A stretch of DNA of 64,000 nucleotides from a virus. The DNA is taken from the IMG/VR virus record IMGVR_UViG_3300047356_000838, positions 1 through 64,000 of that record; one strand, 5' to 3'. The translations under genes and the position numbers were made by a program. Shown piece after piece: positions 1 to 64,000 of the stretch (its first letter is position 1; each line of letters opens with the position of its first letter). The notes beneath the pieces were generated by a model, which made no database searches, was not told the origin of the DNA, and saw only the letters and a program-made list of their open reading frames with translations.

Positions 1-111
1 GAATACGTTATTCCAGACTTTGCAGAATACCCAAAGCCACTTAACGAATTTATTACAGGCGAACAAAACAGTTGCTTTAAAGCACATAGATACAAGGACC
101 TTCCGCAATGA
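1..111 (+). CDS. 3' end of a gene that begins upstream of the window (unknown product)
   Basis: Frame 1 is open from base 1 (EYVIPDFAEYPKPLNEFITGEQNSCFKAHRYKDLPQ) to TGA at 109-111, which overlaps the next ATG (ATGA). Confidence 0.7.
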   Translation, partial: EYVIPDFAEYPKPLNEFITGEQNSCFKAHRYKDLPQ

Positions 112-968
112 TTCCAGTTATAGATTTCAAAAGTGAATCAGTATTGGACGAGATTCGCGAGGCCTACACAACTGTAGGCTTTGCAGTCTTTACCAATTCG
201 CTAAACACGCAAGATCAAACAGATATGACTGTATGGTGGAAACTAATGCAGGACTTTTTTAATATTGATGCTGAAACAAAACAAAAATACAAATATCAAA
301 AAGAAAATAATTTGGGATATAGCATGGTTGGCGATGAGAATGTAGATCCAACCGCCCCCAAAGATATTAAAGAAAGTTTTAATTATAACAACAGTAGAAT
401 GCCTGAAGAACTATGGCCCACTGGTATAAATGGTTTTAAAGCAACTGCTCTGCAATCAATAGATATTGCAGATAGACTTACATTAAAGATATTAGAGAAG
501 TTTGATACAATATTAGACTGTGGCACTACACTAGTAGACGCACATCTAAAACCCTATAATACTACTAGAGTAATTCACTACCCTGCGTATACTGGTCCAC
601 TAGAGGACAAGCAGATGCGTATAGGTGAACACAGTGACTACGGCACCATCACACTGTTATGGCAGATCAATGATGTGCCAGGACTTGAAGTACAGGATTT
701 AGGAGGTGCTTGGCATCCCGTACCCTATGCAGAAGATGGTGTCGTAGTTAACATAGGCGATTTACTACAGCGTTGGACCAATGATTATTTTGTTAGCACC
801 AAGCACAGAGTAGTAAACACACACATTGACCAAACACGTTACAGCATGCCACACTTTGTAGATCCTACACCAGGAACTATTGTGCAGAACTTGCGTAACG
901 AGCCAAACAAGTATGATCCTATTGAAAGCAAGGAATACTTGATGTGGCGTTTAGCACAGAGTTATTAA
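108..968 (+). CDS. Isopenicillin N synthase-like 2OG-Fe(II) dioxygenase
   Basis: N-terminal IPVIDF...GF; HSDYGTITLL (HxD), VVNIGDLLQRWTND, HRV, RYSMPHF (RxS). Confidence 0.9.
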   Translation: MIPVIDFKSESVLDEIREAYTTVGFAVFTNSLNTQDQTDMTVWWKLMQDFFNIDAETKQKYKYQKENNLGYSMVGDENVDPTAPKDIKESFNYNNSRMPEELWPTGINGFKATALQSIDIADRLTLKILEKFDTILDCGTTLVDAHLKPYNTTRVIHYPAYTGPLEDKQMRIGEHSDYGTITLLWQINDVPGLEVQDLGGAWHPVPYAEDGVVVNIGDLLQRWTNDYFVSTKHRVVNTHIDQTRYSMPHFVDPTPGTIVQNLRNEPNKYDPIESKEYLMWRLAQSY

Positions 969-969
969 C

Positions 970-1344
970 ATGGATTTATTTCAAAAAGTAGACTTTATCA
1001 GTCATGCAGGCATTCCTATGAGTTGGAAAATTGAGTGTGATGCTATATCAAATGATGAATGGGCTGCACTAGCAAAAATGATCATGGAATATCAAACTGA
1101 ACCTTTTAGGGCAGCAATTGGTATTCCACGTGGTGGTTCGCCCTTGGGTTTTGCACTTAATGCATACTGTACTGACGATCCCAATCATAAGTTTCTCATA
1201 TGCGATGATGTGTATACAACAGGAACTAGTTTTAGAGAGTTCTTGGAGCAAGAAGGTCATGCCAGAGAAGATGTTTATTGTTGGACTGTGTTTGCTAGAA
1301 AGCCTACCACGGACGGTGTTCGCGCACTGTTTACTATGCCATGA
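970..1344 (+). CDS. Minimal type I phosphoribosyltransferase (OPRT-like)
   Basis: IGIPRGG pyrophosphate loop and LICDDVYTTGTS PRPP-binding motif. Confidence 0.8.
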   Translation: MDLFQKVDFISHAGIPMSWKIECDAISNDEWAALAKMIMEYQTEPFRAAIGIPRGGSPLGFALNAYCTDDPNHKFLICDDVYTTGTSFREFLEQEGHAREDVYCWTVFARKPTTDGVRALFTMP

Positions 1345-1880
1345 TAAAACATTATTTAGATCTTAAACAATACATTAGAAGTTATCAGGACTTTCCCAAA
1401 GAGGGTGTGGACTTTAAATGCACAGCAAGTTTATGTGCAGGTGAAGGCTTAAGACTTGTAAACAACTTTATGTATGATAACTTGCTAAAATATATGCCCT
1501 GCGATAAAATTGTAGGATTGGATGCTAGGGGTTTTATTTTTGCTGGTGTGCTTGCACACAGGACACGCTGTCCGCTAGTGTTATGTCGCAAACAGGGCAA
1601 ACTACCTGGTGCTACAGTAAGCAATACATTTGAACTTGAATATGGTACTGCTACAATGGAAATACAAAAAGACAGTATTAACAAAGGCGATAGAGTTATT
1701 ATTATAGACGACTTGATGGCCACTGGCGGCACTATGCAAGCAGCCATTGATATGATATATGAACTACATGCTACACCAGTTGCCATTGCTGTTGCAATGG
1801 ATTTGACTTATTTAGGTGGCAGTAAAAGTATAATACAGCAAGGAGTACCGTTTTATGCAGCAACAGAATACCAATCCTGA
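1341..1880 (+). CDS. apt: Adenine phosphoribosyltransferase
   Basis: DFPKEGV, GLDARGF, RKQGKLPG, LEYG, IIDDLMATGGT. Confidence 0.93.
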   Translation: MIKHYLDLKQYIRSYQDFPKEGVDFKCTASLCAGEGLRLVNNFMYDNLLKYMPCDKIVGLDARGFIFAGVLAHRTRCPLVLCRKQGKLPGATVSNTFELEYGTATMEIQKDSINKGDRVIIIDDLMATGGTMQAAIDMIYELHATPVAIAVAMDLTYLGGSKSIIQQGVPFYAATEYQS

Positions 1881-2169
1881 TCACAACATACCTGGCGAAC
1901 CACTAGTATATGAACGTGCCGCGGGCCTTGTATATGCAAGATATACAAATCCTGATCTGCGTCATATCAAACGTTGGATTATAGGCGGCGATCCTGAGGG
2001 ATTTATTCCCGGTACCGGTATGCCTAAACCTGAAGAATGGTTGCATTTTCTACAGTGTACTCCGGACTGGAACATCATGCAAAAGTCTGATAAACTACGA
2101 GAAATGTATACAGCGTTCCTCACAGAGCAAGACAAGTATGTTACATGGGAGAAACTAAATGGGCAGTGA
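1855..2169 (+). CDS. Hypothetical protein
   Basis: AGGAG upstream; overlaps both neighbours in operon fashion. Confidence 0.65.
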   Translation: MQQQNTNPDHNIPGEPLVYERAAGLVYARYTNPDLRHIKRWIIGGDPEGFIPGTGMPKPEEWLHFLQCTPDWNIMQKSDKLREMYTAFLTEQDKYVTWEKLNGQ

Positions 2170-2392
2170 CTATATCTTTGATGAAGATGACAATAGCATA
2201 GAAATTGATCCTAAAAATATAACTTGGAATGTAGACATGCATGGGTATCCTGTGTACGAAGACGTAGTAAAAGTACAAGCAGATCTTAAAGAACAGCAAC
2301 TTAGAGAGCAACACGCAGACCTTAAAAAAGCATATGATGACTATCAAGTACTGTTAGAAAAGTACGGTTTTTGGGATAAAATAACCAAATAA
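2159..2392 (+). CDS. Hypothetical protein
   Basis: Coupled ORF with a coiled-coil-like C-terminus. Confidence 0.65.
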   Translation: MGSDYIFDEDDNSIEIDPKNITWNVDMHGYPVYEDVVKVQADLKEQQLREQHADLKKAYDDYQVLLEKYGFWDKITK

Positions 2393-2436
2393 TAGGTTGA
2401 CGTACCTTTAAATTGTGCTATTATGAATAGTAAGTT
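2393..2436 (+). promoter_or_regulatory. Class A (probably early) phage promoter
   Basis: AGG-TTGACG-N16-TATTAT (TGC before the -10) followed by TAGTAAGTT; same architecture as four other copies. Confidence 0.75.
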
Positions 2437-2456
2437 GAGGTTTAGGAGAGTGTCAA

Positions 2457-5400
2457 ATGTTAAGTAAATCTTTTACAACTGTTTTATTGGCTAGTACAAC
2501 TGCTCTTGCTGCATGTGGCGGCGGTGGTGGTGGAGGTGGTGGCACACCTGGAACTACTCCTATTACAATTACAAACTTGGGCAGTGTAGATACAAACAGT
2601 ATTAGCAGTGGATTTGCCAGTGTTATACAGCAAGTATCCCAGGATGGCATGGTAGATGCTAAAGAAACTGTTGAAGTTTTTGAATGGGTAAATGCAAACA
2701 GCAACATTGATACAGCAGAACTTGCAAAGTATAATGTTGATATCAACGGTACTACCTACACACTAAAGCAAGCATGGAATATGCTTAAAGGTTACAAAGC
2801 ACTTTACTATGATGGTAAAGAAGGGTTTTGGTCTGCACTAGTAGACAGTGGCGAATACAATGATGAAAATGACACGTTTGTTGAACTAAAACAACTTGCA
2901 CAAAATGACGATCCCGACTTTGCTGAAGCAATTGGTAAAGGTGAAAAGACTGTTGAACAGTTTAAAGATGAAAAAGGTATTGTAGAAAAGCCAATTCTGG
3001 AAACTCCTGAAGAGCCAGTAGTTGAGGAACCAGTTGAAGACACTCCTGTAGTCGAAGAGCCAGTAGAAGAGACTCCAGTTGAGGAAGAACCTGTAGAAGA
3101 AGAGCCAGTAGTTGAAGAGCCGGTAGAGGAAACTCCTGAAGAAGAGATTCCTGTTGAGGAAGAGCCAGTTGAAGAAGAGCCTGTTGATGAAGTAGCAGAA
3201 GAAACTCCTGAAGAAGTTGTTACAATTGTAAGTGAAGAAACACGCACAGAAGCAGAGTATTGGTTACGTTTGGACAAGGTGGCATTGCCAGAAGAGATAT
3301 ACAGCACGGATGTTGAGAGTGTACAAGAAGGCGACTATACTGTAACTTACAGGGTAACAACTTTTATTACTCCGGAAACACACACTCATGTGTATGCAAC
3401 AGACACTTATACAACAACCACATACAGTGATGGTAGTGTTGTTGAGGAACTTACACTTCAAGCATTGCGTTACAGAGAGCCTGTTACAAAGTATCCAACT
3501 GCTACACAACGAGTAGAACGTTTAGAGATTGCTCGCGATTCTACTGGCAAAAAACAAGATGATTATGTAGAAGAAAGTGACCATGCGGACATGGGCACAC
3601 GCACTCCTGGATATGTTGCGGATGCAGGACATTATCAGACAGATGAGTTTGCCTACATAAGCAACAAACAACTCAGTGTTAGTAACTTTGATGTAGCATA
3701 CAGCCGAGGCTGGACTGGAAAAGGTTCAACTATTGTGATTGCAGACACAGGTGCATATACTGGACACACAGACTTAGATGGCAACATTAAGCATACAAAA
3801 GACTTTACAGGCACTGGAGTAGCAACTAGTTCTAATCACGGCACACACGTTGCAGGTATTGCTGGTGCTGAAAAAAATGGTGTTGGTATGCACGGTGCTG
3901 CATTTGATGCAGACCTTGCTATTGCAAAAGTTTCTGGTGGAAGCAGTTATAGTTTCAGTAATGCAATTAAGGCTGCTGAATGGGGCCAAAGCCTGGGCAG
4001 TGCTGCTATCAATGTTAGTGCAGAAATGAACTACGACAGTGCATTTCGCAAAAGCATTGTAAAGCAAGCAGAAGGCGTATACTATAGCACACATTGGTAC
4101 TATGGTGAGCATGGTTACAACGGTGCTGTTAATGAAGCAGTAAAGTGGAAAGCCGCACTTGGTGATGAGCAAGTTCTTGTTAAGGCAGCAGGCAATGCAG
4201 GCTGGGATTACAGTGCTGGCATGAACCAGATGGCTACAGCAACCGATGCAAATGGTAACCTTATACTTGATGGTCAAATGATCGTTGTTGGTAACTGGGA
4301 TCAAAACAACAACAAGATTAACAGTTCAAGCAACAAAGCAGGCACAGTTTGTGCAACTATGCAGAACGGTGTGTGTATTGATGCCGCAAAGATCAAAGAC
4401 TACTACATTATGGCTAACGGAACAGCAATTACTAGCACAGCAGAAAATGGTGGCTATGTTACAATGAGCGGTACCTCAATGGCTGCTCCTGTTGTTACAG
4501 GTGCTATTGCAGTGTTACATCAGATGTGGCCACACATGAAAGGCAAGCATTTGGTACAGTTAGTTTTGGTAACTGGCAACAAGGACATTGCAGGCTACGA
4601 TGAAAACGTTCACGGACAAGGTTTGTTGGACATGGACACTGCTACACGCCCTGTGGGTGCTACTGGTATTCCTACTACAGGACGTACCAACGGAGGCGTT
4701 AGTGCAGTAGCAGGTGGTGCAAACGTAGCGGGTGTTGCTGCAAGTCAGATGCAGGCACTTACAAGTGTTATGGTACTTGACAGTTTCGAGCGTGACTTTT
4801 ATATTGACCTCGGTGATATGACACAGGATGTTGATACTAGAACTGCTAGTGTTGCAGAGCAAATGGGTGCAATAAACTACTTTGCAGGTTACATGAACAA
4901 TGATCAACATGTGGCAGTACCTTTTGCATTAACAGAAAACAGCAACATTGAAGTGGGAGTTGGTAACAGCACTGGGCATTACTTGGGCAATAGTTTCCAA
5001 GGTACACTTGGTACAACTACAGACAGTAACACAGTCTATGCTAACTACAACTATACTAACGGTGGCTTTTACGCACAGGCTGGCATAGGTTATACCAGTG
5101 TAAACTTTGATATGAACAACAGCATGATGGTAGATGCAGAAAATGTAATAAGTACCACTGCTACTGCGGGTTATGAGTTTGCTCCTACTGAAGGACATAC
5201 ACTGGGCTTTGCAGTAAGTCAACCAGTTACAGTCGAAAGTGCAAAGTTTACTTACCGTGTGCCTACTAGCAGAACATTGGACGGTAATGTAATTACAGAA
5301 CTACAAACAGTGGACTTCCGCAACTCAGATCGTGAGATTGATTTGGGTACCTACTACAAGTTTGATATTACAAAAACTGGCATTAAACAAGTAGACACTG

Positions 5401-5519
5401 TTACAAACATGCTGGGCATACAAGGTAATGTTCGAGCATTTGCAGAACTACGCAACAAAATAGATAGCGTCAGCGAAATTGAAAAGCGCGGCGGTATTAA
5501 CTTAAACTTAAACTTCTAA
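2457..5519 (+). CDS. Lipoprotein subtilisin-like (S8) serine protease with an acidic linker and a C-terminal beta-barrel (autotransporter-like)
   Basis: Lipobox LAAC followed by poly-Gly; catalytic triad IADTG / HGTHVAG / GTSMAAP; oxyanion AAGN; amphipathic C-terminus ending LNLNF. Confidence 0.9.
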   Translation: MLSKSFTTVLLASTTALAACGGGGGGGGGTPGTTPITITNLGSVDTNSISSGFASVIQQVSQDGMVDAKETVEVFEWVNANSNIDTAELAKYNVDINGTTYTLKQAWNMLKGYKALYYDGKEGFWSALVDSGEYNDENDTFVELKQLAQNDDPDFAEAIGKGEKTVEQFKDEKGIVEKPILETPEEPVVEEPVEDTPVVEEPVEETPVEEEPVEEEPVVEEPVEETPEEEIPVEEEPVEEEPVDEVAEETPEEVVTIVSEETRTEAEYWLRLDKVALPEEIYSTDVESVQEGDYTVTYRVTTFITPETHTHVYATDTYTTTTYSDGSVVEELTLQALRYREPVTKYPTATQRVERLEIARDSTGKKQDDYVEESDHADMGTRTPGYVADAGHYQTDEFAYISNKQLSVSNFDVAYSRGWTGKGSTIVIADTGAYTGHTDLDGNIKHTKDFTGTGVATSSNHGTHVAGIAGAEKNGVGMHGAAFDADLAIAKVSGGSSYSFSNAIKAAEWGQSLGSAAINVSAEMNYDSAFRKSIVKQAEGVYYSTHWYYGEHGYNGAVNEAVKWKAALGDEQVLVKAAGNAGWDYSAGMNQMATATDANGNLILDGQMIVVGNWDQNNNKINSSSNKAGTVCATMQNGVCIDAAKIKDYYIMANGTAITSTAENGGYVTMSGTSMAAPVVTGAIAVLHQMWPHMKGKHLVQLVLVTGNKDIAGYDENVHGQGLLDMDTATRPVGATGIPTTGRTNGGVSAVAGGANVAGVAASQMQALTSVMVLDSFERDFYIDLGDMTQDVDTRTASVAEQMGAINYFAGYMNNDQHVAVPFALTENSNIEVGVGNSTGHYLGNSFQGTLGTTTDSNTVYANYNYTNGGFYAQAGIGYTSVNFDMNNSMMVDAENVISTTATAGYEFAPTEGHTLGFAVSQPVTVESAKFTYRVPTSRTLDGNVITELQTVDFRNSDREIDLGTYYKFDITKTGIKQVDTVTNMLGIQGNVRAFAELRNKIDSVSEIEKRGGINLNLNF
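3003..3215 (+). repeat. Coding low-complexity repeat (P-V-[VE]-E-[ET] pentapeptides)
   Basis: TPEEPVVEEPVEDTPVVEEPVEETPVEEEPVEEEPVVEEPVEETPEEE...; degenerate 15-nt DNA units such as GAAGAGCCAGTAGTT. Confidence 0.9.
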
Positions 5520-5528
5520 GGAGACACT

Positions 5529-5663
5529 ATGTTTAGAAAAATGTTAGATTGGTATGAAAGCCATGATGGATTAGAAATACTAGTAATGGCTTTTTGTATG
5601 AGTGCATTTGCTGTGATTATATACACATTCCTTGCAGAAGTAGTTTCAAGGATTGTGGGATGA
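5529..5663 (+). CDS. Small membrane protein (44 aa), not in the ORF track
   Basis: AAGGAG then ATG at 5529; MFRKMLDWYESHDGLEILVMAFCMSAFAVIIYTFLAEVVSRIVG; one hydrophobic helix; TGA overlaps the next ATG. Confidence 0.75.
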   Translation: MFRKMLDWYESHDGLEILVMAFCMSAFAVIIYTFLAEVVSRIVG

Positions 5664-5842
5664 TCAGTAAGCCAGCAAAAGTTATTGCAATAGAAGAAGA
5701 AATAGTGTATGCTAAGAGTTGTTTACAACCACATGACACAGGGCATATTCATACTGCAATAGGCTGGATGGAACGTAGAGTAGAAGTGCTAAAAGCAGAA
5801 CTACTTGCTCAGGGAGTAAAAGTAGAGTTCAATGGCAAATAA
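5660..5842 (+). CDS. Small helical hypothetical protein
   Basis: ATGA coupling favours a start at 5660 (MISKPAKVIAIEEEI...) over 5594. Confidence 0.7.
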   Translation: MISKPAKVIAIEEEIVYAKSCLQPHDTGHIHTAIGWMERRVEVLKAELLAQGVKVEFNGK

Positions 5843-5981
5843 TCATATAGCAATTCTAAAACTAGAAATTGCACTTGCTGAAGAAAAAATGAAATACAGT
5901 ATTGCTATGAAACCTATTGTTGTTTATATGCAAAAAAGAGTGGAGGAACTAGTTTCCCAGGGAGAAGCAGATGACAAATAA
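5832..5981 (+). CDS. Small hypothetical protein (49 aa), probable paralogue of the preceding ORF; not in the ORF track
   Basis: MANNHIAILKLEIALAEEKMKYSIAMKPIVVYMQKRVEELVSQGEADDK; fills the gap with overlaps on both sides. Confidence 0.7.
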   Translation: MANNHIAILKLEIALAEEKMKYSIAMKPIVVYMQKRVEELVSQGEADDK

Positions 5982-6423
5982 AAGATACATCACGCAAGAA
6001 GATATAAAGCACTCGTGCTTGGACATTGTACAGCAGATGTACAAGGATGATTGGCGTCCTGACTTTATCGTGGGTGTTACTCGCGGCGGTTTGTGGCCCG
6101 CTATGATGCTTAGTCATTATCTTGGAATTAAAATGTTCACACTGGATGTGCGCATGCGTGATGGTGATGAAAAAGAACACTGCGAATGGCTAATAGACGA
6201 AGCAACATGTGGAACCAATATTCTAATTATTGATGATATTAATGACACAGGCGAAACATTTACTTGGATACGCAATGACTGGGGGGTGTTAGAAAACAAC
6301 CTAAGATTTGCCGCACTAATAGATAATGTTCCAAGTCAATTTGATGTAGATTATAGTAGTATTGAAATTAACAAAGCAGAAGATCCAGCATGGATTGTAT
6401 TTCCTTATGAGGAGTGGTGGTAA
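5971..6423 (+). CDS. Xanthine/guanine-type phosphoribosyltransferase
   Basis: VGVTRGG, LIIDDINDTGET, WIVFPYE C-terminus. Confidence 0.88.
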   Translation: MTNKRYITQEDIKHSCLDIVQQMYKDDWRPDFIVGVTRGGLWPAMMLSHYLGIKMFTLDVRMRDGDEKEHCEWLIDEATCGTNILIIDDINDTGETFTWIRNDWGVLENNLRFAALIDNVPSQFDVDYSSIEINKAEDPAWIVFPYEEWW

Positions 6424-6653
6424 TGATTATTAAAAAGATTGAATATCATAGTGTACACAGTCATATGACATATGATCTGGATGATGAAGATATCGTTGCT
6501 GAATTTGGCAGCATGGAAGCATTTGAAAAACACTATGACGAAGAGTCAGATGAGTTTTATGAGTTTGTAAACAATCATGATTATGACAGAGAAGACGATT
6601 GGTTCAGTGATCGCAAAGGTGGATATGACATTGAATGGAGTATTGAAGAATGA
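6423..6653 (+). CDS. Small acidic hypothetical protein
   Basis: TAATG coupling at 6421-6425; GAGGAG upstream. Confidence 0.7.
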   Translation: MIIKKIEYHSVHSHMTYDLDDEDIVAEFGSMEAFEKHYDEESDEFYEFVNNHDYDREDDWFSDRKGGYDIEWSIEE

Positions 6654-7231
6654 GTTTGATTACAGAATATCCGGACTGGGTTGATGAAAATATGCTAAAA
6701 AATCTTTGGGGCAGTACTGTATGTCAGCCTCGTTGGTTCTTTGGACAAAAATCAAACAATGATACTGTATATCCAATGTGGGGGCAGGCTTTTTACGATA
6801 CATTTAACGGTGAGTATAAAGAAGATGCTAACCAATGGGTAAGAGAAGTTGGTGACCGTTTCCTGGATATCTGCGGTGATGAATACATTATGGTTCGCAG
6901 TATGCTTGCTGGTAACACATACGGACAAGATGGTGATATCCACGATGATTGGCTTGTACCAGGTGAAAGTCTGACAGGCGTACTGTATCTTAACCGTCGT
7001 TGGGAGGACAACTGGGGCGGTGAAACTGTTGTTTATAACAGAGAAGATACAAGGAAAACAGAGATAAGTAAGTTTGAAGCAGGCAAACTTATTGTGTTTG
7101 ATGGAAGCAATCCACATATTGGAAAAGGTCCTCAACGTGCTTGTGGAGAACTGCGTTGTATTATTGCAGTTCAAGCAGTTAAACAGGATGCTTGGCAAAA
7201 ACATCTTGACAAAATGCGTAATAAATCATAA
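6650..7231 (+). CDS. 2OG-Fe(II) oxygenase (prolyl-hydroxylase-like)
   Basis: HDD, LYLN..W...WGGET, VFDG..PH, downstream R. Confidence 0.88.
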   Translation: MSLITEYPDWVDENMLKNLWGSTVCQPRWFFGQKSNNDTVYPMWGQAFYDTFNGEYKEDANQWVREVGDRFLDICGDEYIMVRSMLAGNTYGQDGDIHDDWLVPGESLTGVLYLNRRWEDNWGGETVVYNREDTRKTEISKFEAGKLIVFDGSNPHIGKGPQRACGELRCIIAVQAVKQDAWQKHLDKMRNKS

Positions 7232-7234
7232 AAT
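7206..7234 (+). promoter_or_regulatory. Class B sigma70-type promoter for queD
   Basis: TTGACA(7206-7211)-N17-TAAAAT(7229-7234). Confidence 0.8.
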
Positions 7235-7240
7235 ACACTT

Positions 7241-7291
7241 AGACGTCTTAGGTTCGTCCGTCTTTAAACATTCCGCCCTATAACATAGGAG
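7241..7291 (+). ncRNA. Candidate structured 5' leader (preQ1-I-like pseudoknot competing with an SD-sequestering hairpin)
   Basis: Stem AGACG/CGUCU with a 13-nt loop U...C; loop UAGG can pair with CCUA(7277-7280), which alternatively forms CCUAU-AAC-AUAGG over the SD. Confidence 0.4.
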
Positions 7292-7299
7292 TAGGTATT

Positions 7300-7782
7300 A
7301 TGCCACATTATTCAACAAAAACATACGGACACAACATTGGTCTTAGTGCAGTGTTCCGTCAACCACATGCAGATCATTCACACTGCAGATTCTTGCATGG
7401 ATACAGTCTAGCATTTAAATTTACATTTAGTGCAAGTGAATTGGATCATCGCAACTGGGTACAAGACTTTGGTGGCCTAAAACCATTAAAGCAATGGCTC
7501 GAGGAACAGTTCGATCATAAAGTTGTTATTGACAGTGAAGATCCTCACATGGAAGATTTTTATCATTTAGAGAAACTTGGTCTTGCAGAGATCACAGTGA
7601 TGGATGGTGTTGGTGCAGAAAAGTTTGCAGAACATGCATGGCGGTTTGCAGATGAACTTGTGCGCAATCAAACAGCAGGGCGTGTGCAGTGCGAAAGTGC
7701 AGAGTGCAGCGAGCATGGCGCAAACAGTGCTATCTATACACCATGGAATGTGCGCAAGGAGCGTTTTGCAGATGATGCGTGA
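7300..7782 (+). CDS. queD: 6-carboxy-5,6,7,8-tetrahydropterin synthase (QueD-like)
   Basis: HCRFLHGYS, WVQDFGGLK, FDHK, GAEKFAE, SEHGANSAIY; next to queE. Confidence 0.88.
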   Translation: MPHYSTKTYGHNIGLSAVFRQPHADHSHCRFLHGYSLAFKFTFSASELDHRNWVQDFGGLKPLKQWLEEQFDHKVVIDSEDPHMEDFYHLEKLGLAEITVMDGVGAEKFAEHAWRFADELVRNQTAGRVQCESAECSEHGANSAIYTPWNVRKERFADDA

Positions 7783-8029
7783 ACTAGATGCAAGACAACA
7801 ACTAATGGTAATCACTGCAGAAGAATGTGGCGAACTAGTGCAAGTATGCAGTAAAATATTACGTCAGGGAACCTTTGATAAAAAGCGTGAGCATCTTGTT
7901 GAAGAACTCGGCGATGTATACTGCATGATGCAACTTATTCAGGAATGGGATATTGTTAGTTGGCAAGAACTAGAAGATCGTGCAGAAGTTAAGCGAGCAA
8001 AACTTAGTAAGTGGAGTGAACTAGTATGA
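7772..8029 (+). CDS. MazG-like all-alpha NTP pyrophosphohydrolase
   Basis: EECGEL...EELGDV motif; AAGGAG upstream; start reassigned from 7604. Confidence 0.82.
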   Translation: MMRELDARQQLMVITAEECGELVQVCSKILRQGTFDKKREHLVEELGDVYCMMQLIQEWDIVSWQELEDRAEVKRAKLSKWSELV

Positions 8030-8910
8030 AACTAAGATATAGCGAAGCGTTTTACAGCGTACAAGGTGAAGGCAAGTTTGTAGGAGTACCCAGTGTATTC
8101 CTACGCACATTCGGTTGTAACTTTCGTTGTATGAACTTTGGACTTCCTAGAGGTACTCCAATGCGCAGTGAACAAGGAAAACACAATGCAGAAGTCAAAG
8201 AACTACTGGATAGTGGAATAGTAAATACAGTAGAGAAGTTTAATGACTTGCCTATTATCCACACAGGCTGTGATACATATGCAAGTATCTATCCAGAGTT
8301 TAAAAAGTTTATGATGGATAGAACTGTAGATGAAGTTGTAGAACATTTACTAAGTCTCACGCCTGAAGGCAGTTGGACTATGGAGAACGGTCAAGACGTA
8401 CACCTCATTTTTACAGGCGGAGAACCACTGTTAGGATGGCAGAAATTTTACGCAGAACTACTAGAACATCCACGTATGAAGGATTTAAAGAATGTCACAT
8501 TTGAAACAAATGCTACTCAATCCCTTAGGGAAGACTTTAGAAACTATCTCAACAATCAAGAGCGATTTACTGTCACTTGGAGTTGTTCCCCGAAACTTAC
8601 AGTTAGCGGAGAATCTCAAACTGATGCTATTAAGCCTGGGATTGTTGCCGATTACGCTGGTGTTAATAACAGTGAACTCTATCTCAAGTTTGTTGTCGCT
8701 GATAGTATGGATGTGGACGAAGTTGCAGATGCTGTTCAAGCATACCGTGACGCAGACGTTAACTGTGCAGTATATTGTATGCCGTTGGGCGGACGTAGTG
8801 AAGAGTATACACTCAATGTTCAGCAAGTCGCAGAACTTTGCATGGAGCGAGGTTGGCGCTTCACGCCAAGACTACACATCAGCCTCTTCGGAAATGCGTG
8901 GGGTACCTAG
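8026..8910 (+). CDS. queE: 7-carboxy-7-deazaguanine synthase (radical SAM QueE)
   Basis: SEAFYSVQGEG..G.PSVFLRTFGCNFRC...CDT, TGGEPL, FETN, SPKL, RLH. Confidence 0.92.
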   Translation: MKLRYSEAFYSVQGEGKFVGVPSVFLRTFGCNFRCMNFGLPRGTPMRSEQGKHNAEVKELLDSGIVNTVEKFNDLPIIHTGCDTYASIYPEFKKFMMDRTVDEVVEHLLSLTPEGSWTMENGQDVHLIFTGGEPLLGWQKFYAELLEHPRMKDLKNVTFETNATQSLREDFRNYLNNQERFTVTWSCSPKLTVSGESQTDAIKPGIVADYAGVNNSELYLKFVVADSMDVDEVADAVQAYRDADVNCAVYCMPLGGRSEEYTLNVQQVAELCMERGWRFTPRLHISLFGNAWGT

Positions 8911-9043
8911 CATTAATCCAATGGGCATTGAAGCGGATCTGGATCCTGAACGTATACACAAAGAAGCAAAAGCGCAAACACCATTAGAACGTGCAATGAA
9001 ACATCCAGTTGACATAGAAAAACTAAGAAAAGCAGGAATGTAA
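8894..9043 (+). CDS. Small hypothetical protein (49 aa)
   Basis: ATG overlapping the queE end; fills the gap and couples by TAATG to the next gene; start could be 8921. Confidence 0.5.
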   Translation: MRGVPSINPMGIEADLDPERIHKEAKAQTPLERAMKHPVDIEKLRKAGM

Positions 9044-9399
9044 TGTTTGATAAAATTAAAAAAGCAGTATTAGGTAACCCTAAACCTGTAAAAGCAACAA
9101 AAACAAAACCTCGCAAAAGTGAAAAAGATCTTGCTACTGAAGCAGGCGAACCCTGGGTAAGTGTGCTGGGCATGGAACTGGATGCTGGTAGTTTAGAACG
9201 CGGCGCTTTTGAACTTGATTGGAATGACTTGTTTGTTGCGAAACTAGTTCGTGCAGGCTATCAAGGCAAAACAGATAACGACATTGTTGACAACTGGTTC
9301 CAGGATGTTTGTCGTAATGTTGTTCTTGAAAGTTATGAACAAGAGCAAGCACAACGCAATGTTGAGAACATTGACGAACATAGGAACGCCTACAAGTGA
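9043..9399 (+). CDS. Hypothetical phage protein
   Basis: Coupled ORF; GEPWV...FELDWN...WF. Confidence 0.75.
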   Translation: MFDKIKKAVLGNPKPVKATKTKPRKSEKDLATEAGEPWVSVLGMELDAGSLERGAFELDWNDLFVAKLVRAGYQGKTDNDIVDNWFQDVCRNVVLESYEQEQAQRNVENIDEHRNAYK

Positions 9400-10106
9400 T
9401 CTATGTAAATGGAGATAGTCATAGCGCAGGTGCTGAACTTGTAAAGGATTATTGTTTTGCTGCAGATGATGCAAGATACGTTGCATGGGGAAGTCGTGCG
9501 CATCCAGATGCAATACCACATACATTTGGATATAAAATAGCACAAGCACTGAATCAGCCTTTTTTTATGGATGCAGAGAGTGCAAGCAGTAATGCAAGAA
9601 TTATAAGAACATCACAGAAATTTATAAATGAAACACAGGATAAAAGCAAACTGTTTGTTATCATTGGATGGACAACACCGGAAAGAGAAGAATGGCCATA
9701 TCAAGACGGGTACATACAAATTACAGCAAGTGGTACAGATTCTGTGCCAGAAAGTATGGAAGAAGAATACCGAGAGTGGGTAGTAAAACAAACACCAGAT
9801 GAATTTGCTCGCAAAAAGCAGATATGGCGAGAACGTATTGCACAGTTCAGCAATGAATTAGACGATCAAAATATTAAACATTACTTCTTTAGGACTCAAT
9901 TGGAGTATCGCGAGTATCTCACTGGTCTTGGTTATAAGACTGTGAATGGTGGCCAACATTTTGGAATAGAAGCACATTCTGCTTGGTTCAAACACTTACT
10001 TCCTCAAATACTTGCAAGATACAATACAAAAACTGACTTGACACAACCAAGTAAACGTAGTATAATAACACAAGTTAAACAAGAGTTCAAAGGACTTAGA
10101 AACTAA
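9396..10106 (+). CDS. SGNH/GDSL-like hydrolase or acyltransferase
   Basis: YVNGDSHSAG block I, SNARIIR, IIGWT, C-terminal H...AH. Confidence 0.65.
   Translation: MIYVNGDSHSAGAELVKDYCFAADDARYVAWGSRAHPDAIPHTFGYKIAQALNQPFFMDAESASSNARIIRTSQKFINETQDKSKLFVIIGWTTPEREEWPYQDGYIQITASGTDSVPESMEEEYREWVVKQTPDEFARKKQIWRERIAQFSNELDDQNIKHYFFRTQLEYREYLTGLGYKTVNGGQHFGIEAHSAWFKHLLPQILARYNTKTDLTQPSKRSIITQVKQEFKGLRN
10038..10066 (+). promoter_or_regulatory. Class B sigma70 consensus promoter for rnh
   Basis: TTGACA-N17-TATAAT, perfect consensus. Confidence 0.85.
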
Positions 10107-11113
10107 TGGCAACCTACTTACTTGTAGATACTATGAATACTTTCTTTCGTGCTAGACATGTAGTGCGAGGCGATGCTGAAACTAAAATTGGCATGGCTAT
10201 CCATATTACTCTCAACGCTATCAACAAGTGTTATCGCAAGTTTAATGCAGATCATGTGTTATTTGCCCTTGAAGGACGTAGTTGGCGCAAGGACTTTTAT
10301 ACTCCATACAAGAAGAATAGAACTGATAAGCGAGCAGCACAGAGCCCTAGTGAGCAAGAAGAGGACGCACTGTTCTTTGAGGCATATGATGACTTCCTAA
10401 AGTTTATTGGTGAGCGCACAAACTGTAGTGCTATGAAGTGTGAGATTGCAGAAGCAGATGATATAATTGCACGTTTTATTGCACTGCATCCTGAGGATAC
10501 ACACATTATTGTAAGCAGTGACACAGACTTTGTACAACTAATTAGTCCTACAGTGCATCAGTATAACGGTATTACTAATGAACTTATTAAAATTGATGGT
10601 GTGGTAAATGATGAAGGCAAGCCTGTGTTAGATAAGAAAACAGGCGAGCAAAAAGTTCCTGCTGCACCTGACTATCAGTTGTTTAAAAAGTGCATGCGAG
10701 GCGATGCTACTGACAATGTGTTCAGTGCATATCCTGGTGTGCGTGAAAAAGGCAGTAGTAAAAAGGTTGGACTACTGGAAGCATATGCTGACAAAGAAAC
10801 TAAAGGCTTTGCTTGGAACAACCTAATGCTACAGCGTTGGACAGATCACAATGGTGTAGAACACCGTGTACTTGACGACTATGAGCGCAATGTTACACTG
10901 GTAGACCTGACTGCACAGCCCACAGAGATCCGTGACTATGTAGATGATATTATCCGTGAACATAGTGTAGCAAAGAACAAGCCCATGGTAGGCGCACACT
11001 TTATGAAGTTCTGCGGTAAATGGGACATGCAACGTGTAGCAGAAAATGCACAGCAATTTGCACTATGGTTAAACGCTAATTACAAGGAGGACGAGCATGG
11101 AGTTCGTGGCTAA
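10106..11113 (+). CDS. rnh: T4-type RNase H / 5'-3' exonuclease
   Basis: LLVD, SWRKDFY..YK.NR, EADD, SSDTDF.QL, GDATDNV. Confidence 0.9.
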   Translation: MATYLLVDTMNTFFRARHVVRGDAETKIGMAIHITLNAINKCYRKFNADHVLFALEGRSWRKDFYTPYKKNRTDKRAAQSPSEQEEDALFFEAYDDFLKFIGERTNCSAMKCEIAEADDIIARFIALHPEDTHIIVSSDTDFVQLISPTVHQYNGITNELIKIDGVVNDEGKPVLDKKTGEQKVPAAPDYQLFKKCMRGDATDNVFSAYPGVREKGSSKKVGLLEAYADKETKGFAWNNLMLQRWTDHNGVEHRVLDDYERNVTLVDLTAQPTEIRDYVDDIIREHSVAKNKPMVGAHFMKFCGKWDMQRVAENAQQFALWLNANYKEDEHGVRG

Positions 11114-11561
11114 ACCTGTACTAGAAGATAAGTTTTGGATTTTAGAAGATAATGGTCAAAAAGTAGGCACTATTCGCAGCAATGAAAATGGTGTTACACT
11201 ACAAGTTGGCAGTGAGAATCAAACGTTTAAAGCATTAGAAGAACTTACACAAAAGATCAGTGTTAGTTTCTCAGGCAAAGAACTTGTTAATAAAGAAAAA
11301 CAAGAATATGACGTACATGGTTATTTCTGTAAAACACGGCCATTTAATTCAATTTTTGATCTTAAACGCAAACTGCCACTGTACACAAAAACAACAGACA
11401 GTCAAAGTTTCTTTTGTGCAGGCTGGTATTGTATTCAGTTTGAGCATGGTTGGGTTCCTGCTAGTTGTCCTAAACTAATTACATTGTCTAGGAATAGTTA
11501 TCTTGGTCCTTTTAAAACAAAACTTGAAATGACAGAAGCACTAAGACAAACAAATGGCTAA
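11097..11561 (+). CDS. Hypothetical phage protein
   Basis: AGGAGG SD; CPKLITL...GPFKT. Confidence 0.75.
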   Translation: MEFVAKPVLEDKFWILEDNGQKVGTIRSNENGVTLQVGSENQTFKALEELTQKISVSFSGKELVNKEKQEYDVHGYFCKTRPFNSIFDLKRKLPLYTKTTDSQSFFCAGWYCIQFEHGWVPASCPKLITLSRNSYLGPFKTKLEMTEALRQTNG

Positions 11562-11772
11562 ACCTCAGTTTCCTAATTTAGATAGACTATCACACGGGTG
11601 TATAAACCTGCGCAAAGATAGTTTGACTGTTAATGCGCAGGATGCTCGTGGTATTGCTAATGATTATACAAGATTACTAGAGTACATTACAGAACTACAG
11701 GATACTGTAATAGAATTACAGAAAGCACAAGATAGTGTAGTGGAAGTTCAGTTGGACGGGGATACTTTTTAG
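11554..11772 (+). CDS. Hypothetical coiled-coil protein
   Basis: Coupled ORF. Confidence 0.7.
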   Translation: MAKPQFPNLDRLSHGCINLRKDSLTVNAQDARGIANDYTRLLEYITELQDTVIELQKAQDSVVEVQLDGDTF

Positions 11773-11792
11773 TAAAGTACGCATATTTCTTG

Positions 11793-11799
11793 CTAAATA
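11793..11799 (+). promoter_or_regulatory. Putative late (gp55-type) promoter CTAAATA
   Basis: TAAATA core in an intergenic gap, as seen upstream of the structural genes. Confidence 0.45.
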
Positions 11800-11830
11800 A
11801 TAGTAGCATATTATAAAGTGAGATATAATA

Positions 11831-12118
11831 ATGAGTCGTCCTAAGCCTACTGTACTCTTAGAAAAAGTTGAAAAAGAAACATACAAAGCAGAGCAAGTAC
11901 TTGCAAGTCAAGGTATTTGGGCTGTCTACTACGACAAAAAACCAATCAATCTTAAAACGTTTAATATGCTTATTAGTTATCCAGGACCTAAATACAAAAA
12001 GGTATCCTTTAGCAATCCAGGACATGCTATTAACCTAGCAAAAAAACTTAATAAACAGTTTCAGACAGATCAGTTTACAGTTGTTGTATTAGACAAGGGT
12101 AAGCAGATTTACCCATGA
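11831..12118 (+). CDS. Hypothetical phage protein
   Basis: MSRPKPTVLL...GPKYKKVSFSNPGHA. Confidence 0.78.
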   Translation: MSRPKPTVLLEKVEKETYKAEQVLASQGIWAVYYDKKPINLKTFNMLISYPGPKYKKVSFSNPGHAINLAKKLNKQFQTDQFTVVVLDKGKQIYP

Positions 12119-12119
12119 C

Positions 12120-12497
12120 ATGCGTACTAAAGACCAGTACACACAAGCATTTATAGATAATGATCCCAGAGAGTTTCATCTTAGACCAACATTCGACATA
12201 GCATATACTAACTGGTGGCAAAACGCCAGACGTGACGGTGGCTTTAGACTAACACAAAAAGGTTGCTTACACTGTGTTGACAGACTACAACTAGAATACT
12301 ATGAAATAAGCATAGAAGAAGTTGATCCCAGTGGACGCTTTCTTTTAGATCTTGACAGATATATCAAAACACCGTATTATATAAGAGATATAAAAAAACG
12401 TAGTAGAACAATAATGCTGTTTGATAAAAAGACACACTTTGCACTTACTATGTACAATGGTGATTTTCAGAAATTTATAAATGCACACAAAGTTTAA
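12120..12497 (+). CDS. Hypothetical phage protein
   Basis: Operon-spaced ORF; WW.N.R..GG.RLT..G. Confidence 0.75.
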   Translation: MRTKDQYTQAFIDNDPREFHLRPTFDIAYTNWWQNARRDGGFRLTQKGCLHCVDRLQLEYYEISIEEVDPSGRFLLDLDRYIKTPYYIRDIKKRSRTIMLFDKKTHFALTMYNGDFQKFINAHKV

Positions 12498-12735
12498 ACA
12501 TTGGGGAACCAGAGAACTAGAAGACACTCATTGGAAGTGGATTGTGACTGCTGAAGTAGAGGATAATCCACAAGACAAACGCAAGTTTCTCGCATGGATG
12601 ACTAAACAGTTTGGTGAACAAGGTAGCCGTTGGAGCATACGTTGGAGTATGTTGGGTGTAGATATACGCTTTCACGAGCCAAAAGACTACTTTACGTTTA
12701 CCATGTTTCATACAATTGAGCCAGAAAAAGACTAA
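12481..12735 (+). CDS. Hypothetical protein
   Basis: Overlapping ORF ending at the next promoter. Confidence 0.65.
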   Translation: MHTKFKHWGTRELEDTHWKWIVTAEVEDNPQDKRKFLAWMTKQFGEQGSRWSIRWSMLGVDIRFHEPKDYFTFTMFHTIEPEKD

Positions 12736-12781
12736 AAAAGGTTGACATATCCTCTAAACGTGCTATGTTTAATAGTAAGTT
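12734..12781 (+). promoter_or_regulatory. Class A phage promoter
   Basis: AAAAAAGG-TTGACA-N16-TATGTT, TGC before the -10, then TAGTAAGTT. Confidence 0.82.
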
Positions 12782-12799
12782 GTTTTTGAGGAGTGAGAT

Positions 12800-12949
12800 A
12801 TGTTTAAGTTTGTAATTACAGCAAAAATGCAAAATGGTGATGCCTGGGAAACTACACGGCATACTAAACGTGGTTTGGATAGTGTTATCCAAGACATCCT
12901 TAAAGATGATGCTGTTGTTAGTTTCAATGTTGAAGAGGTTCGCATATAA
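12800..12949 (+). CDS. Small early protein (49 aa), not in the ORF track
   Basis: GAGGAG SD; MFKFVITAKMQNGDAWETTRHTKRGLDSVIQDILKDDAVVSFNVEEVRI; TAATG coupling to the next gene. Confidence 0.8.
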   Translation: MFKFVITAKMQNGDAWETTRHTKRGLDSVIQDILKDDAVVSFNVEEVRI

Positions 12950-13239
12950 TGGAAAAGGGCAACGTAGTTTGGCTTGAGGGTAGATCTCGCCACGGTAAGA
13001 ATCGCATAGAACAGCATGGTAATCCTTGGACTGTAAACGCAAAAGGCAAGTTCAACGGCAATGATGCAGTGCGTATGCGCAGTGAAAATGAAACATTTAA
13101 CCTAGGTCAAGGTCGTAAAATGCACGACGAACGCTGGGTATTCCTTAAAGATGATCCTAACTTTTGGGTCAAATGTGATGCAGACGCAATGGAGCGTTTG
13201 TGCGATGCTAACATTCCTACAGATTGGTTAACACGATAA
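12949..13239 (+). CDS. Hypothetical early protein
   Basis: TAATG coupling; SRHGKNRI.QHG..W. Confidence 0.75.
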   Translation: MEKGNVVWLEGRSRHGKNRIEQHGNPWTVNAKGKFNGNDAVRMRSENETFNLGQGRKMHDERWVFLKDDPNFWVKCDADAMERLCDANIPTDWLTR

Positions 13240-13412
13240 TGTATTATTTGGCAGTTGAAATCGAAGATGGTGAACTCCTAGTTTGGGAACATTTGGATAG
13301 TAAAACTATGATGGAGATGCGTAATCTATATGTGCATCTTGGTGCAGAAAATGTTCGCAGTGGTCGTATGAAAAAGGTTGACAATCTAGCAAAAGATGCT
13401 ATGTTTGTATAG
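13239..13412 (+). CDS. Small hypothetical early protein
   Basis: TAATG coupling; its C-terminus runs through the next promoter. Confidence 0.65.
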   Translation: MYYLAVEIEDGELLVWEHLDSKTMMEMRNLYVHLGAENVRSGRMKKVDNLAKDAMFV

Positions 13413-13418
13413 TAAGTT
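13371..13418 (+). promoter_or_regulatory. Class A phage promoter
   Basis: AAAAAGG-TTGACA-N16-TATGTT...TAGTAAGTT. Confidence 0.82.
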
Positions 13419-13440
13419 ATTTTTTAGAGGAGACTAAAAC

Positions 13441-14550
13441 ATGTCAGCAGTTGATGCAAGAACCGTTACTGTAAAACAAGCAGTTACTAGACTAATTCGT
13501 GCGCTTAAAAAAGATCGCCCACTTTTCCTCTGGGGACCTCCAGGTGTTGGCAAGTCAGAGATGTGCCAATACGTTGTTGATAGTGGTGAACTTGGTAAAG
13601 CAAAACTAATAGACATTCGTGCTAGTTTGCTGGATCCTACAGATGTGCGAGGCTTTCCTGCGCCAGACCTAGCAAACAATAGAATGGTTTGGTTACCTCC
13701 TGTGGATTTTCCTACAGAAGAAGAAGCAGCAAAGTATGACACAATTGTTATGCTGTTTGACGAACTTAACAGTGGTGCACAGAGTGTGCAAGCCGCGCTT
13801 TATCAACTAATACTTAACAAAAAGGTTGGTCAGTATGAACTTCCTAAAAACGTTAAGATTGTAGCGGCTGGTAACCGTGAGAGTGATAAAGGTGTTACAT
13901 ATCGTATGCCTACTCCGCTTGCTAACCGTTTTGTACACTTGGAAATCCGTGCAGACTTTGAAGCATGGTTGGATTGGGCTGTTGCTAACAAGATCCATGA
14001 AGATGTAGTTGGTTACATTTCTTTTGCTAAAGCAGACTTGTTTGACTTTGATCCTCGTGCAAGTGGACATGCTTTTGCTACACCGCGTAGTTGGACTTTT
14101 GTAAGCCAGTTCTGTGAGGATGAAGACATCCGTGATGCAGAACTTACAGACTTGGTTGCAGGTACAGTAGGTGAAGGCATTGCTGTAAAGTTTATGAATC
14201 ACCGCAAGTTTGCAAAAGACCTTCCGCTTCCAAGTGATATCCTTGCTGGTAAGGTTAAAGAGTGCAAAGTAAAAGAAATCTCTGCACAGTATGCACTAAC
14301 AATTGGTATGTGCTACGAATTGCAGGATACTTTCGAGAAGATGGGCAAGGATGATGTTGATGCGTGGCACAAACTTGCGGATAACTTCTTCCGCTTTATG
14401 ATGGACTTCTTCCCCACGGAGATGACTGTTATGGGTTGTCGTGTTGCTATTAACCAGTACAACTTGCCTTTCCAACCAGACAAGCTCAAGCACTTTGATG
14501 AGTTTTATGATCGCTTTGGCAAGTATGTTGCTGCAAGTAATGAGGACTAA
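13441..14550 (+). CDS. MoxR-like AAA+ ATPase
   Basis: Walker A GPPGVGKS, Walker B LFDE, AAGN, LANRF, TPRSW. Confidence 0.9.
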   Translation: MSAVDARTVTVKQAVTRLIRALKKDRPLFLWGPPGVGKSEMCQYVVDSGELGKAKLIDIRASLLDPTDVRGFPAPDLANNRMVWLPPVDFPTEEEAAKYDTIVMLFDELNSGAQSVQAALYQLILNKKVGQYELPKNVKIVAAGNRESDKGVTYRMPTPLANRFVHLEIRADFEAWLDWAVANKIHEDVVGYISFAKADLFDFDPRASGHAFATPRSWTFVSQFCEDEDIRDAELTDLVAGTVGEGIAVKFMNHRKFAKDLPLPSDILAGKVKECKVKEISAQYALTIGMCYELQDTFEKMGKDDVDAWHKLADNFFRFMMDFFPTEMTVMGCRVAINQYNLPFQPDKLKHFDEFYDRFGKYVAASNED

Positions 14551-14553
14551 TCC

Positions 14554-14832
14554 ATGTACTTGAAAAAACAAACATTACAAGACGACTTTGGCATATGGTG
14601 GGACTTGCCAAAGTATCGTAACAGAGATTTTGAAGCAAAGCAGTATGCACAAAATATGATTACCAAAGTAAATGTGGGCAAGTATGGTTGGCCTGGACCT
14701 GAAAAAGATGTAAAGTATTGGGTTGAACTAGACAATGGTAAAGTAGTTGGCTTCCGTCACGGTATGAGTGAAGGCGGCAAGCGCAGAGCAAAGTATGCAG
14801 AGTTTCCTGTATATAATGCTAAAAAAGGTTGA
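14554..14832 (+). CDS. Hypothetical protein
   Basis: GAGGA SD; ends inside the next promoter. Confidence 0.7.
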   Translation: MYLKKQTLQDDFGIWWDLPKYRNRDFEAKQYAQNMITKVNVGKYGWPGPEKDVKYWVELDNGKVVGFRHGMSEGGKRRAKYAEFPVYNAKKG

Positions 14833-14868
14833 CAACTCTGTAATCTATGTTATATTTAATTATAAGTT
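14821..14868 (+). promoter_or_regulatory. Class A phage promoter
   Basis: AAAAAAGG-TTGACA-N16-TATATT...TATAAGTT. Confidence 0.78.
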
Positions 14869-14888
14869 GGATTTGTAGAGAGAATTAG

Positions 14889-15680
14889 ATGTTACTTACA
14901 CCGCAAGAAGAATTACGCAACTGTGTGGATATCCTTACTACTAGGGATATTCCACTAAAATTGTTTGAAGATGGCCAAGCAAGACGTCTCCGTGCTGTAT
15001 ATTCTACCTCAAAATCTCATTATGATGTAGAATTACTGATTAAATTAGGAGAGGTTGGTATCCGTATTGCGTATCGTAACAACCCTACAAGAGAAACAAA
15101 CAATACACTACTGTTGAACAAACTTCGCAAACAAGGAATGTTTGCAGATAGTAAAGTTAGTAGCCCAATGTTTCCAACATTTCTTAGCGAAAATTTGGCA
15201 GAAGACTTTCTTAAAGTTGTTGATTGTATTGAATCAACACCTGAGTTTGAAGATAGCACTGGTAATACATGGAAAGTAAATGGTGGACTGGAAGCAGGTA
15301 CTTGGCACATTGTTGACACTGTACGCAGTGCAGTCAAGCGGGGTCATACAAGCGCACTAGGGCGTGATATGTATGAGTGCTTGCGTAGCAAAGTTGAAGT
15401 TAACAGATACGACAGTGAACAGGGATTGACTTGGGGCGAGCATGTTGTGCCTATTGACTTTATGACACAGGAACTTGTTCGCATGTGTACAAAGGGTGCT
15501 AGTGAAGATACAATGTTTGATTTTGTAATGCGTAACCACAAGGTTGTTTATATTACACCTACACAAGCAACCCGCATTGACAAGTATTTAAAGTTACAGA
15601 CTGTTATGACAGAGGGCTGGAAGGACGGCGATTCTCCCTTTGCAAGGTTACACGCCGCTGATATTGCGATTGAGGAGTAG
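14889..15680 (+). CDS. Hypothetical protein with an EHVVP (His-Me/HNH-like) motif
   Basis: WGEHVVP followed about 30 aa later by VVYIT..Q...ID, then M..GW..GDSPFAR. Confidence 0.6.
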   Translation: MLLTPQEELRNCVDILTTRDIPLKLFEDGQARRLRAVYSTSKSHYDVELLIKLGEVGIRIAYRNNPTRETNNTLLLNKLRKQGMFADSKVSSPMFPTFLSENLAEDFLKVVDCIESTPEFEDSTGNTWKVNGGLEAGTWHIVDTVRSAVKRGHTSALGRDMYECLRSKVEVNRYDSEQGLTWGEHVVPIDFMTQELVRMCTKGASEDTMFDFVMRNHKVVYITPTQATRIDKYLKLQTVMTEGWKDGDSPFARLHAADIAIEE

Positions 15681-15685
15681 AGAGA

Positions 15686-16891
15686 ATGGCATATCCAATG
15701 AAAAACACAATGGGATTTCAAGTAATGAACACTACCGAAGAAGAAGTGCATTATGCACAAAAGCGTAATAAAATTTTTGAAAACACACTTGATAAAACAA
15801 TTAGTAGTATCAATGATCGTATTGAGTATGTTTATGGTCTCAGTGAAAGTAACCAGCGGTTAAGGGCTGGTACAGAAGACAGTCTTCTAGAATTTGAGAT
15901 GCGCTATGAGGAAATGCAGGATCCTGAGTTTTTCTATAGCAAATTAGCAAATCGTAGAATTACAGAAACTATGGCTAACATTGTTATTGATATGAGACTG
16001 CAACGTGTTCCAACTATGGAAGCAATTCAGAAATATATCCGTAACTACCGTTGGTATAAAGTACAGCCAATCAAAGTTTTTGTTTGGGTTGACCCAAATG
16101 GTAAAGAGCACCTTGTGTGCTGGGACGGACAGCATACACTGATTATGTTGTATTTGATTGCCACACAGGTACATAAATTAAACCCTAGTGAAGTACAAAT
16201 TCCAGTTAACATTACTGATGGTATTACTATTGAAGAAGCAAGAGAATCTTTAATGAGTGAGAACGGTGAAGGTCGTGTACTGTTTGATGCAGTAGACATG
16301 CATGAACAGGGTGTATTTGCTCGTAGAGACACTGGCAGTGAGGTAAAATCACATGTACTAGCAGAACAGAGACAACAGCATCTTGAAGATAACTTTATGT
16401 TTCTTGCAAATCCTCGGCGAGGAGAAATGGATAAGCCTGGCGCTCTTACAAGAACACAAGAGATCTTGGATCCAACGTTTTCACATCTAGTAACAAAGTA
16501 CTTTGCACAATGGTTCTATGGTTTAAATGGTAGTAACAGACCTGCTTTTGGTGTTGAAGTTCCTGCTATGTACAACTTCTTTCATGAGTGTGTAAACAGC
16601 GGAATGGAACTGGATAGAAGGTACATTAAACAGGTTGCTATGGTTTGTCGCAGTGTAACAGGTGATGATTTTGATGGCAATATGGTTTGGGACCGTGTAA
16701 GGAAAATCTATGAGGTACACTTTAGAAAGGGTGAAGCAGATAAACCCGAAGGAGAACGTAATCGTATTAGCCACGAGGGTCATAAAAACGAAAAGATGCT
16801 TGCGTTTATTTGTGCAATGCTGAAAGCCAAGGGTGTTGCTGTACCAAACTACGTTCCATATTTTCCGGTAACTGAACAGGATCTGTTCTAA
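15686..16891 (+). CDS. ParB/Srx-fold DGQH-motif protein
   Basis: QR...I.KY...QPIKV...CWDGQHTL...IPV. Confidence 0.65.
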   Translation: MAYPMKNTMGFQVMNTTEEEVHYAQKRNKIFENTLDKTISSINDRIEYVYGLSESNQRLRAGTEDSLLEFEMRYEEMQDPEFFYSKLANRRITETMANIVIDMRLQRVPTMEAIQKYIRNYRWYKVQPIKVFVWVDPNGKEHLVCWDGQHTLIMLYLIATQVHKLNPSEVQIPVNITDGITIEEARESLMSENGEGRVLFDAVDMHEQGVFARRDTGSEVKSHVLAEQRQQHLEDNFMFLANPRRGEMDKPGALTRTQEILDPTFSHLVTKYFAQWFYGLNGSNRPAFGVEVPAMYNFFHECVNSGMELDRRYIKQVAMVCRSVTGDDFDGNMVWDRVRKIYEVHFRKGEADKPEGERNRISHEGHKNEKMLAFICAMLKAKGVAVPNYVPYFPVTEQDLF

Positions 16892-16933
16892 AAGGTTGAC
16901 ATATCCTGTAATAGTGCTATAGTTAAATAGTAA
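16890..16933 (+). promoter_or_regulatory. Class A phage promoter
   Basis: AAAAGG-TTGACA-N16-TATAGT...TAGTAA; shares AAAAGGTTGACATATCCT with the 12734 copy. Confidence 0.82.
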
Positions 16934-16948
16934 ACAAAGGAGACGAGC

Positions 16949-18238
16949 ATGCCAGAAAGTACACAAAACAAAAAAGGTATTGACCTTCCAGTTGGCTTTG
17001 AAACAGTGCCCGAAGAGGACTTTCAGGCCCGCGAGGCACTGACTACTGCCCGTGTAAAGATGTTGCTCAAGACCAGTTGGTTTGGTACAATGGCTACTCG
17101 TCTCCCACTTGTTAACGCTGATGCGTGGTTAAACACAGCCGCAACAGATGGCAAGTATTTTTACTACAATTCAAAGTTTATTCTTATGCTGAAGCCAGGA
17201 GAACTTATCTTCTTGTTTGGGCATGAAGTACTGCACAATGTATATGATCACCTTGGTCGTAGCAAGCAGAACAAACACAATCCTACACTATCTAACATTG
17301 CCGCAGACTATTGCGTAAACAGAGACTTGAAAGACAATCGTATTGGTACTTTTATTACTACTGTGCCTGCACTGTATGATCGCAAGTATGATGGCAAGAG
17401 CATGGAAGAAGTATATGACATGCTCTATGAGAACGCTGACAAGATCAATATTGAAGATCTAGTTGACCAGTTGTTAGATGAACACTTGGATGGCGAAGAT
17501 GACGGACAAGGCGATGGTGGACAGCCAGAAGAAGATGCAAACGGTAACCTTGTTAGTAAAAGCAAGCCTAAATACAGCAAAGAGCAAAAACAAGAGATCA
17601 GAGATCAGATCAAAGAAAGTCTACTACAAAGTGCCGCTGGTGCAAGTGCTGGCGAGATGCCTGCAGGCGTAAAACGTATTATTAAGGATCTCACAGAGCC
17701 TAAAATGCCCTGGCAAGAACTGCTTAACATGAGTATTCAAAGCACACTTAAAGGTGACTATTCGTTCATGGCTCGTAGCAAAAAAGGCTACTTCAGTGAT
17801 GTTGCACTGCCTGGTCAGACTCCAGAAGAAACTATTGACATTGCACTTGCACTTGATATGAGTGGCAGTATCAGCGACACAATGGGCAAGGAGATGTTGT
17901 CAGAAGTGCGCGGCATTATGGAACAGTTCCAGGACTTTAAGATTAAAGTATGGTGCTTTGATACACAGTGCTACAACTACTGCGAGTTTACACCACAGAA
18001 CATTGACGAGTTTGATGACTACGCTATTACTGGCGGTGGCGGCACAGACTTTGATGCTAACTGGGCCTTTATGAAAGAAAATGAAATCCGTCCAGAACGT
18101 TTTATTATGTTCACAGATGGTTACCCTTGGAACAGTTGGGGCGATCCAGATTACTGCGATACTGTGTTTATTATTCACGGCAGTGAGGATATTGTTCCAC
18201 CATTTGGCAACCATGCCTACTACAGTGAGGCTAAATAG
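16949..18238 (+). CDS. HExxH metallopeptidase-like plus vWA domain protein (MoxR partner, DUF2201-like)
   Basis: TAATDG, HEVLH, NIAADY; MIDAS DMSGS, GGGGTDF, FTDG. Confidence 0.88.
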   Translation: MPESTQNKKGIDLPVGFETVPEEDFQAREALTTARVKMLLKTSWFGTMATRLPLVNADAWLNTAATDGKYFYYNSKFILMLKPGELIFLFGHEVLHNVYDHLGRSKQNKHNPTLSNIAADYCVNRDLKDNRIGTFITTVPALYDRKYDGKSMEEVYDMLYENADKINIEDLVDQLLDEHLDGEDDGQGDGGQPEEDANGNLVSKSKPKYSKEQKQEIRDQIKESLLQSAAGASAGEMPAGVKRIIKDLTEPKMPWQELLNMSIQSTLKGDYSFMARSKKGYFSDVALPGQTPEETIDIALALDMSGSISDTMGKEMLSEVRGIMEQFQDFKIKVWCFDTQCYNYCEFTPQNIDEFDDYAITGGGGTDFDANWAFMKENEIRPERFIMFTDGYPWNSWGDPDYCDTVFIIHGSEDIVPPFGNHAYYSEAK

Positions 18239-18242
18239 TTAT

Positions 18243-18605
18243 ATGAAATACTACTTACTATTTTGTCTTTTTGCACTCCTAGGCGGTTTTATTACTGGCA
18301 AAGCGGTTGCAGATGAATCTGAACCTGACTGGGCTAGTAAGCCTGTGATATGTGGAACTGTGGATAAGATCAGTTCTATTACTAGAAGCAAAGGATTAGA
18401 ACTTACCTTTGGTGGTAACGGTTTGGCAAATAGTGTAAACACAGAAGCACCGGCAAGTGTATATGTATTTTTAGGAATCAATCCTGAAACAAAAGAATGG
18501 GCACTTAGTGAAGTAAGTGACGATGAAGCATGTATAATTGGATACGGCACTGGATTTTCAATTGATGCACACACTATGAAAAAACTTAGTAAGCCACAAA
18601 CATAA
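18243..18605 (+). CDS. Exported hypothetical protein
   Basis: Signal peptide MKYYLLFCLFALLGGFITGKAVA; Cys pair (KPVICG...ACIIG); start reassigned from 18081; CTAAATA at 18231-18237. Confidence 0.75.
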   Translation: MKYYLLFCLFALLGGFITGKAVADESEPDWASKPVICGTVDKISSITRSKGLELTFGGNGLANSVNTEAPASVYVFLGINPETKEWALSEVSDDEACIIGYGTGFSIDAHTMKKLSKPQT

Positions 18606-18616
18606 AATAAATATTA

Positions 18617-18645
18617 TTGACATAAAGACATATTTCACATACAAT
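18617..18645 (+). promoter_or_regulatory. Class B sigma70-type promoter
   Basis: TTGACA-N17-TACAAT; AATAAATA immediately upstream. Confidence 0.75.
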
Positions 18646-18680
18646 ACAAGTAATGATATCAAAGACACAAGGAGATTCGA

Positions 18681-18950
18681 ATGTCTGAAGAAGAAAACAT
18701 GCCAGCGGAAACTGCAGAATCCGCGGTAGAAGGTGCGCCGCAATTGGGCGTAAATGACCTTAAACTAATGGCTAACATTATTGAAGTTGTAAGTAACCGT
18801 GGTGCCATTAAAGCAAATGAAATGGCAGCATGTGGTATGCTATATAACAACCTAATGAACTTTCTAATTGCAAATGGTGCTGTACAACAACCAGAAGTAG
18901 CAGATGATGGTGACATGGGCGAATTGCCAGGAGAAGAATCCAATGATTAA
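18681..18950 (+). CDS. Hypothetical phage protein
   Basis: AAGGAG SD; DL...II.V...RGA.KA.E...G.LY. Confidence 0.78.
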   Translation: MSEEENMPAETAESAVEGAPQLGVNDLKLMANIIEVVSNRGAIKANEMAACGMLYNNLMNFLIANGAVQQPEVADDGDMGELPGEESND

Positions 18951-19581
18951 ACATGTAGGTAAACAAGGTGACCTAAAGGTTGCAGTAATTTTTCGTGAAG
19001 TACCAGGTGAAGACCATATGGCATTGGTTGTTTATCCAGATCAATTGCAACAAACTCTGCATGATGATCTAATGAACGCTATCCAAAGCACAAAAGGTCA
19101 GGCAGCAAAGGACCTAGGCGATGCTATTCATGGCATTACAGGCACTAACGGGCAGACTATTCTAAATACTTTGCACAATGAACGCTTTATGAAAAAAATC
19201 CGTACACAGGATATTATTATGATTCCGCAGCCAAACAACCCAGGTGTTCGTTTGGATGAACTTAATAAAATTATTCGTGACTTGGACACAGGCAGTGAAG
19301 CAGCAGGCAAACTTGCTGAATTGGATGCTAATGCTGGACTTGCCGATCCTGATAAAAGGGCAGCAGGTATTACGGCATCGGCGGAAGCAACTGGCGGAAG
19401 TGGCCTATTAACTGACGAAGCAATTGCAGCAAGTCTTGTAAAGCAGGCAGAACAGATGCGCACACAAATGAAGAGTTTGGAAGCAGAAGCAACTAGACTA
19501 ATGGAAGAAGCACAGGATCTTAATCCTGCACTAAAGCCTAAAAAAGCAAAACGTGGTCGTCCAGCAAAGGCAACAGCATAA
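18943..19581 (+). CDS. Hypothetical phage protein
   Basis: AGGAG SD; starts MIKHVG; coiled coil and basic KRGRP tail. Confidence 0.78.
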   Translation: MIKHVGKQGDLKVAVIFREVPGEDHMALVVYPDQLQQTLHDDLMNAIQSTKGQAAKDLGDAIHGITGTNGQTILNTLHNERFMKKIRTQDIIMIPQPNNPGVRLDELNKIIRDLDTGSEAAGKLAELDANAGLADPDKRAAGITASAEATGGSGLLTDEAIAASLVKQAEQMRTQMKSLEAEATRLMEEAQDLNPALKPKKAKRGRPAKATA

Positions 19582-19582
19582 C

Positions 19583-20242
19583 ATGAAAGTACAACTAGTA
19601 AGTTACAGCACCCCTGCTCCAGATTTTGAAGCAGAAGGTGTAGATAACGTGCAAGAACTTATTGCATTTTGTGCAAGAGTAAGTAACCCTAGCGCACAAA
19701 TAAACACTGAAACAAGTGAAAAACTTATTAGGTACTTGGTTAAACATCAGCATTGGAGTCCATTAGAAATGGTCAGTGCTTGTCTTGAAATTGAAACTAC
19801 TCGTGACATTGCACATCAGATTGTGCGTCATCGTAGTTTTAGTTTTCAAGAGTTTAGTCAACGTTATGCTAATCCTGTTGAGGACATGCAATTTGTTAGC
19901 AGAGAAGCAAGACTGCAGGATGTCAAAAATAGACAAAACAGTATTGAAGTTGATGATGATGAGCTTGATAAACAGTGGCGTATACATCAAGATAAAGTTG
20001 TAATGGCTGCAGCAAAAGCATATGAATGGGCTATTAAGAATAATATTGCTAAAGAGCAAGCCCGTGTAGTTCTTCCAGAAGGACTAACAAAGACCCGTTT
20101 GTATATGAACGGTACTCTACGCAGTTGGGTACACTATATTGAATTGCGTAGTGCGCATGGCACACAAAAAGAGCACATGGAAATTGCTAAAGAATGTGCA
20201 AAAGTTATCGCAGAAATCTTTCCACTCGCAGAAACTCTTTAA
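19583..20242 (+). CDS. thyX: Flavin-dependent thymidylate synthase
   Basis: ARVS, HWSPLE, RHRSFSFQEFSQRY, EQARVVLP, R...TQKEH. Confidence 0.95.
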   Translation: MKVQLVSYSTPAPDFEAEGVDNVQELIAFCARVSNPSAQINTETSEKLIRYLVKHQHWSPLEMVSACLEIETTRDIAHQIVRHRSFSFQEFSQRYANPVEDMQFVSREARLQDVKNRQNSIEVDDDELDKQWRIHQDKVVMAAAKAYEWAIKNNIAKEQARVVLPEGLTKTRLYMNGTLRSWVHYIELRSAHGTQKEHMEIAKECAKVIAEIFPLAETL

Positions 20243-20253
20243 GGAGTAATAAA

Positions 20254-20487
20254 ATGGGAGCAAAGCATCCTCAAGAAACAATAGCACAACTGGGTACTCA
20301 AAAAATACATTTTATACTGGCTGCACGTCACTTAATAAGGCAAGGACTTGCAAAGTCACCAGCAGATGCTATTCGTTACATGGAAGAAAACAACAGTGAT
20401 GTTGATGAAATAATTGAACAACTTATTGTAAGCAAACAAGCAAAACTTGTTGTTAAAGAAGAACCAGAAACAGTAGATGAAGAATAA
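20254..20487 (+). CDS. Hypothetical protein
   Basis: AAGGAG SD before ATG 20254. Confidence 0.65.
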   Translation: MGAKHPQETIAQLGTQKIHFILAARHLIRQGLAKSPADAIRYMEENNSDVDEIIEQLIVSKQAKLVVKEEPETVDEE

Positions 20488-21298
20488 AGTTTTACTTATT
20501 GGCGGAGCGGGATTTATTGGATCTCGCTTCAGTCAGTTGAGCAGTTATGATTGTGAAATTGTTGATAAAACCACAGGACAAGACATCATTAACAGAAATG
20601 TATTGCCGCAAGGATATTACGATACTGTAATATTTTTGTCAGCCGAACCTAACGTTCAAGCAGTTATTAACAATCCTATGCTTGCTTATAGTACAATGAC
20701 ACACGGTTTACATATGTGTTTAGAGCAATATAATACAAGTCATTTTGTTTTTATGAGTTCAAGTATGGCATATGGAGAATGGACTAAGGAAACTATGACT
20801 GAAACTGATCCGTGTACACCCACAAACATATACGGACAACTTAAATTGCTTGGCGAGGGTATTGTAAAACAGTTTCATAACAACTGGACAATTGTACGTC
20901 CAAGTGCTGTATACGGCCCACAAGACAAGCCTAACAGGGTTGTAAACTTGTTTATTAATAAAATACGCAAGGGCGAACAGATTACACTACAAGGTGCAGA
21001 CAACTTGTTTGACTTTACATATGTTGATGACATTGTACACGGACTAGAACGTGTAGTTGATCTAAAACCACAGGTTGAAACATATAACATTACCCGTGGA
21101 GAATCACATACACTGCAGGCTATGACAGATATGCTGTACGCAAAGTTAGGCGCAAAACCTAACTACACAAGTGAACCAAAGCCTGCTAACTATCCACGAC
21201 GTGGTGCGCTGGACATAACAAAAGCAAATGAAGAACTTGAATATGTTCCACAGTTTAATCTACGCAGAGGATTAGATGATACGCTTAGTAAATCTTGA
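20477..21298 (+). CDS. NAD-dependent NDP-sugar epimerase/dehydratase (extended SDR)
   Basis: GGAGFIG, SSSMAYG, YGQLK (YxxxK), R...VYGP, DFTYVDD. Confidence 0.9.
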   Translation: MKNKVLLIGGAGFIGSRFSQLSSYDCEIVDKTTGQDIINRNVLPQGYYDTVIFLSAEPNVQAVINNPMLAYSTMTHGLHMCLEQYNTSHFVFMSSSMAYGEWTKETMTETDPCTPTNIYGQLKLLGEGIVKQFHNNWTIVRPSAVYGPQDKPNRVVNLFINKIRKGEQITLQGADNLFDFTYVDDIVHGLERVVDLKPQVETYNITRGESHTLQAMTDMLYAKLGAKPNYTSEPKPANYPRRGALDITKANEELEYVPQFNLRRGLDDTLSKS

Positions 21299-22253
21299 TC
21301 GCTTGGCAAATGATCTTATGCCTTTTCTTGTACAAGTACAGGCAAGAGTGTTCACTAGCGGTCAAGTAATGTTAGGCAGATGGACACAAGAATTAGAACT
21401 AGAGTTGGCAGAACGTTCAAATGCAAAATACTGTAGCGTAGTGGGCAGTGGCAGCGATGCACTTATGTATGGTCTTCGTGCTACAGGAACAACCTCAACA
21501 ACTATTCCAGCACAAACATTTAAGGCTACTAAAAACAGTTGCCGGCGTGCAGACATGGACATAGTATTTGCTGATGTTAGAACAAACGGTTGTGTTGAGT
21601 TTGATAGTGTAACAACAGACAGTGTAATATGGGTTGGATTGTTTGGCAATAACTGTGTGTTGCCCAAAGACATCGCAGTATACGAAGATGGTGCTCAACA
21701 TTTTGGATTGCCACTTAAAGGCGAGTTTGCAAGTTATAGTTTTGATCCTACAAAAAGTCTACCTAACTTTGGCAACGGCGGCGCAGTTGTAAGTAATGAC
21801 AGTGATATTATTGAACGTGTAAAACAGTTACGCAGGCATGGCCAAGTTGATATTCACACAGGCGGAAACAGCATAATGAGCGAACGTGATTGTGCTGAAC
21901 TACTAGTAAAACTAGAATTTTTTGATGACTGGACAAGTCGTCGCCGAGAACTTGCAGAATATTATACAGAAGAACTGGAAGACTTGGTTGATTGTATTAC
22001 TGATCCAACAGGAATGGTAAGCAAATTTGTAATTGCCACTGACAAAAAAAGTTGTTTAAAAACGCATCTAATACTAAAAAATATACAATGCAAAGATGTA
22101 TACGAAGAGCCGCTTGCAAACATGCCACAAGCAACACTTAATTGTGAAAGGTTTTTAAGCATTCCTTGCGATAGTTATACTACTTTGGATGAAGCATCAA
22201 CTGTTGTAGAGCATATCAAAATGTTCTTTGAGCCAAGTCCACTCAAAACTTAG
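21276..22253 (+). CDS. DegT/DnrJ/EryC1/StrS PLP-dependent sugar aminotransferase
   Basis: SGSDAL, TF.AT, EDGAQ, SFDPTKSL..FGNGGAV, LRRHG. Confidence 0.9.
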   Translation: MIRLVNLDRLANDLMPFLVQVQARVFTSGQVMLGRWTQELELELAERSNAKYCSVVGSGSDALMYGLRATGTTSTTIPAQTFKATKNSCRRADMDIVFADVRTNGCVEFDSVTTDSVIWVGLFGNNCVLPKDIAVYEDGAQHFGLPLKGEFASYSFDPTKSLPNFGNGGAVVSNDSDIIERVKQLRRHGQVDIHTGGNSIMSERDCAELLVKLEFFDDWTSRRRELAEYYTEELEDLVDCITDPTGMVSKFVIATDKKSCLKTHLILKNIQCKDVYEEPLANMPQATLNCERFLSIPCDSYTTLDEASTVVEHIKMFFEPSPLKT

Positions 22254-23405
22254 TTGCAGGTCTCCGCCCATACCAATAAATTCTAGTGCATCTTCTGCGC
22301 CACGCTTGCTCCAATCACCAAATTCTCCATTACCAACAGTGTACCATTGTTTAAGTCTAAACTGACTTTCGATGTCTTTTTGTTGATCTAATTTTATGCA
22401 TTCACGAAACGCAGTGCGCCAAGTTTCGTATGGCGTTGTTGCATAATCTGCAGTGCTACCTACAACAGGTACACTGGTGTGCGGCATGCTAAGTGTAAAG
22501 TCTAGCCCCCATTCAGTGCAGTCTAATACTAACTGTTTGTTGTAGGCAATAATGCCCATGTGTCCATAGGTTAATTCTGTAACAGGGTTGTATGAATCAA
22601 AGATATAGTGTTTGTCATTTTGCATGTAATCAGGCTGCCAGTTAAAGTCAAAGTCATCATGTACCCAGCACTTTGCAAATACATTTATAAACCAATCTGT
22701 TTCTGATATTTCTGCACAGGCTTTGTATGCTTGAGCTCTGCCATTTACACCATCAATTCTCTTTGCTCGCGGACACAGTTTTTGCAGTCGATCCCAGTTT
22801 AAATCGGCGTTTTTTTCGCCATTGGAAACATACACTACATCTAGTGCCTTATCCTCTATTTTATAGTCATTATGACGCAATATGTATGGGTAGTCATAGT
22901 ACTGTGTCCGAAAATGCTGTTTACAGTCACGCGGCACTAGTAGTACGCTACCACTTGCAGTAAAGGCATGTAGATTGCGTTTTTCCCATAGATTAGGATC
23001 GTAGTGTAGGTCACACGGAGTACGCTTTACCCAATCATACATATCGCCTAATGTAGTACGAGGTACACCGTTGCTGTGCCAGTTAATGTGTTCATACCAG
23101 CCAAGAACTTTAAGGTTGTCTGCTTGACGCTTAAACGCTGCTACAGGTACAAGGAAAGTATCGCCGTACTCGCAATCTCCGCTTGCCCAACAGTGTATTT
23201 GCGTTGCTTCCCAGGGTACAGGTTGCCAAGTAAAATCAAAGTGTGAATAGTCGCACAAGTCGCTGACAACCCAAACATATTCTGTACTTGCCCGTTCAAC
23301 TATACGCTTAATAGTTGCCAGATGTGTATTGTTATAGCGTGTGTATTTTGTGTGCGCAGGCAGCGTAGTTTCACCGCCCATTTGCATGCAGTAAATATCA
23401 AACAT
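22197..23405 (-). CDS. Two-domain glycosyltransferase-like protein
   Basis: C-terminal domain aligns with 37348..38259 (DVVYVSNGE, AKRIDGVNG, WRTAFRE); N-terminal domain repeats the (D)FDF.WQP motif. Confidence 0.65.
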   Translation of the reverse strand: MFDIYCMQMGGETTLPAHTKYTRYNNTHLATIKRIVERASTEYVWVVSDLCDYSHFDFTWQPVPWEATQIHCWASGDCEYGDTFLVPVAAFKRQADNLKVLGWYEHINWHSNGVPRTTLGDMYDWVKRTPCDLHYDPNLWEKRNLHAFTASGSVLLVPRDCKQHFRTQYYDYPYILRHNDYKIEDKALDVVYVSNGEKNADLNWDRLQKLCPRAKRIDGVNGRAQAYKACAEISETDWFINVFAKCWVHDDFDFNWQPDYMQNDKHYIFDSYNPVTELTYGHMGIIAYNKQLVLDCTEWGLDFTLSMPHTSVPVVGSTADYATTPYETWRTAFRECIKLDQQKDIESQFRLKQWYTVGNGEFGDWSKRGAEDALEFIGMGGDLQLSFEWTWLKEHFDMLYNS

Positions 23406-23408
23406 TGA

Positions 23409-23921
23409 TTACCATATAGGACTAGGAATTTGTGTTATTCTGTAACTCTGATATATGCTCATGCGCCTTTTTATAACAGGACTGCGCATGCCATGTTCAT
23501 GTTGAGTAGGATTAAACATTAGATATCCACCATTTTTAATGTAAGGAACACTGCGCCACATGCCATCTATGTAACAGTGGGTACCCATGCTTTCGTCACC
23601 TTTGCAAAGATATATCTGTACATTAGCACTTAGATTAGGACTCAGATCAGTGTGTACTTCATTTATATAACCTTCATAGTCATACCATAACTGTGTGCTA
23701 TTAGCAAAACACGGTGTAGCAAAATATTCACTGACAACAGATTCAATCTCAGGTAAGTGCAATCCTTTAGCATAGTGACCTTCGTCTCTGTTTTCTGCCC
23801 CTTGTCCCAGTCGTTGCCAACAATCTCTGTGTTTGAAATGCTTGCGTAGTTTCTTTATTGTTGCTTTATCAAATGCATCTTCGATGCGATAAAAATCATC
23901 ATGTAGTTTAATTAACTGCAT
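23409..23921 (-). CDS. 2OG-Fe(II) oxygenase
   Basis: HTD, QIYL, GT, N.GY, HGM, R.S. Confidence 0.8.
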   Translation of the reverse strand: MQLIKLHDDFYRIEDAFDKATIKKLRKHFKHRDCWQRLGQGAENRDEGHYAKGLHLPEIESVVSEYFATPCFANSTQLWYDYEGYINEVHTDLSPNLSANVQIYLCKGDESMGTHCYIDGMWRSVPYIKNGGYLMFNPTQHEHGMRSPVIKRRMSIYQSYRITQIPSPIW

Positions 23922-25399
23922 ACTGTTACTCCATAACGTTTTTCAAATCTATCTGCATCAGCACGGTTGTTTACCATGGGTTCGCCTTTGATGTTTAGAC
24001 TTGTATTAAGTAGCAGTGGACAACCTGTCATAAAGTACCACTTCTCAAGCAATGCTCTTACACCTGGATGATCGTTCTTACCAACTGTTTGTACACGAGC
24101 AGTTCCATCAGCATGACAAATAGCAGGATATAGTTCTGGGTTCTTTAAATAGTACACACCCTGCATATATGGATTAGTATCACCATGCATATTAAATATT
24201 TCTTCTGCATGTTCTTCTAGTACCATTGGTGCAAACGGACGGAACTTTTGTCTACGCTTTATTTCATTTACACGATCTTTAATATCATCACCGCGTGGAT
24301 CAGCAAGCAAACTTCTAGTGCCTAATGCTCTTGGTCCAAACTCTGCACGACCAGTAGCAACACCTACAATTTTATCAGTCATTAATTTTCCAATAACTGC
24401 ATCAACAGGATACTCGCCTCCCATGTCGTGTCCTAGATAAGGACCTTCCCACTGTAACCGTTTCCCATACATCAGTGCTGCAGCACCCAAACTATTACCA
24501 CAGTCACCTGGATTAGGCATGATCCATAGGTTACGACACAGTCCACTTAGCATACTATTTGCCACACAATTAAGTGCAACACCGCCCATGAACACTACAT
24601 TGTCTTGTCTGGTACAATGCTTTTCAAATAGGTTGCGTAGTAATTGTTCAGTAACTTTTTGTGCGCCTGCTGCAACATCATACTCAGTAAGTCCTGTGCC
24701 TGCAAAATGATCCTCGTCAATGCCTGCATGCATGTTATCTTTAAATGTTATGGCTTTATCGTCGTCAACTAGTTTTAAATTTTCTTGGTATGCACTCAAA
24801 TAACTTTTGCCATATGCTGCCATGCCCATTAAAATGTATTCATCTTCCATGGGCTTTAATCCAACATACTTTGTTACTGCACTGTAGTAAAGTCCAATAC
24901 TGTGAGGATACTGCTGGCTCCAGATCTTTTTATATCGTGCAATGCCTTTGCCCAATATTTGTGGTTGATACCAAGCATCCCAAACACTAATCGTATCCCA
25001 TTCACCAATAGCATCCACTACTATAACTTTTGCACTATCAAAAGGACTGGTTTGAAATCCTGCTGCAGCGTGACACTTATGATGACCATAACTTGTAATA
25101 GGTGCCCTAAGATGATGACGTCGTGCAATACTCTTGGGTGTTGTGCTAAAGTCCAGTGCTTTGCGCCATTCACCACTGTATAACTGTCGTGTGCGCTTTG
25201 ACCAGTGATTCTCGTACCATGCTATGTGATTGGGCTCGCCATAACTGCATGCATCTTTAATCAGTACATCATTTAAGTTAGCATCATTCTTTATGCCGCT
25301 ATAACGTTCTGCATGTCCAGCAAAAAGGATATCGCCTCGTTTATTAATTAGTGTTGCGCCAGCATCGTGGAAGCCTGCACTAAGTCCTAGAATTGTCAT
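23912..25399 (-). CDS. NodU/CmcH-family O-carbamoyltransferase
   Basis: GFHDAGA, ERYS..KND, HH.CHAA, DAIGE, GGVALNC, EFGPRALG.RS, RPFAP, DGTARVQ, LNTSLN. Confidence 0.95.
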   Translation of the reverse strand: MTILGLSAGFHDAGATLINKRGDILFAGHAERYSGIKNDANLNDVLIKDACSYGEPNHIAWYENHWSKRTRQLYSGEWRKALDFSTTPKSIARRHHLRAPITSYGHHKCHAAAGFQTSPFDSAKVIVVDAIGEWDTISVWDAWYQPQILGKGIARYKKIWSQQYPHSIGLYYSAVTKYVGLKPMEDEYILMGMAAYGKSYLSAYQENLKLVDDDKAITFKDNMHAGIDEDHFAGTGLTEYDVAAGAQKVTEQLLRNLFEKHCTRQDNVVFMGGVALNCVANSMLSGLCRNLWIMPNPGDCGNSLGAAALMYGKRLQWEGPYLGHDMGGEYPVDAVIGKLMTDKIVGVATGRAEFGPRALGTRSLLADPRGDDIKDRVNEIKRRQKFRPFAPMVLEEHAEEIFNMHGDTNPYMQGVYYLKNPELYPAICHADGTARVQTVGKNDHPGVRALLEKWYFMTGCPLLLNTSLNIKGEPMVNNRADADRFEKRYGVTVCS

Positions 25400-25547
25400 C
25401 GTTTAATACCCATGTCTTGCTACAATAATAACACACTGCCACTGGTTTGTCTAGTGTTATTTTTATAGTGAACAGTGGATGAGATTTATCTGGACAACTT
25501 AGTGTGCAGGGTTCATCAACTGTGAATGTTTCTTTACTTTTCGACAA
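25380..25547 (-). CDS. zf-CHCC-type zinc-finger protein
   Basis: SC....HP......VCYYCS; probable TTG start at 25547 overlapping the fpr end. Confidence 0.7.
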   Translation of the reverse strand: MSKSKETFTVDEPCTLSCPDKSHPLFTIKITLDKPVAVCYYCSKTWVLNDDNSRT

Positions 25548-26259
25548 ATGCTTTCTCTTGTAGTAAATTTCCTGCACTGCGCTTACTGCCTTCAGTGAAT
25601 CCAGTGTCAATGAACAAATTTTTCATGTCTGTATTAAAATCCATGCTGCCACATATCATAACTTTATCGCTGTCAGGTCTAATAAATTTCCAATATTCAT
25701 CATTTGCAATATGTTCTTGTATGCGCCCACCAAGCACACCCTGCGCAGGCGTCTCCTGAGTCACAGTTGGATAGTAATTATGAATGCTATCACTGAGCAT
25801 CTCTTGTAAAAAATCATGATAGGCTAGTAGTTCATCATTTGTTCTCACTGACCAGGCTACATTTACTGTCCAAAAATTATTATATGTATCTGGATCTCTG
25901 AGTATACTAACAAAAGGAGCAATGCCTGTGCCAGTAGCAAATAACCATAAGTTGCCGCCTAGTTCAATGTTAGCAAGTGTAAGTGTGCCAGTTGTGCGTT
26001 CCGCAACTTCTAAACTGTCACCCTGCTTAACATGCTGCAACTTGCTGGTAAGAGGACCGTCCTCAACTTTAATACTGTAAAACTCTAGGTAGTCATCACC
26101 AGGGCCAGAGGTGAAACTATATGCCCTGGTGATGTTGGTGTCAGGCAATCCAATCATTGTGAATTCACCTGCTGTAAAACGAAAACTGCGTGGCCGTTCT
26201 GTGCGTATGCGAAACAATCTATCTGTATAGTGTTCTACTTCAGTTACATTTACAAGCAT
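25534..26259 (-). CDS. fpr: Ferredoxin/flavodoxin-NADP+ reductase (bacterial type)
   Basis: F.AGEF.MIG, RAYS, GPLTS.L, ATGTGIAPF, MICGS, EKAFVEK. Confidence 0.92.
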   Translation of the reverse strand: MLVNVTEVEHYTDRLFRIRTERPRSFRFTAGEFTMIGLPDTNITRAYSFTSGPGDDYLEFYSIKVEDGPLTSKLQHVKQGDSLEVAERTTGTLTLANIELGGNLWLFATGTGIAPFVSILRDPDTYNNFWTVNVAWSVRTNDELLAYHDFLQEMLSDSIHNYYPTVTQETPAQGVLGGRIQEHIANDEYWKFIRPDSDKVMICGSMDFNTDMKNLFIDTGFTEGSKRSAGNLLQEKAFVEK

Positions 26260-26441
26260 TTAGCCATCTTTTTGATACACTCACTTGCATATGTTGTAAA
26301 CCAACGTGGTATAAAAGCATGTACAACCACCGCCAGTGTTGCTCGTTGCAGTTTAAACGCAATGCCCATTGCATGACAGAAATGTTTCCATGCTGTCATA
26401 TTTGCATCAGTTAAATGCTGTTTACATTTTTTACTTAACAT
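26250..26441 (-). CDS. Small His-containing membrane-associated protein (DUF6356-like)
   Basis: HL...NM...H...A...HAF.P..F...AS pattern. Confidence 0.6.
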   Translation of the reverse strand: MLSKKCKQHLTDANMTAWKHFCHAMGIAFKLQRATLAVVVHAFIPRWFTTYASECIKKMAKCL

Positions 26442-26449
26442 TGTTATTC

Positions 26450-26560
26450 CTATTTGTAGATAAACGGATCGCGCTTGCGTAGTTCTTTAAGTCGCTTGCG
26501 GTATCTTATTTCCATTTTAATTTTATTAATAATACGTTTAATAAATTTAACCACTGACAT
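26450..26560 (-). CDS. 36-aa basic peptide ending RDPFIYK, not in the ORF track
   Basis: MSVVKFIKRIINKIKMEIRYRKRLKELRKRDPFIYK; AAGGA upstream; fills the gap exactly. Confidence 0.75.
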   Translation of the reverse strand: MSVVKFIKRIINKIKMEIRYRKRLKELRKRDPFIYK

Positions 26561-26768
26561 AAGTTTTTTCCTTAGGTCTGTACCATACTTTTTGTTCATG
26601 TAGTTTACCAAGTAACTCTTGTATTTCCATCATTTCTCTTCTTAGTTCTTCACTATAATTTCCACTAGCAATTGCAATACCACGCCTGCCTGCCTTTGCA
26701 CGAAGCGCATGTTCAATAACTTCTATGTCACGCACACTTAGATCAAATTTTAGATTTGGTTTAGGCAC
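26547..26768 (-). CDS. Hypothetical protein
   Basis: GGAG then GTG at 26768; LSVRDIEVIE.AL...LLGKLHEQK.WYRP. Confidence 0.7.
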   Translation of the reverse strand: MPKPNLKFDLSVRDIEVIEHALRAKAGRRGIAIASGNYSEELRREMMEIQELLGKLHEQKVWYRPKEKTYVSG

Positions 26769-26769
26769 T

Positions 26770-27144
26770 TTATAGTTCTCCCTTTGCTCGCATCTCTGCA
26801 CGAATATTTGTAGCACTAATTGCTTTAAGTTCTGGTTCTAAATCATGTTCAGTAAATGTATAACCTACGCCTCTGCCGTAACTGATGTCCACAACATTAG
26901 GTACACGCATTACAATATATTGTATGCTGTATTCATAACCTGCTGCACTGAGTCCATCACGGATACCATGCCATACTTGTTCATAGTCAAATGGATTATC
27001 TTCCCAGCCTTGCACATCACGCACCATGATAACAACTTGTCCTGTTACACTAAGAGCACGTTTAAACAACGCTGTGTGGGCATCATGCCAGGGTTGCCAT
27101 CTGCCCAGCATTTGTGCTGTGGGCTTGCGCCAATCAAAACTCAT
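26770..27144 (-). CDS. HxGH-type nucleotidyltransferase (cytidylyltransferase/NMNAT-like)
   Basis: LGRWQPWHDAH, NPF, YGRGVGY, ISATNIR. Confidence 0.82.
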   Translation of the reverse strand: MSFDWRKPTAQMLGRWQPWHDAHTALFKRALSVTGQVVIMVRDVQGWEDNPFDYEQVWHGIRDGLSAAGYEYSIQYIVMRVPNVVDISYGRGVGYTFTEHDLEPELKAISATNIRAEMRAKGEL

Positions 27145-27368
27145 GATAAATTTTCAATCTTATTGACAATTGATGCATATGATAATGTCTCAATATGTTT
27201 AATAACATCAATGCGTATAGCGACTTGCTTGTGCAAATCATCTACTACTTCATGAACATCTTTGTCTTTACCAGGTCCTGATTTAATTAGTGCAGACTTT
27301 TGCTCTGTAATCAGTGCTAGTATTTCTTTTCTAAGTGCTTCAATCGCAACTTCTTTCCAGTTTTCCAT
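27141..27368 (-). CDS. Helical hypothetical protein
   Basis: ATG at 27368, directly after the cytochrome c stop. Confidence 0.6.
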   Translation of the reverse strand: MENWKEVAIEALRKEILALITEQKSALIKSGPGKDKDVHEVVDDLHKQVAIRIDVIKHIETLSYASIVNKIENLS

Positions 27369-27369
27369 G

Positions 27370-27795
27370 TTACTTTTCGCCCATGCTCTTAAGATATTCA
27401 ATAATAGCACCGCGTTTTTCAGCACTCTTTTGTCTGTAGCTCATGTTTGTGCCTTTTACTAACTTCTTACTGTTAGTTAGCCAGGCATCCAGTAGTTCTT
27501 CTGTCCACTGTGGATTCTCATGAGCCCAAGCACTAAACTCTTTACTGTACCTGTTGTAAGCACCTGAACCTCCTAAAACAGACAAGGCGGGAAAAGCTGA
27601 ATTATCGTCTGCTACGCTTGTACCAACGCCGCGATTCATGATGTTCCAAAGATTTGGACCAAGTTTTTTTATGCTAGAATCTTGCTCAATACTGTGACAA
27701 ATACCGCAATTTCTTTTAAATTCATCTTTTCCGTCCAGTGCTAGTGCTTGCCCTGGAACTAACAATACTGCTATTGTTAATAATACTTTATACAT
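27370..27795 (-). CDS. Class I cytochrome c (c2/CycM-like), exported
   Basis: Signal peptide ending ALA; CGICH heme motif; GPNL; W.EE.L..WL; GTNM axial Met. Confidence 0.92.
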   Translation of the reverse strand: MYKVLLTIAVLLVPGQALALDGKDEFKRNCGICHSIEQDSSIKKLGPNLWNIMNRGVGTSVADDNSAFPALSVLGGSGAYNRYSKEFSAWAHENPQWTEELLDAWLTNSKKLVKGTNMSYRQKSAEKRGAIIEYLKSMGEK

Positions 27796-28268
27796 TATAG
27801 TCTCTCCGTGGGTTTTCCTTGCTGTGCAAGTATATAATTATTTACGACTTTTGTAAGTTCTGTATGTGTGTCATTAAACCATGTTGCAACATTATAGTTA
27901 GCGTTTTGCACTGGTTCAAAAATTGAATCAGTGTGTGCAAATGTAGTGCCTGGTGCTGCAGGTTTAGTGCTTTTACTTGCTTCCAGTGTATTCATAAACA
28001 CTGTGTAGTCTGCTGCAAATTCTGCACGGGCTGCACTAGTAGGACAAACAAAGTCTGCTACTGCAATTCTACCTGCCATTACTACACCATCTGCTAGGTG
28101 ACGCATGCGTTGTGCTTGACGTAAACGACCTTCTAAACTAAAGTCCCAGTCATCATACAGTGTTCTTACTTGATCTGCATTTAGCCAAATGCCATTTATT
28201 AGTTCTGCAAAAGGTTCTGCCAGTGTGCTTTTGCCGCTGCCAGGTAATCCGCATATTAGTATTTTCAT
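27795..28268 (-). CDS. APS-kinase-like P-loop kinase
   Basis: GLPGSGKST, NADQVR...DWDFS.EGR.RQA.RM, DFVCP, FEP. Confidence 0.8.
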   Translation of the reverse strand: MKILICGLPGSGKSTLAEPFAELINGIWLNADQVRTLYDDWDFSLEGRLRQAQRMRHLADGVVMAGRIAVADFVCPTSAARAEFAADYTVFMNTLEASKSTKPAAPGTTFAHTDSIFEPVQNANYNVATWFNDTHTELTKVVNNYILAQQGKPTERL

Positions 28269-29353
28269 CGTAAACTCTCGAGTTGTCTTTGTTCGTGGTC
28301 TCTATCGCTCCAGTGATAATCATAGGTAGCACTGCTTGATCCGCACTCTATTTTATAAATGTCTAGATAGTTGCCCATTTGTCGCCATATGTCCTGAGCA
28401 TCCGCTGTTCCAAAACTATTTAGCAGGTCAACTTCTCCCAGTTTTAAATAGCCTAAACTAAGTTTAGGATCATAGGGATTGAACTTATTTGCTGCTAACC
28501 AATTTTGAAATCCATCTATTTCTTTACAGTGCCAGGGACTGTGAGTATCATACACAACATCATTGCCCCACTCAACATCAAACTCTCCGCTGTAGTATTG
28601 CAAATGTGTAATTGCTTCACATACAGTATCAGTAAGTTCTGGTGCACCCTCATCTCTGTACACTTCCATAAGTGTCTTACCAATTTGACACCAGTGCATA
28701 TATACGCCGCCTAGTTCCCTGTCATAACTATTGTCCAAAAAACCTTGTCTGTGTTCGTCTGTAAGCGTGTGTCTAGGCGCACGAAGAAATGTTGTGATTT
28801 GACTGGGACGAACCCAAAATGGTTCTACTTGTGCTTTGCGTTGACTTAGTACTAAACTTTCTATTTCATGACAAATATTGTTCAGTTGTCTTACTGCGTA
28901 TGTTGTTTCCACAGTCATTTGTGATGCATATTCACTTGGATCTTCCACAGTTCCTTGTAGTAATTCAAAATGATTATGTAGCAAATTCATAACATCATGT
29001 TTTAATCTAAGGCCATGATTATTTTTGTTATCAGTGTACAAACCAACGGGATAATTTTCATCAAACCTTACTGTATCCTCACAGAAGTGTTCTTCAATAA
29101 CATAATCTAAATTGCTTGTGTTTATAGTGCGTATATGTTTATTAAGATTATTGCAAAGATATTTTAGATCACGCTGTGTATAGGGAAAGCCGTGGAAGCA
29201 ATAGTTTTTTTCTAAGTGCAAACTTTTTTGCAGCACATCTTGTTCAAGTGCCACTATCCAGTCCTGTGCTAGTTGATTATCTGCAGGAACAATATTATAA
29301 TCCGCTAGTTCTCCAGTTTCATAATTTCTTAATACTACTTTAACAGATTTCAT
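28265..29353 (-). CDS. Hypothetical protein of the modification cluster
   Basis: 362-aa coupled ORF; NLLHNHFE and NNICHEIE motifs. Confidence 0.75.
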   Translation of the reverse strand: MKSVKVVLRNYETGELADYNIVPADNQLAQDWIVALEQDVLQKSLHLEKNYCFHGFPYTQRDLKYLCNNLNKHIRTINTSNLDYVIEEHFCEDTVRFDENYPVGLYTDNKNNHGLRLKHDVMNLLHNHFELLQGTVEDPSEYASQMTVETTYAVRQLNNICHEIESLVLSQRKAQVEPFWVRPSQITTFLRAPRHTLTDEHRQGFLDNSYDRELGGVYMHWCQIGKTLMEVYRDEGAPELTDTVCEAITHLQYYSGEFDVEWGNDVVYDTHSPWHCKEIDGFQNWLAANKFNPYDPKLSLGYLKLGEVDLLNSFGTADAQDIWRQMGNYLDIYKIECGSSSATYDYHWSDRDHEQRQLESLR

Positions 29354-30620
29354 CCCAAAACTCTCTTGCTTGTATCGTACCCAGTGTATCTCTAAACTTC
29401 ATACCGCCGCGCAAATTGTCCATGGCTTGCATACGCCACTTGCCTTTGATTCTGCCTTTAGCAAACTCGTCTGGAAACTCTTCCTCAAAAGTTGGACGAG
29501 TTAATAAACTTTTTAACATTTCTCTTATTGTACGATTATCCACGTAGTCAGTCAATAACAATTCATTTACAATATGATCTAATATTTCTCGTGGAAGAAA
29601 CAGTGGCGACATTGCAATATCTGGTGTAAATGCAAACGTAACTTTTGCAAGTATGTCTACGTTTAATTCTCTTGCCAGACGGCATATGTTTACTATTTCA
29701 AATAGTCCAGGCAGTGTAAGTGTAAAGTCAATGCGCATCTTACGTCTATCACCATGAGTATACTCTAACCCTTGTTTAAAGTTTGCTAACCATTCCTCAT
29801 AGTTTAATCCTGTGCGTATATACTCACCTACAGCGCCTGTGCCATCTATGCTTGCACATATTTGCCAATCACGAATGTTGGCAAGTATATCCTTATACAA
29901 GTTTACGCCACGATAATCAACACGACTTAGGTTTGTATTATATCGTGCATACAATCCAGGCCCATCACCCAGTTCTATGATGCGTTGCATATAACGCCAA
30001 TGCTGTTCATACATGAGTGGCTCTCCACCTACCCAGTATACTTCTTCAATACGATGTTCTTCAACTGCAGTTGCAAACTCTGCTTCCACAGTATCCTTTT
30101 GGAATTTTTCAATAGCACGTTTAACAGGCTTTTCCATCCAAGGTTCTATTTTGCCTTGCTTGCGAGCTTCTGTTTCCCAACTGCTACTAAGCATAGGTCC
30201 ACACATACGACATTTAAAATTGCACAAGTTACTAAAACGATAGTCCCAACTTACAGGCTTCATGGTTGTATAACCATCTGCATCTGTGCTAGTAATGACT
30301 TGGTCCCATTTGTGCTTAAACAAATGTGTGAAGTAATCTCTGTATACGTCTTGGTTAAGAAGTTTTTTATCACATACTTGACACGCATCTGGAACTTCAT
30401 TGTTTAACATTTGTCTACGGATACTGCGAATGCCTGCTCCGTTCCAGTATTCTTCCAGTGTTTCTGGAGTGTACTCGTTGTCGCCTTCTGCTGTGTCAAT
30501 GTACTGCGTAAAGCTCTGTGCAGGTTCACGACTGGCACAGCACAGTCGTCTTTCAGTTTGTGGGCTGAGATAGGTGTGCGTCCATGGCGCCATGCATAGA
30601 TTTTCAGGTTTAGACATCAA
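29340..30620 (-). CDS. Radical SAM enzyme with an N-terminal twitch/SPASM domain (paralogue 6)
   Basis: CMAPW..CC..CQVC, then CNFKCRMC, GGEPL, YNTN. Confidence 0.9.
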   Translation of the reverse strand: MMSKPENLCMAPWTHTYLSPQTERRLCCASREPAQSFTQYIDTAEGDNEYTPETLEEYWNGAGIRSIRRQMLNNEVPDACQVCDKKLLNQDVYRDYFTHLFKHKWDQVITSTDADGYTTMKPVSWDYRFSNLCNFKCRMCGPMLSSSWETEARKQGKIEPWMEKPVKRAIEKFQKDTVEAEFATAVEEHRIEEVYWVGGEPLMYEQHWRYMQRIIELGDGPGLYARYNTNLSRVDYRGVNLYKDILANIRDWQICASIDGTGAVGEYIRTGLNYEEWLANFKQGLEYTHGDRRKMRIDFTLTLPGLFEIVNICRLARELNVDILAKVTFAFTPDIAMSPLFLPREILDHIVNELLLTDYVDNRTIREMLKSLLTRPTFEEEFPDEFAKGRIKGKWRMQAMDNLRGGMKFRDTLGTIQAREFWDEIC

Positions 30621-31266
30621 AGTATACCATATTATATTGTTGTGTTATATCTTTATATAAATCTTGTTTGTGCGATACATGCTCCTGAGCAAGTGCTTTA
30701 TTCTCAAAAATAGGACATTCATTTAAAAAAAGTCTATCAATTCCTAAACACCATCCTAACCATATGTTACTGTTAATATTCCCGAAATATATACTTGGAT
30801 CTATACAGGTAGTTTTAAAATTTTCAATACATCTGGCTGCAATCTCGTAATCTTTGGTATAGTCTATTTTTGCCTCGTCGAACATAGTAAAGCAATCTTT
30901 GATAAATTTTTCTGGGTCAATATAAAGATCATCATAGTTAATGTGCAAATTTTCTTTATAAAAGATTATTGACGAATTTGCTACTTGATTAAAAAGCTCA
31001 AGTTGCTTGGAGACCTGTTGTGTATGTTGTTTACGGTCAGTTATATTATACTTAATGACAGCGTTTAAATACATATTAAATTTATAGTTGCCGCAAAAAT
31101 ACTTACAATTATCTTTTTCATCGTGGGTTAATATAATATCATTACTTCTAATAGATTGATGAAAGTTAGTACCTATATGCAATTGCTGTGTACTGTCTTG
31201 TAACATGCTTAACATATTACTAACAAAGTTTCCGCCTGCACCACCAAGAAAACACAATACCAGCAT
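30610..31266 (-). CDS. Sulfotransferase-like / P-loop-like hypothetical protein
   Basis: N-terminal strand plus GGAGGNFV loop, THD, INYDDL; visibly AT-rich. Confidence 0.45.
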   Translation of the reverse strand: MLVLCFLGGAGGNFVSNMLSMLQDSTQQLHIGTNFHQSIRSNDIILTHDEKDNCKYFCGNYKFNMYLNAVIKYNITDRKQHTQQVSKQLELFNQVANSSIIFYKENLHINYDDLYIDPEKFIKDCFTMFDEAKIDYTKDYEIAARCIENFKTTCIDPSIYFGNINSNIWLGWCLGIDRLFLNECPIFENKALAQEHVSHKQDLYKDITQQYNMVYFDV

Positions 31267-31268
31267 AA

Positions 31269-32441
31269 TTAAAGCTCATAACCAATTACTTTTGCCATCT
31301 TAGCGTGACTTCCTGCAAAATTTTGATTACGATACAAGTCCGTTTGGCGCAGTTTAGTATGCAGTGATTCGCCGTTCTCTTTCCCACCTGAATTAACTAT
31401 CATTTGTTTTAGTGCAACAATATCATCTTTATATTTGCTGTGTTTTATCTGTTGCTTTTGTAAGTATAACATAACAGGACTGCGAGCACCTCTAGGTATA
31501 CAACTTAGACTGAACTCCCAGGGATCATGCATTACGTTAAAATGTACGCTATTAAAATCCATAGTATCTGCCCAGGTTAATATTTCATCCAAGTAATAAA
31601 TGTTTTGAACGTTCCAGGTACAGCATAACTGCGTACTAATTGGATAGCCACTGTCTCTGAGTGCATGTACCTTTTTTATGTTAGCATTACTAGTCTCCCA
31701 GTTTGCGCCATAGCGTTCATATTCAAAACGTTCTTCAGTATTGTCTACACTAAATGCTATTTGCACATGTTTAAAATGCTGCCATATCGTGGGATCTTTT
31801 GGATACTGTGTAGTGTTTGTATTGTAATGGATGTCAATATCTTTAGCAAGTCCTCGATCAACTGCACGTTGTAATAGATCAAAATGCTCCTTGATCATCC
31901 ATGGTTCGCCGCCAGTAAATTCAAAATATTTTATTTGTGGCAGTATCTCATCTAACTGTGTCCAAAAATGTTCACTTTCTCTGGGCCATTGTCCTGCCCG
32001 TAACCAAGTACGAGCAATATGATTTTTACTGTCATCTACATAGTCTAATTCTTCTTTTGCCCATTTGCTGCTACTCCAACTACCACATATTCTACATTTT
32101 AAATTACAAATGTTTCCAAGTTTTAAATCTAAGAAAACAAGTTCTTCGCCATTGTTGTCTTTGTATTCAATGTTAAGATGTTTAAACTTTTCCAACATGT
32201 ATTCACGTTTTGATTTTTTGCCAGCATCTTCTTCACGCCAGCAGTTACGACAACCATCAGGTTTTTCGCCTCTGCGGAAACTACGGCGCAGATCACGCAT
32301 TGTCTTGCTGTTGAACGCATCCTCTAGTGTATGTGTTTTAAGATCAACGTTGGGTATTTCATCAGTATACAAACAACAAGGGCGTGTTGTTCCCAGCGGA
32401 GTTGTTTCAATGCTAATCCATGGAAGTATGCATCTACTCAT
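31269..32441 (-). CDS. N-terminal twitch radical SAM enzyme (paralogue 5)
   Basis: CILPW..PCC..CRNC; CNLKCRIC; GGEP; YNTN. Confidence 0.9.
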   Translation of the reverse strand: MSRCILPWISIETTPLGTTRPCCLYTDEIPNVDLKTHTLEDAFNSKTMRDLRRSFRRGEKPDGCRNCWREEDAGKKSKREYMLEKFKHLNIEYKDNNGEELVFLDLKLGNICNLKCRICGSWSSSKWAKEELDYVDDSKNHIARTWLRAGQWPRESEHFWTQLDEILPQIKYFEFTGGEPWMIKEHFDLLQRAVDRGLAKDIDIHYNTNTTQYPKDPTIWQHFKHVQIAFSVDNTEERFEYERYGANWETSNANIKKVHALRDSGYPISTQLCCTWNVQNIYYLDEILTWADTMDFNSVHFNVMHDPWEFSLSCIPRGARSPVMLYLQKQQIKHSKYKDDIVALKQMIVNSGGKENGESLHTKLRQTDLYRNQNFAGSHAKMAKVIGYEL

Positions 32442-33741
32442 ATTGTGCTAAACCTTGTAGTTCAGGAAACACTGTATAAAAGTTTTCTGTACGCACTGCG
32501 TCCAACTGCTTGGTAACATGATTAAACTTGGGCAAATGCTGTGTATTGTCAGTATTATTCATAAAACTAATTGTACTGCGGAAACCATTTGTTGCACGTT
32601 GCAAATGATCCTGAGGTTCTAGCCATGCAATGTGCTCTTCTAGTTTTTGTGTTGCTTGTGCTTTTAGTTCTTTGGGTAAACAATCTGCACGATACCAATC
32701 AGGTGATTGCAGTATGTTTACGTTTAAGTCCTGTGCTTTGAGCAATCCACTGTCTACCCACGCTCTATGAAAATCAGGCACATGTAGTACATTCATTAAA
32801 CTTACTGTTGGACTAATGTAAAAGTCTACGTCAGGACACACTTCTAGCATGCGTTGTCTGTTGTGTACAATTTTATTCCAGTCACACCCACTGCGCATTA
32901 GTTCTGCACGATCTCCACTGGCATCCAAACTTGCGCCAATACTAACACTATCAAACATACCCCAATAGTCCAGCACATCTAAATCTTTATACAGCGTTTC
33001 ATTAAAGTTTGTATTATAAATTAATTTAACATCAAAACGTTTGCGACGAACAAGTTCTTTAAGTATGTTATAGTGTTCCTGCATAATCAGAGGTTCACCA
33101 CCTGCAAAATATATTTGCTCTATGTGGTCAATGTGTGGGATCATTTGTTCCCATATATCAGTCTTATTCTTACCTGCCCATTCTATACGCTTGTGATTAG
33201 GTGCTTGTCCATGCATTTTAACATGATCATCATACCACAAACTGCTAAACATAGGACCGCAACTGCGACACTTTAGATTACACTGATTACTAAAACGAAT
33301 ATCCCAGTATACTAGTTCAAAGTCTGGATTAACACCCTGATCTACTTTGTCAATGTGATGCCCAAAGTGTTTGTTGTGGCTGTTTCTCATACTAAAGAAG
33401 CCTTGCGCTTCCTGTTCGTAGCAGCGTGTGCATTCTTTGCAAGGTTTGTCAGCAAGCATGCGTTCACGCATTTGGACATAATTTGACCCGTTCCAAATTT
33501 CCTCTAATGAATTATCTCGCATGTTGCCGATAGGGTGTTCCATTTCAGCCAAACAACAAGGGTATGCTTCGCCTGTTGGAAATCCGTGTATGTGCGTCCA
33601 TGGAATCATACAAAAGTACTTGCTTTCCATTAAACGCTTTTGCTGGTCTTCACGCAAACTTTCTAACTTAACAAACACAGGACGTCTGCTGTTGTAGTCA
33701 TATGTTTCGTAATATTTGTCTGTTTTTTCAGAGCGACTCAT
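32434..33741 (-). CDS. N-terminal twitch radical SAM enzyme (paralogue 4)
   Basis: CMIPW..PCC..CTRC; CNLKCRSC; GGEPL; YNTN. Confidence 0.9.
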   Translation of the reverse strand: MSRSEKTDKYYETYDYNSRRPVFVKLESLREDQQKRLMESKYFCMIPWTHIHGFPTGEAYPCCLAEMEHPIGNMRDNSLEEIWNGSNYVQMRERMLADKPCKECTRCYEQEAQGFFSMRNSHNKHFGHHIDKVDQGVNPDFELVYWDIRFSNQCNLKCRSCGPMFSSLWYDDHVKMHGQAPNHKRIEWAGKNKTDIWEQMIPHIDHIEQIYFAGGEPLIMQEHYNILKELVRRKRFDVKLIYNTNFNETLYKDLDVLDYWGMFDSVSIGASLDASGDRAELMRSGCDWNKIVHNRQRMLEVCPDVDFYISPTVSLMNVLHVPDFHRAWVDSGLLKAQDLNVNILQSPDWYRADCLPKELKAQATQKLEEHIAWLEPQDHLQRATNGFRSTISFMNNTDNTQHLPKFNHVTKQLDAVRTENFYTVFPELQGLAQYE

Positions 33742-35056
33742 ACCATTCCTCTAGTTCTGGAAACGCCCGTGCAAATGTGTGATTGCGGCGTACATCATAT
33801 TGTGTGTAAAACTTTTTAAAGTCGTTGTGCAAGCGTGGCATTTCAAATGCTTCGTTGTGTGGTTTCTCAACCACTTGCAAATACTCAATTAATCTGTCCA
33901 GTTGTCCACGCTCCCAGTCTTGCATGTTAGATAAGTCAAGTTGTTTTAGTCTACTAACACAAGCATCTTTAATAGGTTGCGGTAACACCAAACAACTCTG
34001 GAAACTTGGAAAGCGCAGTATATTATAACTCATTACTGCAAACCCATTGCCAAATAGAGTTCTTGCACGAAGTATTTTTTCAATCATATCAGGCAGTGTT
34101 GGTAGACACAGCGCATTAATTGTCATCATACAGTGTGTGTCAATATCTGCAAAGTGTAGTTTTAACAAGTTTTTCCACCACTGGTCGAAGTCTAATCCGT
34201 CACGGATGTATTCAGCACTGTATCCTGTTGCTTCCATACTAGTGTAAATATTTAAACTAGGCAAGTGTGTTCTTGCTTCTACTAATCTATCTATTAGTTC
34301 AGGTTTGCCGCCGAGGTTACTATTAATAGCAAGACCGGTCTGACTTTTATCTGCGTTTAGTTTAAACCAATCAAACAATCTCCAAAGTTCTGCACTCATA
34401 ATAGGTTCACCGCCTGTGATGCGCAGTTCACGCAGTGTGCGATGTAGGTCAGTGTCCCACCATTTAAAAAATGCTTCTACATATGGATTTGTTTCGCCGA
34501 ACTTGTACAGTTGGTTCTTATCGTGCGGATGTGTGAAGTGGTTACGTCCATCACTTTGTAGATCATTGTAACTGCCTTTTTGTTTTATATCTTTTACCCA
34601 TGTTGTGCTAAATGCGGGATTGCAATAACTGCAAGCAAAGTTGCATGTTCTATCAAAGGCAATCTCAAGGGTAATGAGATCAACATCTTCATCATGTGGT
34701 GTAGCGTATGCATTTTTAAGTTCCTCACTAGTATATATCTTGGATTTGTAAACACGGTCACTTATAAATGACTTGCCCATGTCCTCAATTTTCCAACAGT
34801 ATTCACAACCACTGGGACGTTCACCGCACTGCATTTGTCTACGCTGTTCTTTTTTCTCAGGTGTGTTGTGCAACAGTTTTGGATTTTCTAGCACTAGTTC
34901 TGGATTGACTAGATGTGCTGGCGGATGATGACAACTGGTAGTCATACCGCTGCCAAGCCATATAGTAGCGTTGTACCACTTGGCTGCGCAGAAACTTGCG
35001 CTCTTAGTGTCTAAATGGTTTGCTTTAAATATTAGATCTGTTTGCATACTGTTCAC
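33728..35056 (-). CDS. N-terminal twitch radical SAM enzyme (paralogue 3)
   Basis: CAAKW..SCHHP..CEYCW; CNFACSYC; GGEP; NSN. Confidence 0.9.
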   Translation of the reverse strand: MNSMQTDLIFKANHLDTKSASFCAAKWYNATIWLGSGMTTSCHHPPAHLVNPELVLENPKLLHNTPEKKEQRRQMQCGERPSGCEYCWKIEDMGKSFISDRVYKSKIYTSEELKNAYATPHDEDVDLITLEIAFDRTCNFACSYCNPAFSTTWVKDIKQKGSYNDLQSDGRNHFTHPHDKNQLYKFGETNPYVEAFFKWWDTDLHRTLRELRITGGEPIMSAELWRLFDWFKLNADKSQTGLAINSNLGGKPELIDRLVEARTHLPSLNIYTSMEATGYSAEYIRDGLDFDQWWKNLLKLHFADIDTHCMMTINALCLPTLPDMIEKILRARTLFGNGFAVMSYNILRFPSFQSCLVLPQPIKDACVSRLKQLDLSNMQDWERGQLDRLIEYLQVVEKPHNEAFEMPRLHNDFKKFYTQYDVRRNHTFARAFPELEEWYESL

Positions 35057-36392
35057 ACTGTTGCCAAAATGTTTTCATCTCTGGAAAGGTTTCTAAAAAA
35101 TTTGTTTCTCTGCGTCGGTCATGTTCACTAAAGAATTTGTAAAAATCTCCACGCTTGCGTTCTACATCTGTAGTACCTTGTAACATCCAATCCAAATCAC
35201 GTTGCATTTTTAGCACTTCATAGTCTTTGAATCCATGCATTTCGTGCATGTTATCTTGCATATAGCGTATACATTCTTGCATTACTATTTGATATTCCAT
35301 GGGCAATATTTGCATGCTTTGCCACTCAGGAGTATAGAGTAAAGGTGTATCAAACCATATACGCTGATAGGTATCAGTGTAAGTTTTACGCAAGTATACA
35401 ATGTATTCTAACAATTTTTTAAGAGAAAGTATACTTAAATTATTCATTGTAATGATGAATGTCAGGCTACTACGACGTGGAACATCTCGAACAAATTCTT
35501 CACATCTATTTATAGCAAGATCAAAGTCCAATCCATGACGTATATATTCTGCTTGTTTACCCCAGGTGTCCAAACTAACAAACTGCATAAAGTGTTCAAT
35601 TTGCTCACCTTCGCACAGGCGTTGCACATAACCTTTGTACTTGTCCCATACCTTAGCGTCAACACTAAAATTACTTGTGGTGTTAAGATGTAGATCAGGC
35701 TTTGGATTATCTAACACATAGTCAAACACACGATATGTGTTTGGATCCATTGTGGGCTCACCGCCTGTCATTCTGAAGTGTTTAAGATCCTTGTATAGAG
35801 CTGGCCACCATCGCCAGAAGGCTTCGCGGTAGGGGTTGTCTTCTCTGTTGGGAATAGCCCGTCTTTTGCCCACAAAGTGTTGGGGGTCATTGTGCGGTAC
35901 AGTTGTGGGCCATGCTCCGTGTTCCTTTGATTCTGCTGTCCAGGTGCTGCTAAACTGAGGACTGCAATAACTGCAACTAAGATTACAAACATTATTAAAA
36001 TTTACCTCTACATAACTTGGGTTAACATCCGCAAGTGGGTTGTTAACTATTTCATCAAAACTCTGCATGGCCCAGGGCTCGCCGCTGCGGTAATGACGGT
36101 CACTTATATTGCCTTGTGATTCTATGTTCCAACAATAATTACAATCACTGCACTTAGTTCCCTCCATCATTTCTAGTCGACTTTGTTTTTTGTGTGCAGT
36201 GTTGTGTAACGCACTGGGATTTTCTGCTAGTGGTTCCACAGGAATAGGATGCAATGGTGGATGGTAGCAACTGTTTGTATGACCAGTTGTTAAATGCAAA
36301 CTAACTTGTTTCCATTTTGCCAAACAAAAACTATCACTTACTGTTGCAAGTTTATCTTTTGCAGTTAGTGCATCGTTGTAATAATCACTCAT
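35025..36392 (-). CDS. N-terminal twitch radical SAM enzyme (paralogue 2)
   Basis: CLAKW..SCYHP..CNYCW; CNLSCSYC; GGEP; TSN. Confidence 0.9.
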   Translation of the reverse strand: MSDYYNDALTAKDKLATVSDSFCLAKWKQVSLHLTTGHTNSCYHPPLHPIPVEPLAENPSALHNTAHKKQSRLEMMEGTKCSDCNYCWNIESQGNISDRHYRSGEPWAMQSFDEIVNNPLADVNPSYVEVNFNNVCNLSCSYCSPQFSSTWTAESKEHGAWPTTVPHNDPQHFVGKRRAIPNREDNPYREAFWRWWPALYKDLKHFRMTGGEPTMDPNTYRVFDYVLDNPKPDLHLNTTSNFSVDAKVWDKYKGYVQRLCEGEQIEHFMQFVSLDTWGKQAEYIRHGLDFDLAINRCEEFVRDVPRRSSLTFIITMNNLSILSLKKLLEYIVYLRKTYTDTYQRIWFDTPLLYTPEWQSMQILPMEYQIVMQECIRYMQDNMHEMHGFKDYEVLKMQRDLDWMLQGTTDVERKRGDFYKFFSEHDRRRETNFLETFPEMKTFWQQCEQYANRSNI

Positions 36393-37348
36393 ATACCATC
36401 TCGCATATATTCTTGAATAGCATATTTTTCAAACGGCAAACTACTCCATATATCTGTGTTTTTAAGTTTGTCTTGTAACAATATAAAACTCATTGTGTGC
36501 GGAAATAGCCAACTTTCATCATTATTCAATAAACTTCTAAGGTGAGCATTATCTGGAATATATTCTATAGATTCTTTTAGGTCTTTTGGTAATACATTTA
36601 CACACAAATAATCAGGCTCTGCTAGTATGTTATAAACAACAGGATATTTGCTCCATTGTTCAATTTCTTTTAAGTTAAAAATATTCAATACACTTATAGT
36701 TGGATTTACTGTGACTTTTGCATACATTGCTGCAGTGTGTAAATTATTTGTCCACTTGTCCCATTTAGTGCCGTAACGCAATTGTTCTCCTAAGGGACCA
36801 ATTGCATCCATACTAGCATTGACCGACACATGTTTAAATCTAGGCCAGTATATATCAATATTTTTTATTGATAACAGATTACTATTATAATGTAATGTAA
36901 CACTACTAGGATCAATGATACTATCTAATACTTGCCAGTGTTTGGGATTGATAAGTGGTTCTCCTCCAGCAAAGTAGATATGTTCTACATTTGTTAAATC
37001 TACATCAAAGTCTGTGCTTACAAATTTTGTTTCACCTAATCTATCAGCCCATTTACTACTGTAATAACTATTACAAATTGTACATTCTAGGTTACAAAGA
37101 TTATTGTTTCTTACATCTAAATATCGTATAGCATAAGTCTCATTTTTTAAACTATCAAAATTATCTTTGTACTTTGGTCCAGGATGCCTACAAGCGTCAC
37201 ATCCTGCTCCATCTCTTAAACTATGCCATGGATCTTTCCAGTCAAGGTCATTAATATCCAAAAATAAATTGTGATCAAATAAACAGCAAGGACTTACTTT
37301 TCCATCTGGATGAATACAGAATCCGCTATCAAAAGCACCACAATCCAT
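36389..37348 (-). CDS. Compact N-terminal twitch radical SAM enzyme (paralogue 1)
   Basis: C..PCC..CDAC; CNLECTIC; GGEPL; YNSN; visibly AT-rich. Confidence 0.88.
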   Translation of the reverse strand: MDCGAFDSGFCIHPDGKVSPCCLFDHNLFLDINDLDWKDPWHSLRDGAGCDACRHPGPKYKDNFDSLKNETYAIRYLDVRNNNLCNLECTICNSYYSSKWADRLGETKFVSTDFDVDLTNVEHIYFAGGEPLINPKHWQVLDSIIDPSSVTLHYNSNLLSIKNIDIYWPRFKHVSVNASMDAIGPLGEQLRYGTKWDKWTNNLHTAAMYAKVTVNPTISVLNIFNLKEIEQWSKYPVVYNILAEPDYLCVNVLPKDLKESIEYIPDNAHLRSLLNNDESWLFPHTMSFILLQDKLKNTDIWSSLPFEKYAIQEYMRDGI

Positions 37349-38259
37349 TACCAGCCTTCGTGCTTTCTAATTGCATCTATTTCCAGTGTCATAGGTCCTG
37401 CTGCACAGTATGTTTGTTCATAATACTTCTTAAAAAAAGCACTTTCTTTAATTCCTATATCTAACATAGGCAATCCAAGTCTGCTCAGAAGCGCACCGTT
37501 AATCTCAGGCATGTTCATAATATCATATTCGGAATATATCTTATCTAAATTTTCAAACCACTGTACTTGTGTATGATCCCAGTCAGTAAGCATGGTCATG
37601 TATGTACCCATTCGTGCACCATTAATTGCATCTGAACCGTGTTCTGCATCTCTGCCAACGTTATGCCACACGCTTAATCTATCAAAGTTTGACTTATGTA
37701 CCATATCTTCAAATTCAATTAGTGTAGGTTTTGTGCCATTGCGTAAACACATCTTTACACCTTCACGGAATCCTGCACGCCAAGCATGTTTAGCACTGCC
37801 ATTGGGATAGGTTGTGCTATACACATTGTTCATTGCTAGATACTTTGGATCATAACAAAACTCTACATCATTTTCATCAGTGCCATCACTTGCTTCATGT
37901 GTGCGCATGTTGTTTACGAATGTGCGTGTCCAGCAACTCATACCACCATTGCCATACATAAGTCCGTTGATGTTGTTTACTGCTTTCCAACGAAATACAC
38001 AATCCTCATGTTCTGGTTTAATATCCAGTGTAATATCAAAAAACTCTGGATAAGGCATGTTGTCACCATCAATGAGGATGAAACGTTCTGTATCACTTGC
38101 GTCTGCGGCTGCTTTGTGTGCAGCATCACTGCCCTGTACATTATCAACACGCTTTGCCCAGGGCACCATGTTTTGTATCTTAATCCAGAATTCTTCTTTC
38201 TTAGGTTCGTCGTAACTAAGATAAATGCAGTCTAGGTCTGCTACATCAACTTTTGACAT
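37348..38259 (-). CDS. GT-A fold glycosyltransferase-like protein
   Basis: IYLSYDEP, RV..V.GSD.AHKAAA, IDGDN (DxD), YGNGG, WRAGFREG.KM. Confidence 0.72.
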   Translation of the reverse strand: MSKVDVADLDCIYLSYDEPKKEEFWIKIQNMVPWAKRVDNVQGSDAAHKAAADASDTERFILIDGDNMPYPEFFDITLDIKPEHEDCVFRWKAVNNINGLMYGNGGMSCWTRTFVNNMRTHEASDGTDENDVEFCYDPKYLAMNNVYSTTYPNGSAKHAWRAGFREGVKMCLRNGTKPTLIEFEDMVHKSNFDRLSVWHNVGRDAEHGSDAINGARMGTYMTMLTDWDHTQVQWFENLDKIYSEYDIMNMPEINGALLSRLGLPMLDIGIKESAFFKKYYEQTYCAAGPMTLEIDAIRKHEGW

Positions 38260-38527
38260 ATGGATTTCTCGCTAGTTCTTGTTGTGTTAATCCCCAAGTT
38301 CGATGTTTAGGAGGACTAAATGTTAGTTTATTTTCTACTACTGTGTAGTCGTCACGTTTACTATTACACGCATCAAATTCATCTTGTGTAATAACGATAT
38401 AATCATGTTCTAATACGTCATATGATATATCTATTATACAGCCTTGATCATCATAATACAACTTATGTATTTTTTTAGTACTAGGTGGTTTTAGTTGATC
38501 TGCTACTTCAAAGAATGCGCTGCTCAT
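38246..38527 (-). CDS. Hypothetical protein
   Basis: Overlap-coupled ORF; LYYD..G.I. Confidence 0.7.
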   Translation of the reverse strand: MSSAFFEVADQLKPPSTKKIHKLYYDDQGCIIDISYDVLEHDYIVITQDEFDACNSKRDDYTVVENKLTFSPPKHRTWGLTQQELARNPYVKS

Positions 38528-39335
38528 ATCTCGTTATTAACTCCTGTGTACAAAAATCTTTGTGAAAATAATGAAATGGTCTAGTTTGTGCATATCCGTT
38601 TACACAAAATATCATATCATCTGTTAGTGCCCAACTACAAGCATCCCGCCAATCATCGTTACTAAAATCATTGATATGCTGCTTCATGTGTGTAAATGTA
38701 GGATAATCTAATGTAGGCATATAGTAATCTTCGCTGCCTAATTCAGTTGCAGCAATACTCATAAACACATCTGTATCTGCAGTGTTGTGTCTACAGTTAC
38801 TTAGCACACTTAATTTGTATATATCAAAGTTATCAAACACACGTTGACTTGTTTCAAAAAATTGTTTTGTTTCAGCACAGTGTCTAAAATACATAAAACC
38901 ATTATAAGCATTGCATAAATTGTTTTCATGCCACATCCGTCTGTGATGTTTATCTTCTACTATTTCACCTCGATAGTTGCGCACCTGTGTAGTAAAACAA
39001 ACATTCTTAAGTCTAGCACCTGCCCACCAGTGATCAATATTGCTTGTAATGAGCATGTCACTTTCTACTTTAAATGTTTCTTTGTAAGGAGTTAAGTCCC
39101 ATGCACGATTTTCATTTTCAAAAGGATGCATAGTATCAATTTGGATTATCTCGTCAAATACTTTGCGGTGATTGTCTGTAAGCAAGTCCGCTGTACTAGG
39201 ATCTACAACAACACAAAAATCATTTATTTTACAATAAGTTTTGACACTCAAAGCAAGCAGATATGCACAATGAAGATATTGTTCTCCTTGTGCAAAAGTT
39301 AGATATCCTTGCGCTTTATTTTTTTCTATGCGCAT
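38508..39335 (-). CDS. GT-A (GT8-like) glycosyltransferase-like protein
   Basis: GYLTFA...Y..CAY.LALS.K; FDEII; TPYKET.KVESDM; FTHMK; PFHY. Confidence 0.72.
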   Translation of the reverse strand: MRIEKNKAQGYLTFAQGEQYLHCAYLLALSVKTYCKINDFCVVVDPSTADLLTDNHRKVFDEIIQIDTMHPFENENRAWDLTPYKETFKVESDMLITSNIDHWWAGARLKNVCFTTQVRNYRGEIVEDKHHRRMWHENNLCNAYNGFMYFRHCAETKQFFETSQRVFDNFDIYKLSVLSNCRHNTADTDVFMSIAATELGSEDYYMPTLDYPTFTHMKQHINDFSNDDWRDACSWALTDDMIFCVNGYAQTRPFHYFHKDFCTQELITRYEQRIL

Positions 39336-40087
39336 AGTTTATCCGCTACTTCCAGCAAACTGCGTTTGTTCATTACATGTAAATCGCCTGTGTAGCGTAC
39401 AACGTTATGTGATTCTTTGTGTTCATACTTGAGTAGCCAACGCCCATTTGCATAATCCAATACACTGTCACTACTGCTAAGTGCAGGCAATGCATAGTCA
39501 AATGTTGCTGTGTTTGCATATCCGTTGCATATTTGATGTGCAATGCTCATTGCAAAATCATTGCGAAACGGTGCTTTACTAAACCCAAACAATTCTGCAT
39601 AGTAAGCGTAGTTTTCATATACCATACGCCAAGCATCAAATATACGCTTTGCACGTTCCGTTTTTTTAAAATACACAACTGTTGCCCAACGCATTTCAAA
39701 CCAATTCTGCGTCATAAAACGGTCATGTCTAAACACATCATTGCCAGAGACATCCCAACTTGAATTATGGCAAACAAAGTCGTGATCACACCCAAAATAT
39801 TTTGCTAGTGCGTCACACTGTACAATATAATCACTGTCAATCAGCAATGTTTCGTTGTATGGACTAAGTTCATAGGCACTGTATCTGCCTATGTTGTTCC
39901 ACTCTGTACCTTCTAGTTCGCCGTTAGGGTAACGAAATGTGCGAAAGTTTTTTTGTGCAGGATCTAGTTTAACTACGGTACTAGGTACACCTAAATGCTT
40001 TTCTGCTAGTCGTGCGCATGTTTCACTTAGACGTAGATAGTCTAACTGTGCGCTTTCACTGTACAGTATTAGTATGCCTTTAGACAG
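39326..40087 (-). CDS. GT-A (GT8-like) glycosyltransferase-like protein, probable CTG start
   Basis: Frame is open 80 codons upstream of the track start: (M)SKGILILY...DYL.L...SPYNETLLIDSDY (DxD), paralogous to the next gene; RNDFA.SIA, HVMNK. Confidence 0.75.
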   Translation of the reverse strand: MSKGILILYSESAQLDYLRLSETCARLAEKHLGVPSTVVKLDPAQKNFRTFRYPNGELEGTEWNNIGRYSAYELSPYNETLLIDSDYIVQCDALAKYFGCDHDFVCHNSSWDVSGNDVFRHDRFMTQNWFEMRWATVVYFKKTERAKRIFDAWRMVYENYAYYAELFGFSKAPFRNDFAMSIAHQICNGYANTATFDYALPALSSSDSVLDYANGRWLLKYEHKESHNVVRYTGDLHVMNKRSLLEVADKLCA

Positions 40088-40424
40088 AGACGTCCCCTGC
40101 TTTGCGTTTTGTTTTTAGTTCAGTGTATTCATTGTGCCAATCATTGTGTACTTCATTCCAACGAGCATCACATAGTTTTACAAGTTCTACACAGTCAATT
40201 TCAATTGGTGTATCATAACTATCTGGTATAATGCATTTAGTGCTTTGTTGAAACAGGCCTGCATTTGCATTTTTCATATACAAATAGTTAAGCAAGGTCA
40301 TATCTACACGGAATAGCCCACCATTATATGTAACAGTGAGCCGTTGCTGTTGTTGCTCTTTAAGAGTCTGTTTTTGTCGGTTGAGCTCGAATCTTTCGCG
40401 AGCATATGTTTCTAGATTTTCCAT
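40080..40424 (-). CDS. Hypothetical protein, first gene of the modification operon (probably leaderless)
   Basis: ATG 7 nt after TATAAT with no SD; NGGLF...D....PIEI. Confidence 0.75.
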   Translation of the reverse strand: MENLETYARERFELNRQKQTLKEQQQQRLTVTYNGGLFRVDMTLLNYLYMKNANAGLFQQSTKCIIPDSYDTPIEIDCVELVKLCDARWNEVHNDWHNEYTELKTKRKAGDVSV

Positions 40425-40431
40425 TCTTGAT

Positions 40432-40460
40432 ATTATAACAGGCGCCCAAGCGCCTGTCAA
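40432..40460 (-). promoter_or_regulatory. Class B consensus sigma70 promoter with a palindromic spacer
   Basis: TTGACA-GGCGCTTGGGCGCCTGT-TATAAT; inverted repeat ACAGGCGC-N4-GCGCCTGT at 40438-40457. Confidence 0.85.
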
Positions 40461-40483
40461 TAGTTAAAATGTTTTTTTATATT

Positions 40484-41608
40484 TTAGTGTTTTACACAAT
40501 CAACTGGTAGTTTGTTGTAGTCTACCATGTAGTAGCCTGCATCGTCTACTAGTAGCGCATCTTCGTACTGTGTGCCTAGCAAGTCTTGTGCCATAACACC
40601 TGACCATGTACCTTGGATACCGTTTGTGTAGTTCCACATGTATGTTTGTAGACCTTCCACAACATCCAACTTTTGAATATTTGTCTTAAGTCTAATATCA
40701 CTACTGTGTGAAACACTACCTGTTACAGTGATTGTACCACCATTGTCCGCAACATAAGTTACATCATGCTTTTCATAACCGTATGTCATTCTGTGTGTAC
40801 CTTCAACCTGATCCTGTACATTGTAGATTGACTTGTTATAACTTGTCTGATCAGCCGCCGCGTCAACCCAGTAACACCTTGCTTGAACACTAGCACCACT
40901 GTCTGCAGTTTGTAATTGCCACTGTACATAGTTTGCAGTATATGGACCTGTGTCCTCATACTGTAGGAACACTGTGAGATATGAACTTGTTAAGTCATGA
41001 TAGCCTGCTGTAGTAGTAAGGTTTGTACTTGCTGATCCTGAACCACCACTCTTGCCTGCTGTTTGTGCATACACATAGTAAGTACCTGCTTGTACAAGCA
41101 AGTTTGCCCATTGGTTACCTTTACTATCACTGCCATGTCCACTTTGTAGACCACTCATACTCAAACGTCCACCTGCGTTAAAGAAGTAACGTGCTTGGTT
41201 TGTACTGCCCCATGCCCACTTGTGAGTAAACGTTAGTGTACCTGTGAATGTTGTTGCACTATCTCTGTTTGTGTTTGCTACACTTTGACGAGCTGCAGGT
41301 GTAAGTCTGTTTGTATCAATAGTGCCGATGTTTGTTGCTAGTGCTGTGTATGCAGCAATTGTATCACCTGCACTTGGATTACTAATTGCAGTAATACTTG
41401 AGCCCTGATGAGATGCCATACTGTTCATTCTTGCTAGTAGTGTTGTCCACTGTGCCGCTGTAATTGTTGTGCCGGCACTGACAGCGGCTACTGTAGTACT
41501 TTCTCCGTAACCTCTGTCACCTGAGCCTGTACCCCAAAGTGCGTTTACACTAGTAGCAAAATCATTATAGTGATCATCGAGTATAGTATCGCCTGAAGTA
41601 TAAGCCAT
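40484..41608 (-). CDS. Tail fibre/appendage protein with a C-terminal intramolecular chaperone (peptidase S74-like)
   Basis: MAY..GD.I, ARYFFNAGG; SDIRLKTNI, GVMAQDL, YMVDY. Confidence 0.8.
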   Translation of the reverse strand: MAYTSGDTILDDHYNDFATSVNALWGTGSGDRGYGESTTVAAVSAGTTITAAQWTTLLARMNSMASHQGSSITAISNPSAGDTIAAYTALATNIGTIDTNRLTPAARQSVANTNRDSATTFTGTLTFTHKWAWGSTNQARYFFNAGGRLSMSGLQSGHGSDSKGNQWANLLVQAGTYYVYAQTAGKSGGSGSASTNLTTTAGYHDLTSSYLTVFLQYEDTGPYTANYVQWQLQTADSGASVQARCYWVDAAADQTSYNKSIYNVQDQVEGTHRMTYGYEKHDVTYVADNGGTITVTGSVSHSSDIRLKTNIQKLDVVEGLQTYMWNYTNGIQGTWSGVMAQDLLGTQYEDALLVDDAGYYMVDYNKLPVDCVKH

Positions 41609-41623
41609 TTAGTTTTTCTCCGA

Positions 41624-43078
41624 TTAGTTAATTGTTACAAAGGCTTCTACAGTGCCTTCTTCCATAGTTGTTTTTGTTTGGATTGCTCTGCCGATAACAT
41701 TGAAAGCATTAATTGATTCGTCATCTGATGCAGCTCTTGCCATGCCGTTTCCTGCACTAACAAGTCTATCACCTTTATTTACCAAGCCTAAAACACGCAC
41801 TGGAACACGACCTGCTACTGCCACTGGCGCACCGCCATCTTGTGCAGAATTCATTAAGTATGCAGGGCGTGTGCTTACCACACCAAACACACTGTCTGAA
41901 AGTTCTTCATTTACTGCAGTAATTTCTTCCACACCACCTAGTGCTACTACTGTACCTGGAGCGTAACTGTTATCAGGACGGAAGTTTTCCGCCAAGTCAG
42001 CATATTCTGCTGCAGTTGCAGTTCCGTTAAATGTTGTTGCAAACACTGTTGCAACTCTGTTGCCACTACTACCAAAGTTTACTGTGCCACTAACAAGAAT
42101 GTCTCCTGTCATTGTGCCGCCACTAAGTAATAGTCCGCCACTGCCTGAGACTGCACTGTCAACATATGCTTTAGTTGCAACACCTAGGTTATCACTAGGA
42201 GCACCTGCTACAAGAACACGGTTTGTTGCACCATCAATGGTCATTGCTGTTGAAACAACACCACCATCGTTAACTTTAATAAGAATGTCACCATCACTTG
42301 TGGCATTACTAATACTTACATCACTTCCACTTACACCAACTGTTAGGTCACTGTCAACACCAACAACTAGTCCTGTGTCGTTTAGTACACTAAGTACACC
42401 ACTTGTTGAATCACTAGCATCACTGCGCAAGTAACTTGCTGCTGCTACGCCACCAAGTGCGTCTGAATCTGTTGCTGTACCTACAAACTTGTTGCCTGTA
42501 ACTGCAGTACTAAGTTGAATACCTGGCTTTACTGTTGCAAATCCTGAGATAGCACTCTGCGGAGTGAATGTTGTATCTTTGGATACTGTAGCAACTAAAA
42601 CGTTGTTTGTATAAAGTTTAACAACAACATGATCTGTACTACCACTGTCTGTAACTGTTTCAACAATAGCACCTGATGTTCCTGTGCCACTTGTAAATGA
42701 TGGACCAATAGTTGTAAAGTTAGTTCCGTTATATACTTTTAACTGTCCGTTAGTGGTATCCCACCACAAATCACCGGTAACACTACCAGTTGGTGTACTT
42801 CCACTTGCTGTACTACTACTAACAGTTTTAAATGTTGTTCCTGTATAAACCTTAAGTAGGTTGTTTGTTTTGTCCCACCACATTTGACCTGCAACTGGGC
42901 TTGCTGGTGCACTAGTGTTACTAAAGTTTTCCAATAGTTTTACTAGGTTCTCGTTAAAGAATTCACCGTAACCAGCATAGTTCTTACCAATAAGCGTAAG
43001 ATCTGTGGTTGTATCAATGGTTCCATCTGCTACTGTTGCAAGAATAGTACCGTCGGTTTTGTTAACTGTATAAGCCAT
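41624..43078 (-). CDS. Tail fibre-like structural protein with a C-terminal YADLAE domain
   Basis: GKNYAGYGE..NEN.VKLLENF; two G.(M/L)WWD....LKVY repeats; ATKAYVD; YADLAE...GRVPVRV. Confidence 0.8.
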   Translation of the reverse strand: MAYTVNKTDGTILATVADGTIDTTTDLTLIGKNYAGYGEFFNENLVKLLENFSNTSAPASPVAGQMWWDKTNNLLKVYTGTTFKTVSSSTASGSTPTGSVTGDLWWDTTNGQLKVYNGTNFTTIGPSFTSGTGTSGAIVETVTDSGSTDHVVVKLYTNNVLVATVSKDTTFTPQSAISGFATVKPGIQLSTAVTGNKFVGTATDSDALGGVAAASYLRSDASDSTSGVLSVLNDTGLVVGVDSDLTVGVSGSDVSISNATSDGDILIKVNDGGVVSTAMTIDGATNRVLVAGAPSDNLGVATKAYVDSAVSGSGGLLLSGGTMTGDILVSGTVNFGSSGNRVATVFATTFNGTATAAEYADLAENFRPDNSYAPGTVVALGGVEEITAVNEELSDSVFGVVSTRPAYLMNSAQDGGAPVAVAGRVPVRVLGLVNKGDRLVSAGNGMARAASDDESINAFNVIGRAIQTKTTMEEGTVEAFVTIN

Positions 43079-43109
43079 TTTTATTTGCTCCGCATGTATT
43101 CGTTAGTAT

Positions 43110-43117
43110 TATTTATC
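43110..43117 (-). promoter_or_regulatory. Putative late promoter GATAAATA
   Basis: T4-like TAAATA core upstream of a structural gene. Confidence 0.55.
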
Positions 43118-43137
43118 CACTTTATAAACTTAGTATA

Positions 43138-43803
43138 TTATATGCTACTAAGATTAGTCAGTGTTTGAATTCTAACTGTGTAATCAATCTGTATAAGTCT
43201 GTTTAGACTTTTTTGTACCGGGTGAAAAACAACGTGTGTTAATAGTTTACCCGTGTTAACTGTGCCTGTCCAGCTACGCAGTCCAAGCTCATCAAATGTG
43301 TATGTGTCATTAAAGTTACTGGTGTTGTCAAATGCTGCTTGACTGTTTGGCTCGCCGTAGTCTAACAAACAACTTACAACAATATCTGTGTAAATTTGTC
43401 CTGCTGTGTGGTTTACACTAAGTTTATTTCTTGCTGTATCTGTGTTCAAACTACTGTTGTCATCTACAACTTTATAGTAGGTTTGATTATAAAGGTTAGC
43501 ATTAGCGCCGCTGCTGTTTGCTGGCAAGTATGTAATTACACCTGTTGGATCAACACTGGTGCCACCATTACCAAATGCCATTTCATGAACAAACCCTGTG
43601 GTCTTGTTTGCAACGCTAAGTGCAAGTGCTTCACTCATGTTCTCATAATGAATAGCGTTGCGCTTGTTCACATAATCTTCACCTGTCTCGGGATCAAAGA
43701 TACGAATATGACCTTCCATCATCACACCACTTACGTCTTTAATAGCACTTTCGGGCTGTTGTGGTTGTTCAATATCGTCTTTGTTCATGTCTTGTTCTTT
43801 CAT
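43138..43803 (-). CDS. Virion structural protein (baseplate/tail-associated)
   Basis: GHIRIFDP...NAIHYEN, FDELGL, LLTHV.FHPVQKSLNR; lies between structural genes. Confidence 0.7.
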   Translation of the reverse strand: MKEQDMNKDDIEQPQQPESAIKDVSGVMMEGHIRIFDPETGEDYVNKRNAIHYENMSEALALSVANKTTGFVHEMAFGNGGTSVDPTGVITYLPANSSGANANLYNQTYYKVVDDNSSLNTDTARNKLSVNHTAGQIYTDIVVSCLLDYGEPNSQAAFDNTSNFNDTYTFDELGLRSWTGTVNTGKLLTHVVFHPVQKSLNRLIQIDYTVRIQTLTNLSSI

Positions 43804-43807
43804 AGTT

Positions 43808-45772
43808 TTATACCTTAAGTAAACATTCTACATTCTTTTGGGATAAATCGCTATTTGTTTCTAATGCGATTCCAACAATTGCGCCTGCACCGTTTGAACT
43901 TGCACAGCCATTGTGCGTTGCAAATACAGCCTCACCCTTATTTATGGACCCTACAACACGCACTGGTACACGACCTACTAGTGCAACTGCCTGTCCATCT
44001 GCAGCACTGTTCATCAAGTAAGCAGGAGCAGTTGAAATAACACCTGCTAGATATACTGTGTCAGGTCCTGCTTTTGTAATTTCTGCATCGCCACCCACTG
44101 TTACTACTGTGCCAGGTGGATATTGTACATCACTTGCATAAATCTCAGCCAAGTCAGCATACTGTGCGCTTGTTGCTACACCTTGGAATTCGGTTGCTGC
44201 TATATTACCAATTACTTGTACCTTGCCAGTGCCATTGGGATCTAAATTAATATCATCGTTTGATCTGCTTGTTGAAATATTGTTGTCAACAATAGTTAAC
44301 CCATCTGTAGTAAATGTATCAGCGTCTATAGTGCCACTGCTAGTTAGACTCGTAAGCGTACCTACGCTGGTAATATTTGTTTGTGCCGCTGTGCTTAGTG
44401 TACCTGCTACACTTGTTGCTTCTAGTGTATGCAACTGTAGTGTACTTGCACTGGCGCCACTGATGTCCATTGTAATGTTGCCAGTGTCTGCGGCTGTGTT
44501 TGTTGTTGTGCCTACTACAAACTTATCAGCACTTTCATCAAATATAAATGCAGCATTAGAACCTGTTGTTCCACGCTCCATAATAAAGCCCAAATCGTTT
44601 GTGTTTGCGCTTGCGCCTAATCCATTTTGTAGTCCAATAAGCGCATCGTCAACTGTTAATGTACTTGTGTTAAGTGTAGTAGTTGTACCATTAATTGTTA
44701 AGTTTCCTGTTACAACTAGATCGCCTCCTGCGCTAAGATCTCCAGTCACTGTTACATCATTGGGTAATCCAATGGTTACTGTGTTATCTGTTACTGCAGT
44801 GGTTACTTCTGTTGCGGTGCCTGCAAATACTAGTGTGTCTGTGCCAACTGTTACGTTATCTGTTGCGCTGCCGTCACCAATTGTTAGTGTTGTACTAAGA
44901 CTGCTTACACTACCATCTACATATGCTTTGGTTGCTGCATCACCATTGTTAGTTGGAGTTGCTAGGCCAGTAATCTTACTACTGCCCATTGCAATAGCGC
45001 CACTCATCGTGCCACCAGTAAGTGATAGTTTCAGTGCATCTGCTGTATCAACATATGTTTTAGTTGCAGCATCTTGTGCGCTTGTTGGATCTCCTAGTCC
45101 TGTAATTTTGGCTGTGCCCATTGCAATAGCACCACTCATTGTGCCGCCAGCAAGCGGAAGCATTGTATCAGCATATGCTTTAGTCGCTGCATGTTGTGCG
45201 CTTGTTGGATCTACAACATTAATGATCTTTTGTGTGTTTGCATCAACGTCACCTGCAGGCACCCAAGTAAGTGTGATATCGTTTGTGTTTTGCGTTGCTA
45301 CAATAGGAGCAGTACCGATAATCTTTCTAAACTGTAGATCACTACCGACTTTGCTACTGAATACACTGCTACCACTTGCACCTAAGTTGTTACCATTGTT
45401 TGCTTCACCGCCGCCTAGACCAGGAGGTGCTGCACTAATCCAACTGTCTCCGTCCCAGGTTAAAACGTGGTTTGTAGTTGGTGTGCCAGTGTAATCAACA
45501 TCGAGAACATCTCTTATACTAGCCGCTGCAATACGAGCATCTGCTCTTGCATTTGTGAAGTATAAGTTTGTGTTTTCAGTAATATTTGCAGTTGTAATAG
45601 TAACCCCGTTACTGACTGGACTTACACCGTTAACAGTTTTTACAGCAATCCCATCAAGAGTTGTATGGTTAGATGCATTGGTATTTACTCGACCATCTAG
45701 GTCTGTAAAGTTACCGTCCAACTGATCATGTGTGAGAGCAGTACTTCTACTATTTCTTAATATAATTGCCAT
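43808..45772 (-). CDS. Tail fibre protein with tandem repeats and a C-terminal YADLAE domain
   Basis: LT..QLD.NF N-terminus; ITENTNLYFT; AATK.Y.D repeats; YADLAE...GRVPVRV. Confidence 0.82.
   Translation of the reverse strand: MAIILRNSRSTALTHDQLDGNFTDLDGRVNTNASNHTTLDGIAVKTVNGVSPVSNGVTITTANITENTNLYFTNARADARIAAASIRDVLDVDYTGTPTTNHVLTWDGDSWISAAPPGLGGGEANNGNNLGASGSSVFSSKVGSDLQFRKIIGTAPIVATQNTNDITLTWVPAGDVDANTQKIINVVDPTSAQHAATKAYADTMLPLAGGTMSGAIAMGTAKITGLGDPTSAQDAATKTYVDTADALKLSLTGGTMSGAIAMGSSKITGLATPTNNGDAATKAYVDGSVSSLSTTLTIGDGSATDNVTVGTDTLVFAGTATEVTTAVTDNTVTIGLPNDVTVTGDLSAGGDLVVTGNLTINGTTTTLNTSTLTVDDALIGLQNGLGASANTNDLGFIMERGTTGSNAAFIFDESADKFVVGTTTNTAADTGNITMDISGASASTLQLHTLEATSVAGTLSTAAQTNITSVGTLTSLTSSGTIDADTFTTDGLTIVDNNISTSRSNDDINLDPNGTGKVQVIGNIAATEFQGVATSAQYADLAEIYASDVQYPPGTVVTVGGDAEITKAGPDTVYLAGVISTAPAYLMNSAADGQAVALVGRVPVRVVGSINKGEAVFATHNGCASSNGAGAIVGIALETNSDLSQKNVECLLKV
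44915..45230 (-). repeat. Coding tandem repeat of about 40-44 aa (roughly 2.5 units) in the tail fibre
   Basis: KI..L.DPTSAQ.AATK.Y.D...GGTMSGAIAMG; DNA copies such as TGTGCGCTTGTTGGATCT near 45075 and 45195. Confidence 0.85.
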
Positions 45773-45791
45773 TCTTTAAACTCCGCTAACA

Positions 45792-45799
45792 TATTTATC
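45792..45799 (-). promoter_or_regulatory. Putative late promoter GATAAATA
   Basis: Lies in the short gap upstream of the tail fibre gene. Confidence 0.55.
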
Positions 45800-45804
45800 T
45801 ACCA

Positions 45805-48800
45805 TCAAAACAGTCTCTCAACGTAGTCATCTTCAACATAGCCATCCACCATGTATTCTGCTGCATTAAGTTCTGCTCTGTAGTTAGGCACCTGTGCCTC
45901 ACACGCTTTTAAGAAGTTAGCATTTGTTGTGCTGCTTTGCTGCAATCCAAGTCCGTCTGCAGCAACGCCTGTTCCTAAATCATACCATGTTTTTGTATGT
46001 GTATCTGTTGCAGGCAAATATTGATCTTTGCTGCCATCTACTACTAAGAAGCCCGGGACAATACGATTCAGTATTGCTGTACCTTTTGTACCTCTGCGCA
46101 AATTAGTAATATAATTGTCTGTGTTATCTATTTCCCAATAAGTTACACGCTCCCCACCAATAAACACAACGCCTGGATATTCGCTGTCTGCGCTAACTTG
46201 TGGAAGAACGCTTGCATCATTAACATAAATCTTTGTGTCTGTTAACAGAACATCTGCTGCAATTTCTGTAGTAGCATCCTTGCACATTCTTAAATATTCA
46301 ACATTTCCATTCATGTCCTGGAAGATTCTAAATCCAGTGCTTGGTTTAATAGCATTTTCACTGATATGCGTTATTACAACGATGCTTGCTCCGCCAATAG
46401 TTGCTTGAATATTATTGCTCATTACAATACTTGCGCCGTTTGTAATATAATCACCTGGATGTAGCCTTATGCCATCTACTGTTACCCAGAAGTTGTTGAC
46501 GTTGGTTACGGTTCTATCTAGGTCATATGTTCCAACTGTGCCTGAAACTACACTACGATCAAATCCTGCACTATCAAATGCAACATCATCAAACTCATCA
46601 ATTACTGTGGTTGATCCTGTGCCTTGCCCTTTAAACACTTTTGTTTGGATGCGCAGTGGATCATGATTAGCAAATGTGTTAACACGCATTGTACTTGAAC
46701 TTGTGAAACTTACACTGCCGTCAATAGTAATTTCTGTGCCATCTGCACTAATTGTGTATTCTGCTTCACTGCGATTGTATACAATAACTTTGTCGCCATC
46801 TGCTGGTGCAGTAAGCATAGTAATAAATGCATCGCCTGCTGTGACTGTGTAATCAATATTACGAACAGCATTTAGTGTTGTCTCTGTGCTCTGTTGTATT
46901 ACTGCAACACCAATATCTCCTGGATTTACAATTGTTGTTTCGCCAGCAGTTGTTGAAATATTAAACTGAGTAGTTGAACCATCACCTGTGTGATACTTGC
47001 TGTTTACTGGACGTAATCTTACTCCATCAATTTCAACAATTGTATTTGCACTCAGTGGCTGTGCATAGTTTACTGTATTATCCAAACTGTAGGTTTGAGT
47101 GCCTGCTGTAAGTGTTGTTGTTTGCAGTTTGTACTTTGTTGGAGCATCTCTGCTTGTTGCTTGATTAAATGTAAACACATGAATTTGTGCATTTGCTGCT
47201 GGTGCTGTAGCAAATGTCATAGTAGTATTGCCCTCTGCGGCTTCAAATACTGGACTAGTTTCTACACCATCAACAAAAACAATACTTTGTTTTACATTAT
47301 CAGGATCATTTGCAAGAATGAATAATTTTTGTGTACCATCACCTTCAAAAGTGAACTCACCAATCATCTTTTCACCAGTTTGTCCATATGCATAAACATG
47401 TAATATGTCTGATGCGCCCAGTGGAGAGCTTATAGTAATAGTTTTTGTAGCAAAGTTTGTAGTGAAGTTATACTGACGTACACTGTTTTTGTATACAATT
47501 AGTGTATTATAATCATCTGCACTTTTGTCTGTTCTACCCCATTGAAATTCTGTTACTGCGCCAGTTGTATCAGTGAAGCTCACATAGCGAACTTCCATGG
47601 CATTGCCATCTTTTTCAAAGTCGTTACTTGCATGTGTGTACACTTCCATGTCAAGTGTGTCATACACTCTGCCTGGTACTAGTTCTTCAGGTGCATGGCT
47701 GCTATAAGTGTCAACAAATCCTGCGCCATCAATGTTAATATCCTCAGGGCGTGTGCCCAGTTCTAGATCTGTAAACAAACTAGTTACAGTAGTGTCAAGT
47801 CCTGCTAGAACTGCTAGACCATCACTGTCAATTTCAAAGTTATCAAACGCAACTACATCAAAGTTGCCACTGTCAAATCCTGGATCTTGGTCAAATCCTG
47901 CACCTGTTACGTTATTGCCCAAGTAACCTGTGCCTTTTTGCAATAGTTCTAGATCATCGCCAATCATACCTGCAGTTGGATAATAGTAAGCAGCAATTCT
48001 GTCCGCAGTGTTTGTAAAGTCTGCATCTAGTTTTACTGTTAGTACTGTGTTACCACTGGTGTTTTCCACACTAAAGGTTGATCCACTAGTAAAGCTCAGT
48101 GCTACATCATACACTTCCTGTGTTAGAGTGGCAGTATTTTGGTAAGCAACTACATCGCCTGCAGTGTAAGCAGTATTTGCTGTCCAGTCCTTAACGATAC
48201 TTGTGTATGTAGTACGATCAAACTTAATAGTAGTGTCAAAACTTCTTATTGTTGTGTTTACCAGTCTTGGACTTACTAGTATGCCTGTGCCGCTGCCTGT
48301 CACAGTAATAGTTGGTTCTTGTGTATACCCGCTGCCCTTGTTTGTCATTGTAATACTAATAATTGTATCACCGTTTGTTTTTGCAGTTGCCACTGCTTGC
48401 ACACCGCCTGCGAGTTGCGGTGCACTAATTGTAATTGTAGGATCTGTAATATACCCAGTACCAGCATTTACAATCTGTATGCTATCCAGTTTATAACCAT
48501 AGTTTTCACTCCAGGGCTTGTTAAGTCCTTGAGTTTGTAGTATCTCATCACCGCTAAATTCACCGCTTGGTTTACGGAAGTACCCCTGTGTTTCATCATA
48601 GTATGCATGCAGATCAAAATCAGTAGTATCACTGCCATAGAGATCCAACTTGTCATACTTGCTGACGTATTCGCGAATTTTTGTTTTGTAAGGCTTTACT
48701 TCGTTTATAAAGTCCTCAATAAAGTCTGTGTTGTCAAACTTAAATGTGTTGTACTGATCCAAACTACGAATCTTATGTGCAACTGTAATGAAACTTGTTT

Positions 48801-51800
48801 TGAACATCCAGTCTGGACTAAAGTTACTTTCATTTAGTGCGTATTCCATTAAACGGAAGAACAGTTCATTCATATTAATTTCATAGTCACCAATAAAGAC
48901 ATCGTTCTTTAATGCTTCAATGATTTGTCTAATTTCTTGTGCAGGCACTTTATCAAATGCAGCAAAGTCAAATCCATCATTGTCAAATCCTGTTGCTTCA
49001 AAGTTGCTATTGGTTGTTGCAAAACTATACAAACTTGCGTTAAACTGCAGTGTGCCACGCTCAATAATAACCTCATCCCAGCCTGTGTCAGTCTTAGCGA
49101 ACATACTAAAGTTGCCTTCGTCATTGCTGGTTACTTTAGCAATGTCTCCTGTAACCGCACTGGTAAGTGTAAGTAGGTCTGCTTCCAGAGTAACTTGATA
49201 AGCAGGCACTGTAGTTGCATCATAACCTGTTGCATAATAGGTTGCGTAATCCCAATAGTCTGATGTGTTGTAACCCTGAATATTTGATAACAGCCAACTC
49301 TTGTCCGCCTGCAATGTATAAATTGTCCAGTAATTACTTTGATTTTCATCTTCTAGAACTAGTACTTTATATCCTGTGCTAAGGATAGCAGTGTTAAGGA
49401 AATCTCTTTCCTGACTTGAATCAACACTGGTGTTATATTCGCCACTGTTGACTGTAGGAATATTTTCACTGCTTAATAGTTTTGTTAGATTACTGTTTCT
49501 AGCAAACGGTGCTTTTACAAGTACACTGTTTGTATACTGTGTTAGAACTTTAAGTGCTGCAGCACGGTTAACAAACATGCCCTGACGTGGCTGTGTAAGC
49601 ACACCGTACTTTTCAACTTCACTTAGGAATGGATCTGGTACACTGTTACCAACACTATCGCTGCCTGCTAGACTGTCAACAAGTTTTGTATACATTCTTG
49701 CTGGGATAGCCTGGTCAGTGTTGCCTCTGCCATATAGTTCATACTCACTGTGCAACACGCCTTCGTTTTTAACTACATCATAGTTAATGCTTAGTACTGT
49801 GTCTTTGTCTGCAAAATACTGCTTACAGTTAAACAGTGCAACTGCATTTGTGTCCAGGAATGCAATGTGTGGCAAACCTGCGCCTTTAGGATCTTGAATA
49901 AGACTACGCACACTGTCTGCACTAATATTTCTAAATGCTGCTTCTACAGGTACACTTAGTATATCTTTTACCCAGAAGTAATAACGAGGTTGTGTGCTAT
50001 CTGTTGTGCTATCATATACATTTGCTATGTTGAATTTTGTAGGGTCTTTTACAACGCCTTCTCCTGTGTATTGACTTGGTGGTGTTGAACTTTCAATCCA
50101 CTCATATACATCAATGCTTGATCCAGGAAATGCTTGCGCCCAGTAGTTTTGGCGGAAATCTAAATTGCCTTGTTCAGCATTTAAATAATGCACAGTGCTT
50201 GTATCCCACCATAGCCTGTTTTTGTATTTGTAGTTCCATAAATTGTTATACATTGCTGGATCTGCATGACTAACATAACTAAGCTCTGCTGCAGCAACAC
50301 CTGCTATCTTGCCTTTTGCTGGATCAATATAATCAAGGAACACACTAACTTCGCCTGCTTTTTTATTGTAAAGTGCAACACGGTTAATTTGACTTACGTC
50401 AACTCTTGTACCTTCACTGCGCAATGTGTTCCAACTACCTGCTCTTGTGTTGTTGTTAAATTCATATACGCTGCCGCTGTTAGCAAAGTTTGTTGTATCA
50501 TTAGGTGCACCAACAAATACTCTGTTGTCATTGTATGCAATTGCGCTACCAAATTTATCTAGTTCAAGAATATTTGTGCTCTTGAGTTGCTGTCCAAACA
50601 CCATCTTACTTGGATCTGCCAGATCTGGTGTATTAGGATTTAGTAGTTCAAAGACATACACTGCGCCACTTTGTGTGCGTCTATCTGTAAATGTTGTACC
50701 ACTTGCATCAAATACTGTTGTTGCACTTAGGTAGTCTTCACTGTTTGTGTTAGTTTCAATATCAAATCCTGTAGGAAGCAGCGTACTTGCTTTATCACTT
50801 GCAATTACAAGATTGCGTGTATCCGAATATGCACTTGCACTATTATGAACATGTTTGTCAAATGCTACTTTTTCACCAAAGTTTTCATTTTCAAATGCCT
50901 GTGGATGATTGATCTTTTGTGTAAGTTTAAACGGATCAACAATTGCACCAGACTGGAAACTAGTGCCTGTGCCTGGCATTACACTAAGTTTATTGTAAAG
51001 CTCTGTGTTAGTTGATGTAATAACAAGTTGATCATCACTGTTCTTACTTGCACTTACTCCTGGGATGTTTGCTGCAACAATATCTGCGGCTAGGTCTGCA
51101 GGATCAGTGCTACTAGAACTTACTGTAACTTCACGGTCATCAATGAACAGTGTGTGTCCTGAAGTGACACTGTAACTGCTACCTTCTTTACTGGTAACAC
51201 TAGCGTAGTTTTTGCCTGCGTCCTGCAGAATGAATACGCTGCCTGTGTTAGGATTTGTTTCATCTTCGCCAGGACTGCCAATAGCAATAATACTACCTTT
51301 AGTATCAATACCAACACTTATACCAAACTGCTCGTTACCGTTTGTCTCATCATCCAGGTCAACCTGGTCAATCTGTTGCATTTGTGTAAACGTGCCAGTG
51401 TATACCTCAATTACATCACCCGCTGCGGGTGCAAATTTAAAAGTAATAGTTTTACTTGAACGAGTATAAAATCCTTCAGTGGATCCGTCATTGTCCACTG
51501 GAACATCAGCATTATTTGTTTCAATTTGCAACTCACCGTTTACTTCAACGTAGATTTTTGTTTGCAATGTGTTAGTTGTTGTAAATGATTTTACCGTGCC
51601 ATCTGCAATGAACTTCTCAACATACTGTGCATAAAGATATGCTTCACCACTGTTTGCTTTTGCACTAATAGTTGCTGCTGGTGCACCAACAATAACTCTC
51701 TTACCTAGGTAATCACAGTCTATGCTATGTCCAAAGTCGCCGCTGCCTGCTGTGTAATTACCTATTTCTTTAAAGTAATCCATCTGTCTAACAACAATTT

Positions 51801-54800
51801 GTAAACTACTTGCAGGTGTGCTTGTAAATGTAATATCTGCACCACTGAGTGTAAAGTCTTTTGTAGGCAAATACACTTTGCCATTGCCATCCACAACGTT
51901 AAGTGCATTAAGATCAGTAGGGGTAAAGTCCAGTGTATATGTTGCAGCACCAGTTGTTGTAACAGTAAATGTTCTTTCACTTGAAGAAACAAGATCAATC
52001 AGTGTGTACACATATATTTTATTATCGCCAGGCGCACCAATAAACAAATGTCTGCCATTGCCGCTCATTGCCATACTAAAACCAAATTTGTCACTAGTGC
52101 TTAGTCCACTTGGACGTATTGCTGGTCTGCGGTTAAATGTACCTGTGCTGTCTATGTAATAAGGGAAAGCAGCGCCTTTGCTACTTTCAGTATCAGGTGC
52201 ACCAATAATAGCATAGTCTGTAGCAATTGCTAGACTTGCGCCAAAACTATCCAAACTGTCGCCAATGGTTGATGCAGATACATTTGTGCTTTCAATAAGT
52301 ATGCCGCCTTCACTGCGAACATAAGGCACAACTGTACCACTTCCGTTATTAGGAGCACCAACAAGTGCTAGTGTACTTGCACTGTTAATAGCAATGCTAT
52401 TACCATATAAATCATCTGCATTAATTGGACTTGCTGTTTTAACACCAGTGGTTGTCCATGGACGGGCATTTTGTAATACTTGCCAATCGCCATCATTGTC
52501 TTTGTCAACCCAAACTAGTTCTTTACTGTCCCATCCACTTACAGGTGTATATGTGCTAAGATCACTTGGTTGTGCAAAACGTACACTACTAAGTTTATAC
52601 ATTGGAATACGCACATCCTGTATGTCTGCTTCTGTAAGTGTGTCTACAACTGTAAACGTATTTGGACTACTAACTTCGTAAATTTTAGCAACTTTACCTA
52701 TTGGCTGTGCTGCACGAACAATAACATAGTCATCTTTTACTAGTCCATGATTAACATCTGTGGTATAGATTAAGTATCCGTTGCCTGTGCTTTCAACACT
52801 AGTTACTGTGCTCAGTGTTTCATCAATGCGGCGCATGCCCCAGGTGTTTGTAGTATCAGTTGCAATCCAAATCTTTTTACCTTTGCCTAGTTCGCCAATA
52901 CGACTGCTTAGTGCCTCTAGTTCATCACCGTTGAACACTGTAAAGTCAACATCGTCTAGTCTTGCATAACCCGCACTGTCTAAATCATTCTTGGTAACGC
53001 TGTTAGCATCTCTTGTACCAAATACTTTGCCTGTGTAATCGTTAGGTGTTTTATAAAGATCTTTTTGTTTTACTTCATAATGTCCCAAGGACGCATCACT
53101 TATTAGATCGCCATCAGCACGGAAGTGTATTATAGTTGGATTATTACTTGCTTGATCTTCTGGTATTATTGTTTCAATAATTTGATTACTGTCAATACTG
53201 CCAAATTCACCAACACGGAACGCCCACTCTTCAAAGTAGTCAATGCTTTGATCTAGGTTAGTGAGCTCTGCATCAATAAGTTTGTTAATTGCAGCACCAG
53301 TGCCTTTTTGCTTTAGCATGCCCTGGTAGAACTTTACCTGACTGACATCATCCAGTCCTAGTCCTGCAAGGTAACTTTTTTCATTAAATCCAATAACACC
53401 TTTACCTAATTTGTCTGTACCATCTTCCAGATTTAGGTTATCCATTTCAAAGAAGTTTTTAAACTGCCCTGCTTTGTTTGCTAGGTTTTTAATAAGTCCA
53501 GTTGTCATATTATCAGCAATAGTCCAACTGTCGTAATCAAATGTGCTACTACCATCTACACTTGCTTTTGCTACATAAGTATTACTCTGATAACTTACAA
53601 TATCACCCTTTTTGTAATCCTGATAGGTTTGCCAAACGTTAATCTTATCTTCATTGATAAAGAAACCAGGTGCATGCAGTGTGCCATTCCAATCGCCACT
53701 TTTTGCACCAATTAGTTTGAGTCTACTGTGTCTGTTGCCAAGCTCTGGCTGATATATAATATCATTAAAGATTGTTGTATTGTTGAATACAAGAACATGT
53801 TCATGCTGTATAGGATCTAATTTAGCACTATACAGATTTGTATTTTCTGTATCAATTTTAATTTCAACAATGTTATCATCTCTGCTTACATCATAGTACT
53901 TGGGATTAAGTATAGCATTGTTAGCATCTTTAAGTGCACCACCTTTTGTAATATCATCCACTGTGGCAAATGTTCTATTAAGCAACAATGTTTCATAAAA
54001 AGGACTTAGAACAATAACACTGCCCTCAGTCCATTGTTGTTGTGTCCAGAATGCAAACTCTCGTCCTGCAGTAACAAAATCATTCTTATCGCCAGCACCT
54101 GTTGTACCATCGAACACAAAGCCACGACTTAGCAAATATCTCTGATATGCTACTAGGAAGTCAAAAACTTGTTGTCTGCTAGTAATAATTGTGCCATAGG
54201 GAATGTTAATTATTTTATTTTCAAAATCTTTGTATTCAAATAGTACTGTTTCGCCTACGCGAACTTCTCTGGGCTGATTTGCACTAACACTGGGTACAAT
54301 TTTAAAGTAAGGATTTTCAATATCATAGCCCTGTATCTCATAGCCGCCGTTGCGCTGAATAATTTGCACACCACTGTATACCACACGCTCAAGTGGCAAA
54401 CTCTTTTTAGTATACACACTTAGATCTTCGTCAGGTATAAAGATGTTTTCACTTTGGGCACTGGGAGTCACGCTCTCTGCAACAACTTTGAGGAACTTTT
54501 TATCTGAAAATCCTCCCATAGCATAGCACAGGTTAAGCTCTAGGTTGTTAATCTTTGTAATTTCATCATCAACACTGTAACCGTTGAACCTAACATATTC
54601 ATTAATAAATTGGTTATAACCTTCCACACGCTGTATACCACTTGCACCGTTGCTCTGACTGTGCATCTTAAAGTCTGCAATACCTGGTCTGTAACTCTTG
54701 AACTTTTGTAATACTTGATCATACTGTGCATCTTTAGTAAACAAGTTAGTATCAAACATGAGTGTCCCATACTTTGCAGGTTTAATAGTTGCAGCAAGAA

Positions 54801-57800
54801 TTTGTAGTACATAAGGATATTCACTGCTACGTTTCCATGCTGTTTCTGCTGGACTGCCATCACTGTATACCCAGCCGTCATCTGCGTTTGCACTGGTTGC
54901 GTCTTGTACTAGGAAGTCTCTAGGAGCTCTTAAACCACCTTGTTCGTCAACAGGAATTATACTCAATAAATCAGGACGTTTACGTCTTGCAAGTTCAGTA
55001 AAGTTAATACCAGTTGCATCTGTGTACAATTTACCGTCACGCAGATCTTCCCAGAGTACAGTATTGCCTTGTGTGTATGGTGCTGCACCATAACGTGCAT
55101 CCCACCAGTTTGGCTTATCACTAAGTCCTAGCATTTCCCATGGTGTAGTATGAGGTGTATCTGTATCATAGAACCAGCGATACATACCACGCCATCCACC
55201 TGGAACTCTTGTTTTAGTAATTTTTTCAACACTGTTGCGGTAGTTCCAAGTAAAACCATTGTTAGTATCCACTGTCGTGTTTGGTGCTGTTTTAACTTTG
55301 TTGCGCAGTGCCCACTCACCGTAATAACTGCGAGTTATATTATTTGCTTCGCTAAAGTCACTTAGTGTACTACGGAAGAAGCCCGGTACAACTTCTGCAT
55401 AATCAAACAGGTCTTTGTTATACTGTGTCTTGATGTTGTTGTAGATACGTTTTTCTAGTTCTAGTAGTACGTTGTCTCTGATATCGCCCCAGCCAATCCA
55501 GATACTGCCATCATGTCCTTCAACAACTGTTTTAGGAGTAGCATATGTTGAATCTGTAAAGATAGCAGGTGTAAACTTGTACCACAATCCCATTTTACTT
55601 GGTGTAGGTGGAACAAAACTACCGTTGGTTTCTGTGTATTCTACAATAGTAATTTTGTCATCTACACTTAATCCAATTGTTGCAATGCCTAGGTTATTAC
55701 TAACAAGTATTACCTTTGCTTCCACTGTATCAAATGTATAATCCTGTCCTTCAACAAGAAGGTTAGCAGTGTTGGTGCTAGTTGGTGTATGATATACTAG
55801 TACTCCTTGATTACCAACACTAGTAAGATCAAATTGTGTGTTAAATTCAAATTCTGTTTCTGCAGCATCATCAATTGTGTATACTAGTTGTGACTTTTGA
55901 TCTCCCCACGGAAGCATATCACTGTAGTAGAATGGGAACGCACTAGTTTTCTTTCCTGACATGTATAGTAGAATATCATCAACACACTTGCTAGGATTTG
56001 TTAAATCTAAATCCAGTTTATTAATGTTATCAATAAATTTGTTTTTAAACTTTGTATATTCATTTTTTACATATTTTATACTTTCAATTGTATTTGCAGT
56101 TTCATTTGTCAACAAATACATAGGAAGTATCATACCAGCACTGTGCTGCAGTATGTTACCAGGATAGGCTCTGTAGTTTACGTCACGGATATTACTTTTG
56201 CCAGGAGCAACACCAGTTAATGTTTTAACTTGTTGACTAATTTTAACAGTGTGGTTACGCAGTTGGCCAAGTGTAAGTGTGTCAAATGTTGCGTTACCTG
56301 CATTGTTCTGTAGATTGTCTGGCACTTCATAAAAACTGTTTGCTGCTTTTGTATTACTGAAAAACTTGATAGTTACTGTATCATTCACAGCAAGTGCAGT
56401 TGTGAATACAACATATTCTCTGTCACCTTGGATAAGGTGCGTATACTCACTTGGATACTTAAATTTACCGTTTACAAATACCTGTAGTGGCTGTTTAATT
56501 TTAGTTGTGTCAACACTTGCACCAATTTCAAAACTATACAATTCACCGTTTACATCATAACTTACAATCTGATACTGACTACTAGATTCAACTACTTTAG
56601 TCCAGCCATTGTACAATACTCTATTGCCTGCTATATCAAACTGATGCGCATGTCCACTGCGTACAATTACGTCTGTGTTACCAGTGCTTTTTGTATACTG
56701 AAATTTGTCTCCATCAAAGTTATTATCAAAAACAATATCACCAATTGTACTAAAGTTTTTATAGGTTAAACCAAAGTTTAGAATTGTGTCTGGATTGTTG
56801 TTGTTATTACGTTTGTAACTAAACAACTTGCTACCAACAAAGTTGCTACTTGGATACTTTGTTTGATCACTAAAACTTGTATGGTCTGGATCAAAGATGT
56901 CAAACAACGGATCCTGATTTAATCCAGTCTTTTGTTGTGCTGTTTTCCATGTTGTTCCATCTAACCAGAACTGTTTTCCTTGGTTAATTGCACCCAATGA
57001 ACTAAGCACTGCATTTCCATCAACTACTGTGCCAACTTCTACCAAGTTTATAATTTCACTAGTAGTTGCATCACTGTCCTGGTTAATTAAGTCTACACGA
57101 TAAATCTTTGTTTTAACATTTTCATCAGTGTCTGCACTAAAGATTATTGTGTTATCCTGCTGCAAATCAATACCATCTGCAAAGTAACCTGCTGTGCCGT
57201 TAACGTTGCTAAGTGCATCTGTCTGTGATGTATCAACAACACTAACTGGAGCAACATTGCTTTTACCCATGTTAAACAATTCAAGTCCACTATGAAATTC
57301 TATAATAGGACGCTTTGCTCTAGCAGTATCATCTACGTCTGCAGTGTAGTTGTTGTAAGTTGCTGTTGCTTCAATGACTTCTCTATGGAACCAACGATTG
57401 CCTCTACTCCATGCATTTCTATCTGGGCTACTACGGTTTATGACAATATAGTCTTGGTCCAGGGGTGCATTAATTGTTCCGTCCCAACCACCTGCATCAT
57501 ATCCTACTGTATCAAAGCCATCACTTGAACTATTAGTATAGGTTTCTGGCGTAAGCATCTCATCCACTGGTGTAAGTGTTATGCCACCAGGTTGTCCTAC
57601 GCCTTCAACAAAATATTCTCTGTCTGCATAAGTGCTTGGTGTAATGTCGCTGTTAAATTGAACTTTAAGTCCGTTGGTAAATTTAACGCCATTGGCACTA
57701 GTATATGTTAGTTTTCCCTGTATATCATTTGCAACATCAATTGCTGGCACTGCATTTATATCAACTAGTTGTATTTTACCAAACTGGTTTGCATTGACGC

Positions 57801-59013
57801 CATCCTGGTAATAGAGTATGTCTAGTCCAGCAGTATATGGCTCAATAATTTCAGGCAAGCCGCTGGCATCTTTAAAGAACTCTCTGTTACCATATTTGTT
57901 GCCCTGTTTAATTTTAACTTTTTGACCAGTGGGCCAGTTTGCACTTCTAGTCAGTTGAATTGTATCTATACCGCCAATGTTATTAACTGCAATGTTGTAT
58001 ACGTCATAGCGTGTTTCAATAGGAAGTGTTGTTGTTTCATCAAATGGATTATCTGGATCATCAAATCCATACACATCAAACAGTGCGCCTTGATCCCATG
58101 CTGTTTCATCAGTGGTAAGGTTAACAAATACTAGACTTTTACCGTCAATTTCTGTTTGTACATCAATGCCACCATGTTCGTCAATCAGTGTTTGTAGTGG
58201 CACATTATGAATTTGGTTGTATGCAAGTTCAGTAGCAAAGTCTGGATTTGCTGCTTGTGTAGCATTAATTTTATCGTTTTGCGCATCTGTTCTTGGAACA
58301 TTAAATGTAATTGTCCCATTGTCATCGCCGTTATTCGTAATACCAAGTATCTCTCTTGTGCTTACGTTACTACCATAACTGCTAATACCACTGGTACCGA
58401 TTTCAGTTTGAATCCAGAATGGTGTGCCAGTTTGCTGAACTTGGAAAGTATAACTGCCCCCTCTTGCAAGAGTAATAGTTGGATTAGCATTATCACTTCC
58501 GTCAATACTATATTCTTCAACGCTTGCTACTGTGCGACGTGTTACTGTAAAGTCCTTTTCTGCATCAACAAGACTGTTAAACACTTGCACACTGTCAGGT
58601 CCTGCAGGGAACCAGAAGTATTCACCATAGTTAACAAGTTTATCTAGGTCAACAAATCCACTGTAGTTGTAGTATTCCTGATCAAACAAATCACTGTGTG
58701 TATTAACATTAACATTGTTATATTTTAGACTATTAACAAAATCAACGTAACCGGTCAGACTTTCAATCTGCTTATTAGGACTGCGATATACCACTGCAGG
58801 CTCTAACTGATAATTTTGTCTGTCATCATTGATTTCATTGATGTAGCCATCACCAACTGAGAAGTTAGGACTAAACTTACGTCCAATAAAACTATTGACA
58901 CGCTGTAAATTAGGTTCACTAATTAACTGGTCAACTGTTGCATTAAGAAACTTGTTGTTCTTTGTTGTCTGAAAAATATCAGGTAATAGTACTGAACTTT
59001 TACGAAGTGCCAT
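45805..59013 (-). CDS. Giant (4402 aa) baseplate/virion structural protein with an FG-GAP beta-propeller
   Basis: Directly downstream of the gp6-like gene; LLP.IFQT..N.KFL, YQLEP, KLVNY..Y.W; about 7 FG...(V/I)GAP blades; EVKPYKTKIR. Confidence 0.85.
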   Translation of the reverse strand: MALRKSSVLLPDIFQTTKNNKFLNATVDQLISEPNLQRVNSFIGRKFSPNFSVGDGYINEINDDRQNYQLEPAVVYRSPNKQIESLTGYVDFVNSLKYNNVNVNTHSDLFDQEYYNYSGFVDLDKLVNYGEYFWFPAGPDSVQVFNSLVDAEKDFTVTRRTVASVEEYSIDGSDNANPTITLARGGSYTFQVQQTGTPFWIQTEIGTSGISSYGSNVSTREILGITNNGDDNGTITFNVPRTDAQNDKINATQAANPDFATELAYNQIHNVPLQTLIDEHGGIDVQTEIDGKSLVFVNLTTDETAWDQGALFDVYGFDDPDNPFDETTTLPIETRYDVYNIAVNNIGGIDTIQLTRSANWPTGQKVKIKQGNKYGNREFFKDASGLPEIIEPYTAGLDILYYQDGVNANQFGKIQLVDINAVPAIDVANDIQGKLTYTSANGVKFTNGLKVQFNSDITPSTYADREYFVEGVGQPGGITLTPVDEMLTPETYTNSSSDGFDTVGYDAGGWDGTINAPLDQDYIVINRSSPDRNAWSRGNRWFHREVIEATATYNNYTADVDDTARAKRPIIEFHSGLELFNMGKSNVAPVSVVDTSQTDALSNVNGTAGYFADGIDLQQDNTIIFSADTDENVKTKIYRVDLINQDSDATTSEIINLVEVGTVVDGNAVLSSLGAINQGKQFWLDGTTWKTAQQKTGLNQDPLFDIFDPDHTSFSDQTKYPSSNFVGSKLFSYKRNNNNNPDTILNFGLTYKNFSTIGDIVFDNNFDGDKFQYTKSTGNTDVIVRSGHAHQFDIAGNRVLYNGWTKVVESSSQYQIVSYDVNGELYSFEIGASVDTTKIKQPLQVFVNGKFKYPSEYTHLIQGDREYVVFTTALAVNDTVTIKFFSNTKAANSFYEVPDNLQNNAGNATFDTLTLGQLRNHTVKISQQVKTLTGVAPGKSNIRDVNYRAYPGNILQHSAGMILPMYLLTNETANTIESIKYVKNEYTKFKNKFIDNINKLDLDLTNPSKCVDDILLYMSGKKTSAFPFYYSDMLPWGDQKSQLVYTIDDAAETEFEFNTQFDLTSVGNQGVLVYHTPTSTNTANLLVEGQDYTFDTVEAKVILVSNNLGIATIGLSVDDKITIVEYTETNGSFVPPTPSKMGLWYKFTPAIFTDSTYATPKTVVEGHDGSIWIGWGDIRDNVLLELEKRIYNNIKTQYNKDLFDYAEVVPGFFRSTLSDFSEANNITRSYYGEWALRNKVKTAPNTTVDTNNGFTWNYRNSVEKITKTRVPGGWRGMYRWFYDTDTPHTTPWEMLGLSDKPNWWDARYGAAPYTQGNTVLWEDLRDGKLYTDATGINFTELARRKRPDLLSIIPVDEQGGLRAPRDFLVQDATSANADDGWVYSDGSPAETAWKRSSEYPYVLQILAATIKPAKYGTLMFDTNLFTKDAQYDQVLQKFKSYRPGIADFKMHSQSNGASGIQRVEGYNQFINEYVRFNGYSVDDEITKINNLELNLCYAMGGFSDKKFLKVVAESVTPSAQSENIFIPDEDLSVYTKKSLPLERVVYSGVQIIQRNGGYEIQGYDIENPYFKIVPSVSANQPREVRVGETVLFEYKDFENKIINIPYGTIITSRQQVFDFLVAYQRYLLSRGFVFDGTTGAGDKNDFVTAGREFAFWTQQQWTEGSVIVLSPFYETLLLNRTFATVDDITKGGALKDANNAILNPKYYDVSRDDNIVEIKIDTENTNLYSAKLDPIQHEHVLVFNNTTIFNDIIYQPELGNRHSRLKLIGAKSGDWNGTLHAPGFFINEDKINVWQTYQDYKKGDIVSYQSNTYVAKASVDGSSTFDYDSWTIADNMTTGLIKNLANKAGQFKNFFEMDNLNLEDGTDKLGKGVIGFNEKSYLAGLGLDDVSQVKFYQGMLKQKGTGAAINKLIDAELTNLDQSIDYFEEWAFRVGEFGSIDSNQIIETIIPEDQASNNPTIIHFRADGDLISDASLGHYEVKQKDLYKTPNDYTGKVFGTRDANSVTKNDLDSAGYARLDDVDFTVFNGDELEALSSRIGELGKGKKIWIATDTTNTWGMRRIDETLSTVTSVESTGNGYLIYTTDVNHGLVKDDYVIVRAAQPIGKVAKIYEVSSPNTFTVVDTLTEADIQDVRIPMYKLSSVRFAQPSDLSTYTPVSGWDSKELVWVDKDNDGDWQVLQNARPWTTTGVKTASPINADDLYGNSIAINSASTLALVGAPNNGSGTVVPYVRSEGGILIESTNVSASTIGDSLDSFGASLAIATDYAIIGAPDTESSKGAAFPYYIDSTGTFNRRPAIRPSGLSTSDKFGFSMAMSGNGRHLFIGAPGDNKIYVYTLIDLVSSSERTFTVTTTGAATYTLDFTPTDLNALNVVDGNGKVYLPTKDFTLSGADITFTSTPASSLQIVVRQMDYFKEIGNYTAGSGDFGHSIDCDYLGKRVIVGAPAATISAKANSGEAYLYAQYVEKFIADGTVKSFTTTNTLQTKIYVEVNGELQIETNNADVPVDNDGSTEGFYTRSSKTITFKFAPAAGDVIEVYTGTFTQMQQIDQVDLDDETNGNEQFGISVGIDTKGSIIAIGSPGEDETNPNTGSVFILQDAGKNYASVTSKEGSSYSVTSGHTLFIDDREVTVSSSSTDPADLAADIVAANIPGVSASKNSDDQLVITSTNTELYNKLSVMPGTGTSFQSGAIVDPFKLTQKINHPQAFENENFGEKVAFDKHVHNSASAYSDTRNLVIASDKASTLLPTGFDIETNTNSEDYLSATTVFDASGTTFTDRRTQSGAVYVFELLNPNTPDLADPSKMVFGQQLKSTNILELDKFGSAIAYNDNRVFVGAPNDTTNFANSGSVYEFNNNTRAGSWNTLRSEGTRVDVSQINRVALYNKKAGEVSVFLDYIDPAKGKIAGVAAAELSYVSHADPAMYNNLWNYKYKNRLWWDTSTVHYLNAEQGNLDFRQNYWAQAFPGSSIDVYEWIESSTPPSQYTGEGVVKDPTKFNIANVYDSTTDSTQPRYYFWVKDILSVPVEAAFRNISADSVRSLIQDPKGAGLPHIAFLDTNAVALFNCKQYFADKDTVLSINYDVVKNEGVLHSEYELYGRGNTDQAIPARMYTKLVDSLAGSDSVGNSVPDPFLSEVEKYGVLTQPRQGMFVNRAAALKVLTQYTNSVLVKAPFARNSNLTKLLSSENIPTVNSGEYNTSVDSSQERDFLNTAILSTGYKVLVLEDENQSNYWTIYTLQADKSWLLSNIQGYNTSDYWDYATYYATGYDATTVPAYQVTLEADLLTLTSAVTGDIAKVTSNDEGNFSMFAKTDTGWDEVIIERGTLQFNASLYSFATTNSNFEATGFDNDGFDFAAFDKVPAQEIRQIIEALKNDVFIGDYEINMNELFFRLMEYALNESNFSPDWMFKTSFITVAHKIRSLDQYNTFKFDNTDFIEDFINEVKPYKTKIREYVSKYDKLDLYGSDTTDFDLHAYYDETQGYFRKPSGEFSGDEILQTQGLNKPWSENYGYKLDSIQIVNAGTGYITDPTITISAPQLAGGVQAVATAKTNGDTIISITMTNKGSGYTQEPTITVTGSGTGILVSPRLVNTTIRSFDTTIKFDRTTYTSIVKDWTANTAYTAGDVVAYQNTATLTQEVYDVALSFTSGSTFSVENTSGNTVLTVKLDADFTNTADRIAAYYYPTAGMIGDDLELLQKGTGYLGNNVTGAGFDQDPGFDSGNFDVVAFDNFEIDSDGLAVLAGLDTTVTSLFTDLELGTRPEDINIDGAGFVDTYSSHAPEELVPGRVYDTLDMEVYTHASNDFEKDGNAMEVRYVSFTDTTGAVTEFQWGRTDKSADDYNTLIVYKNSVRQYNFTTNFATKTITISSPLGASDILHVYAYGQTGEKMIGEFTFEGDGTQKLFILANDPDNVKQSIVFVDGVETSPVFEAAEGNTTMTFATAPAANAQIHVFTFNQATSRDAPTKYKLQTTTLTAGTQTYSLDNTVNYAQPLSANTIVEIDGVRLRPVNSKYHTGDGSTTQFNISTTAGETTIVNPGDIGVAVIQQSTETTLNAVRNIDYTVTAGDAFITMLTAPADGDKVIVYNRSEAEYTISADGTEITIDGSVSFTSSSTMRVNTFANHDPLRIQTKVFKGQGTGSTTVIDEFDDVAFDSAGFDRSVVSGTVGTYDLDRTVTNVNNFWVTVDGIRLHPGDYITNGASIVMSNNIQATIGGASIVVITHISENAIKPSTGFRIFQDMNGNVEYLRMCKDATTEIAADVLLTDTKIYVNDASVLPQVSADSEYPGVVFIGGERVTYWEIDNTDNYITNLRRGTKGTAILNRIVPGFLVVDGSKDQYLPATDTHTKTWYDLGTGVAADGLGLQQSSTTNANFLKACEAQVPNYRAELNAAEYMVDGYVEDDYVERLF

Positions 59014-62000
59014 TAGTAACCATATCCTCCGCCGCCGCCGCCGGATCCACCGCTACCGCCTGATCCGCTACTGCCGCTTGAACTGCTACTACTACTTGAA
59101 CTTGTGGTGGTAGTTGTAACTGTGTTTGTTGCTGTATTTACTGCAGTGCTGGAACTGTTTGCACTGGCACTTTCTGCTGCAAGATTTGTTGTAGTTGTAT
59201 TGACAACATTACCGCTTGCTTGTAAACTGTTTGCAGTGATGACGTCAATAACTTCAATGTCATTTACTGTTGCACTACTAATTAAAATTTCGTCTCTCTG
59301 ACTCTGTATTTGGAATAAACTACCAAAGTTGCTGGTTGCTAGTTTAGGTACAATTACAACACTAAGCACATCTGGACTTAGCACACTGTACAAGTATGCT
59401 GCTAGTTCACTAAAGAAGAAACTATCACCAAAGTCCCAGTTTTGTATTGCAAAATATTCGTTGATTCCAGCAACAACACGTTCTTTAATTTCACTGTCGC
59501 TTACAAGTGTGCTATTGTTCTTAACTACTTTAAATGTTGCTTGCAATTCTTCATCTGCCTTGTCACCAAATAGTGGTCTGTAACTAACACTGTTAAAAAT
59601 AATAGTATCACTTACACTTTTGTACTGCTCTAAACTACCAAATTGCTCACGCAGTTCATTTGTAGTTGGTTTTACAGGCTTGACTATGCTTCCTGTGATA
59701 TCCGTAACATAGTTTCTATAATCTGCGTCATACTGACTTGTAAGCAAAAACAAATCTACAATGTTGCTTGGGCTTGGATCAATACGTCTGTTGTTTGGAC
59801 TGTTATGTGTATACTGGAACAGCAAGTCACTGCGTCCTGTGCGTTTGATATAGTCAGTGGTTAGTGCTATGCTTTTAACATTGGCGCCATCAATACTTAG
59901 AATATAAAATTTATCATCTGTGCCTGCATAGAATATTTGTCCGCTAGTAAACTGTCCAATTACTTCATTTATTGAACTACGGGTAGCATAACGTTGCTCT
60001 ACACTGGTACTTGCAACAGGTGTGTAAGTTAAGTATCCGCCACTGCTTATACTTGTCTGATAAAACACAACCTTTGTTGATGCATTTGTAAGTGGAGCAA
60101 CAACAATGTCAAAAACTTCTGGATTGTCAACAACACCGTCGCTGTCAATATCAGGGAATGTAACTTTAATTCTGTTTGTTAGTGTATAGCCATCTGTTTC
60201 TGTGATAACATCATCAATTTGCATTGCATAGTCAACTGCCAAACTGCTTACACTATCAGGCAATGCGTTAACTTTAAGAATGTTTATCTTATCCTTAATA
60301 GTTTTGCCTGTGCGTGGATCAAAGATTTTTAAATCATTGTCAAAGTAAAAGCGTGTTTCTAATTTACTTTCAAACACATAACTTGTGCTGCGGAAGTTAA
60401 CTGTATAAGTTGAGCCATCATTGGTAAATTTAAAGAACCAACTAGCATCCAAGTTTGTATTGCTTGTATTTCCTGTGTAGTCTAAACTAAATGTGTTTGT
60501 AGTATTAAGATCCAGTGCATTAATAATTGCCCATGCTTGTGTATCTCTGTCATAGCGCAATCCAAAAGTTTTAAAATCTCCGATTGCTTGAATAATATCG
60601 TTTCTTACTGATGCTGTGATTGCAGTGTTCCATGGAGCAATAACTTGATCCAATACTGCATCCTGTGGAATAACTTCACTAAGTGAGACTGGTCCAATGC
60701 CTGTTTCCAAATTACCCACACCCTGATTAGTTCCATCTGTTACAACTTCGCTAATACTAGCCCAGATATAATCACGAGTATTAATTGTTCCACTAGTGCC
60801 TGTAATAAGGTTGTTGTTTACATCAAATACTTTACCACTTGGTGCAGTAAACTTTAACAATGCGCCAACTTTTGCAAATTTTAAATTACTGGTTGCAAAA
60901 CTGCCAATTTTAAGAGGACTGTCAACACTGTTTTTAAAATAGCCTGTGACTGTACCACTGCTGGTTGTTGCCAGATTCCAACTAGCACTAAGTCCTGTTA
61001 CATCAATACCTCCATAGTTTTTGAGATAATAATGCAAACTTTCATTCTTAAGGATGTTTTTTTCAACTTGCTGGCTTATAGTATTACTAATGTCACTGTC
61101 AGTTATAAACGTAAACTGGAACTGTTGCAGATCCTCTGTGCGATAAAAAATTCCATCCTCGGCAACAATGTTTGTGCTGCTATACTTGCCTGTTGTGTCA
61201 CGCACATCCAAATAACGACTGATGCCACTTGCAGTTCTGTTAATTGCTTTTGACTTTAATACATTACTAAATTTAGTGTAAGGAAGGATCTGATAATCCT
61301 CACCTGTAATCATACGATCCTGTGTGTAATACTGTTGCTGTGCTTTTAGTTTTACATCACGCAAGTTTTCTCTTGCACTAGCATTTGCTATTGTGCTTTG
61401 TAAACTCAGAGTGACTGTAAGGTTTTCAATTTGATTGCTGTGACTTACATAAGGTATAGCAATTTGCAAGTTTTGCATTTCATCAGGACTAATTTTATAT
61501 GTAGTGCCTGCTCCAGTGCGGAAGTAAACACGGAAGTTGCCTGTTGGAATGTTTGAGAAAACATCATCACCAAATACTAGACTAATTTGATCATTTGCGC
61601 GACTGCGCACTGTGAATAAGTTTTTGTTGTTAGCACTTAAACTGTTATAGATAACATTGTTGCCACTAATTGCTGGCACTTTTTCCCAGCGTGTGGTTTC
61701 TCTGCCAGAATCATCTAATTGATATAACCAAACATCATTGTTGTCAACATTGTTAACGTCAAGTTCCACTGTGCGGTTAGGAAGTTTTTCACCAATAGTA
61801 AAGTCTGCACTCTGCAAGTTGCCCTGTTTAAAGTAAAAGAAAAATCCGCTGTTAGCACTGCTAAACCCTCTGTTATCATTACGATAAAGTATGTTTGTTG
61901 TGCTACTGGGCTGTGGTGCTACTTCATACAAATAGTCTGTGCCACTGTAAGTGCCTTTGACTAATTCAAAGTCTAGGTTTTGTGTACCCACTGCAGTTTT

Positions 62001-62603
62001 AAAGTCATAGATTGGTACAGTGCCAGGATTAAGTTTAAGTTGGTATTCTTCAATATTAATGCCGCCCACTGTTGTTTTTAAACTTGGGTTGCCAAACTGT
62101 TGTGTGTTTACCATACTTGCATTAAGCACTGTGGTAAACTGCTCTAAAAAGTCACTGTTAGTTGGATCGCCCCAGACAATTTCTGTGTCACGAAGGCTGT
62201 TGCCATTTGCATCACTGATGTCCTCTGTGGTTTCCACACTTGAAATTTTTAGCAATCCGCGGGCAATCTGCTGACGCTTTGGATAATAGTTAAGCATGCG
62301 AGCTAGACGTAGTATGCTGTCTCTGCGTTCTGCTGTTTCTAGGAAGTTTTCTCTAGCATTTAAGTCTGCGCGGAAACTAAGGCTTTGCCCTAGAAATGCA
62401 ATTAGATCAATCAGTGCAATATATTCACTTGATTCAATAAAGTCGTTGAAATCTTCTGGATAATAGTTACGCAAATAGTCAACCATGCTCTTACGAATGG
62501 TTTCATAATCGTAACTTTGAAAATCTGCTTCACGGAAGGTCTCGTAGACTTTCTTCCAATCTTCTGCAGCAAATAAGTTTGATTGTCTTGTACTAGCAGC
62601 CAT
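59013..62603 (-). CDS. Baseplate wedge protein (T4 gp6-like)
   Basis: DF.SYD..TIR..M..YL...YPEDFND, ENFLETAERRDS..RLA..L.Y.P, FGD, QDRMITGEDY. Confidence 0.88.
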   Translation of the reverse strand: MAASTRQSNLFAAEDWKKVYETFREADFQSYDYETIRKSMVDYLRNYYPEDFNDFIESSEYIALIDLIAFLGQSLSFRADLNARENFLETAERRDSILRLARMLNYYPKRQQIARGLLKISSVETTEDISDANGNSLRDTEIVWGDPTNSDFLEQFTTVLNASMVNTQQFGNPSLKTTVGGINIEEYQLKLNPGTVPIYDFKTAVGTQNLDFELVKGTYSGTDYLYEVAPQPSSTTNILYRNDNRGFSSANSGFFFYFKQGNLQSADFTIGEKLPNRTVELDVNNVDNNDVWLYQLDDSGRETTRWEKVPAISGNNVIYNSLSANNKNLFTVRSRANDQISLVFGDDVFSNIPTGNFRVYFRTGAGTTYKISPDEMQNLQIAIPYVSHSNQIENLTVTLSLQSTIANASARENLRDVKLKAQQQYYTQDRMITGEDYQILPYTKFSNVLKSKAINRTASGISRYLDVRDTTGKYSSTNIVAEDGIFYRTEDLQQFQFTFITDSDISNTISQQVEKNILKNESLHYYLKNYGGIDVTGLSASWNLATTSSGTVTGYFKNSVDSPLKIGSFATSNLKFAKVGALLKFTAPSGKVFDVNNNLITGTSGTINTRDYIWASISEVVTDGTNQGVGNLETGIGPVSLSEVIPQDAVLDQVIAPWNTAITASVRNDIIQAIGDFKTFGLRYDRDTQAWAIINALDLNTTNTFSLDYTGNTSNTNLDASWFFKFTNDGSTYTVNFRSTSYVFESKLETRFYFDNDLKIFDPRTGKTIKDKINILKVNALPDSVSSLAVDYAMQIDDVITETDGYTLTNRIKVTFPDIDSDGVVDNPEVFDIVVAPLTNASTKVVFYQTSISSGGYLTYTPVASTSVEQRYATRSSINEVIGQFTSGQIFYAGTDDKFYILSIDGANVKSIALTTDYIKRTGRSDLLFQYTHNSPNNRRIDPSPSNIVDLFLLTSQYDADYRNYVTDITGSIVKPVKPTTNELREQFGSLEQYKSVSDTIIFNSVSYRPLFGDKADEELQATFKVVKNNSTLVSDSEIKERVVAGINEYFAIQNWDFGDSFFFSELAAYLYSVLSPDVLSVVIVPKLATSNFGSLFQIQSQRDEILISSATVNDIEVIDVITANSLQASGNVVNTTTTNLAAESASANSSSTAVNTATNTVTTTTTSSSSSSSSSGSSGSGGSGGSGGGGGGYGY
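59016..59200 (-). repeat. Ser/Thr/Gly low-complexity C-terminal tail
   Basis: TTTTNLAAESASANSSSTAVNTATNTVTTTTTSSSSSSSSSGSSGSGGSGGSGGGGGYGY. Confidence 0.9.
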
Positions 62604-62629
62604 GTTTTAACATTCCTATTCTATTGCAG

Positions 62630-62637
62630 TATTTATT
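62630..62637 (-). promoter_or_regulatory. Putative late promoter AATAAATA
   Basis: TAAATA core about 27 nt upstream of the gp6-like ATG. Confidence 0.55.
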
Positions 62638-62657
62638 TGCAGAATAAAGTATGTATA

Positions 62658-63035
62658 TTATATTGCTGCGTTATCCGGTCTGTCAAAACGTACACTTAGT
62701 TTTTCAACTTGATTATCCACTACATAGCGCAATACTATCTGTACCTGAAGTCCATTTTCGTACTCATCCAGTGTAACTTCTTCTGGGCGCACCCTAGGAT
62801 CAGTTTGAATTACAGTGTTTACTTCTTCAACAATGAGTTGTTTTGTTTCTTCTGTAAGTGGATCCATGATTAAATCAAGCAAACTAGTGCCAAAGTTGCC
62901 GCGCATTAGTTTTTCACCTTTGCGAATAGCAAAATGATTAAGTAAATCTCTTTTTATAAGGTCAGTGTCAGTTAACTTTGGACTACCAAAGTCGTTGTTT
63001 ATTGTACTAAATCCTTTGTATGTTGCTATTGCCAT
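62658..63035 (-). CDS. Baseplate wedge protein gp25-like
   Basis: D..LIK.DLLNHF.IRKGEK.M...FG..L.D....P, DPRV. Confidence 0.88.
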   Translation of the reverse strand: MAIATYKGFSTINNDFGSPKLTDTDLIKRDLLNHFAIRKGEKLMRGNFGTSLLDLIMDPLTEETKQLIVEEVNTVIQTDPRVRPEEVTLDEYENGLQVQIVLRYVVDNQVEKLSVRFDRPDNAAI

Positions 63036-63036
63036 T

Positions 63037-64000
63037 TTATTTTCCTTTTAGTGCTGCGTCTGCTTGCGCCAGCAATGCTTTAATCTGTGCTTCCAGTGCT
63101 GCTTTTTGTGCTTTACTTAGTGTGCGTCTACCTGCCCACCACTGTGTGCGTAACTGTCTGGCTTGATCACGCAAGGCTTTGTAGGCTGCGTATCCACCCT
63201 GCTTTTTCTTACGCTCTAACTCTGCCTCTTTCTTTAATATAGATTTTTCTAGCTCACCCTTTTCTCGTTCTTTTGCTTGAGTTTCCTGAGCCTCCAATCC
63301 ATATGGATCACTATTGTCAGTGTTGTCTACCAGTGGTTCAGCATTGAACGCATCAATATTTGCTTGTTCTTGTGCATCTGCTTCTGCAGTACTGTCTAGC
63401 AAATCATCAGTTGGTGTATAAACATTACCTGTTATAACTTCGCCGCCTGTGACAGGTTCTTCTTTAATTTTTCCAACACGATCACTTGCTGCCGCACCAG
63501 TTTGCATACTTTGTTTAACTTTGCTTGCAACATCTTCGCCACTGGCAATGTTTGTGGTGTTAGGTAGTACGTTTTCAATGCTTTGTGTGCCTTGTCTTAC
63601 TTTTGCTGCTATCTCTGGTGTACTAACATTACTTGCAGTTAGCATACTTGTGATTTCTTTTTTGCCATCAGTTGCAGTAATGCCGCCAATGTTCACTAGT
63701 TTCTGATAATCTGCAGCAACAACACCTTGTTGTATTTGTTCTTGTAATCCTGGGTTTCCTAGTAGTTTATTAAGACTACTTGCTCCACCTTTGCCTGTCC
63801 ATACGCTACTGTCTGCAAGTTGATCGTTAAACACTGCTTCTGGGCGAACAAACCCCTGTGATTGAAGTTGATCTACGTTAAAGCCAAACTTACCAACACT
63901 TTTTGTTGCACTATCAATAAACGCAGGATTGTTAGCACTACCAACTTGCTTAACAACTGCAGCATTTAGTCCTTGTACATCAAAACTGTTCAGTGCGCCA
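63037..64000 (-). CDS. 3' part of a baseplate hub/gp5-like protein (truncated by the window edge)
   Basis: Frame is open to the window end (...VGKFGFNVDQLQSQGFVRP...VWTGKGG); lies directly upstream of gp25. Confidence 0.6.
   Translation of the reverse strand, partial: GALNSFDVQGLNAAVVKQVGSANNPAFIDSATKSVGKFGFNVDQLQSQGFVRPEAVFNDQLADSSVWTGKGGASSLNKLLGNPGLQEQIQQGVVAADYQKLVNIGGITATDGKKEITSMLTASNVSTPEIAAKVRQGTQSIENVLPNTTNIASGEDVASKVKQSMQTGAAASDRVGKIKEEPVTGGEVITGNVYTPTDDLLDSTAEADAQEQANIDAFNAEPLVDNTDNSDPYGLEAQETQAKEREKGELEKSILKKEAELERKKKQGGYAAYKALRDQARQLRTQWWAGRRTLSKAQKAALEAQIKALLAQADAALKGK

Follow-up and report, generated by a model that had tools for sequence, protein, structure and literature searches.

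Twitch-domain radical SAM enzymes and related phage loci

Radical SAM enzymes catalyse some of the hardest reactions in biology, and most of the characterised SPASM/twitch members act on peptides. The founding twitch enzyme, BtrN, is the 2-deoxy-scyllo-inosamine dehydrogenase of the butirosin pathway. Other relatives, such as BlsE (cytosylglucuronate decarboxylase) and DesII (TDP-4-amino-4,6-dideoxyglucose deaminase), use nucleoside- or nucleotide-linked sugars as substrates, and DesII acts after a DegT-family aminotransferase. The twitch domain of BtrN is C-terminal, in contrast to the enzymes described here, in which it is N-terminal (N-twitch). The latter domain order, with the twitch domain first and the radical SAM core after it, is that of the NCBIfam family NF033640 (N_Twi_rSAM, twitch domain-containing radical SAM protein), for which neither a tested member nor a paper was found in the literature beyond the catalogue entry. 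A profile search recovered 8,424 representatives of this family at E <= 1e-30 among 1.84 billion protein clusters. A fixed five-gene phage set is not part of the family definition, and no published description of such a phage array was found in the literature.

Among cultured phages, the T4-like cyanophages S-CAM3 and P-SSM2 and the pelagiphage HTVC008M carry a carbamoyltransferase homologous to that of the present locus (28% identity), in the same position before tail-fibre-like genes and surrounded by nucleotide-sugar genes; in the cyanophages, it lies among heptose nucleotide-sugar genes just ahead of the tail-fibre genes. However, these islands harbor no N-twitch genes, nor the small peptide described below within 4 kb of the carbamoyltransferase, and a tblastn search with protein C of the array retrieved only four phage records, none of them cyanophages. 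A cultured counterpart exists in the jumbo Ralstonia phage RsoM2USA. Its genes 199-202 include an orthologue of D type (RsoM2USA_202, 50% identical) and, at 44% identity, the closest carbamoyltransferase; the small peptide is encoded there as well, but lacks an annotation. This genome holds two N-twitch genes overall, and three DUF6071 genes stand in place of the glycosyltransferase-like genes, with no match to our four glycosyltransferase-like profiles in the 30-kb locus. All of these genes carry the annotation hypothetical. The reduced cassette is situated among DHFR, helicase and DNA-ligase genes, in a genome with a second, divergent thymidylate-synthase homologue.

The radical SAM array and its N-terminal auxiliary domain

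The window analysed here is a stretch of 64,000 nucleotides from an uncultured giant ocean phage. The initial annotation had described six N-twitch radical SAM genes between 29340 and 37348, and these coordinates were confirmed on the minus strand. The array is not continuous, being interrupted between B and A by an unrelated ORF outside the conserved set, with no match in Pfam, NCBIfam or PHROG searches. Scores are whole-protein HMM scores against NF033640 (curated cut-off, 170 bits).

36389..37348, (-): F, 319 aa, short N-twitch radical SAM paralogue, accessory array member; 177.8 bits
35025..36392, (-): E, 455 aa, N-twitch radical SAM, D/E subtype, first gene of the pentad; 312.9 bits
33728..35056, (-): D, 442 aa, N-twitch radical SAM, D/E subtype; 296.1 bits
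32434..33741, (-): C, 435 aa, N-twitch radical SAM, top family-model score; 406.6 bits
31269..32441, (-): B, 390 aa, N-twitch radical SAM; 321.3 bits
30610..31266, (-): 218-aa ORF, insert between B and A; homologue in 2/69 related loci
29340..30620, (-): A, 426 aa, N-twitch radical SAM, last gene of the pentad; 299.9 bits

All six ORFs passed the NF033640 cut-off, F only barely, while none of 14 control genomes did so in the same search. Model coverage was nearly full except for F, which aligned to positions 97-332; the own cut-off of the Pfam radical SAM model PF04055 was reached by A, B and D only. As previously noted, the CxxxCxxC and GGEP motifs were kept in all six ORFs; pairwise identities to A were only 20-25%, and C154, C158 and C161 together with G214-G215-E216 (numbering of C) were invariant in 111/111 homologues. 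The subtype motifs were likewise recovered: C.AKW, SC(H/Y)HP and C.YCW in D and E, a CC pair plus CxxC in A, B, C and F, and C..PW additionally in A, B and C. The two subtypes formed deep clades in the tree, (D,E) and (A,(F,(B,C))), with supports of 0.998 and 1.0, F thus grouping with B and C. Short contigs from RNA libraries (X16 and X18 of one study, X15 of another) were identical to parts of A, B, C, D and F, which is a weak hint of expression, as carried-over DNA may also explain them.

The placement of the auxiliary cysteine domain ahead of the core was borne out by Pfam SPASM matches, which were N-terminal (above the cut-off in B and C, below it in A and F), and by profile positions 15-92, which aligned Cys-for-Cys with residues 183-257 (tagged chain) of BtrN, corresponding to its C-terminal twitch domain. 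It had also been proposed that the two subtypes use different auxiliary-cluster ligands, possibly including His. This was not supported, since the same four cysteines, C-x18-C-x40-CxxC, precede CxxxCxxC invariantly in 111/111 sequences of both subtypes, the second Cys of the CC pair having its counterpart in D and E. The four aligned cysteines, which match BtrN also in spacing, are presumably the auxiliary-cluster ligands of that enzyme, and both subtypes are predicted to hold a BtrN-type, fully Cys-ligated cluster. Both BtrN and the array also occur in a sugar- or aminoglycoside-type context. On the other hand, whole-protein similarity to BtrN is weak (E 8.5e-6, 28 bits), and the array proteins have an extra helical C-terminal region, as seen in the AF2 model of C (pLDDT 94.2).

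The closest structural neighbour of this model was BlsE (Z 13.1, rmsd 3.6 over 219 residues), followed by anSME (12.5), CteB (12.3), SkfB (12.1), SuiB (12.0) and DesII (10.4), so that BlsE leads the peptide-acting enzymes by about 1 Z unit. In sequence, the radical SAM core matched viperins best (E 1.5e-8), and MoaA and BlsE as well. None of these assignments reached the level of a curated model: TIGR04466 for BlsE gave 16 bits, in F only, against a cut-off of 400; MoaA, 15-25 bits against 284; viperin, 15.8-28.5 bits against 180 (NF038283), with PADLOC pVip models at 32 bits or less; and the anSME cut-off was not reached either. The peptide maturases anSME, CteB, SkfB, SuiB and TigE belong to the same superfamily branch (Z 12.0-12.5; sequence E 1.6e-7 to 3e-4). 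In contrast to them, the array proteins lack a C-terminal SPASM domain, a second auxiliary cluster motif and a precursor peptide tracking the enzymes, and Pfam and NCBIfam searches recognised no leader-binding domain. A two-cluster enzyme of SPASM type was rejected, as the seven-Cys motif, which would run on as Cx2Cx5Cx3C, was not found and the N-terminal domain holds four conserved cysteines only.

A conserved pentad in large phages

The genes E-D-C-B-A constitute a conserved ordered pentad, a fixed set common to many large phages. This exact order was found in 35/69 related viral contigs, most of the remaining ones differing by one copy gained or lost, and N-twitch genes numbered two to seven per locus in all 69. 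Across the 69 loci, the pentad orthologues keep the same order down to 41-60% identity, E orthologues being 55-93% identical across related loci, and the five orthogroups were each monophyletic (supports 0.86-1.0; 1.0 for A). A clear F orthologue, in contrast, was found in a single locus (L012, 62% identity). In related giant phages, at least 11-12 family members per genome score above the model cut-off; one relative, 90% complete, has 16 family matches, 11 of them passing, and 19 radical SAM domain matches overall.

The array genes are under purifying selection, with dN/dS values of 0.05-0.15. Values near 1 or frequent pseudogenisation would have spoken against functional specialisation of the paralogues, and split-looking ORFs were found in only 2/368 matched ORFs of relatives. 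Conservation of at least 90% is reached by 103-184 columns per orthogroup, but only 21 such columns are common to all five. The low dN/dS, the orthogroup-specific conserved columns and the rarity of splits fit distinct, non-redundant steps, and the paralogues are old and individually constrained. The rival reading, that they are redundant or decaying duplicates without distinct roles, could appeal to their low pairwise identity, to the truncated and sporadic F and to the variable copy number. However, it is already contradicted by the conserved order, the selection, the invariant catalytic motifs and the low split count, and we regard it as very improbable.

Natural fusions follow the array order: among the best 150 representatives, C-B was found eight times (one fusion cluster with 11 members), E-D twice (one form with four full-length members) and B-A once. 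These sequences hint that neighbouring paralogues may be cooperating pairs. A fusion of the GT-A-like protein to E was observed in one sequence from one contig.

The surrounding operon and the candidate roles of the pentad

Four glycosyltransferase-like genes and a carbamoyltransferase share one operon with the pentad, and NDP-sugar enzymes are encoded alongside. Counts refer to loci with a homologue.

40080..40460, (-): ~100-aa protein at the operon head, without conserved Cys; 38/69
39326..40087, (-): GT8-like paralogue, hhalign 99.3% against the 275-aa family; 48/69
38508..39335, (-): 275-aa GT8-like (glycogenin-like) protein, profile against glycogenin-1 E 2.5e-4; 51/69
37348..38259, (-): 303-aa glycosyltransferase-like protein with a GT-A fold, next gene upstream of the array; 58/69
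28265..29353, (-): 362-aa conserved protein, directly after A; 52/69
27795-28268, (-): APS-kinase-like P-loop kinase (Pfam), variable insert; 4/69
27370-27795, (-): cytochrome c (Pfam), variable insert; 0/69
26770-27144, (-): cytidylyltransferase-like protein (Pfam), variable insert; 4/69
26450..26560, (-): 36-aa basic peptide with invariant C-terminus ..RDPFIYK; 57/69
25534-26259, (-): FNR-like reductase (Pfam), variable insert; 5/69
23912..25399, (-): NodU/TobZ-type carbamoyltransferase (Carbam_trans_C 172 bits, Carbam_trans_N 122 bits); 56/69
22197..23405, (-): 402-aa protein, C-terminal half a paralogue of the 303-aa GT-A-like protein, without DxD; 40/69
21276-22253, (+): DegT/DnrJ/EryC1 sugar aminotransferase (PF01041, 130 bits), convergent to the operon; 5/69
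20477-21298, (+): NDP-sugar epimerase/dehydratase (PF01370, 91 bits), convergent to the operon; 3/69

A sigma-70-like promoter with a 12/12 match was found at 40460-40432, the sole such match in 21500-41000. The 303-aa protein (AF2 pLDDT 89.1) resembled GT-A folds at Z 7-9 over residues 2-164, with the DxD residues D64 and D66 invariant, and its relation to the 402-aa protein was supported by hhalign (probability 99.6%, E 3.4e-24). In the GT8-like paralogue, D84 and D86 are invariant; it is 173 aa long from its first canonical start (39847), versus about 250-280 aa in relatives. The scores behind the two assignments, GT-A (Z 7-9) and GT8 (E 2.5e-4), are middling. The 362-aa protein gave no lead from Pfam, NCBIfam, PHROG, PDB profiles or Atlas. 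The genes of the variable insert (25534..28268) occur in 0-5/69 loci and are thus not core; likewise, as the NDP-sugar genes, the kinase, the cytidylyltransferase-like gene and the reductase occur in 3-5/69 loci only, synthesis of the activated sugar is not a function of the core cassette itself. Immediately upstream are tail-fibre-like genes, which recur in 25-30/69 loci.

The small peptide, named as a candidate substrate in the initial annotation, is an accessory of the carbamoyltransferase, which it tracks, and not of the radical SAM enzymes. It is conserved (33-36 aa), it occurs once per record in 5/5 records, and its last seven residues were encoded by 34 different codings in 54 occurrences. 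Among 79 viral peptide loci, the carbamoyltransferase was found in 52 of the 57 with at least 1.5 kb of downstream room, versus N-twitch genes in 15 of the 50 with at least 3 kb upstream. In a six-frame scan of genome loci, the peptide was found only in phage-like contigs, L131 and RsoM2USA, and was absent from the carbamoyltransferase loci of Bdellovibrionia and Myxococcales. The carbamoyltransferase also adjoins N-twitch genes in RsoM2USA and in 5/53 genome loci.

Stepwise radical tailoring of a sugar is the most likely role of the pentad. We hold tentatively, at somewhat short of an even chance, that the six genes encode active, non-redundant N-twitch radical SAM enzymes and that E-D-C-B-A would be the tailoring core of a phage operon that builds and edits an unusual sugar. 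From the family membership, motifs, conserved order, selection, fusions and gene neighbourhood observed directly, we infer the chemical steps, the substrate and the acceptor as follows. The CxxxCxxC cluster would cleave SAM, leading to the abstraction of one particular hydrogen from a nucleotide-activated or already transferred sugar, and the all-Cys auxiliary cluster of the N-terminal twitch domain would take the substrate-radical electron, as in BtrN. Each paralogue might perform a different oxidation, epimerisation, deoxygenation or rearrangement, neighbouring paralogues probably acting in pairs or within a complex. Sugar transfer would fall to the GT8-like and GT-A-like proteins, and the capping of a hydroxyl to the carbamoyltransferase together with its small peptide partner. 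Our leading guess for the acceptor would be a virion protein, such as the adjoining tail fibres.

This sugar-tailoring role is favoured by the frequency of the GT-A-like, GT8-like and carbamoyltransferase genes across the loci, by the GT-A-E fusion, by the abutting NDP-sugar genes, among them a DegT gene as in the case of DesII, and by the top structural neighbour, BlsE, acting on a sugar nucleoside. It is weakened by chemistry that is wholly inferred within a family in which no member of tested activity was found, by peptide-acting fold neighbours practically tied with BlsE, and by RsoM2USA, which keeps the D-type enzyme, the carbamoyltransferase and the peptide without matches to the glycosyltransferase-like profiles. 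These neighbours could instead point to modification of amino-acid residues, either in a ribosomal, RiPP-like peptide or in a virion protein such as the tail fibres, where cross-links, epimerisation or oxidation would make the particle tougher or change it otherwise; the best sequence matches include SkfB and TigE, tail-fibre-like genes adjoin the operon and a strongly conserved small peptide gene lies within the cassette. However, that sole conserved small ORF goes with the carbamoyltransferase and not with the N-twitch enzymes, is confined among the scanned genome loci to phage-like contigs, and was rejected as a RiPP precursor. Moreover, Pfam and NCBIfam reported no RRE/PqqD-like leader-binding domain in the six proteins or the 362-aa neighbour, the ~100-aa leading protein has no conserved Cys, and the genes conserved alongside encode glycosyltransferase-like proteins and a carbamoyltransferase. 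We consider a peptide or protein substrate rather unlikely.

DNA or nucleotide hypermodification, in which groups added to a modified base by the glycosyltransferases and the carbamoyltransferase would be reworked by the radical SAM enzymes, has a precedent in a phage NodU/TobZ-type carbamoyltransferase that converts 5hmdC to 5-carbamoyloxymethyl-dC in DNA, RNA and dNTPs (PMC8670742), although the main text of that report nowhere mentions 'Radical SAM'. The best sequence matches of the core, the viperins, act on nucleotides, and the gene neighbours and second thymidylate-synthase homologue of RsoM2USA point the same way. Nevertheless, a ThyA-like hydroxymethylase (PF00303) was found in none of four records (its own and three relatives, one of them 90% complete), ThyX being encoded in the window instead, and the cassette adjoins tail-fibre and NDP-sugar genes rather than replication genes. 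A TET/JBP search gave no match in the phage, nor in any control genome, which makes it uninformative. Altogether, this explanation seems improbable. To a similar degree, we doubt that the five enzymes form a physical assembly line that starts from a common nucleotide sugar and ends in a free compound, carbamoylated and akin to aminoglycoside or nucleoside antibiotics, which would be used during infection, for instance against competing phages or host translation, rather than for virion decoration. If true, a single uncharacterised radical SAM family would provide nearly all of a phage-encoded secondary-metabolite pathway.

Stepwise sugar tailoring remains our preferred reading, and the reduced cassette of the cultured RsoM2USA makes the question testable at the bench. 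Many large aquatic phages retain five paralogues in fixed order under selection, and this pentad, together with the 11 copies that pass the cut-off in the 90%-complete relative, indicates that these viruses invest heavily in uncharacterised chemistry. A virion or envelope glycan as the product would bear on host recognition in the ocean and on the escape from defence; a free compound or a DNA modification would represent a new class.

The pentad and its spread

The six minus-strand radical SAM ORFs at 29340-37348 (here A to F) had been described in the initial annotation as an array with particular cysteine motifs, a description that was borne out: the motifs were seen, and all six proteins exceeded the curated cut-off of 170 bits of NF033640, "twitch domain-containing radical SAM protein" (299.9, 321.3, 406.6, 296.1, 312.9 and 177.8 bits for A to F), which was passed in 0/14 control genomes. 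F, a short copy of 319 aa, was narrowly above this cut-off, and the pairwise identity of A to the other paralogues was 20-25%. The source is an IMG/VR virus record of 85,779 bases, of which the window is a part, with a CheckV completeness of 23%; its baseplate wedge protein shared ~35% identity with its counterparts in jumbo T4-like phages of the GAP32, CBB and Atu_ph07 group. Near-identical DNA (≥98% of sampled words) to 29340-37348 was present in 14 seawater/marine metagenome runs, which may include the source sample or stem from one campaign. Two further ORFs were recorded in the window:

30610-31266, minus strand: unrelated ORF of 218 aa between A and B
45805-59013, minus strand: single ORF of 4,402 aa between tail-fibre-like genes and the baseplate wedge gene

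Protein C, used as query against viral contigs, retrieved 69 loci, each carrying 2-7 family members. The exact order E-D-C-B-A was found in 35 of them, most others having one copy added, duplicated or truncated, and a divergent form was found in four of the 69. The window proteins were 41-93% identical to their own orthologues, the other paralogues scoring three- to five-fold lower, and in the tree each of the five orthogroups was monophyletic (supports of 0.86-1.0), within the superclades (D,E) and (A,(F,(B,C))). Between 103 and 184 columns per orthogroup were conserved at ≥90%, but only 21 columns carried the same conserved residue across the five groups. Values of dN/dS near 1 or frequent pseudogenisation had been named beforehand as refuting the reading of the array; instead, dN/dS was 0.05-0.15 in all comparisons with estimable dS, many dS values being above 1, and split-looking ORFs amounted to 2 of the 368 matched. 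The copies are thus old, intact and individually constrained, and the real unit is the conserved pentad E-D-C-B-A.

Two-unit proteins joining neighbours in array order were observed among the best 150 representatives (C-B in eight, E-D in two, B-A in one), in which further fusion combinations were also present. One C-B fusion cluster (843 aa) comprised 11 members, four full-length members were counted for one E-D form, and several other fusions were singletons. That the fusions follow the array order suggests that neighbouring paralogues cooperate. A GT-A-like domain fused to an E-type enzyme was found in one representative, a singleton.

In the wider collection, the N-twitch profile matched 8,424 cluster representatives among 1.84 billion at E ≤ 1e-30. 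Related phage records carried the family in numbers, as listed below.

NF033640 matches in related phage records
Record; size and completeness; matches; matches over cut-off
G001; 322 kb, 90% complete; 16; 11
G002; 209 kb, 60% complete; 13; 12
G003; 192 kb, 53% complete; 9; 7
RsoM2USA, cultured Ralstonia phage; 344 kb, whole record; 2; 2

Matches to PF04055 numbered 19 in the 322-kb record and eight in the window's own record, two of the latter lying outside the window and being of non-N-twitch type, with an SDR-like gene between them:

record 76727-78292 (L159:1727-3292), plus strand: B12-binding class-B-like radical SAM protein of 521 aa
record 78808-79896 (L159:3808-4896), plus strand: MoaA/SPASM-like radical SAM protein of 362 aa

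Among 79 loci fetched from GTDB genomes, 37 had one copy, 13 had two and 15 had none, and those holding 5-8 copies resemble phage contigs that were placed in MAG bins. Five or six N-twitch genes together with the phage cassette were seen in Legionellales, Porticoccaceae, Haliscomenobacter and Rickettsiales MAGs, and a 2.5-kb Polynucleobacter MAG contig held three N-twitch genes, two of them cut by the contig ends; such contigs (L077-L082) are probably of phage origin and mis-binned into bacterial genomes. Most single-copy matches at 30-40% identity came from Bdellovibrionota, and single-copy genes (L083-L130; 24-41% identity) were strikingly frequent among MAGs of the Bdellovibrionota, Bacteriovoracaceae and Oligoflexia. 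In one Bdellovibrionia locus (L089), two N-twitch-type genes were accompanied by two other radical SAM genes, of which one has a SPASM domain at its C-terminus, and by genes for a methyltransferase, an SDR and a carbamoyltransferase. In the literature, no paper on the N-twitch family or on the array and no published description of either was found.

Auxiliary domain and predicted fold

In an alignment of the six window proteins with 105 homologues drawn from 21 related viral loci (111 in total), four cysteines of the N-terminal part (C44, C63, C104 and C107, numbering of C) were invariant, as were CxxxCxxC, GGE and a few further residues. Profile positions 15-92 aligned with residues 183-257 of the tagged chain of BtrN, the founding twitch enzyme, and all four cysteines, spaced by 19, 41 and 3 in the N-twitch proteins, matched up with those that we take to be the BtrN auxiliary-cluster ligands. 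By this invariance and alignment, the auxiliary domain is a genuine twitch domain relocated to the N-terminus. The earlier suggestion that the two subtypes use different auxiliary-cluster ligands, possibly histidine, was not supported: a D/E-specific histidine does exist, adjoining the second cysteine, but it follows a cysteine shared by both subtypes, and the same four cysteines are invariant in the two, so that a histidine ligand in D/E was rejected and one four-cysteine site is common to both. The interpretation of the array is supported in part: a distinct step for each paralogue is likely, different ligands are unlikely.

The model of C (pLDDT of 94.2) was closest to BlsE (Z of 13.1), anSME (12.5), CteB (12.3), SkfB (12.1) and SuiB (12.0), followed by viperin (11.5) and MoaA (11.3). 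The predicted fold confirms the placement of C in the SPASM/twitch branch, but these matches do not tell sugar from peptide substrates.

A small peptide and the carbamoyltransferase

The only conserved small ORF of the cassette encodes a basic peptide with an invariant C-terminus, which has also been found, unannotated, in RsoM2USA:

26450-26560, minus strand: basic peptide of 33-36 aa
L156:13892-14014 (RsoM2USA), minus strand: same peptide, between genes 200 and 201

The peptide was present in 57 of the 69 loci, being among the most conserved cassette elements, and its last seven residues had 34 different codings over 54 occurrences. It was single-copy in 5/5 records, RsoM2USA included, and had no Pfam or NCBIfam family. 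It had been proposed as a possible substrate of the radical SAM enzymes. A collection-wide motif scan retrieved at least 119 viral stretches, of which 80 were examined. In the 79 further viral loci obtained through the motif, a carbamoyltransferase accompanied the peptide in 52 of the 57 loci with enough downstream room (adjacent in 43), and N-twitch genes were found in only 15 of the 50 with enough upstream room. The substrate proposal was consequently abandoned, and the peptide is instead assigned to the carbamoyltransferase, one phage subfamily of which it accompanies in at least 119 viral stretches. In favour of the proposal had stood the conservation of the peptide, its presence in RsoM2USA and, in four of four cultured phages that lack N-twitch genes, its absence within 4 kb of the carbamoyltransferase. 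A likeness of the peptide to SxtK has been tentatively suggested; sxtJ and sxtK are uncharacterised according to PMC2885083.

Cassette partners and proposed role

A sigma-70-like promoter (12/12) at 40460-40432 heads a tight minus-strand gene run extending to 22197. The RNA evidence for this operon consisted of short contigs only, in which carried-over DNA is possible, and uncovered parts carry no weight.

Occurrence of neighbouring genes in the 69 loci
303-aa protein; 58/69
Carbamoyltransferase; 56/69
362-aa protein, no family lead; 52/69
GT8-like paralogues (two); 51/69 and 48/69
402-aa protein; 40/69

The 303-aa protein was modelled (pLDDT of 89.1) with a GT-A domain and an invariant DxD. 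Two viral glycosyltransferases were among its structural matches (Z of 7-9), and the 402-aa protein is a paralogue of it that lacks the DxD. The 275-aa family, which matched glycogenin (E of 2.5e-4), has a paralogue in the neighbouring gene upstream. The GT8-like paralogue at 39326-40087 (minus strand) spans 173 aa from the first ATG/GTG/TTG, against ~250-280 aa in relatives, and its frame is open upstream to 40087, indicating either that its start is non-canonical or that its N-terminus is truncated. The 362-aa protein, directly after A, gave no lead in family searches, PDB profile or Atlas, and has no relation to the DUF6071-like protein encoded ahead of the peptide in L063 and RsoM2USA. In L063-L067, which are divergent viral loci, the gene ahead of the peptide encodes a DUF6071-related protein, and in RsoM2USA (L156, 125035-129043), where the carbamoyltransferase is RsoM2USA_199, the D-type radical SAM gene (RsoM2USA_202) is surrounded by three DUF6071 paralogues; DUF6071-type motifs looked SGNH-hydrolase-like, as judged by eye only.

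Genes for an NDP-sugar epimerase/dehydratase and for a DegT aminotransferase run convergently towards the operon; these two, a kinase, a cytidylyltransferase-like protein and an FNR-like reductase were each confined to 3-5 of the 69 loci. A redox module as core partner was rejected (FNR-like gene in 5/69 loci, cytochrome c in 0/69), as was anti-phage defence, for which PADLOC gave weak pVip matches only. The Moraphages (PMC12619734) represent a different lineage, and the available text of that paper does not mention radical SAM enzymes.

Hypermodification of DNA by the cassette was taken seriously because a phage carbamoyltransferase of the same type yields 5-carbamoyloxymethyl-dC (PMC8670742, section 12). 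RsoM2USA, which carries a second thymidylate-synthase homologue and a reduced cassette amid DNA-metabolism genes, points in the same direction. However, a ThyA-like hydroxymethylase (PF00303) was not found in the window's own record or in three relatives (0/4) and the window encodes ThyX, by which the explanation is weakened, keeping a small probability; a search for PF12851 (TET) was without match in any control genome and hence has no weight either way. In cyanophages S-CAM3 and P-SSM2, the homologous carbamoyltransferase lies immediately ahead of tail-fibre-like genes, surrounded by genes for heptose nucleotide sugars. The role considered most likely, tentatively and at somewhat less than an even chance, is the stepwise radical tailoring of a sugar: the N-twitch enzymes would modify it in radical steps, the GT-like proteins would transfer it, and the carbamoyltransferase would carbamoylate it.

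New here are the array-order fusions of the predicted proteins, the equivalence of the four cysteines with those of BtrN, and the pairing of the peptide with the carbamoyltransferase. Also new is RsoM2USA as a cultured-phage handle on the cassette.
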